Assembly (NCBI GenBank): GCA_030704615.1
Contig: CM060731.1
Location: forward strand, 35,464,001 to 35,528,000
Direction: 5' to 3'
From: Takakia lepidozioides
Lineage: Eukaryota > Plantae > Bryophyta
Length of the DNA stretch: 64,000 nt
The position numbers and the translations under genes are program-made. The notes under the pieces were generated by a model. That model was given only the letters and a program-made list of their open reading frames with translations. It was not told the origin of the DNA and searched no databases. This document shows positions 1-64,000 of the stretch, piece by piece; position 1 is the first letter of the stretch; each line of letters starts with the position of its first letter.

Positions 1-869
1 AGAGGCGCAGGCCGTACGGCCGGCGTGTGCCTGCCCTGCCTCCCTTTTGGCTTTACTCTGCTCGCCGTCCGGCTATTCACGGCTCCGGAACCGTGCGCGC
101 CGGCTTGCGGATGAATAACCCCCTTCCCCATCCACTCCTCACTAGCAGAGGGATGGATAATCATCGGAATATTTTAGCCTCGTCCACTCCGGCACGTATT
201 ACACCAATCATAGTCTGCCGATGGTACCCCTCTGCCGGATAACCTCATCATCATTGTACCGAGACGGAGATGAATGACAAACCACATCATAATTCATCCA
301 CGTTCCATAGATGACAAGCGTTAGTACCGGTGTGGTACCGGTAGCCAGTAAGTAGTAAATTTTTAAACATCGGAAGGGGAAGATAGAAGCGAGAAAAGGG
401 ATGATAATGACGGGCATGGGGATCGAGTCAACTGGTTTTGTCCTTTTTCGTTTTTTTAAAAGTATTAGAGAGAATCTGGAGATGGATGAGAAGAGCGGAT
501 GAATGTGCATCCGCTCGTGTGAGAGGCACAAGCTACTTGTTTTGGTTTGTACCACTTGGTACGGTGGCCAGCCGCCGGGTAGTACGCGACCGTACGCAGG
601 AGGCAGGAGCGCCGACCGAACGTCAAAAGGGAGCCCGCGTTCTCCCATAATGTGGGGTGGCGCCAACCCGGATGTACGGCGCCGCGTGGCCTGCGCGCTC
701 TGCATATCTTCGAGGATGAATGATTCTTTCGGATGTAACTGTCCGGCTACGGATGAACACTTGCCGCCATCCGTAAGCTGTCCACGTCAGGTATATTTTC
801 TCCCCTTAAAGAGTAGCAAGTGGCTAAGCCCTAAAGTAATAAGGAGAGGGCCCAACCCCCAAAGGAGGC

Positions 870-1365
870 AGTAACTGCAAGGCGAAGTGGCTCTTAGTTA
901 CGCCTGCTTCGGCCAGAGTCTTCTCTCTCTGCGAATGATGCCCACAATGCACTCCCGTTGTAGAGGATACAACGCCCTTCATGGGTACAATGTACCACAT
1001 CTTTGCATGACAAGCACCTGTACATGTGGGAGGTAATTTGCAGTGTGCACATGTGAATGTGTTCTTCGGGATAGTGACACCAACTCTGCACGGATCCTTC
1101 CACTTCCCCACAAAATTGCTAGAGTTCCGAGACTTAGGAAGAGATGTGGGCACAAATCGTTCTCGCATTCGAAAGCTCCTGCACAAACGACATATTGGAG
1201 CATATATTGTGGCATTGACACCTTGGACGTGGATTTTGTTATGCACCAGGGGTGACTATCGTGCTTCCTATCCCTGCCAATCAATCCGCACCTATCATTT
1301 TGTTGCTCTTCCTTGTAGGGTATTTCAAAGATAAGGTCGCCATCAATAAAGCTCAAGGGATCAAC
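870..1365 (-). pseudogene. Frameshifted Cys/His-rich (GCM-like) zinc-binding domain, probably from a DNA-transposon protein
   Basis: Joining ORFs 979-1356 and 824-1246 gives DGDLIFEIP..DRKHDSHPWC..CAGAFECENDLCP..CAHCKLPPTCTGACHAKMWY..HCGHHS, a CxGxxxCxNxxC / CxxC / HxGxH pattern resembling GCM-type domains in Mutator-related transposases. Recognised by eye only. Confidence 0.4.
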
Positions 1366-2530
1366 TGCAATGTAAAGCCCAAATGTTTCACTTGTTTGTA
1401 GGAGTGTGTTTGCAAGATGAGACTCGATTCACATTTTTGCAGGAGTAGTGAATTTCAGTCCATCAAGAGGTGTACTTCATGTAGTGAATGCTCTCTTGGT
1501 GTGATAAAGGTGCCCGGCCAGCAATGACAGGCCAGTTTAACCCTAAAGGAGGAGAGGTGTTTTTGGGTTTTTGGACAATTCCGGGACCCACCCTCACACG
1601 TCAGCGGCTACCTGCCCACCAACGTTCATCCACGTGGATGAACCGTACAAACTGCTTTCTACCTAGAAGATGCACAAGCCCCCCAAATTTAGGGAGATTC
1701 CACCTTGTAGTTTGAGAGATTATAACATTTGAAGACGGTGCATTTTTTTGAAAATGGAAACAAAAAAGCAAAAGTTCATGTTTGACCAAGCAAATTATCC
1801 ATGATCCCAAATTTTCCTGGGAGAAAAAGTGCTATATTCCTGTAAAGTGCACAATCCCAAACCCTCACACCAAATTTCACCCCAATCTGCCAAAATGAAA
1901 GGGGGGGTGCTTTGTATGTGACTGGAATGGGGGTCCAAAAAGAGAATTTGCAAAGAAAATGGTATAGGCCCAATTGGGACCCCCAAATTCTCCTTCATTT
2001 GGGAATTCCAACGGTCAGTCCCTCATAGGCCAAGAACTACACAAGCCTGCCCAAGAATTTCCCAAAAATTCCCTAAATTGCATTTGGGATGTGGGATTTT
2101 GTGAAATTTCCGGCCTCCTCCAGGTCAGGCAATTGGTGGCCGGAATTTCGCCTGAATCTGGCGACGTTTTCCGGGCCACGCCGAGGTTTCCCATTATTTG
2201 CCAGGGCCACCTCATTCGAGCCGTCCCCTGTTCCTCGGCGTTTTGGGGAGGGCCTCACAAGCCCCCGACTCCAACCCCTGCATTGCCCCCGCTGCAAAAT
2301 CCCACCCGCATGGCCGCTGCCACCTGCCAGTCGACGGTCAACTGCCGTGCCCCCCCCTCCACCCAAAATTTTACAATTTCCAAACTTCAAAAAATTTCTG
2401 ACGGCGGAGTTTTTATCTATTGGGGGCGCCATAAAGACCTGCGTGTGCAGCTCATTCCGCGCTACATTTTTCGTTCAAGCCGCTCGTTCACCGGACTTCA
2501 TCCGTGCATGCTACGGATGGATGAAAAATC

Positions 2531-2571
2531 GGGCCGACCCGATTCGGGTCGGCTCGTCGTTTAAGGGTTAA
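2531..2571. mobile_element. Right terminus of a piggyBac-like (TTAA) element; left end not found in the window
   Basis: ...TTTAAGGG ends at 2567 and is followed by TTAA (2568-2571). Its reverse complement (CCCTTAA..CGACCCGAATCGGGTC) shares the terminal 7-mer and a subterminal palindrome with the left end of the 2715-3521 element. Confidence 0.5.
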
Positions 2572-2714
2572 AGATTCACAAAATTATCAGCTAATAAGTT
2601 ATCTCTGGCTTTTTCTTTTTTTTTTCCAGAAAAAGGGGGTATTTGGGCGGGTATTACTTTTTCTAATACCAGCTGGGTCCAAGTATTGAAAAGAAATTTT
2701 TAATAAAGTGTTAA

Positions 2715-3521
2715 CCCTTAAGTTCCCAAGCGACCTGAATCGGGTCACTTTGAATTTGCAGTTCGACCTAATCTTTGCAGATCTAATCTGATGGGGCCCA
2801 CTCCTGAAGCTTTGATGACAAGGGATTTGTCTCGAGTATGATGCAAAAAACTAAATTTTATTTTTTATTTTTTTTATTTTTTTATTTTTTAAACTTCAAC
2901 CTACAAAAAATATCTTAGATCTCTCATTTATGTTTTGGGGCCTGAAAAGGGCTTGTTGACCGCTGACGTGGCAGGTAAACAAGCCCAAAACAGATTGCAC
3001 TCCAAAGGCCATTTTTGGCATAAAATTAGCAATTTTGGAAAAAACACAGGTACCATTGGCTTTTAAAAAATTTGTAGAAAAAAAAATACTTCATTTGGAG
3101 GCACATTTTCTCTTGTCAATTTTGAGATTTCAACCCCCATGTAATTGCATGCATAGCAACCATAGGTGAAAAAATCAGTTGGACCTACAATTTAGTGGGG
3201 TCATAGCCACTCCACTACTGATTTGAAAATGGTGGGTCTTGGGACAAGCAAAATTGGATAAAACTAGGTTTTGATTTGGTCAAACCAATTTCTTTCTCAC
3301 TTTTTATTTGGGACCTGATATTTGAGGTCCGGGCAAACACTATAATCTCACAATTTCCACGGTGGACTTGGCTCCTTTTTTGGTATGTCATGCATAAATG
3401 AGCTGGGCCCATTGCTGTAAGGTTGGAATCTGTGATTTTCGATAGGTTTCTGGGGGCAATTTACTGCAGCTGGGTACCCAAAATTGGTAAAAAGTCAAAA
3501 AAGGGCTTGGGAACTTAAGGG
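2715..3521. mobile_element. Non-autonomous piggyBac-like element (807 bp)
   Basis: Perfect 17-bp TIRs CCCTTAAGTTCCCAAGC (2715-2731, 3505-3521), TTAA on both sides (2711-2714, 3522-3525), no transposase ORF. Confidence 0.8.
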
Positions 3522-3724
3522 TTAACTTAAGGGCTACTTACCCCTTCTCAAAAGAAAAATAAATAAATAAAATTGCAATACCAGCTAGTTCCAAAGTATT
3601 GAAAGATTCCCTTCATTTTAATACCCGCCGGATCTCAATAGTAGCATGATTTTCGATTTGCGGACGGGTATCAATAGGATGGGTATTCCAATCTAATACC
3701 AGCCGGTTATTAACCCGGGTATAA

Positions 3725-3727
<3 letters not shown>

Positions 3728-3780
<53 letters not shown>
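3728..3780. repeat. (TTA)n microsatellite
   Basis: Direct reading. Confidence 0.95.
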
Positions 3781-3782
<2 letters not shown>

Positions 3783-3931
3783 CACTAAATAATTTAGAAA
3801 ATTTTAGTTGATTTCACAAAGAAATTAATTATTAAGTTGCAAAATTCAGTCTTTGCAATACATAATAACAACGTTGCAGATTTTAGTATCCTAATTGAAG
3901 CAAGCTTAGTTAAAAGAAGACTGATTGCAAC

Positions 3932-4767
3932 CACTGTTGGACTGGTATATAGGGTCTAGCCGGGTATCAACCAATCAACTGGGGTATTGAATAACCGACC
4001 CGGCTGGTATTGGAAATTCCAATACTATGGTTGATAAACGGACCGGGTGGTATTGCCAAGGCAATACCCGAGTGCATACCTATATTATGGGCAAAAACAA
4101 GGACTATACCATGGTATGAATAGGAAATTGGCTGGGTGCTTAGGTAAGAGGGTGGACATGTCAGGGAGGGCATGTCCACCCGGGCTCGCCAATACGCTTC
4201 ATTTCTTACCACATGTAGGCGGGCCCGCCCCTATTTTAAAGAATTGGCCGGATGATGTGCGGACGGATTGCAAGGTGGTTTCGAGCGGGATCAAGGATTT
4301 CTTTTTGTCGGAAGACAAATTGATTGATGAATATGAGGACCTCATTGCATATGCTGATTTATTTGACGATGAGGGTTGCAATCAGTCTTCTTTTAACTCA
4401 GCTTGCTTCAATTTGGATACTAAAATTTGCAACGCTGTTATAATGTAATGCAAAGACTGAATTTTGCAACATAATAATTAATTTCTTTATGAAATCAACT
4501 GAACCTTTCTAAATTCAATACATATTAATGATTTAATGGTAATTTTTATTATATATACCCGGGTGATAACCGGCTGGTATTATATTGGAATACCCATCCT
4601 ACTGATACCCGTCCGCAAATCGAAAATCATACTACTATTGAGAACCGGCGTGTATTAAAATTAAGGGAATCTTTCAATACTATGGAACCGGCTGGTATTG
4701 CAAATTAATTTATTTTCAATACCCGGACCCGGCTGGTATTAGAAAAAATAATACCCGCCCAACACTT
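3932..4767 (+). mobile_element. hAT-type MITE
   Basis: Imperfect TIRs CACTGTTGGACTGGTAT / ATACCCGCCCAACACTT; 8-bp TSD ATTGCAAC at 3924-3931 and 4768-4775; many subterminal CCGGCTGGTATT motifs. Confidence 0.85.
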
Positions 4768-5062
4768 ATTGCAACCACATAAGACACCCTATGTTTGCTA
4801 AAAATAAATAAAGAATAGGGACGGGCCCGCCCTACATGTGGTAAGAAATGAAACATAGTGGCGGACATGCCCTCCCTGACATGTGCAACCTCTTACCCTG
4901 ACCTATTGTGCACCCAGCCAATTTCCTATTCATACCATGGTATAGTCCTTGTTTTGGCCCATAATACGGGTATGCCACCCGGGTATTGCCTTGGCAATAC
5001 CAGCCGGTCCGGTTATCAACCATGTATTGGAATTTCCAATATCAGCTGGGTTGGTTATTAAC

Positions 5063-5594
5063 CCAGGAGATTACGAGTATGTGGCAGCTGGAAAATGGAT
5101 CTGATCCCCATAAACGCATCTATCATTTCATACATGCTTGCAACTGTAATTCTGGGTAGATTGAAGTACGGTTTCTCAGCCGGACTCAAGTCCCAGTATA
5201 CCTCATTGTGGCCGGTCCCCTGCAGTCATGAATTCTTTTGAAGTCTCCATAATTTGATCCCAACTTGTCTTTACACGCCGGCCCATTGTGGGAGTGTGGG
5301 GAATTTCTATATTTCATAACACTGTCACTTGACTATTGCAGTTTCAAACTGGTCGCGGGGGTCCACCATGTCCAGAATTGCAAAATACTCATTTCTTTTC
5401 GCATTGATCAATGATATGATCTCTGCATATTCCCAATTGGGCTGTCTGATTTTGGCTTTTCTTTGTCTGCCTTCAGAGGTTTCAGAATTTTGTTGCGCAT
5501 TTTCATCAGACATTTTTCTCTTCCCATTTCCTACTCTCCACCTCCTTTGGACCCTTGACCTCTCCCTCTTGATGCATGGCCTCTTCCTGTTCAT
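5063..5594 (-). pseudogene. Harbinger ORF1, Myb/SANT (trihelix-like) DNA-binding protein, N-terminal half
   Basis: RQPNWEYAEIISLINAK..GPACKDKLGSNYGDFKRIHD..GHNEVYWDLS..LP..MYEMIDAFM..PHTRNLL, with stops and frameshifts. Confidence 0.7.
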
Positions 5595-6219
5595 ATATTC
5601 TAATCATTTAATGTGTTGTGACAGATTCAAGAATTGAAATCCAAGGGTGGTTGTAGCGAAGAGTTGACCAAAAAGTTGAAGATGTGGCCTACATGAAAAG
5701 TCCATAAGATAAAATAAAAATAAATTGTGAAAATTAGCCAAAAAATGGATTCACTTGCACCATATCATGTTGAACGTCTATTGTTGGGACATTGTCATTT
5801 CAAATGGGAAAAAAAAAAAGATGTTATGGAGGATATATGCCGCCATGTGCCGTCGGTGACGTAATCCAAACTTGACCATAATCACAAAAGTACATGTTTT
5901 TGAAAATTTGACCTTGCCCCATCCTTCATCTATGATAAATGGTTGTATTTAATGAAGACAGTTCATGGGGTATTTTGGTTTTCATATTGTAAAGGACTTC
6001 ATGAAAATGGGTGTTATTGATAGGTTGATGAAGTACATTAAATTTAGTTTAATGAGTAAAAATGTTTAAACACTCTCACACCAGATCTATTATCGTAAGA
6101 GCAAGAGAGGGCAAAGTTCATTTTTTCAATTAAATTCCATAAATGTTACAAAATCTAGCAAATAATGAGTCCATAACAAGTTTTTTATAGACTGTAACAA
6201 AAGCTTATGGCCTTTCATA

Positions 6220-6350
6220 AAGTCCATCACTTCTAGAGATACCGGTTTTTGGTGGCACGTCTTGGAAGGTAGATACTACTAGAGTACCGGTTTTTTGGTG
6301 GCAAGTCCATCACTTCTAGAGATACGGTTGGTGGCAAGTCTGGGAAGGTC
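6220..6350. repeat. Short imperfect tandem duplication
   Basis: AAGTCCATCACTTCTAGAGATAC(C)GGTT..GGTGGCA.GTCT.GGAAGGT occurs twice, with a partial unit between. Confidence 0.7.
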
Positions 6351-7039
6351 GACACATGGAGATAAGTGCAATGTTGTGAGTCATTTTCCACAAATTTCAT
6401 AGAAATCTACGATTGTAGACAAAAACCAAAAAACTATGTACAGGAAAAATGACGGAGTTACGTCAAAAAATGGACATTGTATGTTGCAATCACCCCCAAA
6501 AGAATTTCACCGAATATTAAATTCAATGGGCGAAGATTGTACATACTGTTCGGAGGAGCTTGCTCTTCATTTTGGTTATCATGGCCTTCGCCATTTCTGC
6601 CTGTCTGGTCCATCATTGTCTAGAGTCTGCAACTGTACCGTGTAGAGCATTGACAGAGTAGTGCGAATAGAGCGAAGGTGATGCGGGGCGTGACGAAGGA
6701 GGTCTGGGTGATCACGGGGGAACTTAGGAGAACATAGGGGAATGCCAAAAGGGGGGGCAACGTAGGGAATGCTACATAACACCATGTTATTTGGCATGTT
6801 TCTGTGGTGATAGCTTAAAATTGTCATTTCAATGTATATGAAATAAATACTTAACATTGAGTGTTAATTACCATTTTCCTAACATCAACTTGTCTCCGCC
6901 CCAATCTAATGTTAGCTACCACCGGCAGGTGTGGATCCAGAGCGAAAATATTTTTTATAACTTCCTTTTAACATTGAGTTAACTCTAGGTGTGGCCGGAG
7001 CTTAAGTGAGGCAGAAAATATGAACCAAAAAAAAAAAAT

Positions 7040-7942
7040 GACCTTGCACTTGCCCTACCTCGCTACTGGAAAGCCATCTGGAGAGACGTCTGGCGCAAAG
7101 ACAGGGCATCAAAGATGAGTGGATTCCTATGGAAAGTGGTCAATCGTATTCTCCCAGTTTTTGACTTTATCGCAGGATCACCACCTTCCTGTGTTGTGTG
7201 TAACTCGGGCCTCTCTGAGTCAAGAGAACATTGCTTAGTGTTGTGTCCGATGGCTTTTTATGTCTGGACCCCGATACGTTTTTTTTACTCTCCCTGTCGC
7301 TCTGACCTTCTTGTTGGTTTATCGGTCCTATTCCTCAATCTTCATGATGTGTTCCCTGGAACTTTTGTCCTCTTTGGTGTGCTCTTAGGGGGCTTTACGT
7401 TATGGAACATCTGGAAAATGAGACGGTTTTTGGTTGTTCGTCCTTGTATTAAGCTATTGATGCATAGGGTTCACTCAGACTTAATGTCTGAAGCACGTAA
7501 GGCTTGGCGTGTGCTTTGTTCGGCTCTTGCTAGATGTGCGCAAGGAAGGAAACAACAACTACTCTCTCACTTTGATAACACCTGGGAAAAAGGCGGCTAT
7601 CTATGCACAAGACATTCCGAATCAACGATTGTCTTGAACGACTGCCTCCCGTCATGTTGGAAGCTCCGCTAGTGATCAACAATCGTTGGAGCCTGCATTC
7701 TGATGTTAATTGGCATCACATACGCTCTCTTAGAAAGGGCAACTCTAAAGCCCATATGTCTTTTTCCTCAAGGCGCTAGATCCTCAATCGGCTCTCTGTC
7801 AGCTTTCTAGTTGCAGGACCTTCTCATCCTTAGCTCTTGCAGCTCCCTAGATTATGGTTCCGGGGCAATGTCCCCTGTTTCATCCTCATGGTTTGTATCC
7901 GAAGTTATTTTTTCCTCGCCTTATTATAAATAAAACTAAAAA
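7040..7942 (+). mobile_element. 5'-truncated LINE (L1-like) 3' fragment with zf-RVT domain
   Basis: ORF 7115-7672 has FLWKVV..CVVC..ESREHCLVLCPMAFYVW..LWNIWKMR, the CCHC/zf-RVT tail of plant LINE ORF2; A-rich tail at 7925-7942. Confidence 0.75.
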
Positions 7943-7952
7943 GGGCCTATAC

Positions 7953-8711
7953 CAGTGTTGGACTGGTATATACCATAGGTTCATAGCAGATTAGGCACAA
8001 ATGAAATAAAAAAAAAGTGCCTAAGCAAATATGTGATTTTTCAAGATTTATGCCTAAAAGGTTGGAAAAATATATATGAAAGTGCCTAATTCAGTAAAAT
8101 TGTTTAAAAACATCCTATTCTATATAATTTCTATTGAAAACAAAAAACGAATGCCTTCATAAATGTTCAAAAAGTATAGGCCAACTCCCTAGGTCCATAC
8201 AACCTCCAAAGGACGTTCCAATGAGTCTCGAACATCCTGCATATGCTCATCATTGAAGTCTTCATCCCCATTCAAGTTAGGTACATCTCAATCTTCAATG
8301 TGCAAATTTCCAAGGGAGCGACTCATGCTCTCCACCACCTCAACATCAAGATAGAAATCTGGTACCTCTAAGCAACTAAGAATGCTTTCCACTTCCACTT
8401 GAGGAGTTGTGGCTCTAAACAAAGGCTCGGATGCCATCTCCATTAGAAAAGACTTTTTCTTAGGGTTTGTCTTGGGGAAGAAGAGAGAGGGTATGTGAGA
8501 CCTTTGGGGATGGAAGGAGAAGTTCCAAGTGATAAAATGTGCCTAACATGAAAAATATCTAATTTACATTTAAAAAAAATTAAGTGCCTAAAAAGAATAT
8601 TCCAAATTTAATAATTATTAGGCACTGGGGTGCCTAATCTGCTATGAACCTGCGGTAGGGTCTGGCCCGGTATCAACCAGGGTATTGAATAACAGACCCG
8701 GCTGGTATTGG
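7953..8711 (+). mobile_element. Terminal fragment of the hAT-type MITE, interrupted by a TA-MITE
   Basis: Starts CAGTGTTGGACTGGTATA; after removing 7973-8655 it reads like 3932-4011. Confidence 0.75.
7973..8655. mobile_element. Tc1/mariner-type (TA TSD) MITE
   Basis: TIRs CCATAGGTTCATAGCAGATTAGGCAC / GTGCCTAATCTGCTATGAACCTGCGG; TA at 7971-7972 and 8656-8657; the empty site matches the sister hAT MITE near 3945-3955. Confidence 0.85.
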
Positions 8712-9446
8712 CTTTTGTAGAAGAGAACAATGTCTACGTCCCACCTGGTATCCATGTACTAGATTCGGATACATCAGATTATGTGCAACAAGAAGTGCTA
8801 CCTCCAAATCATGGTGAACAGACAGTCAATTACATGCCACGAGCAACACCGATACGGAAGGGTCCACCAATTCAACATCAAGTTAGGAAAAATGAGTCTA
8901 AGAACACTCCCTTTTTCTCTGTTCATGTCACTCCCCCTGTCTATGGGTGTACTCAAGATGCCCAATTGAGCTCGGTACTGGGTTTCAAGATGCAATGGCA
9001 GATGCCATGAGGCAGCTAGTGTTCACTGACAATTCAGACAATTCAGTTCAATTCATGTCGAAGGCACCCAATCGACAACTATGTGGGCAGCATTGAGGTA
9101 AAAAAAAAATCATTATCAGCTCACACTAAACATGGTGGAAGTTACGGAGAAGGGTAACAAAATGATTCCTGAATCTCTGGACAAAATCCGAGAGTCTCAA
9201 GAGGCTGTGATCAATAAACAACTTGAATACTACAAGCAGCGTGACGAAAAAACTAATCAGACGCAGCGCAGCATGGTAGAGGCAATATTTGGTCTTACCC
9301 AGATAATGATAATGACATTTGGGCAATATGCGAGCAATGCAACTACATCAACATCCAACTACAATGCACCTCGTCAGAACGACAATAACAATGTGAATAG
9401 TCGTGCACCTTCTCCCGATGACAACAACAATGCAGAAAATCTCTGA
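8708..9446 (+). pseudogene. Harbinger ORF1 C-terminal half (coiled-coil region)
   Basis: ORFs 8708-9010 and 9132-9446 (KQLEYYKQRDEKTNQTQRSMVEAIFGLTQ); joins in frame to 5063-5594 when the inversion is reversed. Confidence 0.55.
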
Positions 9447-9604
9447 CATCTGCTGATAAATCCGAATTCTTTTGAATACAATATCAGTGATATGTACTTG
9501 CAATTTTCCATGAGCGGTATGTTCCCAAAAACATTTGAACTACATGACATTTGATGTAAATTTTAACAACATATTCGGCTGTCTTGCAAGAAAGATATTT
9601 TCTC

Positions 9605-9908
9605 TGTCAAAGACGGTAATATGACTGAACACAATATATCATACTAGAGGTACAAGACTAAACAAGAAGTCAAGGTCGCGCGTGACCGAATGCATGGTGG
9701 GTAAACATGAATCAAGATGATCTTTATAATAATGAACAAGAGTACAAGATACTGGAACTCGACTCGAATACTGGAATGCTGCAAACTAGACTGGGGTATC
9801 AGATACTGGAAACTGGATTAGAATATTGGAAGCTCGACCGGAGTACTGGGACTGGAACAAGAGTAGCTTGAACTTGTGTTGGCGAGACTGAATAGTGTTC
9901 AGTCTTGC
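9605..9908 (-). repeat. 3' LTR of Tcn1-like element, part 1
   Basis: Direct repeat of about 20068-20376. Confidence 0.85.
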
Positions 9909-10627
9909 TGTCGCGGCCCTTTGCCTTGAGGGCAGGGGGTCGGGACACATGAGGGGCTGCCCCTGTGGTGGGGGCAGCGGCAGCGGTTGGTATGGGGGGC
10001 TGAAGCACCCTTGAGTGCCCAAGGCACTCAGGGAAGCGAAGTCGCTCACTAGGTGGAGCCCCGCACACCGGGTTGCGGTGGGGGTGGCTCCACAAGGGGT
10101 GGTGGTAGCTTAGTGGGACTTAGTGGGGTGGCATAGGACTCACCATGGGGTGGAGACCTCGTGGTGGGAGTCGTTGGGAGTCTTGGGACTCATCACGCCC
10201 CATGGGCCGTGGTGAGTGGGCCAAGACTCACCGCGACTCACCACCGGGAGTCGAGGGTCTTCGTGGTGGTTCACCATAAAATGACATGGCTGGTTGTGAA
10301 ACCCCCGCGACAGCTACAGAAGTATTATAAAGGGGAGTAGTAACCCCGAGAACGGTGGAAGCCCGTTGGTGTCCAAAAACTAGTGAGTAAGCGAGCGAGC
10401 CGGAAAGCGACCAAAGAGTGGGGAGCTGTTCCGGACGCCATCTACCAAAGGGAATTCCACTAGGCCCAAATAGGTGGAGGGTCTTTCGGGAGAGCGAAAG
10501 GGACCGTTATGTCCCGGTGAGCAGCCGAAGCTCCGTTGCCCGGCGGCCAGGTTGGGAGTCAGGCGCGCACATCAAAGCGATAACACTATGACTTGAAGGG
10601 GAGCTTACCGAAGTGAGGTGCGCGACA
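9909..10627 (+). repeat. 5' LTR, copy 1
   Basis: TG...CA; direct repeat of 16115-16841. Confidence 0.95.
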
Positions 10628-10629
10628 TT

Positions 10630-10640
10630 TGGTATCAGCC
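10630..10640 (+). other. Primer-binding site (tRNA-iMet type)
   Basis: TGGTATCAG directly after the LTR; the full TGGTATCAGAGC is present in copies 2 and 3. Confidence 0.85.
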
Positions 10641-10679
10641 TAGAGTTCAGTACGCGATCGTCTTGGGATTGGCCTCATC

Positions 10680-13600
10680 ATGGGTCGGGCAAGCCAAGCG
10701 AAAGCGGAACGGCCCAAAATGATGACCCCGGTGAGCCCGATGGGGCGACGTGTCACCGAGGCGGCCGTTTGAGGAAGCGATGCATGCTTCTGAAATGAGG
10801 CCACGCAAGAGCGGGAGGAATCTGAGAGATCGGAGCCCGAGGAATCCTTGAGAGCTCCGACAACCAACAGATGCCTCCCATGCCGGTAGCCTTTTGGGAA
10901 GGGTTGCTGGCGCAGTTTGGGCGGACATTGAAAGACGTGTTGAAGGCGGCTAATGCCACTTCCACTAAGGCGAAGTTTAAGGTGAAGCCTAAGGAACCCG
11001 CACCTTCGAGGGCGTCCAAAATCGGAAGGCACTCAACACCTGGCTCCTGGAGCTAGAGCAGTACTTCCGGGCGGCCAAATTGAGTGACGAGGATCGGGTG
11101 GAAGTGGCTCCCACCTATTTGAGGGGCTTTGCTCAACAATGGTGGCAGAAAACGCCTTCACGACCGAGGTCCAGCCCGGAAACCTTGAACTGGAGTGGGT
11201 TCAAGGAATTGATGAAGAGACAGTTTGTGCCCCTCAACGCGTCCTGGCTCGCCCGGGACAAGATGAGGAATTTGAAGCAAACAGATGACATTCGGGGATA
11301 TGTCCAGGCTTTCAATGTGTTGTTGCTCGAAGTCGCGGACATGGCAAAACCAGAAATGGTCTTCAACTTTGTGGCGGGACTGGCCCCATGGGCCAGGCGG
11401 AAGTTGGAGGAGAAGCCACCCAAGACTTTGAACGAGACTATTGAGAGGGCTGAATGTTTCTCAGATGTCCCTAGGGGTGAAAGACAAGGCCGTACGGAGC
11501 TGAACCACAAGAAGATTCGGTGGGAAGGTGACTCCTTCCGACCGGAAAAGAAGTGGGATAGGCCACGCGGCGACAATGGCACGTGGAAATCAAAAGGAGG
11601 ACCTTCACAAGTCAAGGCGGCACCCGGCGCTTCGAAGGAAAGCGGGTGGAGCGGCCTATGGCGGACAGAAGACGACCTTTGATGGAGTGTGTTTCAATTG
11701 CGGGGAGCCCGGGCACATGGCCAAGAAGTGCACGAAACCCCGACAATTAAACATGACTCGGGCGACCACGGAGCTGTCGGAAGATACCATCAGTCGCTTA
11801 GTGGAAGCGGTGGTCGCGAGGACTTGCAAGGTAGGCAAATTTTCTTGTGAGTTGTATCAGGAAACGGGCGCCTTACGTAAAATGAGTCAGTTATTGTTCG
11901 TAGATGGGATGATATCCGGAACTAACGTGTCGTTGTTGGTGGACACAGGAGCGTCGCACTCCTTCATGACACCGGCAGCGGCACAAAAAGCTGGGACTCC
12001 CGACAAGTGACGGGGGGCCCCATTGAGGTGCGTTCTGCCAAAGGAGAACCGCAATTGGCGACAAGGTTGGCGTTCGATGTCCCTCTTCAACTGGGGAGTT
12101 GGGAAGGACGTGAGAACTTCACCATCTGCGAGATCGATGGAGTGGATCTCATTTTGGGATGACCTTTTTGAGCAAATCGGAGCGGTCATAGATGGCCGCA
12201 AGAGGGTAGTCACGCTGCCATGTTGGAATGGTGGCGAGGTCTTACGAGTGTCGGAAACGCCCAAATCCGTGGGAGGGCGAATAAACCTTCTGTTAGCAAG
12301 GGAGTGGGCCGTGGAGGAGGCACACGAGCCCCAGTTTTTGCTTTACATTAGAGAAGTGAAGGGAGAAGGCGATGGGGAGCCGAGCCCAGATTGGATCAAG
12401 GGGATTTGGAGAAATACCAGGATGTGATGCCGGAGGATTTACCAAGTGGCTTGCCACCGCGAAGAGGAGTTGACCACAAGATTGAGGTGATACCGGGATC
12501 GGAACCGCCTGCCAAGGCGCCCTACCAGTTGAGCCACAGAGAGTTGGTCGAGCTGAAGACTCAGCTCAAGATCTAATGTCAAAGGGGTACATCCGGCCGA
12601 GTAAGTCACCTTACGGAGCCCCGGTGCTATTCGCAGACAAGAAGGATGGGACGCTGCGGATGTGTCGATTACAGGGCTCTGAATAAGGTGACTATCAAAA
12701 ACCGGTACCCTTTGCCAAGGATCGACGACCTCTTCGATCGGTTGGCAGGAGCGAAGTATTTCAGCCGGATCGACTTGCGCTCCGGCTATCATCAAATTCG
12801 GGTGGCGGAAGGAGATGAGGAGAAGACCGCGTGCAGGACAAAGTATGGTTCATATGAGTTTTTGGTGATGTCTTTTGGGCTCACCAATGCACCCGCGACC
12901 TTTAGCACGCTAATGAACAGCCTTTTTCAGGAGTGGTTGGATGACTTTGTGATCGTGTACATCGACAACATCTTGGTGTACTCGAAAAGAAAGGAGGAGC
13001 ACCTGGAGCACCTCAAAAGGGTATTCCAAAATTGCGAGAAGGGAAGCTGTATGCCAAAGCTTCAAAGTGCGAATTCGGGGTCACAAAAGTGGAGTTCCTG
13101 GGGCATGTGATTACACAGGATGGGATCAAAATGGATGACAGAAAGGTGAGGGCGATCTTGGACTGGGAGCCTCCGACTTCGGTCCCGGGAGTGCGATCCT
13201 TCCTAGGACTCGCCTCCTATTACCGGAAGTATGTGAGAAATTTCGCCAAGATCGCGGGGCCGCTGTCGGACCTTCTGTATAAATCCAAAGTCTGGGTATG
13301 GAACACATTTTGTGGCCAAGCTTTTGAAGCAGCGGATGGCGGAAGCTCCAGTCTTGAAAATCCCGGAGTTCGATCGTCCGTTCGAGATTCATACAGATGC
13401 ATCAAACTTCGCGATTGGGGGTGTACTTATGCAAGATGGACGTCCAGTGGCTTACGAAAGTAAGAAACTGAATGAAGTGGAGCGACGGTGGCCGACGCAC
13501 GAAAAAGAGATGAAGGCGGTGGTGCATTGCCTTGAGCTCTGGCGCCACTATGTTGGTTCCAACCCAGTGAAGGTGTTCACGGACAATGTCACGGTGAAGT

Positions 13601-15208
13601 ATTTTGCCACGCAGCCCAAGTTGTCCCCAAAACAACTTAGGTGGCAAGATACTTTGGCAGTGTTCGACGTGGATATCCAGTACAAACCGGGACGGGACAA
13701 TGTGGTGGCCGATGCTTTAAGTAGAAAGCAGCAGCTCATGTTGGTGCACAGGGGCGAGATGGCGCTCCAAAGGAAGATCTGGAAGGCTTGCCGGAAGGAT
13801 GAGCTTGCGAAGTCCGTGATACATGACTTGAGGATGGGGGTTAAATCGCAGTTCCACTTGCAAAATGGACTGCTCCGGTATAAGCAAAAGCGTCTTTACG
13901 TGCCGAAGAGAGGGATCAGGGATAGTCTCTTGAGAGAATGCCATGATAGCCCGCTTGCGGGCCACGGCGGAGCCAAGTGCACTGCGGCACTCTTGAAGAA
14001 AGAGTATTTCTGGCCCAAACTGAGGGAGGAGGTAGAGGAGTATGTCAAGACATGCACCACATGCCAACAAAACCGGAGCGAGTACAAAAAGCAAGCGGGG
14101 CTGTTACAACCCTTGCCGATTCCAGAGGGGACTTGGGAAAGCGTCTCGATGGATTTCATGACTGCTATGCCGCTGTCAAAAGGATTCGATGCAATCATGG
14201 TGGTGGTGGATAGGTTCAGTAAAATGGGCCATTTCATCCCCACTAAGGAGACGGCAACGGCGCAGGAGACAGGGCGACTTTACTTTCTTAAAGCATCATG
14301 GAATCCCGAAGGATATTGTCTCGGACCGCGATCCAAAGTTTACCAGTAAATTTTGGAGGACACTTTGGAAGAAGATGGGGACGAGGCTGAAGATGAGCAC
14401 CGCCTTCCGACCTACGACGGACAGCCAAACGGAAAGAGTGAATTCCGTAGTGAAGCAATTCTTGCGGAATTACGTGTCGGCAGACCAATCAGAGTGGATG
14501 GAACACTTAGACGCGGCAGAGTTCTGTTATAATAACACAAAACACTCCGTAACGGGAGTTTCCCCTTTCGTATTGGTCTATGGAAAAGCACCTCTGGTGC
14601 CGACAAGTTGGGCCGCCCAGGACGTTGAGGAACTGGCAGTAGCGGAGGTACTAGAAGAACGCGAGCGTTTGTTGAAGCTCGCAAAGTACAACATTGCCAA
14701 AGCTAGGAAACGGTATGAAAGGCAGGCGAATCGGAAGCGGAGGGAAGTGAAGTTTGAGGCAGGCACGGAGGTCTGGTTGAACATCAAGAATTTCCGACTA
14801 CCTCCGGAAGTGAGTCCGAAGTTCGTACCTCCATATGCGGGACCCTTTCGCATTCGGAAGGTTATGAATGAGGATGTGTATGAATTGGAGCCGCCGGCAA
14901 ACAGCAAGGTGCACCCAGTATTCCATGTCTCCCTTTTGACGCCTTACTTCAAAGATGAAGCGCGTCCAAATCGGCATCAAGTGTTGCGTCCGCCACCTAT
15001 GCTATTGGATCATGAAAATGAACCTGAGTACGAGGTGGAGGCAATACTTAAGTCGAGGAGGTTCAAGAACCGAGAAACGGAGTATCTCGTGAAATGGAAG
15101 GGCTATCATCATGTGGAGGCATTTTGGGTGCGTGCCTCAGAAATGGGAAACGCATCCGAGGCAGTTGCAGCGTTCGAAGGGCGACCTCAAAAGCGGAAGA
15201 AACGTTGA
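10680..15208 (+). pseudogene. gag-pol polyprotein (frameshifted as assembled)
   Basis: Zinc knuckle CFNCGEPGHMAKKC, protease LVDTGASHSF, RT (YID[N]ILVYS), RNase H HTDASNFAIG, integrase HHCC and SMDF/SDRD, chromodomain EYEVEAIL..EYLVKWKGY. Confidence 0.92.
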
Positions 15209-16114
15209 TGGGGACATCAACCTTAGAGCGTGGGGGAGGAAATGCATGCTTAGCCCGGTTTAGCTAGCTCAGGAATCCGATTGTAAAAACTTGTATTGTA
15301 CAAAAATTTGTTATAAAGGAAATGGGTTCCAAATATTGTGCGTCCTATTGTGTTTGGAATGGTGATGCATGGTGTGGTTGGCTAGTGTGTAGAATGCATG
15401 CTAGCTTATAAAAGTGGGAGAGGTAAATTGGGTTAATCGTGTGTTTGCGCAGTGCCGAAATCGGGTGACTCCCATCCAAGGGGCAAGGAAACTTGCGCCT
15501 TCTTTGGGAGTTCACGTGCTAGTGCGCACCTGGCGCGTGCGCGTACTATAACTGCGCTACCGAGGGGGTTGCCTTGTAGTGCGGGCTAACGCGGAAGCTA
15601 CGTGCTTCTGTTCACGTACTATAATTGTGTAGCCTCGGGACGAAGTCGTAGTGCGGCTTCGGCGTGTTCCCGTACCTCAGGCCAGCATTCCAAGGCGGAC
15701 CCAATTGTAGTGATTGGGGCGCACGGTTGGTTCAAGGTTATCTTCTTAGTCAAAGAGGGTTCCAGGTGAACCCTTGCTCAAGGTGATGCCAAAAGCGGCA
15801 TCATGAGCGATCGCAAGCAATGTTGTTGCAGTAAGGCGATTCGATCCTCGGGGAGGATCGTCCCTTGGCCTTGAAGTAGGCCAAGAAGAGTGCACTGGGA
15901 GGAGCTGGAGAGGCTCCACCCTTGGCCGGGACTTGGAGAAAGTCGGCCGAATTAGCTAGTGGAAAGTAGAGTCAAGTGTGGGGTTTGGTTCTTTGCCATG
16001 GGACGCCATGGTACGGAAACAAACTCCTTGATGTGGGACGCCACAACTTGGATGTTCGTTTCTATAAAATGGACAAGTCGATGAGGACATCGACTCCCTG
16101 TTGGTAGGGGTGTG

Positions 16115-16841
16115 TGTCGCGGCCCTTTGCCTTGAGGGCAGGGTGTCGGGACACATGAGGGGCTGCCCCTGTGGTGGGGGCAGCGGCAGCGGTAGGTATG
16201 GGGGGCTGAAGCACCCTTGAGTGCCCAAGGCACTCAGGGAAGCGGAGGCGCTCACTAGGTGGAGCCCCGCACACCGGGTTGCGGTGGGGGTGGCTCCACA
16301 AGGGGTGGTGGTAGCTTAGTGGGTTTTAGTGGGGGTGGCATAGGACTCACCATGGGGTGGAGACCTCGTGGTGGGAGTCGTGGGGAGTCTTGGGACTCAT
16401 CACGGCCCAATGGGGCCGTGGTGAGTGGGCCAAGACTCACCGCGACTCACCACCGGGAGTCGAGGGTATTCGTGGTGGTTCACCATAAAATGGCATGGCT
16501 GGTTGTGAAACCCCCGCGGACAGCTACAGAAGTATATATAAGGGGAGTAGTAACCCCGAGAACGGTGGAAGCCCGTTGGTGACCAAAAACTAGTGAGTAA
16601 GCGAGCGAGCCGGAAAGCGACCAAAGAGTGGGGAGCTGTTGCGGACTGCCATCTACCAAAGGGAATTCCCCTAGACCCAAATAGGTGGAGGGTCTTTCGG
16701 GAGAGCGAAGAGGGACCGTTATGTCCCGGTGAGCAGCCGAAGCTCCGAGTTGGCCCGGCGGCCAGGTTGGGAGTCAGGCGCGCGTATCAAAGCGAGTAAC
16801 TATGACTTGAAGGGGAGTTTACCGAAGTGAGGTGCGCGACA
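16115..16841 (+). repeat. 3' LTR, copy 1
   Basis: Preceded by G-rich GGTAGGGGTGTG, followed by TSD CTTGC. Confidence 0.95.
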
Positions 16842-16846
16842 CTTGC

Positions 16847-17208
16847 CTCTTATATATATTTGCTACTAGGAAGTTCCCTAAGAAGCTTCCCCAATGGAGG
16901 TTTCTTGATGGAGAAGTTTCCAAGGTTAAACAAAGGTTTCTTGCTGGAGAAATTTCATTAAACAAAGGTTTCTTGATGGAGAAGTTTCCTTAACCAAATG
17001 AGGTATCTTGATGGAGAAGTTTCATCCAAAGAACGCTTCATAAGTAGTTTCCCAAGTTACTCTCGATAATTTGGTAAACTTCCGGTAACTTGGTAACTTA
17101 CGGTAACTAATGATAAATCATGATAGATCATGGTAACTTTCATAACATGATAACTTGATAACTTCTGGTATTTACTCATGGTAAGTTCATGTGGCTATGT
17201 CCGTAACA
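16847..17208 (-). repeat. 3' LTR of Tcn1-like element, part 2
   Basis: Direct repeat of about 20377-20694, ending CCGTAACA. Confidence 0.85.
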
Positions 17209-17439
17209 TCATCCTCTTATCTAGTGCCGAGTTCCTCGATGAGCGGTAAAATCTTTGGACTTGCTTAGAGTTGGAGAAAATCCAAAATCCGGCGAATACA
17301 AGATACAAGAGTGCTGGAAGTGTAGTTATATATACTGATGGGTGATGTTCATCCGTCCTTGGCGTGTATCAAGTACACTGAATGTAAAGTCTTCATCTTA
17401 AAGCTAACTTGGCTGACATTATCGTAGTGACGTTTTATT

Positions 17440-20029
17440 GACGTATGGCTCGAGGCTTAGCTGGATATCGTAGATGAAACTCTTGGACTTTGTCGAATAC
17501 ATTGGCGAGGTTGGATCAAGGTTCCCACGTTCGTTCACTGATGTCGTAGTCTTTTTAATGTACGAAATACTCAAGACATTTATACTTGATGCCAGAGTTT
17601 AGACTACATCAACTTCATACTCAATTTTCTGATTGACTTCAATCGGTGTAGGTGGTACAGAAACGCCCGGGGATACTTGAGTGATGATACAATTCTAATA
17701 ATGAAACATGAAAGACTGGATGGATGCGCATACTTCATGGGAGTTCAAGCCGAAAACTGACCGGATTTATTTGACGAATAATTTTGAATGGTCCCAGATG
17801 TTGATAATCCAACTTCCTTGATGGTCGCGAGGTTTGTATGTCCCGTCGAAGAAACCTTACACGATCTTCGACCGTGAACTGGGGTTGAAGTTGTCGATGT
17901 TAATCTGTATACTCCTTGTATTGTTTTGGAGCTTCTGCTAGGTGGAATGTAAGCTCCTCCAAATAGATGACAAAATTCTCGAAAGATTTCATTCATCATA
18001 TGCTGAAAAATTATTGGAGCATTTGTAAGACCAAAAGGCATAACACTGTATTCAAAATGTCCATACCTTGTTTGAAAAGTTATTTTCTATTCGTCTCATT
18101 TTTTCATCCGTACAACGTTATGAGCTCATTTCAAATCAATTTTGGTGAAAATCTTTGCTCGTCCCAGCTGGTCGAGAAGCCCAGAAATCAGCGGCAACGG
18201 ATAACGATTCTTAAATGTGACTTTGTTGAGACCGCGATAATCTACACACATGCGTAATGATCCGTCATTCTTTTTCACAAACAAGATAGGTGCCCGCAGG
18301 TGATTTTGAATGTTGGATGAAGTGCTTCGACAAATTATCATCAATGTATTCACGTAATGCAGCCAACTCCATTTAGGATAAGTCATAAGGTCGATGTTCT
18401 GGCAATATGTCTACATTTTTCTTCTCGAAGATATCCTTGAAATCTTGATATTGATCGGGTAATGTTGAAGTACATTTGTCTGTTGTGGTCTTGATCGGAG
18501 TCGCATAAAGTGCAAATGCCGCATCTTTTTTGGTAGCTCTCATGAAAGCTCTAGCTCCAAGGAATAGGGGTTGAACACCTTTGATATTTCTACATTTTTG
18601 TCTTGCAGAAATTTTTCGCGATCGCCAATCGATATCAGGATTGTGAAGTACGAACGAGGAAAGTCCAAGGATCACAGGATTCGTTGGAGACTGGATGACG
18701 TTGAAAATAATATGTGATGTTTGATCTTTAAGCTTCACTTCAAGTGGTCGAGTTTCATGGTCAACATCTCCTGATGCTAACGGTCCATCGATGACTTCAA
18801 CGGGGGCTGAGAGTTACTTCTTTACGAACGTTAAATTGTGTTGCTTTGCAAATTTTTTGTCAATAAAACATGCTGAAGCCTCTAAGTCCAAAAGTGATTC
18901 TACAGATATATCTCAATTTTTGCACTATGATTTTTACTGAGAATGTGAAGCAATGTAAAGGGTCTGGAGGTAGAAAAAGACATTATTTGGTGAAAAATTT
19001 GTGGTGTTCAGCCGCATGGTCCTTACTGTGACTGGACATCTTTGTTTTCCGACCTCCTCGTATCGAACACTTGAGTTGCGCCCTGAGCTTTGAATCTTCT
19101 CTTGTTGGGGCAGTTCAATGTTATGTGATCTTCTTCTCTACAATAGAGGCATAATCCATTCGAACGTCGTCTTTGTTTTTCTTATGGCGTCAATGGCTTG
19201 AATCGGATAACATCAATCTGCATATGATCACTACCGGATGTCTGATGGATCGTTGTGTTTGGTACCGTAGTAGCAACGGCATGATGCATCGTCGACCATC
19301 CAGATCGCTTCTCTTGAACAAACGATTATCGCATGCAATGACTTTGGTGATGAATTCACTCAGTGTGCTCACGTTTGGCATTGTCAGTAATAAATCTTTT
19401 ACATCATCTTTTAGCCCACATCGAAACTGACTAATGAAGCTCTTCTCATTCCAGTTGAGGTCGCACGCAAATTCGGCAGCATAAACGGAAGCATGACGTG
19501 CTCTTTGTCGAAGATTTCGCATCTTTGTCTCTGCAACTTTTTCACTATCATTCTCTCTAAACGTTGCAATGAACTCGGACATGAACGCTTCAAAATTGTA
19601 CAGTAAATGTGGATTTTTTTCTAATAACGGTGCAAACTAAGATAGAGCAGTGTCTGATAGAAGGGTGCCCACGAATCCCACTTGAATACCTTCATCGGGG
19701 TAGCATTGTAAATGTAGTCGTAGGAACAGTTGTACTTGTTGAACAAAACCGCGAAATCTTGATCTCGTCCCATCAAATTTCTCGGGCATGCTGATCTTTG
19801 TTGAAGATGAATCGTTGCAGTATGAGCTATTGCAGCAGGGACTCGTATGGTTGAAGATCCATTGTTCGACTCTTTTAACTCTGAAATTTGTTGTTGCAAT
19901 TTGTGGAGAGCGTTGCCAAGATCTTGAGATTGATTAGCTTGTAATTGGGTGGTAAAGGTACGAAGTTCTTACATCTAGGAGCTGAAGACTCTGCAATGTG
20001 GCGACCATTTCCGCAAATGTGCTTTCCAT
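17440..20029 (-). pseudogene. Decayed gag-pol of the Tcn1-like element (RT 3' half, RNase H and integrase core deleted)
   Basis: Gag (LRQ..ASVYAAEF..FISQFRCGLKDDVKD), protease tail (PVILGLS..HNPDIDW), RT ([24 protein letters not shown]; MPFGLTNAP), then a jump near 17950 to the integrase tail and a chromodomain (EYEVD..EYFVH*KDYDISERTWEP). Confidence 0.85.
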
Positions 20030-20067
20030 CTTAACAAACTAAGGAACAAACTTTAGTCTTATCAAAC

Positions 20068-20694
20068 TTTCAAGGACGTGAATATGACTGAACACAAACA
20101 AGATATCATACTAGAGATACAAGACTAGACAAGAAGTCAAGGTCAACGTGGCCGAATGCATAATGGGTAAACATGAATCAAGATGATCTTTTTAACAATG
20201 GACAAGAGTACAAGATACTGGAACTCGGCTCGAATACTGGAATGCTGCAAACTAGACTGGGGTACCAAATACTGGAAACTGGACTAGAGTATTGGAAGCT
20301 GGACTGGAGTACTAGGACTAGGAACAAGAGTAGCTTGAATTTATGTTGGCGAGACTGAATAGTGTCCAATCTCGCCTCCTTTATATACTGGCTACTAGGA
20401 AGTTCACTAAGAAGCTTCCTCAACTGAGGTTTCTTGATGGAGAAGTTTCCAAGGTTAAACAAAGGTTTCTCGCTAGAGAAGTTTAGTTAAACAAATGTTT
20501 CTTGATGGAGAAGTTTCCTCCAAAAGACGCTTCCTGAGTAGTTTTCCAAGTTACTCTCGATAAATTGGTAAACTCTCGATAACTTAGTAACTAATGATAA
20601 CTTATGATATATCATGATAACTTTCAGTAACATGATAACTTGGTAACTTCTGGTATTTACGCCTGGTAAGTTCTTCTGGGCTATGTCCGTGACA
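20068..20694 (-). repeat. 5' LTR of Tcn1-like element
   Basis: Matches 9605-9908+16847-17208; ends CCGTGACA before the TSD. Confidence 0.85.
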
Positions 20695-20699
20695 TTCTT

Positions 20700-21990
20700 C
20701 ACTTACTTCCTGACCTTCAACAAGCATGTATATTGGATCTCTAGCAGGTCTATTAGGTCCAGCATGTTGAGGTTGAGGAGGTCCGTGTTGATATGCTCTT
20801 TGTTCTTACTCAACTCCTTCATCTTCAGCCATCAATGCCATGATATGCTCCATATCAATTTCCTTGCGAGCAATTATCAAATTATGTAGTAATGCGCAAC
20901 AGGTCACCATATCAGGAACTAGCGTAATATGGAGCTTTGTTTTTCCAATAACTCCCGAAAGATACGTTTCAAGATCCTAAAATGCTCAACTACTGATCGC
21001 CCACGCTTATGTTTTCGGTTGAAAATGACTCAAGAACAGTATGTTGCCCCTCCTTGTGAGGGACCATAATTCACATGAGCAATGGATACCCCTTATCACC
21101 TAATAGATAAGGGGGCATAGCTTCTTGACATCCTCGGTCTGGATGAAACAACTCGCCATACATGGCTTTCCTGTACAATCCAGATTTTCGTAGTACACGA
21201 GCATCATTAACCGAACCAGGGAGCCCAACAAACAGGTCAAGAAATTGTTTATTGTTGTCCACCACAGCTTGCATGACTACACTATACCACCACTTTTGTG
21301 GTAATAGTAATCCTTGGAAAAAGGTCCTGAGGGTTTCAGAATATAGATTTGGCAGCCATCTATGGCGCCATGAACGCTAGGTAGGCCACACCAATTTCAA
21401 AATTCCCTCATCACAGTTTGCATCTTGTCTCCAGTTGCCCATGATATGAGATATCTGAATTTTATATTGATCGCTCTAACGATTTCACGAATCACTAAGG
21501 CCACAGTAGAACGTCCGATAGCAAATAATTCACTGCACATCAAGTAATTCGCTCCCTGGGCTAATTTGTAGATCGTACATGCCACTCGTATTTCAACAGG
21601 AACAACTAATCGATACTTGGTATTTTGTTTTTCTACAAGAAGACACGGTTGCGCTGCAATATAAAAAAGGATGCGCTTGGTCATCCTGAAATGGTGAATC
21701 CATCTTTCATCGTCGTAAGTATCAAGAAGAAAATGCGTAAACCAAGTAGTCGATCGCGGTTTGACCCAATATCCCAGTTCAGCGCCAATGGAACCAATAT
21801 ATATTACATGCTACCCTGAAGTGATGTAAAATCACGGCGTTCATCATCAGCTGTATTTCAAAGGTGACCACATGAAATTGAGGCTCTGTATCTTGAAAAT
21901 TTCCTGCTTCTACAATCTTGAAGACTATATGGATCAAGAACAGCAAAAATGTTGGAGAGAATAGCACGTGGAGAGCAAGCGTATCCATTT
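20700..21990 (-). pseudogene. PIF/Harbinger (HARBI1/ALP1-like) DDE transposase
   Basis: RVACTIYKLAQG..SELFAIGRSTV; QAVVDNNKQFLDLFVGLPGSVNDARVL; YLLGDKGYPL; FNRKHKRGRSVVE; CCALLHN; with stops and frameshifts. Confidence 0.9.
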
Positions 21991-22508
21991 CTATGCAAGA
22001 ACACCTAGCGAAATGAGAGCATCCAGAAAGCAAAAACAAACAAAGAAACAACGCTGGTAGAGCGAGGTAGAGGACCAGATGGGAATGGGAGAGACGACGT
22101 AACACTGAGTTGCCATCCCGCCGCCATCACACCAGGTGTGAATGAGTAGACATGATGGTAGGGCCACCAGGGAGAGCCACGTACCATCAACGCTCAAGTG
22201 TGTACGGGAAGGAGTTTACATGAATGATAACTCAATGTTAAAGGACAACTAAATTAGGGTTTTGTACATGCAGGTAACTTGTTATTAACTCTGGTCTTAA
22301 CATTTTCCTAACTCGAGGTGTGGCCGGAGCTTTAGTGAACAATCCAACAAACTCATTGGATATCCAAAATGATCTGAGATGTTCTCTTGCATGAGTCACA
22401 TGCAGAAATTACAAGCAAAATCAAGCCGCCACTAGGTGAATTCATGTGAAGTATAGTAAGATCTTTGTGTTTTTATTTAAAATGTGGAATATGAATACAT
22501 TTATGTTT

Positions 22509-23403
22509 GACACCTCCCGAAGGAAGCATAAATTATGGTGTCTCTTCACCTCTCGAGGGGTTACTGCCTTCCGCTAGGAGGACACCTTCAAGAATATAAA
22601 TAGATATGAACTCCATCAGACGAAAAGAAGAGAAAAGAACTCTTGTTGAAAACACATCACTTACTGCCTTCCGAATCGTTGAACTTTTTGTAACATTTCA
22701 ACATTATTCCTAGAAGTCGTCACTAGTAGTGTAGAGCAACGCATAAACAACCAAGTTCTAACCTAGTGGTAATGGGCACATGCCACCTTGGAAGTGGTTG
22801 TGGGATCAATCCTCCAATTGGTGTCACAATCGTGGGGGTTGGTACCCAGTGAGCACAGCATGAGCAGAAAAAGCCTGAGCAAGGAAAAAAACAAGCATGA
22901 ACACCATCCACAGTTACAGATGAGACATGTTTACAAACCGAAATAGAAGACATACGCGGACATAGAATATTGCTACATTAATAGGGTAAGTTACATGGTC
23001 TATCAGTATATTTAAACTAAAATCCTATGTAAAACATAAATATTGAATAGTGAAACACTAAGTTTAATATTATAAAATTATAAATAGCAATATTTTGCGC
23101 CATATTTCACCAGCGAAACTTATTCAAAATTTGTGCTCACGCAAGCACAAATCGTACAGTTTCGTTTGCAAAATAATCTCAAAAGAGAATATCGGGAAAA
23201 AGAACTAAAACTAAAACTAAAATAAAAAAATAATTTCGCGTAGCACAATATTTGAGAATCTATAGAATATTCTAGTTTGCTCGCTTGAGCATGTGATGAT
23301 ACCCAACCTCCACAAACGTGTCCAGTGTCCACCTCTTTGTGGAAGACACTACCCCTTCGAGGTCAAGAGACACCATAATTTACCCTTCCTTGGGGAGGGT
23401 GTC
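22509..23403. mobile_element. Non-autonomous TIR element with about 63-bp imperfect inverted repeats, superfamily unassigned
   Basis: 22509-22572 (GACACCTCCCGAAGGAAGCATAAATTATGGTGTCTCTT..) is the reverse complement of 23341-23403; no clear TSD. Confidence 0.7.
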
Positions 23404-23692
23404 TCATATATATATATTGAGTTGCGCAACGGCTCCATCCTTAGCATAAAATAAAATGAATTATGAATATTTATTGGATTGGTAGTACATTGAATTTTTT
23501 TATTTTTTTGTTATTTATACAGTTAATAAAATTAGAAAGCAAATTACGTGCACTTTATTTCATTTTCATTAGAGAACTACCTCAAAATACGGCTGGCAAT
23601 CCATGTAAAGGCAAACTTATGCTTAAAGCATTATAATTTACTATTCTACAAATGACTATAGGTAGTCCTTCATTCAAGCTTCAATTGAATTT

Positions 23693-23717
23693 TATATATA
23701 TATATATATATATATAT
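23693..23717. repeat. (TA)n microsatellite
   Basis: Direct reading. Confidence 0.9.
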
Positions 23718-24974
23718 TATATCATAATAAAGATATAAAATAATAACCTCTTTCCAAGTACTAACCAGCCCTACCTTTTTAGGCAATAGCCTAAAAGCAC
23801 AAAAAAAAAAAACAGGGCTGCAACACCCTTGTAAAAACAAGGTCCCGAGAAAAAAGGAAAAAACCAAAAACTGTCGGTTCCCAGCCGGGTGGTGCCAAAA
23901 AGCACCATGCGAACCAGCCTTTTTCGTATGGAACCCTTGCGCCCTAAATCCAATGGCCGGCGCCCCATACCTTCACGATCTTCTCCCCTCCCCTTCCTTT
24001 ATATTGCATGGTGTGGATTCTACAGGTGGATACGAGCTATAGGCTGCATGCTAATTACTTAAAGAAGGTGGAGACTCACAGTGATATGTTTACTTGCATA
24101 TTGTGTTGTTGGGTTCTACTGTAGTGCTCCATGTTATAGTGTAGTCATGTTAGGATTTTTGTAGCTATTATCCATACCATGCCGAAAATTGCAGCTAAAC
24201 GTATCTCAGCGCACTCTTTCCTTGACAAATACATGGTGACCCATCTCTGCACTTATCCCAAGCATTTTGTAGCCACGTCCACGCCTATGCAGAAATGAAT
24301 AAATAATATAAGTTTGAGTTGCACTACTTTTTAGATCACAGGCGCGGCAATAAAGAATGAACCACTACACGCCGGAGAATATATTGGATTGCGGACTATG
24401 GCCCATAGGTTGAATTCATGTTCCCAACTTTCAGAAGGTGGCATACTATATATATGGGGGGAATGTATGCCACCCTAGTCACTCCCTTGCCTCCATTTTA
24501 TACAATTGCTAAATGGGTTGCTATATGCACAAACTGCTAGAGTAGCCTGTGCTGTTGGCCCAAGTGTCCAGTGTCATCTAAGTCCAAGTGAGATTTGAAC
24601 CATATCCAATCATTTTTTTTCCACAGAGCCTACGACCAGATTTGAACTAGAGACCTTTCCTTGATATCTCTCTTGTCGAGGCTCCAACCATTGTCCGGGA
24701 ATGCCCACTTTTCCATTTTTGCTATTTTTTGTGAATTTCCAGCGACCAAAAGTACTTGGAATTCCACATTTCCCTCACCGCTTGTCCAAAAATCATGAGA
24801 CCAAGCCGGTGCACCCCTCCTCATCTAGGGCTTTCCACCAACACCAAGCACCCGTGCTCTCAGGCCACGGTTTGGGGGATCTCAACGACGCTACAAAAAC
24901 AAAACAAACATCTCGCCTCGTATATTGATCATTCAAGATTACCGCTAACAATGGAGGTGTGGATAATGCCCATA

Positions 24975-25960
24975 CCGTACTTACCTAGCTTATTAGGCAA
25001 TAATTAATTCAAAATCAAGTGCCTAATTAAATTTAGAATGTTTTTGAAAAATGTGCCTAAAACTTGGAAAATGCTCCTGAGAAGTGCCTAATTGCTCGAC
25101 AACTGTGAAAAATACCAAAATGTCCAAATATGTGGAAAAAATGCCTACAATTTAAAAATGCCTACAATTACCTCAACAATAGATCTTGAGGGAGGTAAAA
25201 AACAAGTGTTCATTATGTTATTTTGTTATGGACGTGGTGCCTTTCGATAAGAACAATAGATCCTTGATAAGAGTTGATGAATGTTTTCTCAAACGAACTA
25301 TATTAAGGCTCGACATAAGATCTAGCAACTATGGAGGTGTGCTAACAAAGAGTTAACACATATCAAATAACGCTCTAGTAACCCCGGTTGATGTAACCCT
25401 CCACTCGGTGTAACCCCGATTGATGTAACCCTCCACTCGGTGTAACCCCGGTCGATGTAACCCTCCACTTGGTGTAACCCTCTGTAACCTCAATTTCTCA
25501 TGTAACTCTGGTTGGTCCATTTTATACTTAGCCACATTTGGACTCAGACCAAGTGTGGGTTACACCGACTGGAGTTACACTCCATTCTGTGTAACCTCGA
25601 GTGGAGTTACACACCTCGTCGTGTAACCCGATGTAACCCCAAGTGGAGTTACACACCTCGTCGTGTAACCTGATGTAACCCCAAGTGGAGTTACACACCT
25701 CGTTGTGTAACCCAGTGTAACCCCGACTGGAGTTGACACTCCTTCAGTTCCATGTCACCCTCAAGAGAGGGTGGGGAAGATTTGACATGCCGGAAACCGG
25801 CGTACCATCCTGTCAGAGCTTGCATGTGTACATTAAGTTCTTACATTATTCCTATTATCTTCCATGAGGTGCCTAAATAATAAAAACGAATCTGCCTAAT
25901 AATTTTCCATTTTTATTAATTATCAGGCACGGAAGTGCCTAATAAGCTAGGTAAGTACGG
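24975..25960. mobile_element. Tc1/mariner(pogo)-type MITE with internal minisatellite
   Basis: Perfect 25-bp TIRs CCGTACTTACCTAGCTTATTAGGCA; TA at 24973-24974 and 25961-25962; GTGCCTAA subterminal motifs shared with 7973-8655. Confidence 0.9.
25376..25740. repeat. TGTAACCC / GGAGTTACA minisatellite
   Basis: About 31-bp units (TGTAACCCCGGTTGATGTAACCCTCCACTCGG) x3, then about 42-bp units (TGTAACCCCAAGTGGAGTTACACACCTCGTCG) x3-4. Confidence 0.85.
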
Positions 25961-25969
25961 TACTTGCCA

Positions 25970-26462
25970 ATCAAAATATCAGAAGAGCTTGCCTGGCATA
26001 GTTACACCTAATTTTTTTCCAGCTGGACACTACAGTCCACTCTGGACCCATTCTGCCTGCAGAATGGCCTGGGCAAGAGCAATCCATTATGCCAGGGAAC
26101 AGGCGAGCAGCCTCGGAACCCCATACATGATTGCCCCATTCCATGGTACGTTGATGGCAGATGTGGCTGATTCTGCCATTTCCAAATATCCAGAGGGCTT
26201 ACCTGGCATAGTACACCTACATCTTTTCCCTGAGCTGGACACTACCACCATTCTGCCTGGAGAGTGGCTGGTCTGCAGCAGGCAAGCACGGCATGGAACG
26301 GACGAGCAGCCTCGGACCCCCGCCATATTGGCCCACTCCATGCTACATTAACCGCACGTGTTGCTCATTCTGCCAATTCCAAGTGGCTTACCTGGCATTG
26401 TACATTGTACACTTTTCCCTTGAACTGGACACCACACTCCATTCTGCCTGCAGAATGGTCTC
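25970..26462 (-). repeat. Degenerate ~200-bp tandem repeat (3 units) with conserved splice-like signals
   Basis: Each unit reads CAG|GCAGAATGG...ATGCCAG|G(T/C)AAG on the minus strand. Confidence 0.65.
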
Positions 26463-28291
26463 CATCATGTTTCCAAAAGTTCTTTACCCTCATTTCATCC
26501 TTTTTACCCCCTGATGTGACTCCCCGGGAGCCCAACATCATTATTCATCCATATTCGGTAACCCATTCATCCAGTTGGCGGACCTGCCAATCTTTTATGT
26601 AGTCTATTTCCTGACATGGAAAAGGATAGATACGAGATAGAATCCAACAGATGTACTTAACATCCATCTCTCATCCTCTGAACGAAACTAGAAGGCTGTC
26701 AGATTTTGTCAATGCTTCATAATCGTATGTACTTAGTAGTCCAGACTCACCCAGTTTGACTTAGAGGGCACCATTAAAACTCAGATTTTGCAGCGTGAGA
26801 ACATGTTCTCTTTACATGGGAGCGACCAGCCAAAATGGATGGATGACGGATGGCAAATTCAACGTAGTAGTAGGTGCAGTGGCAAATGAATGTGTGTGAG
26901 AATGAATGAATGGTTGTCGTCGTGTTACCCGAAAACGAAGGAGCGATCTCAAACCTAAACATAACCCTGAACAGCTTACCTCGCGTGATGCAGCGGGCGT
27001 GGCGATGGAGGAGCGGAGGGACGGCATGCGTGCTCGACAGGGCAGCCATGTGTGCGCGATGCTGTAGAGATGCTTGGCGTCGTGTCTCCTCTCCTCCTGA
27101 ATCGTTTCTTCGAGGCTCGAGCTCCACAGGACAGCACTTCTCGCCCTTTCTTTCTGCTGCTGAGTCATTTCTGGAAAATAGGGGACGGCACTGTGAAAAA
27201 GGAAGGGGGACAAATGCAGACGTGGATTGAGACACGTGAGTAATAAGCACCGATACACACTAGTAGGTCTTTCAGAGTGGTTGATATAGACACCTCATTT
27301 TCCCATGCGGACACCCCTTATAACGTTCCATGGGAAGCTCAAAGTCCTTCGGTGGGCATTTTGGAAAAGGGGGGGAGAGCGAAGGAGGGAGCAGAATAGG
27401 TATAGTCCACTGACTGCCCGCTCAAGTAGTGGACTTAACACACTCGTGCTGGATTATGGCCTTACGGATTCTCAAAGCATAGTGTGCTTCATAGCCACAA
27501 AGACGCAAGACTTACTAAAATCCTCACCCACCCTTCAAGACTTTGTGGCACTCAGATACACTACCTCAAAGTTGCAACCCGTAAAAGACCTGCTGCCGCC
27601 ACCCACAGAACAGCAGCAATCCCTGCACAAAGACGCTTTTGACTAATAATGTGAAAGCATACGTAGTTAGCAACACTGAAGACTAGGATGACAGGATGGA
27701 GCAGCAACATGAAACTGCTTGTTAGGAAGACCACTCAAACACATTCGAGAAGCCAAATCTGGCAAATTGTACTAAAAGATATTAAGCACTACACCTAGTC
27801 CAATCAAAGCTGAACTTGCTGGCCCTTGAAGATGTCAAGTTTAAATTTGCATGAACAGGACAAATTCCATCTTTTCATTGTCTACAATGCCTACAATTTG
27901 CATCTGGCTCAGTGCAAGCAAAGGTCCACTACATTCCACCAAACAATTGCTACGCTTGCTACCTTCAAATGTCTATAATGTGACTACCAAACTGTTATAC
28001 AATGAGCTCAACTAGAACTGCAAACTTATTTTAAAACAACAGACCCACCGGTGAAAAAAAGAAAGGCTAGCTATCTCCAAGTAGGACACCTCAATTATAC
28101 TACAGTTTCGAGTAACCTCAATACATTCAGGAACAGCAGCTTCATTTGGACAACAGCGTTGTGTGCCTTGAGGAAAGACCTCCATGCAGTTGAACATGCT
28201 GCAAGCTCCTGACCAGGGCCTCTACCGAGCTCGAGCTAGAGCCTGTGCTAGGCCTGTGGGCAAGGCCAGTTTGAATCGTACAAAGCTATTT

Positions 28292-31200
28292 CTATACCTT
28301 TGGATATACTCCAGAAAAGTTTGGAATCCTGTTCAAGTGCTTCAGAGCCTTCTCAGCAAGCTGCTTAGCAGAATTGTTGCCATACCGGAATGAATCAACC
28401 AGAGCAGTATAAACGTTGGGGTCATCTGAGATGAAACAAGCAAGGTCCTCAGTGCGTAGAATCCGCTCCACCATCCACAATGCCCGCTGTCTCAACACCT
28501 CTGTGCGTTTCTCTTGCAAGATCACCAGTATTGGCTGTATCGCATCTGAAGCATATAGCACCTGCAGACATGCAGCCCAATTTCAGGTTTCAAGTACACT
28601 TTTCACTACACAAAGTAGCATTTTAAGGAGCTCACATCAAGAGCATAGCTTCTGAACTTTATGTACAATTTCGTAACAGCAATTTCTTTTGGTTCTAACA
28701 ATTTTATGCAATCTAGTTGCACAGGTGCTTTTAAGCAACACCACGCACCGGTCAAAGTCACATTTCTCATTTTCATAGCAACAAGGCATATGATGGAAGC
28801 ATCACATTCACACAGCCAGAAATCTCACACTGCTTGCATGACATCCCTGGTATGAAAAACTCAGCCCTGGTACTCCAAATGGGTTTGAAGACTGAGATCA
28901 AACCTGCACACCACGCTCCACTTCAACTGTGTCCATGACGAGGGTTGAGAGAGCCCCCATTGCAGCTTCAACAAGGCTGGTATTCCTGTGGTCAAGGCAG
29001 GCAACCAGGGGCCCTATGGCCTGCACTGATAGCAGGCAAAAGGTGCCTCTGGCCGAGCACATGCCCCCATGCACAGAACACATCCCTGCCGGCCGGGTTG
29101 GGCGCTTCTTAATACATGGGAAGCAACTCAGAAAAGATTTTTTTGAAGGGGGAATGTCTGGGATTTCAGATAACTCCTTTGACATTGTCGAAAGATTCTC
29201 CAATGCCTGTGCAGCAGATTCCTGTACTTCCTCCAAACCCGTCGTTTGTAGCAATGAAGTAAACAGAACTGCCATGTTGTGCTCCCTTGCAAGTGAAAGA
29301 ACAGCGGGGTCATCCAACAAAAAGGTGAACCGCAACAGGATGCCCACCAACCCATTCTGAAAAGGGGCCATGTAACGACCAGCACCAATGCGCACAACAC
29401 CCCTTCGAACTTCATCAAGTCTAGTAACAGTAATAGGCAAAGCGCCCTCTTCTAGCAAGGCACGTGTAAGGTAGGTGTCTAGCACAGGCAGATTGGCCAG
29501 CAGGCCAGCTGCAGCTGCCTGTTCCTCCATTACCCCAGTTGCACTCAGCAACTTCACAAGGGTGCCCAGCTGGCGAGTTGTCACCCGCAGGCCATCAGCG
29601 AGCTCCTGTGCCATGTGCATTGAGAGGAGGTATAATAGCCTCACTGACATTACCCGCAAGTCCAACTGGGGGGCTTCTAGGAACTGGATGAGGCTCACAG
29701 TTGCCCCTGCACTCTTGATATGCGAGACTACTCCACTGACCACTTCTGGCCTTGAGGCCAAGCCTACCAACACCTGCACCATAGTATGCAAATTACGTGC
29801 TGTATCTGAGCAGATATTTGAGCATCTTCAAGTATTTCCAAGGTATATCATGACAAAAATCCAAAATGATCCAAGGCTTTGAACTTTGAACCTTTACCCT
29901 CACAAATATGAAAAAAATATGCAATGTAGCTATACACTCCCCCAGATTGAGAGACTGACCTGCAAAAGCTTTGCCTCAATCCCAGGACCACTGTTACTGA
30001 TCAAGTGCAGAAAGTTGTGCACAATAACCTCAGATGTCAGGGTGTTGCCATCAATATCAATTGGACTGCTCTCCCAATGCGCGTCTGAGTTGACCACATT
30101 GGCAAGCACTGTCGCAGACACCTCCTTCAGCTTGACTGAGACTTTGTTTGCACCAACCACAAAGAGATCCCGCATCAATGGAGGGAGTACACCAGTTTCA
30201 ACTAGCAGCTTTCCATTGCTCTCAAGCGTCGAAAGTGCCTTCAGTGCCTTCAATGCTGCTGCCCGTTCTGGAGGACTGTTGCTCCCCAGCATCTCCACTA
30301 ACACACTTGCCACAGTCTCTGCGGCTCGGGCCTTGCCTTCCACTGTCAATGGAACCTCAGCAAGATCTTCTGCCATTTCTACGCGCACCTCCTCTGGACC
30401 TGAACCAGGTTGGAACTACCTCATCAAACACTTCTACTAGTTTGCAGAGAATTCATTGGAGCACTGCCTTAAAAAGCAGACAAAGAACAAGTGCAGTTGA
30501 CATATTGCCAGCTCTTCAAGTCGCAAATATGGAATCCACCAGACTTGAGGTTTGGTGGAATTCAGTAACATCTCAGCAAAGACATGACATTTCGGTTTGT
30601 ACATTATCACTGTCACGATTGTCTTTGCGACCTAACAGTGAACATGGTGGTCCTGAAACAACAGTCTTACCTTCTACCAGCCGTTTGAGTAGTGGATGAA
30701 TTCGTCCATTTTCTGCCATTTGTCGAATAGTATAGTCAATGCGCTCCAGATTGGCCAGGATTTGGTCAGCCTTCACGGCCGCCATCCCATTCTCCAACTG
30801 GCCACTGGTCATCCCCACCAGGATAAGAATGGCACCACTGGTGGCCCCAATCTTCTCACACAGCTGATATGACTTTGACAACTCATACAGCAACAACACC
30901 GCCTCCTCTTGCTCATGTGAGAACCCCCTTGACAAGCACTTGACTGCAGAACGAATCACGTCCGTCTCCCCCATTGCCTCCTGCAACACGATTTTAAAAG
31001 CAGAGGTGTCATGTGACATATGCATGTATTTGATTGATGTGGAAGACAGATTTACTCATGATCATCACCAGCAGTTCTTCCGTACTCATCCCAATCCCTT
31101 GCTAGCAATCTGTCTACTGTCATATTTGCATTCTACTACACCTGTCCAATTCATCCAATCCAACCTGGTAGCTGCATGGTTCAAATCCTTTCCCTGTCGA

Positions 31201-34178
31201 AGGCTATGTGGTTGATTATGGGGCCCCAACCTGGGGTTTAGCCATCACCGCTCGGTGCTTTTGCCCATACAGCTCACTCGCAAATTCTGATAGTAGATCT
31301 CAGCACTCAGTTGGGCACCATCCGAAGAGCACTCAGAGAGGCACATCTAGTGAGGCCCAAAAAATATTGGGAGGTGTTTTAAATATTCATTTGTGTAGAC
31401 ATCTGCTGATTTCTCCATCACCACCATTTTCCTGTCATGATCTTGGGAACTGTTATTAGGAGGATTTCTGGAGGAAAACTAGGCCCCCAGTGGCACATCT
31501 TTGGCACATGAGAGAGTTTGACCCATGTTGAACTGCAGACGAAACACAGCTCTTGGGGCAGACCAAAATGACTGAGTTTGGAGGAACCATTGAGATTAAA
31601 TTTGTGGAGTTGAACCTCCAGAGACGACATGGTTAGAATGTACTCATAGGATGTTGTTTGCCGTAGCCTTGTGGCCATTGACCCCACGCCTAGTTTGAGC
31701 GGAACACAAAAGGGCAGAAACTACCTTTGTCAGGGGCTGATGCCGGTAGTCTGACTTACCTTGAAACAGACAATTGATCCAAGTTTTCCAGATATCCTCT
31801 AGAGATCCTTCACACAAACATCAATCTGCTGTATGTGGTTTGCCCAATAACTAGACCCCAAAAGGGCCTGGGCTTTTGGCTCAGCGATGGTTAGAGATGG
31901 ACGGTGAGAAAGGAAGAAAACAGTACCTTGCTTTCGTCATCATCTTCAGCAAGAATGCGAAGAGTGACAAAGGCACGCGACCGTATTTCCTCCTCCTCAT
32001 TCTTCAAGCAGTTCACAATAAGAGGTATCAGACCTGCATTCCGTATTTTGTACTTATTGAAGTTTTTGCGGCTGACTGTTTGCAAGTCTTTAAGACCATA
32101 CAGTACATCCCGTACTGAGTTGCCTGCTGAAATGAGGGTCCGTGCAATGTCAATGTGAGCCTGTTCATTGCGAGTAGTCCACTCCTCAATCGTGTTGCGA
32201 AGGGCAATGCTGGGCTTCAAAGTGGTACTAACCTTCTGACCAGTCATTGGACACACTGGAGCTCGGCCATTGTCACGACACTCCTGGAACCAGCGCTCAA
32301 TTGCAGATCGCTCATAAGTTTGTGCATTCTCTAAAGTCACAGGGTCCTGCATCACTTGTTTGGTCAGGGGACACACAAAGGCTTCATACAGAGGCTCCAG
32401 CTGATGGTGATCCCTTTTTGGAGTATGAATATCATCTGATGGGCTTGGCTGCTCACTTGACTGCACCCAATTGTCAAAAATATTGCCTATAACATCCATC
32501 ATATGCAGGTCATAAGGCTCCTGTGTGTCATGCACATCAATCCTCAGAAGTTCTATCTCTGTTTTCAGAGCACCAGGATTCCGGGATGCATCCTCTACCC
32601 CAACTTCACGTGCAATATCCATCAATAAGCCTGTTTGCACTGCAACATCCCTGCGAACGCTATCACTGTCTTTTTCTAGTGTCTGGCAGATGCGTTCCTC
32701 AGTCTCCTTCACCTGGTAGTGCACCTGTTGCATGTCCTGAGCCAAGGAGTTAATCAATGTCATTGTGTCCTCTTTGCCCTGCACCGGTGAGAGGCGAATG
32801 AGGCTCAAATTTCGGCCCATAACATGTGTCACATTTTCTATCTGCTTTGCAACCGACCGACAATGGGTGAGAAGATAAATGCGGCTCTTGCTAGTGCACA
32901 AGGCGATGAGCTGCTGCACGCTTTGTACATGTTGGATCAAGGACTCCACCGCATCCTCAACTACAGGTGATTTGATCTCCCCTTTGTCCAACTCGATGGC
33001 AATGGGCCTTATCCGCTTCAAAAATTCTGCTAACTGCCCAAAGTTTTCCTGTTCCACTACCACATCAGATGTTGCCCTGGCGACCTCTGACAAGTTCTCA
33101 AGGAGGATTTGTGCCAGCGACACTTCTGTCGGCTGCTGCATCCTACAAACACCACTCAGCATATCAATTGCCTGAAAAACCCGTCAATATGGTAATTTCA
33201 TGAACGTCAGGTTACTTCCACCTGGTGCTTCTCTTCTAGCTGAAGCCCACAGTAGCTAAATCATGTGCTTAGGAGGTCTAGGACCTGTTTGACATCTATT
33301 AAAGCAGCAAGCTTCCATACAGCAGTGGCCTCTTAGAGAGCCCCTACATGCTATACAAGCCATCAGTGCGCGCCATGTCAGACACCACTTGAATCTCATG
33401 CAGAAAGCAACACATGTCCACAAAAAAAGTAAGATCGACCATCCTTGATAGCAACTATCCAACCTGGGATGTTCCTAGAGCTGCCACCTTTTGCTTACAT
33501 CGAGGCATACTGAACAGAACCTGGCTTCACGAGAAAAACTAGTACAATCACTCCACCAGACCAACTATCACAAAATTTCTGCCATCAGAAGTGTGGCACC
33601 TTCACAACAGGTGCACAACAAGTCTATAAGCAGTTCCAAGCAAAGCTGAGTAATCCTATCCTCCCCTTTGATGTACCATAACATTTGGCTAAACCTGACA
33701 AAATTCATACCTGCAGACTCATGGTAATTCAAAACTAGGTGAACTCAGTCGTATCTCTTACAAGAATTACGACAAACATACACAACCATGTAAGTAATAA
33801 AACGCTAATCTTTCAGGTCCGCCATAACTCTCTCAATCGCGCTCTGGCTGGCACAGGCCAAAGGTGTACATATTTCCCGCAAAAAACTCCTACACCATCA
33901 CCCGGAATGAAACAGAAGCTCTTACCGACGACAGTCATGATTTATCTACTCGCTCTCTCCTTTATACGAGCCATGTTCAGCAGCGAGCGAGGAAGATTGG
34001 TGAAATTGCAAAACCAGCTCTGGGACAATCTGCTTTTCCCCTCTGCCTCACTCACTTCCGTTGTCCCCAGACATTCCTCCGATACTCCTCACACTCCAAT
34101 TAGGAAATCCGAACAAAAAAACAGAATACTTAATGGAATGATGAGAATGGCTCACCTTGTCTCAACCTGCTCGTCCAT
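28292..34178 (-). CDS. Plant U-box/ARM-repeat E3 ubiquitin ligase, SAUL1/PUB43-44-like, with N-terminal extension (about 1042 aa, 6 exons)
   Basis: Exons 34178-34156, 33142-31927, 30980-30671, 30399-29960, 29773-28904, 28561-28292; all introns GT-AG with phases summing to 3129 nt. U-box EPLYEAFVCPLTKQVMQDPVTLENAQTYERSAIERWF..CPMTGQ..LKPSIALRNTIEEW; ARM repeats; C-terminus AEKALKHLNRIPNFSG. Exon 1 is inferred; the alternative start is the ATG at 33141. Confidence 0.92.
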
Positions 34179-35919
34179 CACCTCGCAACAACTTTTACCC
34201 TGCGGCCATTTCTCCCTCACCTACATGCCACCGGGATCACATCTGACACAACAAACAGCGAGCATTGATGGCGCATTAACGCGGCCTGCCTGCGCGATCA
34301 AAGACGGCCTCCCTCCCCCCCTCCCTCTCCTCTCCTCTCCGCCATGCCGGACCTTCATCGCTGTCCCCCTCTTCTCTTTTTACTTAACTTACTCTCTTTT
34401 CCTTCTCCAACTTACTTACCACACTCCCTGCACATACATACATATATTTATATATATTTAGTAAACAGTGTCGGATGGTAGGGCCGTCGGTGGCCCCCTC
34501 AGTACAGTATATATTTTTGAGAAATATGTTTTTGTTTTTCGTTTTTGTATTTTTTGTTCCTGGCCAGTTGTTCTCTTGCGGGATGTGTTCCTTCCACTTC
34601 ATACAAGAGATCGGGAGCAATTTCATGCATGATTTGGGGGTTCAATAAGTTCGTGGAGGCGACGGAAAAATAATTTGGGATAGGTAGCAAGCTGTCGGAC
34701 GACGGATTGACAAAAATTCAGGCCAGCATACAATAATGATGCTCACGTAGGAGGAATGTCAAAATGAGGTCAGCGACTCAGCCCTGCTAGCACTCCATTT
34801 GCTGAATTTTGGGTTTACTATTATGGCACTATGTGATTTATTGCCGCCAGAAGCCACGCGGCAAGCGCCGCGTGCCAGGCAAGAAGTCAACACGACGACA
34901 GGCGGCGAGCGATGCGCACGCGTTCAAAGTTCAAACTCGGGCGCCGTCGACTGTCGACCTACGACGCTCCCTCGTACATTCCAGGCACTAAACCACCTAA
35001 GCGGCAACCAATCAAACAACGAGATCCTGCGGAATGTGGCCCACCGCCCGTTGGATGGGGATGAATTTCCTCTCTTTACTTAGATGAAACTGGAAACTGG
35101 ATGGATGAACACAGACGGTCAGACCACTGCATCGATCATTTTCGCATTTCGACTATTGTAAATAGAAAATAGCATCGCCGTTCATACTTTTTTTTTTTTT
35201 TTTGGAGAACAGGGGGATTCATACTATTATGTCACCCCTGATATGGTTTAAGTTCATTGTCTAACCCAAAATCATTGTTTCCTAGATACAGCTCTTGGGG
35301 AATAACTACACGCCCCATGTGACAAGCCTCATGGCAACCTTCAGGCATGTACTTAAGGGTTTTAATTTTTTTTCCTTCAATAATTTTAAGAAAGCTCTCA
35401 AGGGCTTCCTCCCCTTTCTCCCAAAAAACAAACAAAACAAACAAAAAAAAAACAAATCCGATTGGTATACAAAATCGTTCATTGCAGCACTAAAAACAAA
35501 TGCATTCAAACATGCAACCTTGCCCTACTCAGCACAACCTCTCACGCATGCATAAAATTATTCATCAAGAGATTTCATTTGCGTATATGGATGAAATACT
35601 CCTGCTACACCTATCCTAAACTAATTTGGAACCTCATCCTGAGTATCGGTGCTAAGCATCAAAACCCTTTGCGTACTCCTCTACCTTAGGAAGGCAAGGC
35701 CAACAAATCACTCCTTGATGTGCACGCCCCCTTTCATGGCAATCGAACCACATCTAACTATCCCAATAGCAACCTCATCTGCTGCCCAAATGATGCAACA
35801 CACTACCTTGAAGAGATTAAAATCTCTTATTATTGTTGTTGGACATGTATGTGGGAAATTATCAATGCGTTTTTTCAGATAGTTTACAAAATTGTTAATG
35901 GTAGTATCGAAGTTTATAG

Positions 35920-36110
35920 CAATGTTGGACTAGTATATGGTTTGAGGCCCGGTATCAATACTAATATCAATACTGGTATTTGATACCAGACCAGCCTGGT
36001 CTGCGGTTGGGCAATACCCATGTCAATACCAGGATATGTCCGTACAAATCTTTGGAAGATATGCGTAATACCAAACAAGTCTGGTATTACATTCAAGGTA
36101 CCAATATTCA
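35920..36110 (+). mobile_element. Degenerate short copy of the hAT-type MITE
   Basis: Starts CAATGTTGGACTAGTATA..GGCCCGGTATCAA, like 3932 and 7953; GGTATT/AATACC motifs. Confidence 0.5.
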
Positions 36111-36317
36111 TATCAGTTTCCTACAAACCAACGTCATCTCTTGTTTGGCATGCATCTGTTGTCGATTAGATGTTTGCTTCGTTTTTGAAGCTCGAGCTCT
36201 CTAATGGCTAAAAGCTAATCGTAAAATATTTGGTGTTTTGCTGGCCGTCACCCCTAAGTTACTCCTCTTCAATGTTGTATGGCTCCCGCATCTGATTCTG
36301 ATTGAGCCCCATATCTT

Positions 36318-36830
36318 TGTCGTGTACCTAAGCATCGTGCCTCAACATACTTGCTGTCCATCACACATCCTAAGCATACAATCCTAGAAAACTATGCTAC
36401 AATGATAAAGGAATGGAAACACGCCACTTATGAACCACTCAATTACATAAACTAAAGTCAAGCCAAGAGCACCTTTGCTAAGGGAATCCAACCTACAAAG
36501 CCCTCACCACACTCTCTCTCAATACCTAGAGCTATGGAGGTGATGGAGGCTCAACTACAAGAAGATGAGCCCTCCTCAACCCTCACAAAGAAAAAACCCA
36601 TCCCCATGTCCCAAGTGAGGTTTGACACATGGCATATGAGACCAAATGAAGTCCCAACACACAAAATATAAATATAAATATCTAAAATATCATAGTTAAC
36701 TAGAAGTAGGTAATTCTAGTTAACCATGACTAGAACCATGACAGCTGTCGTGCACATAAGCATCGTGCCACAACATACATCGTTGTCCATCACACATCAT
36801 AAACATACAATCTTAGAAAGCTATGCCACA
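36318..36830 (-). repeat. Putative 3' LTR bounded by ~85-bp direct repeats
   Basis: 36318-36401 resembles 36746-36830; on the minus strand the block begins TG directly after the PPT and ends CA. Confidence 0.55.
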
Positions 36831-37080
36831 ATCGCCCCCCTAGCTGGTGATTATGTCCCTCTAACACCGGATAGCTGACATCCCAGTACGATCATCGCTG
36901 GGTCTTCAATCACACATGTCTCAATTCTCTAAAGTCTATGGATCAAGAGGCAGGGTGCAAAGAGAGCCCCGTCGTTAGTCGCCTACTTGCAATCCATGAT
37001 CTTCAATCAAGTATCCATGGCGTTGAGCTCCCACCAGCTAGACTTTAGATCACTTGTCAACCTCACCATTGTCATGTCCA

Positions 37081-37225
37081 TTATCTCTGTCCAATGCATC
37101 GTGGACACAACCATTCTCCGTTAGGAACCTCCTCAAGTGGCAGTGTTAAGCATCTCATGTGTCACCCCCTTGAGCATTTATCACACACTAGCATGGTGGC
37201 TGCACCACCAGCATGCAACACAACC
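37081..37225 (-). pseudogene. PHD finger (C4HC3) at the integrase C-terminus
   Basis: GLCCML/(frameshift)[36 protein letters not shown]; not in the supplied ORF track. Confidence 0.85.
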
Positions 37226-38200
37226 CTGCAGGTACCACTGCAAGGTTGGGTCTATCCTCCCATCCACATAGAAGGTGACATGGCGCACAATTACGCACAT
37301 GGTCCTTCCATACCATGTCATCTCGACCCTCCAGAATCAACACTCCTGAAGGCAACACCTTTCGTACCCGTAGAATCACATGCCCTGCTGTGATATCCAA
37401 GGTCGTAGGTGTTGTCTGTTGCAGATATACATAGTCCCTAGGGTTGAATCTCCGAACACCCGATCGATATCCGCCTCCACGTATGGTGGCATACCTCAAT
37501 GTGTCTCGATGTTGGGCAATAGCAAGGTTCTCAAAAGCCATAGGCATGACTCTCTTGAATAACTCTGCCCGCTGGTCACACGCTTGTGTCCACACATCCG
37601 GATCATCAAGGTCAAGGACTACTGCAGCCTCCCTGCAAATAGATGCAGCCAAATCTGGCTTTCGGCCTGAAAGAAGAAAGTAAAGTAAGAATAAGGCAAA
37701 TGAAGCTTGTTTGCTTAACCTATAGCCCATAGCCAACCAAGGCAGTTGAAGGACCCAATCTCCCAGGTGTCCTTTCTGCAAACCGTACTTGCGCAAACCC
37801 CTTTTGACTGTCTGAACAACTCTCTCCGCCAAGCCATCGGCATCGAAATGATCCCGAGAAGTAGTGCAGTGGTCCATTAAGGCTTGCTCACACAAAGCCT
37901 GAAACTCCCCCAAGAACTCTCTCCCCTGGTCCGTGAGTACCTTGGCTGGAGCATCAAATCGGCTAAGAACTCGATTTAAGAATGCATACGCAACCCCCTC
38001 ACTTGCCTTGTCAGGCAATGCCACCAGTTCAATCCATTTGGAGAAGTGTTCCACCATCACCAGCATAGGCCCCGCCACCAGTACTGCCCTTGCAGCAAAG
38101 TATGAGTGTGTCGCACCCCAAAATGTCCCAACTCCTCATGGGCATGGCGTACCAGTCGCGCTCTTTTTGTTGGATGAGGCACAATTCTCACTCGTCCATC
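37226..38200 (-). pseudogene. Retrotransposon integrase (partly deleted)
   Basis: HEELGHFG..YWW, then a deletion, then VMVEHFSKWIELVAL..VLTDQGREF..DGLAERVVQTVK. Confidence 0.9.
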
Positions 38201-38529
38201 ATCCCATATTCGGAGTAGGTGAGTCCCCTCCTACTTGAACCTCTTGGCTCGTTGCAAGATCCAATCTCTCTCCTTAGCAGTCACACTGACTGTCATCTCT
38301 CTGGTACGAAGGTAGGCCAACGCTGCTGCATCTTCATGCACATCCTTAGCACCACCCAAGCTCTTCATTAATCTCTAGATCGTCATGCACACTAGCTACA
38401 TGACCAATCACATGAGATGGACCAGCTTGAGCTCCCATTGCTAGAATGCACAAAAAGACAGATGCATGCCATCCTGGCACTATCTTCTCATCCGTCTCAC
38501 CATACCAACGAGCTCTTGTATCATCAAGC

Positions 38530-39900
38530 TCACTAGTGCATGGATTGCGACTCAATCCATCCGCATCCCGATTGACTATACCGGCTCGATGTACCACCTG
38601 GAAGTCATACTCTTGAAGCAGAAGTGCCCACCGTGCAAGCTTCCATGTAAGCTTGTCCGACTCCATCAACCACTTCAATGGTTGGTGATCCGTGACAAGG
38701 GTGAAGAGATTGACATAGAAGTAGCATCTAAATGAGTCGCTGCCTATACTGCCGCTAGACACTCTCCTTCATATGAGCTATACTTTGCCTCAACATCATT
38801 ATTTGAGCAGCTAGTATATGCCACTACGAACTCTCTTCCCTCATCATCCACCTGTGTGAGCACTGCTCCAATCCCCAACATACTCCAATCCGTATGTAGC
38901 TAGAAAGGCCGCCCCCGAATAGGCCGCCTCAGAATAGGTACAGAAGTCAATCGAGCCTTGAGTTCTTCAAAGGCTTCCTCCTGCTCATCTTCCCACTACC
39001 AGTCCTGACCCACCTTGGTCAACTTGGGAAGAGCCTTTGAAATGCTACTAAATCCCTTGACAAACCGTCGATAATAGTTTGTCAACCCCATGAAAGCACG
39101 AACTTTGCTTATATCTATGGGACGTGAAATGTGTGCAATGGCCTCCACCTTTGTCTGTTGAACACCCAATCCTCCAGGATATGTCATGTGGCCCAGATAC
39201 TCAATCTGATCGTGGAAGAACTTGCACTTTTCATGGTGCAGTTTCAATCCATGCGCCCTCAAACGCTCAAACACCACCTAAAAGTTTCTCTTATGCTCCT
39301 CAACCATGGCACTAAAGATGATAATATCATCAATGTAGCACCGGACGAAGTCTAGCCCTGCAAAAATCCTATCCATGACCCTCTGAAACTATGCAGGAAC
39401 GTTCTTCAACCCAAATGGTAGGAAGCGCCATTGGTACAAACAATCCTTCTCATGCTGGTCAATCCCCCAGAATGTCGTCTGTTGCTTGTCAGCCTCTTTG
39501 ATTGGCAATTGGTGGTAACCAGATCGCAGGTCCAATGTGCTAAACACCTTTGCATACCCAATGGCATCAAAGATCTCCTCTGGAGTTGGCATGACATATC
39601 TATCGGACTTAATCTGACGATTCACAAGACGATAGTCCCCACACATCCTTCTTTTTGTCCAATTGCCACAGATATCCTTCTTAGATGGCATCACCATTGC
39701 CGAGGCATACTCCCCGCCTGACAACTCCACCAATCCAGCTTCGAACAACTTCATAGTCCGTGACTAGATCAAAGACCTCTCCATGTCAATATACCTGTAG
39801 GGCCTTCGAAAAATTGGCGTGTCATTTGCCAAATCAATACGAATCTCCTGGCCCTTCAAGCTCCCCAAATCCTTCAAACCCAAGGCAAAGCAATTTCTAT
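38530..39900 (-). pseudogene. Reverse transcriptase and RNase H (Ty3/gypsy type)
   Basis: [36 protein letters not shown] (about 39326-39337), YLGH, FMGLTNYYRRFV, LHTDWS..IGAVLTQ, LVTDHQPLKWL, ADGLSR. Confidence 0.93.
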
Positions 39901-40389
39901 AAGCCCTTAGACATCGCCAGATCCTCCGTCTCTCTCATCCAGTGACTGTAAGTTCAACATCCGGTTCCCAATTGTCCTCTGTGACTGCAACTTTGGGTAC
40001 ACAAGGCTTGGAGGTAGGAGACGCGTCCTTTGGTTGCTAGATAGCAACCTCTTGGGCCTTATCTGCCCAACCTGACTGTGGCGTAGCCTCCACTTGCTCT
40101 GCCATAGCCACCTTGAGAACATCCTCTATGCAAGAAACATTCTCAATCTCTTCAAAAACCTTAGTCATCTTGGCCTCCAACTGGTCCTCAGTGTATGGCT
40201 CTCCCCACTCCTCATACTACTGCTTGAGAGATCCAATGACTCTCTCTTTGTGCATCTCATCCCACATCTGCCATGGGTGTTTCACCCCACGATCCTGTGA
40301 TCGTGCCCACTCATTGCCTCCACTATCCCGGTTGGCAGAGATGGTGCAATATCCAATGGAAGTGCAGAAGTAGCCACCAATGCTTGCAA

Positions 40390-41360
40390 TCTCCTTTGCT
40401 CAGCCATGCACAAGCCAATAACCCATGTCAAGCAATTTAGATCCATTGCTTGACCCAACACCTGTCAGCGTGATGCCTCTGACCAAGCTGACACAGCTGT
40501 AGTGCCCGCAGCAAACCCCATTGCCCGCTCTCGCTCCTCCGCAATTGGCTCCACCAATTGTTATAGCGCATTGTCCCAAATCAACCCTGGACCATTGTCT
40601 CGAAAAACATGAGACGAGGGAAAATTCATGAGTGTAGGCAAGGCCGCACGTGGTTGCCCCACTTGATTGATCACTGCCAAAGGTGGATGGTCATCATGTT
40701 ACACTCTCTGTGGTTGCCTCCTTTGGTCCAAAATGCCCTCAACCGTGAGGTTGGGTGGCCGTTGAATGGAATCATAGGCTCTCTTGAGCAACTTTGGTGG
40801 TGCAAGATTGGTCCACCACAACCTAGGCCTATGTGCCCGTGAACCCACTGCGGCTGCATCTAGTAATACAGCTGGTCCAATCCAAGACCGCACCCGATGC
40901 ACACTAGCCATAACCCTGGCCCGAGAATCCCCTATAAGAGGAACATTCTCCAAGATGTAAGCTGGAGGTTTCATTTGTCTTACCTGCAAGTCACGCAATA
41001 CTCGCAACATCTCCCAAAACAGATGCGATCGTGCATCATGTAAACCATTACCATGACCTGCGGGAGAATGTCCTTGGCAAGACCATCCAGCTATCACCAA
41101 GTCAATGGCACCATGCCGGTCCAAATTATCCGCCCCCAGCAAGGTAATGTCTGTTGGCAATGTCTTCCTTGAATTGCTGAAAGATGCAACAACTCAGGAT
41201 ACTGACGTATGAGTAAGGCAACATGACGCATGGAAACACGCCGAGCAATCTCATCCTTCTCCATATATAAATACTTGCATACTTTTATTCTTGCTTGCAA
41301 CACTCTTGCAAGCCTACTGCTCATGCCTCTAAACAAGTCTAGCAAACAAATGCCTGAGTC
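40390..41360 (-). pseudogene. C5-cytosine DNA methyltransferase domain (DNMT3-like) within the retrotransposon polyprotein
   Basis: Motif I LLDLF[R]GMSS[R]L; II YLYMEKD; IV DLVIAGW[S]CQGHS (Cys codon 41077-41079); V DARSHLFWE; VI ILENV; VII/VIII LDAAAVGSRAHRPRLWWTNL; IX EERERAMGF..GTT; X R*QVLGQAMD. Confidence 0.88.
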
Positions 41361-41829
41361 AGGTTATTGTCAGATAATAGGCACTGTGTCCAATGGAGCT
41401 AACTGAGGAGGTCCAGGTGATGTGATCACCAAACTTCCCTCACCCACCGATGGAAATGCCTCCTGCCATGCTTGCTGCACACACTGGCTTGCCACTCGCT
41501 GCAAATCCCCAACTGTACCCCACAGTGAGCTATGCACAGGCATATGAGGAAGCAACTCAGCATTGTATGCCAATTGTTTGTCCTCATCAGGTGGTGGCAT
41601 ATCATCTGCATGGCTATTTCCCTCCAAGAGCTCGTGTTGCTGCTCGAGTGACAGCAGCAGCAGAGTCCAGTACATGCAATGGCCCTGCAAGTGCGGCTCC
41701 ACACATGAACTAGCCCATACCAATCTGGTCTTCCCTAGGCATAGAAGGTTGTGCAGGTGGGGCTTGAACCTCAGGCCTTGGAGCTGGCGCAACATGAGTA
41801 GTGGCCATGGCAGCAAGACGTTGCTTTAG

Positions 41830-42682
41830 CTGGGCAAGTCTCTCCACCATGTCTTGGTCATGACCTTGACCTTGACCATGTGTTCATTGGTTTTGGTTAC
41901 GACCTCCACCACGACCTCTGCCTCCTCTATCTCTCTAGACTACATTGTCTCGTCCTCGGGCACCATTGTTCCCTTGGAACTGGCCTGCCGTAGCTCAGGA
42001 TGCAAGTCATAACAATGGGCCTCCTCATGCCCATACTTGCCACAATACCCACATTGTAATTGTGTAGGTTGTGCCTCTGTCGGCCTTTTGCCTCTCTCCG
42101 GGCAATCCTTCTTAACATGAGGTCATCCACAATCCCAACAAGTTACACCCGACTGTTGTTGGCCTGAGAATGAAGGAAGATACCTCTGCATCTGAGATCC
42201 CCTTTGTCATTCACTGGGCTTCGTCTAAGCCTCCTTGTTGCTTTGAGCACGTTAGGGTAATGGCTGTTGTTGGCTTGGAACTCCACTTCGTTGTGTCTCT
42301 TTGCCAAACCCCACCATAACCACCCGTTCCTCCACCATATTGAGTTTTATCCGCTCTGCCAACAAAAACACATTTGCTGAGGTGGGTGGGGCCACTTGTA
42401 GGAGAGTTGTATCCCACACCTTTCTCCTCAGTTCATTGTCCATGATCCCATACCAGAACTGGACTGCCTGAGCTTATGTAACCCCTTAGGTTACGTTTAT
42501 CAAACGCCTCATGCGAGTGTAAGCCTCCCTCAAACTCTCAGTAGGCCTTCGTTGGAACTCTTGCAAGCTCCGCAACTTCTCTGTCCTTATCCCCTGGTAG
42601 TTTCTTCTCAACTCCTCGAAGAACTCCACAATTAAATTAAAGGCGGGCACGGGCGATGGTGCTGAAGCAGGGATGGATGCTA
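41830..42682 (-). pseudogene. gag C-terminal part with two zinc knuckles
   Basis: PAFNLIVEFFEELRRNYQG..LQEFQRRPTESLREAYTRMRRL; CWDCG*PHVKKDC (about 42101-42142); CGYCGKYGHEEAHC (about 42011-42055). Confidence 0.8.
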
Positions 42683-44143
42683 GATCGTGAGCGGTGAGCC
42701 TATGCTCATGTAAGTGGTGCTGCCTTAGGATTTTGCAAAAAGATACTGTACGCATTTCCGCGGATGGCACCCATATCCGTTGGTAGGATGTCCCTATAGG
42801 CATGCTAGTGACAAGGATATGAAGAGCACAGTTGTCAAGGATCCAATCCATTGTTGCAATATTGACAGTGGGCACAATAAAGATTAGTAATTAAGGGGAA
42901 AGTAGTATAGTGGATGGATAGGGTTCTTTGGGGTTTCCTTAGGTTTTTTAGGATTTTTTTCCCTGTAGATACCACAAATTGTTTTTCTTGTTTTTTCGGG
43001 TTTTTCGGGTTTTTAGGGTATTCATAGGCGGTTCTTAGGGTTTTATTTTCCCCGCAGATGCTACTAAAAGTGGTGTGCGATGTCGCACACTCAGGGGAGT
43101 TTTTTTTAGGGGTTTTTTTAGGGGTTCATTAGGTTTTTCTTAGGGTTTTCTTTTAGTGTGCAGTGCCCTGAAAGAGGTGTGCGGTGCCGCACACCCCTTT
43201 TCAGGGATTGTTTTTGTTGGGTTTTTTTAGGGTCTTTAGGGTTTTTTTAGGGTCTTGTTTTGAGTGTGCGGTGCCACTTAAAGAGGTGTGCGGTGCCGCA
43301 CACCCCTTTTCATAGGTTTTTGTTTTTTTTTTGGGATTTTTCTTAGGGTTTTTTAAGGTTTAGGGTTTAGGGTTGTTTTTAGTGTGCGGTGCCACTGAAA
43401 GAGGTGTGCAGTGCCGCACACCCCTTTTCAGGATTTTCTTTTTCTTTTTTAGGGATTGTTTTAGGGTTTTTAGGGTTTTTTTAGGATTTTATGGGTTCTT
43501 AAAGTATTTTTAGGGTTTTGTTTTTACTATGAGGTGCCACTGAAAGAGGTGTACGGTGCAGTACACCCCTTTCCAGGGTGTTTTTTTTTTTTTTTTTTTT
43601 TTTGGGATTTTTTAAGGGTTTAGGGGTTTTTAGGGTTGTTTTTTCTTACTGTGTGGGCCACTGAAAGAGGTGTCCGGTGCCGCAAACCCCTTTTTCAGGT
43701 GTTTCTCTTTCTTTTTGGTGGTTTTTTCGGCGTTTTGTTTTTTTTTTTTTGTTTTTTTCCTTGAGATGCCATTGAAAGTGGTGTGCGGTGCCGCACACCA
43801 CTTTCAGGGGATATGTTTGTGGAGTTCAGGTTTGGCAATTGTCACTCAAAATGGTGTTGTCTTGTTTGCAATATGCAGCTTTGGTCAACAATTGACATTC
43901 ATATCTATTCATTGAAGCCATGTGCTCTTCTTTTATAATAGGGTCTAATTTCATCAAACTGTACATGCCTATTCCCACGGTTATAGGTCCAGCGGGAATA
44001 AGTACTATTTCTTCGAACGCCCGTCTTGTGGTATTTGCTGACATGGCCTTCGCTCGTGCTGGCATCAGCTCACACTGACGTGGCTCGAGCGTGGGCTCAG
44101 GCCACGTCAGCCCCGCATGAGCATGTGCTCACCGCTCACGCCG
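42683..44143. mobile_element. TA-flanked non-autonomous TIR element inserted in gag, carrying a hairpin/TTTAGGG repeat array
   Basis: TIRs CGTGAGCGGTGAGCCTATGCTCATG / CATGAGCATGTGCTCACCGCTCACG (23/25); TA at 42681-42682 and 44144-44145; removal restores the local gag frame (..GAT-LASIP..). Confidence 0.8.
43060..43810. repeat. Seven-copy array of a ~38-bp palindromic core separated by T-rich, TTTAGGG-like spacers
   Basis: CTGAAAGAGGTGTGCGGTGCCGCACACCCCTTTTCAG near 43064, 43168, 43277, 43395, 43540, 43661, 43771. Confidence 0.9.
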
Positions 44144-44600
44144 TAGCGTCGCTCCTGCAGAAGGGGCTTAAGTGGATATCCTAGCTCCTGTACCACTTGT
44201 CCCACTACTAGTGCTTGTAGTTGGGGATTTGTGTTGTTGTATGCTGCTGTGTTATGTTCGTCCTCGCTGCTCTTGGTGTCGTCGACTGCTCTTGTGCTCT
44301 GGTGATGGAGATATAGTCAGGTGACCAATACTCCCGCCATTCCTCAATCTCCATCTTATATCACCTCCTCGTATCAATCTAAACTCATGGTAATCGTCTA
44401 TGGGCTGAAACAGCCCATTTCCCGCCACAAAAGACGTAAACAATTGTGGATTGTGCATTTGTTTCAAATAACACAAACTATCGAACTTCTGTATGAAGTC
44501 ATCAAGCTCGATGGTGCCCATAGCTCCAGAGTACTTACGTGGCCCCTTGGTAGCTCCATACATCTCCTCCATCGTGTCCCACAATAATGGCACGGAAATG
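44144..44600 (-). pseudogene. gag N-terminal part of the DNMT retrotransposon
   Basis: GPRKYSGAMGTIELDDFIQKFDSLC..LFQ; continuous with 42682 across the TA insertion. Confidence 0.65.
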
Positions 44601-46333
44601 GCTTACACCCTCGGCGAGAATCCTTCTAACTCCGAGTCTGAACTTTCCTGAGAAGACACTGAAGGTGAAGGTCGCCTGAACCGCACACCTCGTCTCGTGT
44701 ACCCACTAATATCGCTGGTGTTTGTACCCGCACTTCCCTCGGCAACTCGTGGCACCTCCGTGATGAAAAACTCCAAAACCACACGGGTGTAAACCTGTCT
44801 CTAATCCCCCTTCCACAAGGTAACTGGGCAGAGAACCTGTTGCGGCTGGTGGTTCAAGCAGAAATACTAGATTTCCAACGTAGACCTGTACCTGCACCTA
44901 CATCCACCGCAAACACTCTAAGAGAAACAATGATGGTCTGACTGGTCATCACCCCAGCTTCACCACCGACAGCACGCTCTAGGATTGGCCGGTGATTAAA
45001 TCCGGACCAACCTCCTATGAAAACAAACGCCCACACAAAACTGACATGGCACACAGTCAAGCATGCAGGTGTGGAGGGGATCCAAACACAAGAAAATCAA
45101 ACGGTACCCCCCCCCACATCAAAAATACTCCACAATGTCGCTCCTGTTAAGAAACCCAGCCCAAAAACTGGACTGACTCTTGCCTCCACCTACGGAAAGG
45201 TTTTGGCCTACAGAAATGGTGGAAGACTACAAGGAAGAGAGACTAAAGCAATTCCTACCACAACATGCTCTCATCCCACTACCCTATCTCCACACTTTTT
45301 TACTTAAACAATAGACAAGACCTTTCAAGGTCTCTTAATAACACTCTTAAGAGCCCTCAAGATGTCCCTCAAAAACAATCTCACTAAGGCTCCCAAAGCT
45401 TGCACAATGGTACTCCAAACAGTACACCAAGGCCCAAGAGCTGCCAAATCTGGCCCTCAAGGATCCCCCAATAATCCTTCAACAAGTCGCAAAGACTCCT
45501 CAAGCTCGCCAAATATCGGCCTCCAAGGACCCCAACAGCCCTCCAAACAGCCTTCCAAAGGCTCCAAAAACTTGTCAAATATTGGCCTTCAAGGACCCCA
45601 AATGGTCCTCCACATAGCCCTCCAAAGGGTCCAAAGACTTGCCAAAACTTGGCCTTCAATGACCGCAAATAGTCCTTCAAACAGTCATCCAAACACCTCT
45701 TCAAGAGCTCTTCAAAGTGGCTTACAAAAGCTCCTCAAAGTGTCTTCCAAAAGCTCCTCAAAAGACCCCAAAGATCCCCCAAACAAATCATCCAAAGGCC
45801 CTTGAAAATCCTCCAAAACATCCTATATTGTCCTTACATGTCACTATATACCAAGCCTATAGTGTCCGTTCCCATACTACGGTGACCATTTCCACACTAT
45901 AGTGACGGTTTCCATGAGTCTAGGGTTTCACGTGCATCTCATGCTAGGGTTTGTACAGTTCAAGCTAGGGTTTGGGCTTCCTTGAGCTTCATGCTTTTAT
46001 TCCTCAAGTATCCATGACTTCTATGGGGTACCAATGCAAACTACCTTGATCTTCTTCACCTCAAGCTACAACCAAGCTTGGTTCCAACTCACCTAGCAAT
46101 GCATTTGCTACAAACCAAGCTCTCTTGCTCATAGGAATTCGAACAAGACATTCTACCCCATTGGCAAGCATCAAAGCATTGCTCCCCTTTGGCTTTTGTT
46201 TACGCTCCTACATGCACTCTTCTTGGCCATTCACATGCATAATACACCTCTTAGCTTCAAGATGTTGCTTTCATTTATGGTAACAAGAACCAACACATTG
46301 CCACTTTATGCAAAAGAAGAGTTTTCAACTATT

Positions 46334-47175
46334 CATAGTAGAAGGAAAACGGCGGACTAAACCACTTGTAACCACTCATTTTGATTGGTAAAAGACACTA
46401 AACCACCTGGCCCCAGAGTGATGAAGATACCAGTGGATTAGGACAAGTGAGTGGTAAAAGACATTACGTGGCACCAGTGGTTAAGGACAGTGGTTCGAAC
46501 CACTTACGTCTGGACGCTGACGTGTCACAGTGGTAAATTAACGCTTGTGACGTGTCAATGACGTGTCACTGAGGTAAACCAACACTTATGACGTGTCATA
46601 GGTAAAGTAACCACCTTCCGTTGTCCAGTGGACACGTGTAAGCCGGGGTCCGTGGATGATATTGGAGATTATGTCGACACGTAGCGACACTCAGAGGACA
46701 CGTTTCCTGTGTCGGTGCTACGAAATGGATGGAGTGAAAAATTCAATGACTTCCGAAACCACTTGTTGAGTGATCACGAAATGACTCACAGAGTCATGCT
46801 ATGAAAACTAAGAATATACAATATCACTCACAACGTGGTTATGTGAGTGGATGACGTCTCTCAGCAGGTCATTGGGATGATTACCCACAAAGTGGTATGT
46901 AAGTTGTTTGAGTCATCCATGGTGTCTCTTTGAGTGAGAACTATGGATTGGAATGATTACTAACAGGTGGTGTGTGTAAGTGATTAGGAATCACTGGAGA
47001 AATTCATACCACTAATACAGTAATATATAGGTGATTACTTATACCACTACAGGAGTGGTAATGGAGGCAATTGTGTGCATCTGGCTACTCCCATAGTTTT
47101 AAATTATACCACTATTACAGTGATGTGCAAGTGATTAGGAACATGACTAGAGGAACACATACCACTAGTGTAGTG
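46334..47175. mobile_element. Possible non-autonomous CACTA-like element
   Basis: Ends TGTAGTG (reverse complement CACTACA) at 47175; dense ACCACT/AGTGGT and GACGTGTCA motifs; left end degenerate (CATAGTAG). Confidence 0.35.
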
Positions 47176-48459
47176 AAAGAAGTACCATTTGGGATTCAAG
47201 CTCCACAAAATAGAATAGAATCCCAGAGAGTAAGTGCTGGAACACTGTCAACAAAATCCAGCCATGATAAAAGTCTGAGCCTAACTTCTACATGGCGTCT
47301 CTGCATGCTAGGAACACTGAACTGTTTTCCTGCCTTCTTCTCACTGCCATCAATGTCCACTACAGGATTTGCGACGCCCGAGCCACGCCGCAACGTCGGG
47401 AAAACGCGCGCATTTTAGGCACGCGGCAGGCGCCGAATTTGCGACGTCCGGCAGTCGCATGGGCGTCGCCAAAATGACGTCGCAAAAATGCGACGTATGG
47501 GGGTCGCGAGCCCCCGCCCCAAACTCCCGCGACTGCCGGACGTCGCTTTTCGGGCGTTCGCACCCGATGGCAGGGGCCCCTTCGAGCGACGGCTCGCTAT
47601 CGCGGCCCCTCCAACCGACGGTGTTGGTTAGGGGCGACAGCGCGGCGTCGCATCCCTTTTTTTTTCTAACCTACCCGGGGGAATCCCATCCTAAACCCAA
47701 AAACACGTGGTGTAAGCCGGGGGTGGTATGCCAAGCGACGCCAGTGCGTCGCTGCAAGCAACTATTGGGCGTGGCAAAAAAAAAAACAGCAGGAAGAGGA
47801 GTCGGGCTCCGCCACGCCTGGGCGTGGGTTTTTGCGACGATCTGGCATCGTTTTTTTTAAATATTTAATCAAAAAAATAAAAGACGTGGCCGCAGGCAGT
47901 GGTGGCGGGCTCCGGCGACGCCAGGGCGTCGCGGACTTGCGACCCCCGGACCAAAAAACACGTCGCAGGGGGGGGGGTGTCGGGCATTGCCGCCCGCAAA
48001 TGACGCTTGACCGTCGTGGCTTGCGACCCCCACCCAAAAAGCACGTTGCCAATGGCGATGTCCTGCAGTCGCGAGGGCAGCCTCGTGTTGGGTGGGGGGG
48101 GGGGGTTTGGGGGGGTTGATTTTGGGGGTGAATTGGGGGTGGTTTTTGTTTTTTGCCTGGGTTTGTTTTTGGGGATGGGGAGACCCTTACAACTTCCATT
48201 CTCTGATTAGCAGGTACACAATTGAGCAAGCATGAATCGGGGTGAGGACGGTGCCGACACATGAATAAGATGGAAGATAGAAAGATGGAAATATATTTAC
48301 AGGAAATGAGCTGAAAAAGCTCACAAGGGTTTCGTAGGCTGACCCTGAGACCTACATGGACTAGGACTAGTCATCTCATCCTCATCCTATCCTCAGTGGA
48401 GGAATCAGAGCTATCTAATGAGGCTGATTGATGACTCCGCGCCCTTTGCCAAAAACCTA

Positions 48460-49180
48460 TGTCGCGGCCCTTTGCCTTGAGGGCAGGGGTCGTCGGGACA
48501 CATGAGGGGCTGCCCCTGTGGTGGGGGGCGGCAGCGATAGGTATGGGGGGCTGAAGCACCCTTGAGTGCCCAAGGCACTCAAGGAGGCGGAGGCGCTCAC
48601 TAGGTGGAGCCCCGCACACCGGGTTGCGGTGGAGGTGGCTCCACAAGGGTGGTGGTAGCTTAGTGGGACTTAGGGGGGTGGCATAGGACTCACCATGGGG
48701 TGGAGACCTCGAGGTGGGAGTCGTGGGGAGTCTTGGGACTCATCACGGTCCATTGGGGCCGCGGTGAGTGGGCCAAGACTCACCGCGACTCACCACCGGA
48801 GTCGAGGGTTTTCGTGGTGGTTCGCCATAAAATGGCATGGCTGGTTATGAAACCCCCGCGGACAGCTACAGAAGTATATATAGGGAGTAGTAACCCCGAG
48901 AACGGTGCAAGCCCGTTGGTGACCAAAAACTAGTGAGTAAGCGAGCGAGCCGGAAAGCGACCAAAGAGTGGGGAGCTGTTCCGGACTGCCATCTACCAAA
49001 GGGAATTCTCCTAGTCCCAAATAGGTGGAGGGTTTAGAGGGAAGCGGAAGGGGACCGTTATGTCCCGGTGAGCAGCCGAAACTCCAAGTTGGCCCGGCGG
49101 CCAGGTTGGGAGTCAGGCGCGCGCATCAAAGCGAGTAACTATGACTTGAAGGGGAGTTTACCGAACTGAGGTGTGCGACA
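48460..49180 (+). repeat. 5' LTR, copy 2
   Basis: TG...CA; near-identical to 54659-55381. Confidence 0.95.
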
Positions 49181-49235
49181 CTTGGTATCAGAGCTTAGAG
49201 TTCAGTACGCGATCGTCCTTGGGATTGGCCTCATC

Positions 49236-52200
49236 ATGGGGTCGGGCAAGCCGAAGCGAAAGCGGAACGGCCCAAAAGATGATGATCCCGGTGAGCCCGA
49301 TGGGGGCGACGTGTCACCGAGGCGGCCGTTTGAGGAAGCGATTAATGTTTCCGAAAACGAGGCCGCTCAGGAGCGGGAGGAATCCGAGGAGTCGGAGCCC
49401 GAGGAATCTTTGAGAGCTCCGACAAACCAAGAGATGCCTCCCATGCCGGCAGCCTTTTGGGAAGGGTTGTTGGCGCAGTTTGGCGGGACGTTGAAAGACG
49501 TGTTGAAGGCGGCTAATGCCACTTCCACTAAGGCAAAGTTTAAGGTGAAGCCTAAGGAACCCGGCACCTTCGAGGGCGTTCGAAACCGGAAGGCACTCAA
49601 CACCTGGCTCCTGGAGCTAGAGCAGTACTTCCGGGCGGCCAAGTTGAGTGACGAGGGAGGATGGAAGTGGCTCCCACCTATTTGAGGGGCTATGCTCAAC
49701 AATGGTGGCAGAAACGCCTTCACGACCGAGGCCCAAGCCCGGAAACCTTGAACTGGAGTGGGTTCAAGGAATTGATGAAGAGACAGTTTGTGCCCCTCAA
49801 CGCATCCTGGCTTGCCCGGGACAAGATGAGGAATTTGAAGCAAACAGATGACATTCGGGGGTATGTCCAGGCTTTCAATGTGCTGTTGCTCGAAGTCGCG
49901 GACATGGCAGAACCAGAAATGGTCTTCAACTTTGTGGCGGGACTGGCCCCATGGGCAGGCGGAAGTTGGAGGAGAAGCCACCCAAGACTTTGAACGAGGC
50001 AATTGAGAGAGCTGAATGTTTCGGATGTCCCTAGGGGTGAGAGACAAGGCCGTACGGAGCTGAACCACAAGAAGACCCGGCGGGAAGGTGACTCCTTCCG
50101 ACCGGAAAAGAAGTGGGATAGGCCACGCGGCGAAAATGGCACGTGGAAATCGAAGGGAGGCCTTCACACGTCAAGGCGGCACCCGGTGCTTCGAAAGGAA
50201 AAGCGGGTGGAGGCTTATGGCGGACAGAAGGCGACCTTTGATGGAGTGTGTTTCAATTGCGGGGAGCCCGGGCACATGGCCAAGAAGTGCACGAAGCCCC
50301 GGCAATTGAACATGACTCGGGCGACCACGGAGCTGTCGGAAGATACCATCAGTCGCTTGGTGGAAGCGGTGGTCGCCAGGACTTGCAAGGTAGGCAAATT
50401 TTCTTGTGAGTTGTATCAGGAAACTGGCGCCTTACGAAAAGGGAGTCAGTTATTGTTCGTGGATGGGATAATATCCGGAACTAATGTGTCGTTGTTGGTG
50501 GACACAGGAGCGTCGCACTCCTTCATGACGTCGGCGGCGGCGCGAAAGTTGGGACTCCCGACAAGTGACGTGGGGGCCTCTATTGAGGTGCGCTCTGCCA
50601 AAGGAGAACCTCAGTTGGCGACAAGGTTGGCGTTTGATGTTCCTCTTCAACTGGGGAGTTGGGAGGGACGTGAGAACTTCACTATCTGCGAGATCGATGG
50701 AGTGGATCTCATTTTGGGAATGACCTTTTTGAGCAAATCCGGAGCGGTCATAGATGGCCGCAAGAGAGTAGTCACGCTGCCATGTGGGAATGGTGGCGAG
50801 GTTTTACGAGTGTCGGAAACGCCCAAATCCGTGGGAGGGCGAATAAACCTTCTATCAGCAAAGGAGTGGGCCGTGGAGGAGACACACGAGTCCCAGTTTT
50901 TGCTTTACATAGAGAAGTGAAAGGAGAAGGCGATGGGGAGCCGAGCCCAGATTGGATCAAGGGGATTTTGGAGAAATACCAGGATGTGATGCCGGAGGAT
51001 TTACCAAGCGGGCTGCCACCGCGAAGAGGAGTTACCAAGCTTGCCAAGAGGGAGTTGACCACAAAAGAGGGTGATACCGGGATCGGAAGCCAAAGAGAGT
51101 TGGTCGAGCTGAAGACTCCTCAAAGATCTAGTCAAAGGGGTACATCCGGCCGAGTCACCTTACGGAGCCCCGGTGCTATTTGCAGACAAGAAGGATGGGA
51201 CGCTGCGGATGTGTGTCGATTACAGGGTCTGAATAAGGTGACTATCAAAAACCGGTACCCTTTGCCAAGGATCGACGACCTCGATCGGTTGGCAGGGAGC
51301 GAAGTATTTCAGCCGGATCGACTTGCGCTCCGGCTATCACCAAATTCGGGTGGCGGAAGGAGATGAGGAGAAGACCGCGTGCAGGACAAGGTATGGTTCA
51401 TATGAGTTCTTGTGATGCCTTTTGGGCTCACCAATGCACCAGCGACATTTAGCACGCTGATGAACAGCCTTTTCCAGGAGTGGTTGGATGACTTTGTGAT
51501 CGTGTACATCGACGACATCTTGGTGTACTCGAAAACAAAGGAGGAGCACCTGGAGCACCTCAAAAGGGTGTTCCAAAAATTGCGAGAAGGGAAGCTGTAT
51601 GCCAAAGCTTCAAAGTGCGAATTCGGGGTCACAAAAGTGGAGTTCTTGGGGCATGTGATTACACAGGATGGGATCAAAATGGATGACAGAAAGGTGAGGG
51701 CGATCTTGGACTGGGAGCCTCCGACTTCGGTCCCGGGAGTGCGATCCTTCCTAGGACTCGCCTCCTATTACCGGAAGTATGTGAGAAATTTCGCCAAGAT
51801 CGCGGGGCCGCTGTCGGACCTTCTGTGTAAATCCAAAGTCTGGGTATGGAACACATTTTGTGGCCAAGCTTTTGCTGAATTGAAGCAGCGGATGACGGAA
51901 GCTCCAGTCTTGAAATCCCGGAGTTCGATCGTCCGTTTGAGATTCATACAGATGCATCGGACTTCGCATTGGGGTGTACTTATGCAAGATGGACGTCCAG
52001 TGGCTTACGAAAGTAAGAAACTGAATGAAGTGGAGCGACGGTGGCCGACGCACGAAAAGATGAAGGCGGTGGTACATTGCCTTGAACTCTGGCGCCACTA
52101 TGTTGGTTCCAACCCAGTGAAGGTGTTCACGGACAATGTCACGGTGAAGTATTTTGCCACGCAGCCCAAGTTGTCCCCAAAACAACTTAGGTGGCAAGAT

Positions 52201-53757
52201 ACTTTGGCAGTGTTCGACGTGGATATCCAGTACAAACCGGGACGGACAATGTGGTGGCCGATGCTTTAAGTAGAAAGCAGCAGCTCTTGTTGGTGTACAA
52301 GGGCGAGAGGCGCTCCAAAGGAAGATCCGGAAGGCTTGCCGGAAGGATGAGCTGGCAAGTGGTGATGCAGGACTTGAGAATGGGGGTTAAATCGCAGTTC
52401 CACTTGCAAAACGGACTGCTCCGGTATAAGCAAAACGTCTCTATGTGCCAAAGGGAGGGATCAGGGATAGTCTCTTGAGAGAATGCCATGATAGCCCGCT
52501 TGCGGGCCACGGTGGAGCCAAGCGCACTGCGGCACTCTTGAAGAAAGAGTATTTCTGGCCCAAACTGAGGGAGGAGGCAGAGGAGTATGTAAAGACATGC
52601 ACCACATGCCAACAAAACCGGAGCGAGTACAAAAAGCAAGCGGGGCTGTTACAACCCTTGCCGATTCCAGAGGGGACTTGGGAAAGCGTCTCGATGGATT
52701 TCATGACTGCTATGCCGCTGTCAAAAGGATTCGATGCAATCATGGTGGGTAGATAGGTTCAGTAAAATGGCCCATTTCATCCCCACCAAGGAGACGGCAA
52801 CGCGCAGGAGACAGGGCGACTTTACTTCGCCCACGTCTTAAAGCATCATGGAGTCCCGAAGGATATTGTCTCGGACCGCGACCCAAAGTTTACGAGTAAA
52901 TTCTGGAGAGCACTTTGGAAGAAGATGGGGACGAGGCTGAAGATGAGCACCGCCTTCCGACCTACGACGGACGGCCAAACGGAAAGAGTGAATTCCGTAG
53001 TGAAGCAATTCTTGCGGAATTACGTGTCGGCAGACCAATCAGACTGGATGGAACACTTAGACGCGGCAGAGTTCTGTTATAATAACACAGAACACTCCGC
53101 GACGGGAGTTTCCCCTTTGTGTTTGGTCTATGGAAAAGCACCTCTGGTGCCGACAAGTTGGGGCCGCCCAGGACGTTGAGGAACCGGCAGTAGCGGCGGT
53201 ACTGGAAGAACGCGAGCGTTTGTTGAAGCTCGCAAAGTACAACATTGCCAAAGCTAGGAAACGGTATGAAAGGCAGGCGAATCGGAAGCGGAGGGAAGTG
53301 AAGTTTGAGGCAGGCACAGAGGTCTGGTTGAACATCAAGAATTTTCGACTACCTCCGGAAGTGAGTCCGAAGTTCGTACCTCCGTATGCGGGTCCCTTTC
53401 GCATTCGGAGGGTTATGAATGAGGATGTGTATGAATTGGAGCTGCCCAAACAGCAAGGTGCACCCAGTATTCCATGTCTCCCTTTTGAAGCCTTACTTCA
53501 AAGATGAAGCACGTCCGAATCGGCAGCAAGTGTTGCGTCCGCCACCTATGCTGTTGGATCATGAAAATGAACCCGAGTACGAGGTGGAGGCAATACTTAA
53601 GTCGAGGAGGTTCAAGAACCGAGAAACGGAGTATCTCGTCAAATGGAAGGGCTATCATCTTGTGGAGGCATCTTGGGTGCGTGCCTCAGAAATGGGAAAC
53701 GCATCCGAGGCAGTTGCAGCGTTCGAAGGGCGACCTCAAAAGCGGAAGAAGCGTTGA
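49236..53757 (+). pseudogene. gag-pol polyprotein, copy 2 (frameshifted as assembled)
   Basis: [23 protein letters not shown], RNase H, integrase and chromodomain motifs as in copy 1. Confidence 0.92.
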
Positions 53758-54658
53758 TGGGGACATCAACCTTGGAGCGTGGGGAGGAAATGCATGCTTA
53801 GCCCGTTTAGCTAGCTCAGGAATCCGATTGCAAAAACTTGTATTGTACAAAAATTTGTGATAAAGGAAATGGGTTCCAAATATTGTGCGTCCTATTGTGT
53901 TTGGAATGGTGATGCATGGTGTGGTTGGCTGTGTGTAGAATGCATGCTAGCTTACAAAAGTGGGAGAGGTAAATTGGGTTAATCGTGTGTTTGCGCAGTG
54001 CCGAAATCGGGTGACTCCCATCCAAGGGGCAAGGAAACTTGCGCCTTATTTGGGAGTTCATGCTAGTGCGCACCTGGCGCGTGCGCGTACTATAACTGCG
54101 CTACCGAGGGGGTTGCCTTGTAGTGCGGGCTAACGCGGAAGCTACGTGCTTCCGTTCACGTACTATAATCGTGTAGCCTCGGGACGAAGTCGTAGTGCGG
54201 CTTCGGCGTGTTCCCGTACCTCAGGCCAGCATTCCAAGGCGGACCCAATTGTAGTGATTGGGGCGCACGGTTGGTTCAAGGTTATCTTCCTAGTCAAAGA
54301 GGGTTCCAGGTGAACCCTTGCTCAAGGTGATGCCAAAAGCGGCATCATGAGCGATCGCAAGCAATGTTGTTGCAGTAAGGCGATTCGATCCTCGGGGAGG
54401 ATCGTTCCTTGGCCTTGAAGTAGGCCAAGAAGAGTGCACTGGGAGGAGCTGGAGAGGCTCCACCCTTGGCCGGGACTTGGAGGAAGTCGGCCGAACTAGC
54501 TAGTGGAGAGTGGAGTCAAGTGTGGGGTTTGGTTCTTTGCCATGGGACGCCATGGTACGGAAACAAACTCCTTGATGTGGGACGCCACAACTTGGATGTT
54601 CGTTTCTACAAAATGGACAAGTCGATGAGGACATCGACTCCCTGTTGGTAGGGGTGTG

Positions 54659-55381
54659 TGTCGCGGCCCTTTGCCTTGAGGGCAGGGGGTCGGGACACAT
54701 GAGGGGCTGCCCCTGTGGTGGGGGCAGCGGCAGCGATAGGTATGGGGGGCTGAAGCACCCTTGAGTGCCCAAGGCACTCAAGGAGGCGGAGGCGCTCACT
54801 AGGTGGAGCCCCGCACACCGGGTTGCGGTGGAGGTGGCTCCACAAGGGGTGGTGGTAGCTTAGTGGGACTTAGTGGGGGTGGCATAGGACTCACCATGGG
54901 GTGGGACCTCGAGGTGGGAGTCGTGGGGAGTCTTGGGACTCATCACGGTCCATTGGGGCCGCGGTGAGTGGGCCAAGACTCACCGCGACTCACCACCAGG
55001 AGTCGAGGGTTTTCGTGGTGGTTCGCCATAAAATGGCATGGCTGGTTATGAAACCCCCGCGGACAGCTACAGAAGTATATATAGGGAGTAGTAACCCCGA
55101 GAACGGTGCAAGCCCGTTGGTGACCAAAAACTAGTGAGTAAGCGAGCGAGCCGGAAAGCGACCAAAGAGTGGGGAGCTGTTCCGGACTGCCATCTACCAA
55201 AGGGAATTCTCCTAGTCCCAAATAGGTGGAGGGTTTAGAGGGAAGCGGAAGGGGACCGTTATGTCCCGGTGAGCAGCCGAAACTCCAAGTTGGCCCGGCG
55301 GCCAGGTTGGGAGTCAGGCGCGCGCATCAAAGCGAGTAACTATGACTTGAAGGGGAGTTTACCGAACTGAGGTGTGCGACA
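54659..55381 (+). repeat. 3' LTR, copy 2
   Basis: Followed by TSD ACCTA. Confidence 0.95.
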
Positions 55382-55386
55382 ACCTA

Positions 55387-57322
55387 AATGAGGCGGCGTT
55401 CCCCACAAAGCTCTTATCCAATCCGTGGCCATGACCCCCAACCTCATCCATACTAGTGCCCTGTAGTGCACTCATCCCCTCCATGTTGGCCATGTTCTTC
55501 ATGAGGGATTGCCAACCATGCTCCTTGACGGAGTTGTACTCTACCGGAGATGGCTTCTTTTCAAACACGCGTTGCTACACATGCCACAAATTAAAGTCAA
55601 TTCTTCGCGATGATGGAGCCAGATAGAAGACATAACAAAATCCATAGGGAAATACGACTTACAAATCGCAAGATAAAACCCTTGGATCCGCCGACGCCCC
55701 ATTTGTGTGTGGATTCATGCTTGTCAAGGCGGACTGTTGTTGCTTCATGTGCCCAGTCAAATTTGGCCTTGTTTGCAGCATCATTCTCTCCTGCAATGAG
55801 TGCATCCCACGATACCTGCGCCCCCCCCCCCCCCCCCCAAACAATTGGTGAATTACACACATACGTTGCATCGAATCCACATCATTAATGCACATGCGAT
55901 GGAAGATGAAATGATTCAAGATTTGCCAACCTGTGTAATTCCATAAGGTGGTTTGGGTATGGCCCCCTTTCCATTGCCCTCCAAATGATCTGTCTGGCAT
56001 GGTACCTCCTGTCCTTCAAGTTTCACCCCACCATCTCCATCACCCTTGTGTCACTCCAATTGCCCGGAAACTGGTAGTCTAACTCACGGGCATACGCCCG
56101 CTTTGCGCCAAAGTGCTGATCAGCCCACTCGATATGCAAAGGGAACCACCTCATTGCGAGTTCGAAGGATGGCTTCTTCATAGCCTCCCAAAATGCACCG
56201 CAGGGGTCACCATGGCGATTCACCTCCACCAGTGGCACCACGATCTTTGCCAACTCCATGTCTTGTATTGCCAAGGCCATGTTCTTCTTCCCACCCTCTC
56301 TCTTCTTTGTAGCCTCCTTCCCTTGCTCCTTTCTTACCCCACTGCCCTCCTCCGCATGCACACTCACCCCTTCCTCTCCATGGGACTTCTTCTTCTTCTT
56401 CTTCTTCTCCACGACCATTTCCTTCCCCTTCCCCGCTACTCCCTCTCTCTCCTTCTCCCTCGATCCCTTCTCTCTCTCTCCTCGGCAGCCCCTTCATTGA
56501 TGGTAAAAGGGATCTCGGGAGGTCGAGGCCTCTTCTTCTTACCTTTGGTGTTCGGGTCCTTCATGAACACCACGTGCTCTCCCTCATTGGCAACCCCACC
56601 AGACTGCACCAAAGAGGCCAGCCATGTTGCTGCCTCCTGAAGACAAATAATCCCTCCAAATTCAAAAAAAGAAACAAACAACAAAGAAAATGATGCATGC
56701 AAAGGAAAAGATAAAACATAGAACAAGGTGCGACAGTTGTACCTTTGCAAGCTTGTCTGACTCGCCCCCGGTGTCACCTGATGTTGCAGGAGTCCCCGTT
56801 GCCGGATGTGCCCACGCTATCCCCTATGGGAGCGCCATTGGAAGTAGATTCCAAATGTGGAGCATAGCCGGCGGCGGCGCCCCGCAGTCCAGGCCCTTCT
56901 TTGCTGACCGCTCAGGCTTAGGGGGCGGCGTTGCTGATCAGCTAGGCCGCTCCAAACTGGCCTATACCACCTCCTCCCCCCCCCCCCCCCCCCCCCCCCC
57001 ACCCCCCAAAATGTGTATCAGGGTAGAAACCCTCACCCGGCTTGACTTCTGCGAGGCGCTTCGCTATCTTGGCCACTTCATTGGCCCTCCTCGTCTCCTC
57101 CTCCCTCATCAACAACATTGGGCTAGCAATGGAGGCTTTCAAAGGCCCTTGAACCTGACATTGGGCCTTGGCAAGTGCAGCCTTCAAATGCTGCGTAGGA
57201 ATGGGTCGTTATGGGAGTGAGATCCAAAAGTTGCCCATACCAGGCCCCCGAACGGGTCATGTGCTTGCCAAGGTACATTTCACCCTTCTTGGTGGCCGGG
57301 GGTGTGCTCAACTGAGCATCCG
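55387..57322 (-). pseudogene. Intron-containing ORF remnant, probably the CACTA accessory (TnpA-like) protein
   Basis: ORFs 56942-57187, 56436-56640, 56023-56418 (VEVNRHGDPCG..WFPLHIEWADQ..ELDYQFPGNW), 55597-55860, 55387-55568; low-complexity Gly and Lys/Glu tracts; lies inside the CACTA-ended region. Confidence 0.4.
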
Positions 57323-58048
57323 TGTCGCGCACCTCACTTCGGTAAGTTCCCCTTCAAGTCATAGTTACTCGCTTTGATGCGCGTGCCTAACTCCCAACCT
57401 GGTCGTTGTGCCAACTTGGAGCTTCAGCTGCTCACTGGGACATAACGGTCCCCCTTTACTCTTCCACCAGACCCTCCACCAATTTGGGCCTAGTGGAAAT
57501 TCCCTTTGGTAGATGGCAGTAAGGAATAGCTCCCCACTCCTCGGTCGCTTTCCGGCTTGCTCACTTACTCACTAGTTTTTGGTCACCAACGGGCTTGCAC
57601 TGTTCTCGGGGTTACTACTCCCTATATATACTTTTGTGACTGTCCGCGGGGGTTTCACAAACAACCATGTCATTTTATGACAAACCACCACGAAGACCCT
57701 CGATTCCCGGTGATGAGTCGCGGTTGGTCTTGGCCCACCCACCACGGCCCCATTGGACCGTGATGAGTCCCAAGACTCCCCATGACTCCCACCACAAGGT
57801 CTCCGCCCCATGGTGAGTCCTATGCCACCCCCACTAAGTCCCACTAAGCTACCACCACCCCTTGTGGAGCCACCCCCACCGCAACCCGGTGTGCGGGGCT
57901 CCACCTAGTGAGCGCCTCCGCCTCCTTGAGTGCCTTGGGCACTCAAGGGTGCTTCAGCCCCCCGTACCTATCGCTGCTACTGCCCCCACCACAGGGGCAG
58001 TCCCTCTTGCGTCCCGACCCCCTGCCCTCAAGGCAAAGGGCCGTGACA
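57323..58048 (-). repeat. 3' LTR, copy 3
   Basis: Reverse complement of the family LTR. Confidence 0.93.
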
Positions 58049-58110
58049 CACACCCCTACCAACAGGGAGTCGATGTCCTCATCGACTTGTCCATTTTGTA
58101 GAAACGAACA

Positions 58111-58491
58111 CCTCCGTATGCTGGACCCTTTCGCATCCGGAAAGTTATGAATGAGGATGTGTATGAATTGGAGCTCCCGGCAAACAGCAAGGTGCATTCG
58201 GTATTCCACGTCTCCCTTTTGAAGCCTTACTTCAAAGATGAAGCGCATCCGAATCGGCATCAAGTGTTGCGTCCGCCACCTGTGCTGTCGGATCATGAAA
58301 ATGAACCTGAGTACGAGGTGGAGGCAGTGCTTAAGTCGAGGAGGTTCAAGAATCGAGAAATGGAGTATCTCGTGAAATGGAAGGGCTATCATCATGTGGA
58401 GGCATCTTGGGTGCGTGCCTCAGAAATGGGAAACGCATCCGAGGCGGTTGCAGCTTTCGAAGGGCGACCTCAAAAGCAGAAGAAACGTTGA
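58111..58491 (+). pseudogene. Integrase tail and chromodomain of copy 3, on the inverted segment
   Basis: PPYAGPFRI..HSVFHVSLLKPY..EYEVEAVL..EYLVKWKGY. Confidence 0.9.
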
Positions 58492-59324
58492 TGGGGACAT
58501 CAACCTTGGATCGTGGGGAAGGAAATGCATGCTTAGCCCGGCTTAGCTAACTAAGGAAATTGCAAAAACTTGTATTGTACAATTTTTTTATAAATGAAAT
58601 GGTTTCCAAATGTTGTACGTCCTATTTTGTTTGGAATGGTGATGCATGGTATGGTTGGCTAGTGTGTAGAATGCATGCTAGCTTACAAAAGTGGGAGAGG
58701 TAAATTGGATTAATCATGTGTTTGCGTAGTGCCGAAATCGGGTGACTCCCATCCAAGGGGCAAAGAAACTTGCGCCTTCCTTGGGAGTTCACGTGCTAGT
58801 GCGCACCTAGCGCGTGCGCGTACTATAACTGCGTTACCGATGGGGTTGCCTTGTAGTGCGGGCTAACGCGGAAGCTACGTGCTTCCGTTCACGTACTATA
58901 ATCGTGTAGCCTCGGGATGAAGTTGTAGTGCGGCTTCGGCGTGTTCCCGTACCTCAAGCCAACATTCCAAGGCGGACCCAATTGTAGTGATTGGGGCGCA
59001 TGGTTAGTCCAAGGTTATCTTCCTAGTAAAAAAGGGTTCAAGGTGAACCCTGCTGAAGGTGATGCCAAAAGCGGCATTATGAGCGGTCGCAAGCAATGTT
59101 GTTGCAGTAAGGCGATTCGATCCTCGGAGGATCGTTTCTTGGGCCTTGAAGTAGGCCAAGAAGAGTGCACTGGGAGGAGCTTGAGAGGCTCCACCCTTGG
59201 CCGGGACTTGGAGGAAGTCGGCCGAACTAGCTAGTGGAGAGTAGAGTCAAGTGTGGGGTTTGGTTCTTTGCCATGGGACGCCATGGTACGGAAACAAACT
59301 CCTTGATGTGGGACGCCACAACTT

Positions 59325-62300
59325 CGGACTCACTTCCGGAGGTAGTCGGAAATTCTTTGATGTTCAACCAGACCTCCGTGCCTACCTTAAACTTAACTTC
59401 CCTCCGCTTCCGATTCGCCTGTCGTTCATACCGTTTCCTAGCTTTGGCAATGTTGTACTTTGCGAGCTTCAACAAACGCTCGCGTTCTTCCAGCACCGCT
59501 GCTGCTGCCGGTTCCTCAATGTCTTGGGCGGCCCAACTTGTCGGCACCAGAGGTGCTTTTCCATAGACCAATACGAAAGGGGAAACTCCCGTTGCGGAGT
59601 GTTTTATGTTATTATAACATAACTTTGCCGCATCCAAGTGCTCCCCCAGTCCGATTGGTCTGCCGACACGTAATTCCACAAGATCTGCTTTACCACGGAA
59701 TTCACCCTTTCTGTTTGGCCATCTATCTTCTTCCAAAGTGCCCTCCAAAATTTACTCGTAAACTTTGGATCGCGGTCCGAGACAATATCCTTCGGGAGTC
59801 CATGATGCTTGAAGACGTGGGCAAAGTAAAGTCGCCCCGTCTCCTGCCCCGTTGCTGTCTCCTTGGTGGGCATGAAATGACCCATTTTACTGAACCTATC
59901 CACCACCACCATGATCGCATCGAATCCTTTTGACATCGGCATAGCAGTCATGAAATCCATCGAGACACTTTCCCAAGACCCCTCTGGAATCGGCAAGGGT
60001 TGTAACAGCCCCGCTTGCTTTTTGTACTCGCTCCGGTTTTGTTGGCATGTGGTGCATGTCTTGACATACTCCTCGGCCTCCTCCCTCTGTTTGGGCCAGA
60101 AATACTCTTTCTTCAAGAGTGCCGCGGTGCGCTTGGCTCCGCCGTGGCCCGCAAGCGGGCCATCATGGCATTCTCTCAAGAGACTATCTCTGATCCCTCC
60201 CTTCAGCACGTAGAGACGCTTTTGCTTATACCGGAGTAGTCCATTTTGCAAGTGGAATTGCGATTTAACCCCCATCCTCAAGTCCCGCATCACGGACTTC
60301 GCCATCTCATCCTTCCGGTATGCCTTCCGGATCTTCATTTGGAGCGTCGTCTCGCCCCTGTACACTAACATGAGCTGCTGCTTTCTACTTAAAGCATCGG
60401 CCACCACATTGTCCTGTCCCGGTTTGTACTGGATATCCACGTCGAACACCGCCAAAGTATCTTGCCACCTAAGTTGTTTTGGGGACAACTTAGGCTGCGT
60501 GGCAAAATACTTCACCGTGACATTGTCCGTGAACACCTTCACCGGGTTGGAACCAACATAGTGGCGCCAAAGCTCAAGGCAATGCACCACCGTCTTCATT
60601 TTCTTCTCATGCGTAGGCCACCGTCGCTCCACTTCATTCAGTTTCTTACTTTCGTAAGCCACTGGACGTCCATCCTGCATGAGTACACCCCCTATTGTGA
60701 AGTCCGACGCATCCGTATGAATCTCAAATGGACGGTCGAACTCCGGGATTTTGAGGACTGGAGCTTCTACCATCCACTGCTTCAACTCGGCAAAAGTTTG
60801 GGCACAAAAGGTGTTCCATACCCGGACTTTGGATTTACACAGAAGGTCTGACAGCGGCCCCGCGATCTTGGCGAAATTTCTCACATACTTCTGGTAATAG
60901 GAGGCGAGTCCTAGGAAGGATCGCACTCCCGGGACCGAAGTCGGAGGCTCCCAGTCCAAGATCGCTCTTACCTTCTTGTCATCCATTTTGATCCCATCCT
61001 GTGTAATCACATGCCTCAGGAACTCCACTTTTGTGACCCTGAATTCGCACTTTGAAGCTTTGGCATACAACTTCCATTCTCGCAATTTCAGGAACATCCT
61101 TTTGAGGTGCTCCAGGTGCTCTTCCTTTGTTTTCGAGTATACAAGTATGTCATCGATGTATACGATCACAAAGTCATCCAACCACTCCTGGAAAAGGCTG
61201 TTCATTAGCGTGCTAAAGGTCGCGGGGGCATTGGTGAGCCCAAAAGGCATCACCAAGAACTCATAGGAACCATATTTTGTCATGCACGCGGTCTTCTCCT
61301 CATCTTCTTCTGCCACTCGGATCTGATGATACCCGGAGCGCAAATCGATCCGGCTGAAATACTTCGCTCCTGCCAACCGATCGAAGAGGTCGTCGATCCT
61401 TGGCAAGGGTACCGGTTCTTGATAGTCACCTTATTCAGGGCCCTGTAATCGACACACCTCCGCAGCGTCCCATCCTTCTTGTCTGCGAATAGCACCGGGG
61501 CTCCGTAAGGTGATTTACTCGTCCGGATGTACCCCTTTGACATTAGATCCTTGAGCCGAGTCTTCAGCTCAACCAACTCTCTGTGGCTCAACCGGTAGGG
61601 CGCCTTGGTAGGCGGTTCCGATCCCGGTATCACCTCAATCTTGTGGTCAACTCCTCTTCGCGGTGGCAAGCCGCTTGGTAAATCCTCCGGCATCACATCC
61701 TGTTATTTCTCCAAGATCCCCTTGATCCAATCTGGGCTCGGCTCCCCATTGCCTTCTCCTTTCACTTGTCTTACGTAAAAGCAAAACTGGGGCTCGTGTG
61801 GCTCTTCCACGGCCCATTCCCTTGCTGACAGAAGGTTTATTCGTCCTCCTACGGTTTTGGGCATTTCCGACACTCGTAAAACTTCGCCACCATTCCCACA
61901 TGGCAGCGTGACTACTCTCTTGCGGCCATCTATGACCGCTCCGGATTTGCTCAAAAAGGTTATCCCCAAAATGAGATCCACTCCATCGATCTCGCAAATG
62001 GTGAAGTTCTCACGTCCCTCCCAACTCCCTAGTTGAAGAGGAACATCAAACGCCAACATCGTCGCCAATTGTGGTTCTCTTTTGGCGGAACGCACCTCAA
62101 TAGAGGCCCCAACGTCACTTGTCGGGAGCCCCAGCTTTCGTGTTGTTGTCGGTGTCATGAAGGAATGTGACGCTCCTATGTCCACCAACAACGACACATT
62201 AGTTCCGGAAATTATCCCATCCACGAACAATAACTGACTTCCTTTACGTAGGGCGCCAGTTTCCTGATACAACTCACAAGAGTAGTTGCCTACCTTGCAA

Positions 62301-63449
62301 ATCTTGGCGACCACCGCTTCCACCAAGCGGCTGATGGACTCTCCCGACAGCTCTGTGGTCGCCCGAGTCATGTTCAATTGTCGGGGCTTTGCGCACTTCT
62401 TAGCCATGTGCCCGGGCTCGCAATTAAAGCACACTCCATCGAAGGTCACATTTTGTCTGCCATAAGGCGTCGCACCTGATTTTCCTTTCGGAGCACCGAG
62501 TGTCGTCTTGGCGTGTGAAGGCCCTCCCTTCGATTTCCACGTGCCATTGTTGCCGCGTGGCCTATCCCACTTCTTTTCCGGTCGAAATGAGTCACCATCC
62601 CGCCGGGTCTTCTTGTGGTTCAGCTCCGTACGGCCTTGTACTTCGCCCTTAGGGACATCCGAGAAGCATTCAGCCCTCTCAATTGCCTCGTTCAAAGTCT
62701 TAGGTGGCTTCTCCTCCAACTTCCGCTTGGCCCATGGGGCCAGTCCCGCCACAAAGTTGAAGACCATTTCTAGTTCTGCCCTGTCCGCAACTTCCAGCAA
62801 CAGCATATTGAAAGCCTGAACATATCCCCGAATGTCATCTGTTTGCTTCACATTCTTCATCTTGTCCCGGGCAAGTCAGGACGCGTTGAGAGGCACAAAC
62901 TGTCTCTTCATCAGTTCCTTAAACCCACTCCAGTTCAAGGTGTCCGGGTTTGGACCTCGGTCGTGAAGGCGTTTCTGCCACCATTGTTGAGCATAGCCCA
63001 TTAAATAGGTGGGAGCCACTTCCACCCAATCCTCGTCACTCAACTTGGCCGCCGGAAGTACTGCTCTAGCTCCAAGAGCCAGGTTTTGAGTGCCTTCGAT
63101 TTCGGACGCCCTCGAAGGTGTCGGGTTCCTTAGGCTTCACCTTAAATTTTGCCTTAGTGGAAGTGGCATTAGCCGCCTTCAACATGTCTTTCAACATCCC
63201 GCCAAACTACGCCAACAACCCTTCCCAAAAGGCTGCTAGCATGGGAGACATATGTTGGTCTGTCGGAGCTCTCAGGGATTCCTCGGGCTCCGACTCCTCA
63301 GATTTCTCCCGTTCTTGAGCGGCCTCACTTTCAAAAGCATGCATCGCTTCGTCAAATGGCCGCTTCGGTGACACGTCGCCCCCATCGGGCTCACCAGGAA
63401 AATCATCTTTCGGGCCGTTCCGCTTTCGCTTTGGCTTGCCCGACCCCAT
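59325..63449 (-). pseudogene. gag-pol polyprotein, copy 3
   Basis: ORFs 61703-62860 (gag/protease), 61280-61696 and 59604-61406 (RT-RH-IN, YIDD), 59325-59748. Confidence 0.93.
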
Positions 63450-63504
63450 GATGAGGCCAAACCCAAGGACGACCGCGTACTGAACTCTAAGCTCTGATAC
63501 CAAG

Positions 63505-64000
63505 TGTCGCGTACCTCACTTCGGTAAGTTCCCCTTCAAGTCATAGTTACTCGCTTTGATGCGCTCGCCTAACTCCCAACCTGGCCGCTGGGCCAACTTG
63601 GAACTTCGGCTACTCACCGAGACATAACGGTCCCCCTTTACTCTTCCACCAGACCCTCCACCAATCTGGGCCTAGTGGAAATTCCCTTTGGTAGATGGCA
63701 GTCCGGAATAGCTCCCCACTCCTTGGTCGTTTACCGGCTCGCTCGCTTACTCACTAGTTTTTGGTCACCAACAGGCTTGCACCGTTCTCGGGGTTACTAC
63801 TCCCTATATATACTTCTGTGACTGTCCGCGGGGTTTTCACAAACAACCATGTCATTTTATGGTGAACCACCACGAAGACCCTCGATTCCCGGTGATGAGT
63901 CACGGTGAGTCTTGGCCCTCCCACCATGGCCCCATTGGACCGTGATGAGTCCCAAGACTCCCATGACTCCCACCACAAGGTCTCCGCCCATGGTGAGTCC
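63505..64000 (-). repeat. 5' LTR, copy 3 (partial)
   Basis: Direct repeat of 57323 onward; adjacent PBS TGGTATCAGAGC on the minus strand. Confidence 0.93.

Follow-up and report, generated by a model that had tools for sequence, protein, structure and literature searches.

Results

Architecture of the Takakia element

The window, a 64-kb stretch of Takakia lepidozioides DNA on contig CM060731.1, contains a dead copy of a Ty3/gypsy retrotransposon. On the minus strand, gag with two zinc knuckles is followed by a DNMT3-like C5-methyltransferase (DNMT), reverse transcriptase (RT), RNase H, integrase and a PHD finger. Pfam profiles and motif positions placed these domains where the first-pass annotation, made from the letters alone, had listed them and in the same order; the Pol order RT-RNase H-integrase (DDE) is of the Ty3/gypsy type. 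All features below lie on the minus strand except the gag insertion and the palindrome, which carry no strand.

The 5′ untranslated family sequence (44573..45400), over which summed depth is high up to the limit of the analyzed region at 45400, leads into the N-terminal part of gag (44295..44572), aligned by tblastn to amino acids 1-94 of the Marchantia protein P0003 (54-64% identity, with a frame change near 44370). The C-terminal part (41991..42650; P0003 amino acids 132-354, 52% identity) holds the two zinc knuckles and 6 stops, and the Retrotrans_gag Pfam match is weak (E 0.0016, below the cut-off of that profile). Inverted-repeat alignment and depth delimited a secondary insertion of ~1.5 kb within gag (42686..44140), which is bounded by inverted ends and contains a 52-nt repeat seven times (repeat family D15). 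Summed depth was 516-3,419 over this insertion and 10^4-10^5 in the adjoining sequence; one contig skips the insertion, joining 42650 directly to 44172. The insertion is foreign to the family.

Between the knuckles and the DNMT lies a deletion junction (41621..41634), with ~1.0 kb lost. P0003 amino acids 355-785 are unmatched, and the knuckles and the DNMT lie 643 nt apart versus ~1,636 nt in relatives, indicating that the aspartic protease, present in relatives, has been deleted from the Takakia copy. After the DNMT domain (40390..41360) come an in-frame stop (40037-40039) in the context UAG-CAA-CCA (40031..40039), RT and RNase H (38502..39976; RVT_1, E 7.4e-10; RT_RNaseH, E 1.1e-9; tblastn; YIDD at 39326-39337), and the DDE integrase (37191..38356; rve, E 8.7e-10), which lacks ~58 codons at 38066, where P0026 amino acid 1098 joins amino acid 1157. 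The PHD finger forms the integrase C terminus (37084..37230); its start is damaged, and PF00628 matched 37084-37200 (E 4e-11, one stop read as X). A full PHD finger is kept in relatives L016, L026 and L033. The linker-RT-RNase H frame has 9 stops, one of them conserved in the family. The earlier judgment that this copy is dead is upheld by stops, a frame change and the loss of the ~58 integrase codons. We rejected assignment to the chromoviruses because the integrase C terminus carries a PHD finger and no chromodomain; the element RT is also far from the RT of a chromovirus in the same window.

The methyltransferase domain

A profile search matched DNA_methylase (PF00145) at 40699-41193 (E 2.9e-11), and motifs I-X, among them LDLFRG, EKD, GWSCQ, ENV, HRPR, ERERAMGF and LGQA, follow each other in canonical, unpermuted order, as previously annotated. 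Motifs I and IV carry substitutions, and the catalytic Cys is kept. The domain is broken, with 3 stops in 264 main-frame codons and a frame change near 41160. Its length, 956 nt versus 966 nt in relatives, indicates that it has no intron. Identity is 63-70% to bryophyte relatives and 41% to Klebsormidium KFL_009030040. With relative L033 as the query, the best PDB sequence matches were DNMT3A/B/C, and the predicted structure of L033 (pLDDT 85.5) matched DNMT3A/B (E ~1e-15), with ~22% structural identity to animal DNMT3. By sequence and predicted fold, the domain is DNMT3-like, in agreement with the resemblance originally noted.

The dN/dS ratio was 0.12-0.17 between the Takakia DNMT and four related loci, a rough value since dS (1.7-2.3) is near saturation, and 0.34-0.83 among close Sphagnum-type copies. 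We conclude from these substitution patterns that the DNMT has been under purifying selection. Among the best 150 cluster representatives, the catalytic Cys was present in 150/150, motif VIII RxR in 149/150 and the DNA-type EN of motif VI in most; motif I FxGxG occurred in only 16 and motif IV ECQ in 81, suggesting that the SAM loop is unusual across much of the wider family. Motif counts from the metagenome loci are biased, as motif IV and VI patterns had served to choose those loci. Judging from the sequences, the enzyme is probably catalytically active in live copies. The observed/expected CG ratio was 0.49 in the Takakia DNMT and 0.50 in a host exon, an equal depletion that gives no signature of self-methylation. 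In published yeast assays, the Klebsormidium domain, the one member of this lineage put to a direct test, produced no methylation, a result that its authors call inconclusive, while SymbioDIRS-Dnmt3 showed de novo CG methylation (PMC5890265).

A conserved stop between DNMT and RT

In 35 of the 39 DNMT-before-RT rows, including the Takakia copy, DNMT and RT are separated by an in-frame stop (TAG or TAA) with CAA directly after it. The domain had been described as intronless and collinear with the polyprotein; the former stands, but the conserved stop means that DNMT and RT are not one continuous polyprotein. UAG-CAA-CCA fits the type I readthrough context as its motif is defined in PMC11166343. 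The full CAR-YYA was present in 3/39 rows (Takakia copy, L015 and L033) versus 32/7,707 background TAGs, and 31/39 rows read CAA-CCC, then ATG/ATGG. We also listed 28 full-length or near-full-length ORF1-type proteins from the same clade: 27 end 55-147 aa past the DNMT, and the remaining one 171 aa past it. Klebsormidium-type proteins are without the stop. Given the leaky-type context of the stop after the DNMT, the enzyme is probably produced in amounts like those of Gag. The DNMT terminates the Gag-protease frame before the conserved stop and the PHD finger terminates the integrase frame, leaving the reader-plus-writer coupling suggested by the first-pass annotation doubtful.

Split ends and an internal palindrome

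What had been read as a "TG..CA block" does end in CA (36318); however, it is not a plain LTR but a series of B1, a palindrome, A2 and B2. The polypurine tract (PPT; 36832..36845), recognized by its sequence and with the same context before B in related loci, precedes repeat B1 (36746..36831), which ends in CA and is identical to B2 at 75/86 nt. Then comes the palindrome GACA-GC-TGTC (junction J; 36740..36749), joining right-end and left-end sequences of the element. Repeat A2 (36403..36743), to which contigs of other copies map, is followed by B2 (36318..36402), the right end of the element. Repeat A stands at both ends in L019, L038 and L052. The element therefore has split ends, A...PPT-B-J-A-B, instead of two full equal LTRs; the A-coding-B-A-B layout is complete in L038 and L052, and the Takakia copy shows its 3′ half. 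Within the 64-kb window, neither A (as A1, the true 5′ end) nor B was found in a 5′ copy.

Relatives begin with TGTCA and end with GACA, and a perfect 4-bp target duplication was present in 5/5 related loci having both ends; TG...CA ends with 4-bp duplications are thus a feature of the relatives; the search for a Takakia 5′ end found none. We found the J palindrome in six sequences (the Takakia copy, L019, L033, L038, L044 with an AT spacer, and L061), one of which has a second domain order (described below). A DIRS/tyrosine-recombinase element was ruled out by the rve integrase and the 4-bp target duplications. We class the element as Gypsy on the basis of its enzymes, although its ends are atypical.

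At the primer position, where a conventional Ty3/gypsy element has a tRNA primer site, the sequence was complementary over 9-16 nt to A positions 160-171, in the middle of A, in 8/13 5′ ends of relatives, a level reached by 0-2/200 shuffles. The sequences suggest that reverse transcription is likely self-primed. A 5′ end of the form A-B-J-A occurred in none of the 13 5′ ends; as each joined circle would have two J sites, a plain circle model is insufficient. A short form ending at B alone accounted for 7/11 3′ ends, but L021 and L044 share a flank and differ in form, so the short form is not independent support.

Distribution of the family

Twenty of 47 matches were named: 13 from Marchantia, 2 from Calypogeia, 2 from Sphagnum and 3 from Closterium, several of them fusing DNMT to gag, protease, RT or integrase. 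Among the metagenome loci, 51/72 fell in the DNMT-before-RT set (36 distinct at 98%). Marchantia polymorpha has at least five full-length Gag-protease-DNMT frames, 95-98% identical and annotated as hypothetical proteins; four Marchantia frames of this kind (1,278-1,281 aa) are unbroken and keep every motif searched for. Mp4g09160 is one example of a Marchantia locus with an intact natural domain. Other family copies carry the DNMT in the same position, consistent with the annotation of the domain as part of the element, and it is almost certainly a family trait. In the host-species run, summed depth was 64,000-119,000 over the DNMT versus 218,000-307,000 over RT, which may mean that the DNMT diverges faster or that some copies lack it.

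Two domain orders were seen. Klebsormidium nitens KFL_009030040 is PR-DNMT-RT-RH-IN, and chlorophyte proteins from Tetradesmus and Scenedesmus have the second order, RT-RH-DNMT-IN-PHD; both DNMT and RT trees separate the two orders. In FastTree analyses, the Takakia copy grouped with bryophyte sequences (support 0.99 for DNMT, 0.97 for RT). Grouping with the K. nitens elements had support of 0.945 for the DNMT clade, which includes the 41% identical KFL_009030040, and 0.60 for RT, with few outgroups, those of the DNMT tree being bacterial-type only. The relatives in Marchantia, Calypogeia and Sphagnum, together with the two trees, support the proposal that a lineage known from Klebsormidium persists in land plants. 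The sequence analysis likewise agreed with the first-pass annotation in placing the host among the embryophytes, most probably among the mosses.

Discussion

By sequence, the element probably belongs to the lineage of the published KnitGypsy-Dnmt3 of K. nitens, extended here to land plants. As described in PMC5890265, KnitGypsy-Dnmt3 shares with the bryophyte family a Gypsy identity, an intronless unpermuted Dnmt3-like domain, purifying selection and DIRS-like A-coding-B-A-B repeats. However, its DNMT is placed in the Pol ORF, whereas the bryophyte family has a stop before RT, and this conserved stop makes the Takakia/bryophyte element a variant of the lineage, not the same family. The Takakia element also differs in its land-plant host and its C-terminal PHD finger; the word PHD is absent from the text of that paper, and its passages on KnitGypsy-Dnmt3 do not say how the split ends would be replicated. 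SymbioDIRS-Dnmt3 of Symbiodinium likewise combines a Dnmt3-type domain with A-coding-B-A-B in a retroelement, but with a tyrosine recombinase (PMC5890265) in place of the DDE integrase (rve) and 4-bp duplications of the Takakia family. Chlamydomonas Gypsy-7a_cRei, one of several PHD-bearing Gypsy elements (bioRxiv 10.1101/2022.06.16.496473) and likened here by description only, is an active element with intergenic bias, a PHD finger in its polyprotein and a left LTR in which the 8 bp that end the right LTR are lacking; unlike our family, it has no methyltransferase among its listed domains.

We reasoned that this is an old green-plant Ty3/gypsy lineage whose fixed DNMT likely methylates its own new DNA before or around integration, a reading that we hold with some confidence. 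ORF1 would yield Gag-protease-DNMT in bulk, making the DNMT an abundant particle component, and RT-RNase H-integrase-PHD would arise when ribosomes occasionally read through the leaky stop or, in Sphagnum-type copies, re-initiate at the ATG after it. Self-primed reverse transcription would produce linear cDNA with the true repeat B+J+A. Such priming is known from the Tf1/Sushi and Tcn1 chromoviruses (PMC6317226), whose primer site complements their own 5′ RNA rather than a tRNA, as appears to be the case here; they differ from the Takakia family, which has a PHD finger instead of a chromodomain and split ends. Both cDNA ends would then be joined (A|B junction), and integrase would cut palindrome J open, the two nicks lying 2 nt apart; TG...CA ends, the 4-bp duplication and the permuted form A...B-J-A-B would all result from this cut. 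Foamy-virus integrase cleaves the palindromic LTR-LTR junctions of 2-LTR circles to give processed ends (PMC1180852), although that junction arises from ordinary LTR ends, whereas the one here is encoded internally and its cutting is our proposal. We lean slightly toward this joined-end route. The DNMT would methylate the cDNA, probably at the CG sites on which DNMT3 relatives act, and the new copy would thereby pass for host DNA or be quiet from the outset; the element's own cDNA is, by a similarly narrow preference, our candidate for the main substrate. The PHD finger, riding on the integrase, would most likely aid insertion-site choice separately from the DNMT.

An active enzyme might instead do most of its work in the nucleus, with integrated copies or host chromatin as its target, and so silence the element itself or alter the host methylome. 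A protease-released domain at Gag levels could conceivably get there, and de Mendoza et al. name slowed transposition as a possible role (PMC5890265). On the other hand, the DNMT moves between ORF1 and Pol but always lies inside polyproteins, which fits a particle role, and the same paper describes the Klebsormidium methylome as not unusual; we consider a mainly nuclear role unlikely. Another substrate would be the CG just inside the right attachment site (CACGACA), where a methyl mark could control which J the integrase cuts. Such a choice would explain why just one permutation was observed; a CG stands beside J in both domain orders (Takakia copy, L019, L033, L044 and L061), decayed copies show the deamination products of this CG, and DIRS elements, also split-repeat, carry methyltransferases too. 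Yet the CG may simply belong to the integrase recognition site, and Gypsy-7a combines a PHD finger and an asymmetric LTR with no DNMT among its listed domains, so we regard a controlling mark as improbable.

The negative yeast result and the unusual motif I that most of the wider family carries would also suit a domain kept as a nucleic-acid-binding or RNA-methylating module, without DNA methylation. The near-invariant motif IV Cys and RxR, the mostly DNA-type EN of motif VI and the modeled closeness to the DNMT3A/B folds argue against such a module and make it improbable. Finally, the idea that the Takakia copy picked up a host DNMT3 fragment in a single event of its own is refuted: the DNMT occupies the same position in dozens of loci from several species, is intronless, is closer to the Klebsormidium retrotransposon domain (41%) than to animal DNMT3 (~22%, structural, L033), and no host DNMT3 was among the named matches; we found no point in favor of a capture. 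The first-pass annotation had itself listed a missing C5-methyltransferase match, confinement to one copy and introns as grounds for abandoning its reading, and we found a match, the domain in other copies and no intron.

More tentatively, the preferred reading can be widened to a superlineage of Ty3/gypsy elements, still without a name, that would go back as far as the green plants themselves, would have been active in Marchantia until recently and possibly combines end-joined cDNA opened at J with a DNMT3-type enzyme at Gag stoichiometry methylating this cDNA, perhaps at the CG beside the cut. If so, an integrase-using LTR element passing through a circle would have carried an epigenetic writer of its own into the land plants. 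Our literature search found no report of a DNMT-bearing Gypsy lineage in land plants. In one opinion article, land plants such as tracheophytes are said to have no transposon-encoded DNA methylases, and a hypothesis is founded on this loss (PMC6338049). The family described here is present in bryophytes. That a transposon should carry the very enzyme with which hosts silence transposons is a puzzle hitherto confined to algae, which are difficult experimental organisms. The genetics, methylation mutants and full-length frames of Marchantia polymorpha make it testable there. The split ends and internal attachment palindrome suggest that integration takes an uncommon path, and such ends would lead ordinary LTR finders to overlook these elements or misplace their boundaries. 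Counts of DNMT genes in bryophyte genomes may include these retrotransposon frames.

The window element encodes a DNMT3-like methyltransferase

The first-pass annotation had read a decayed Ty3/gypsy element on the minus strand, and the sequence at 36318-44600 bore this out: Pfam profiles matched a C5 methyltransferase (DNMT; E 2.9e-11), RT, RNase H (RH), integrase (IN) and a PHD finger (E 4e-11). The methyltransferase motifs follow the canonical order with the catalytic Cys kept, and the domain is intronless, as had been proposed (956 nt vs 966 nt in relatives). The element is real, and it is a variant within the known kind of retrotransposon-borne DNMT. The copy is indeed dead, with stops and frame changes. 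Three further kinds of damage were absent from the first-pass annotation. A deletion of ~1 kb leaves the copy without a protease (PR), and an insertion of ~1.5 kb splits gag at 42686-44140. This insertion is bounded by inverted ends and contains seven hairpin-like repeats of 52 nt, set at intervals of 104-145 nt with A-rich linkers between them, and we recognised no target duplication around it. The 5' repeat (A1), too, is missing or unrecognisable: BLAST gave no match in the window, a best local alignment scored 37 where 10 shuffles reached at most 32 and was not accepted, and the TGTCATG motif was not found upstream. A self-priming site was likewise sought in the window, but no complementary stretch reached 11 nt.

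The suggested likeness to DNMT3 holds in both sequence and predicted fold. For the intact related metagenome locus L033, the best solved-structure matches by sequence were DNMT3A/B/C, and the predicted fold (pLDDT 85.5) matched the same proteins with E about 1e-15. An unindexed search gave 513 protein clusters at E up to 1e-30, and among representatives of the best 150 the catalytic Cys was kept in 150/150 and the motif VIII RxR in 149; only 16 had motif I in its canonical form, FxGxG, and 81 had ECQ at motif IV. dN/dS between the window DNMT and four related loci was 0.12-0.17, with dS near saturation; RT gave no values for distant pairs because its dS was saturated there. CG depletion in the window DNMT gave no signal beyond that of a host exon. 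Marchantia holds at least five full-length ORF1 (Gag-protease-DNMT) proteins with a mutual identity of 95-98%, four of which contain every motif pattern searched. We infer both enzyme activity and substrate; in the available text of PMC5890265, activity was demonstrated for SymbioDIRS-Dnmt3 only and not for the Gypsy domain. The intact Marchantia frames make the role of the enzyme testable, which is the main reason for interest.

Two residues ahead of the zinc-binding His, the PHD fingers of five relatives (L016, L026, L033 and the proteins P0033 and P0135) carry Gly instead of Trp. Presumably these fingers lack the aromatic cage for H3K4me3, which would fit a reader of unmethylated H3K4. Gypsy elements with a PHD finger are known in Chlamydomonas, among them Gypsy-7a, which has an asymmetric LTR (bioRxiv 10.1101/2022.06.16.496473, as far as its accessible text goes).

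The methyltransferase is a family trait that reaches bryophytes

We searched with the window DNMT domain and matched 47 proteins at up to 68% identity, 20 of them named (Marchantia polymorpha 13, Calypogeia fissa 2, Sphagnum 2, Closterium 3) and many continuous with gag, protease, RT or integrase. Two more relatives came from a profile search: Klebsormidium nitens KFL_009030040, with the order PR-DNMT-RT-RH-IN, and a Tetradesmus deserticola protein with the order RT-RH-DNMT-IN-PHD; neither search, both word-limited, returned a named match from vascular plants. Of 10 cluster representatives looked up, those with names included Scenedesmus and additional Closterium proteins. The methyltransferase is thus part of the element family, as first supposed, being present across relatives in several species and often fused to element domains. 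In the best 150 of the 513 clusters, DNMT stood after RNase H in 97 and before RT in 9, and 44 were too short to tell. Scanning metagenomes with a single protein gave nothing; an alignment query gave 72 loci, 51 of them of the window type with DNMT before RT (36 distinct at 98%), and a viral-contig scan found nothing. From the host species' own sequencing run, 27,407 contigs mapped to the element, and the summed depth over DNMT was 64,000-119,000 vs 55 for a flank contig, which is not a copy number but shows that many copies carry the domain. Contigs from two further runs, guessed to be RNA, were partial and divergent and have no bearing on expression.

The host is an embryophyte, as suggested earlier: the adjoining U-box/ARM (PUB43/44-like) gene at 28295-33153 on the minus strand, which has five exons, is closest to bryophyte proteins (56-59% identity to Sphagnum, Marchantia and Riccia). 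Of two exons placed in trees, exon B grouped with moss PUB44 sequences and exon A had no resolved placement. FastTree trees of DNMT and of RT, built with limited outgroups that did not include host DNMT3, both put the window copy among the bryophyte elements and keep the two domain orders apart. L063 was excluded from one of the alignments on account of stops in its frame. Locus L019 grouped tightly with a Sphagnum protein. Sequence shows that the family extends to land plants.

DNMT identity is about 70-75% between Marchantia and Sphagnum-type elements, and 64-68% between either and the window copy. That the window copy is more distant despite its moss-like host may mean either that these are parallel sublineages of great age or that elements have moved horizontally between bryophytes.

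Earlier work described retrotransposon DNMTs from Symbiodinium and K. nitens (PMC5890265), and 'Marchantia' is absent from three supplementary files of that paper. In the portions available, a 2025 survey gives the range as just 'streptophytes and dinoflagellates' (PMC12344493, section 5), and an opinion paper states that land plants such as tracheophytes lack transposon-encoded methylases (PMC6338049). The accessible text of PMC12344493, bioRxiv 2021.11.30.470311, PMC11982613 and PMC6317226 holds no land-plant report; supplements of PMC12344493 could list bryophyte retro-DNMT3 sequences. In a literature search that covered few subscription journals and not Repbase, we found no published report of a retrotransposon DNMT in bryophytes or land plants, nor of the chlorophyte order RT-RH-DNMT-IN-PHD. 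Members with this second order are L051, L053-L058, L061-L063, P0135 and P0247; in chlorophytes it occurs in long open frames in a Tetradesmus deserticola transcriptome and in Scenedesmus sp. PABB004.

A conserved stop codon follows the methyltransferase

Of 39 sequences examined with DNMT before RT, the window included, 35 have an in-frame stop between the two domains with CAA directly after it (TAG in 25, TAA in 10), and the remaining four are variants at this position. The full UAG-CAR-YYA context, the defining one of type I readthrough (PMC11166343, available part), is present in the window, L015 and L033; its CAR-YYA part follows only 32/7,707 TAGs in these loci. ORF1 proteins of the window-type clade stop shortly after DNMT; Klebsormidium-type proteins continue into RT. 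The sequences show a conserved stop after the enzyme. DNMT would then be made in bulk together with Gag, and Pol, including the PHD finger, would be made by readthrough or re-initiation. We found no literature joining CARYYA readthrough to retrotransposons.

Split end repeats suggest integration through joined ends

The complete relatives L038 and L052 are arranged A1-coding-PPT-B1-J-A2-B2, where A and B are split end repeats, PPT is the polypurine tract and J is an internal palindrome that joins right-end to left-end sequence. The window retains the 3' block PPT-B1-J-A2-B2, in which B1 and B2 are identical at 75/86 nt and J reads GACA-GC-TGTC; J has been kept in L033 as well as in L061, a locus of the second order. 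TG/TC...CA ends with a perfect 4-bp duplication were present in all five loci that have both ends. This end structure, which the sequences show, has the same repeat layout as KnitGypsy-Dnmt3 (de Mendoza et al., Fig. 4 legend, PMC5890265).

In 8/13 5' ends, the sequence just 3' of A1 matches the complement of A positions 160-171, as expected under self-priming. Reverse transcription would regenerate B+J+A at both cDNA ends, the ends would then be joined, and integrase would open the joined cDNA at J. We infer this integration route, for which foamy virus offers a precedent in the integrase cleavage of a palindromic LTR-LTR junction (PMC1180852, part available). Against the joined-end model, only one of two possible permutations was seen, with A-B-J-A in 0/13 5' ends. 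Replication through a circle combined with self-methylation is a tentative reading that we consider rather doubtful; if true, it would raise the importance of the finding.

A short A...B form occurs at 7/11 3' ends. We rejected its origin as a one-LTR-circle product because L021 and L044 are the same locus in two forms; B-B recombination or assembly collapse can be its source, which likewise counts against the joined-end model. At L029:14234-14514 and L032:5538-5818, a truncated A is fused to B with primer-site sequence retained between, a joint that resembles an aberrant end-joining product.

Other features of the window

Three copies of an ordinary chromodomain-bearing Gypsy lie at 9909-16845 (+), 48460-55381 (+) and 57322-64000 (-), are 90-94% identical and have LTRs of ~730 bp; the LTRs of the middle copy are 98.9% identical and it has a 5-bp target duplication. 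A LINE-type zf-RVT fragment lies at 7010-7672 (+) and a further Gypsy-like fragment at 18373-19636 (-). The ORF at 21397-21810 (-) had no Pfam match and resembles what we take to be a piece of a Harbinger transposase, and a tandem array of 32-42-nt units occupies 25378-25713.
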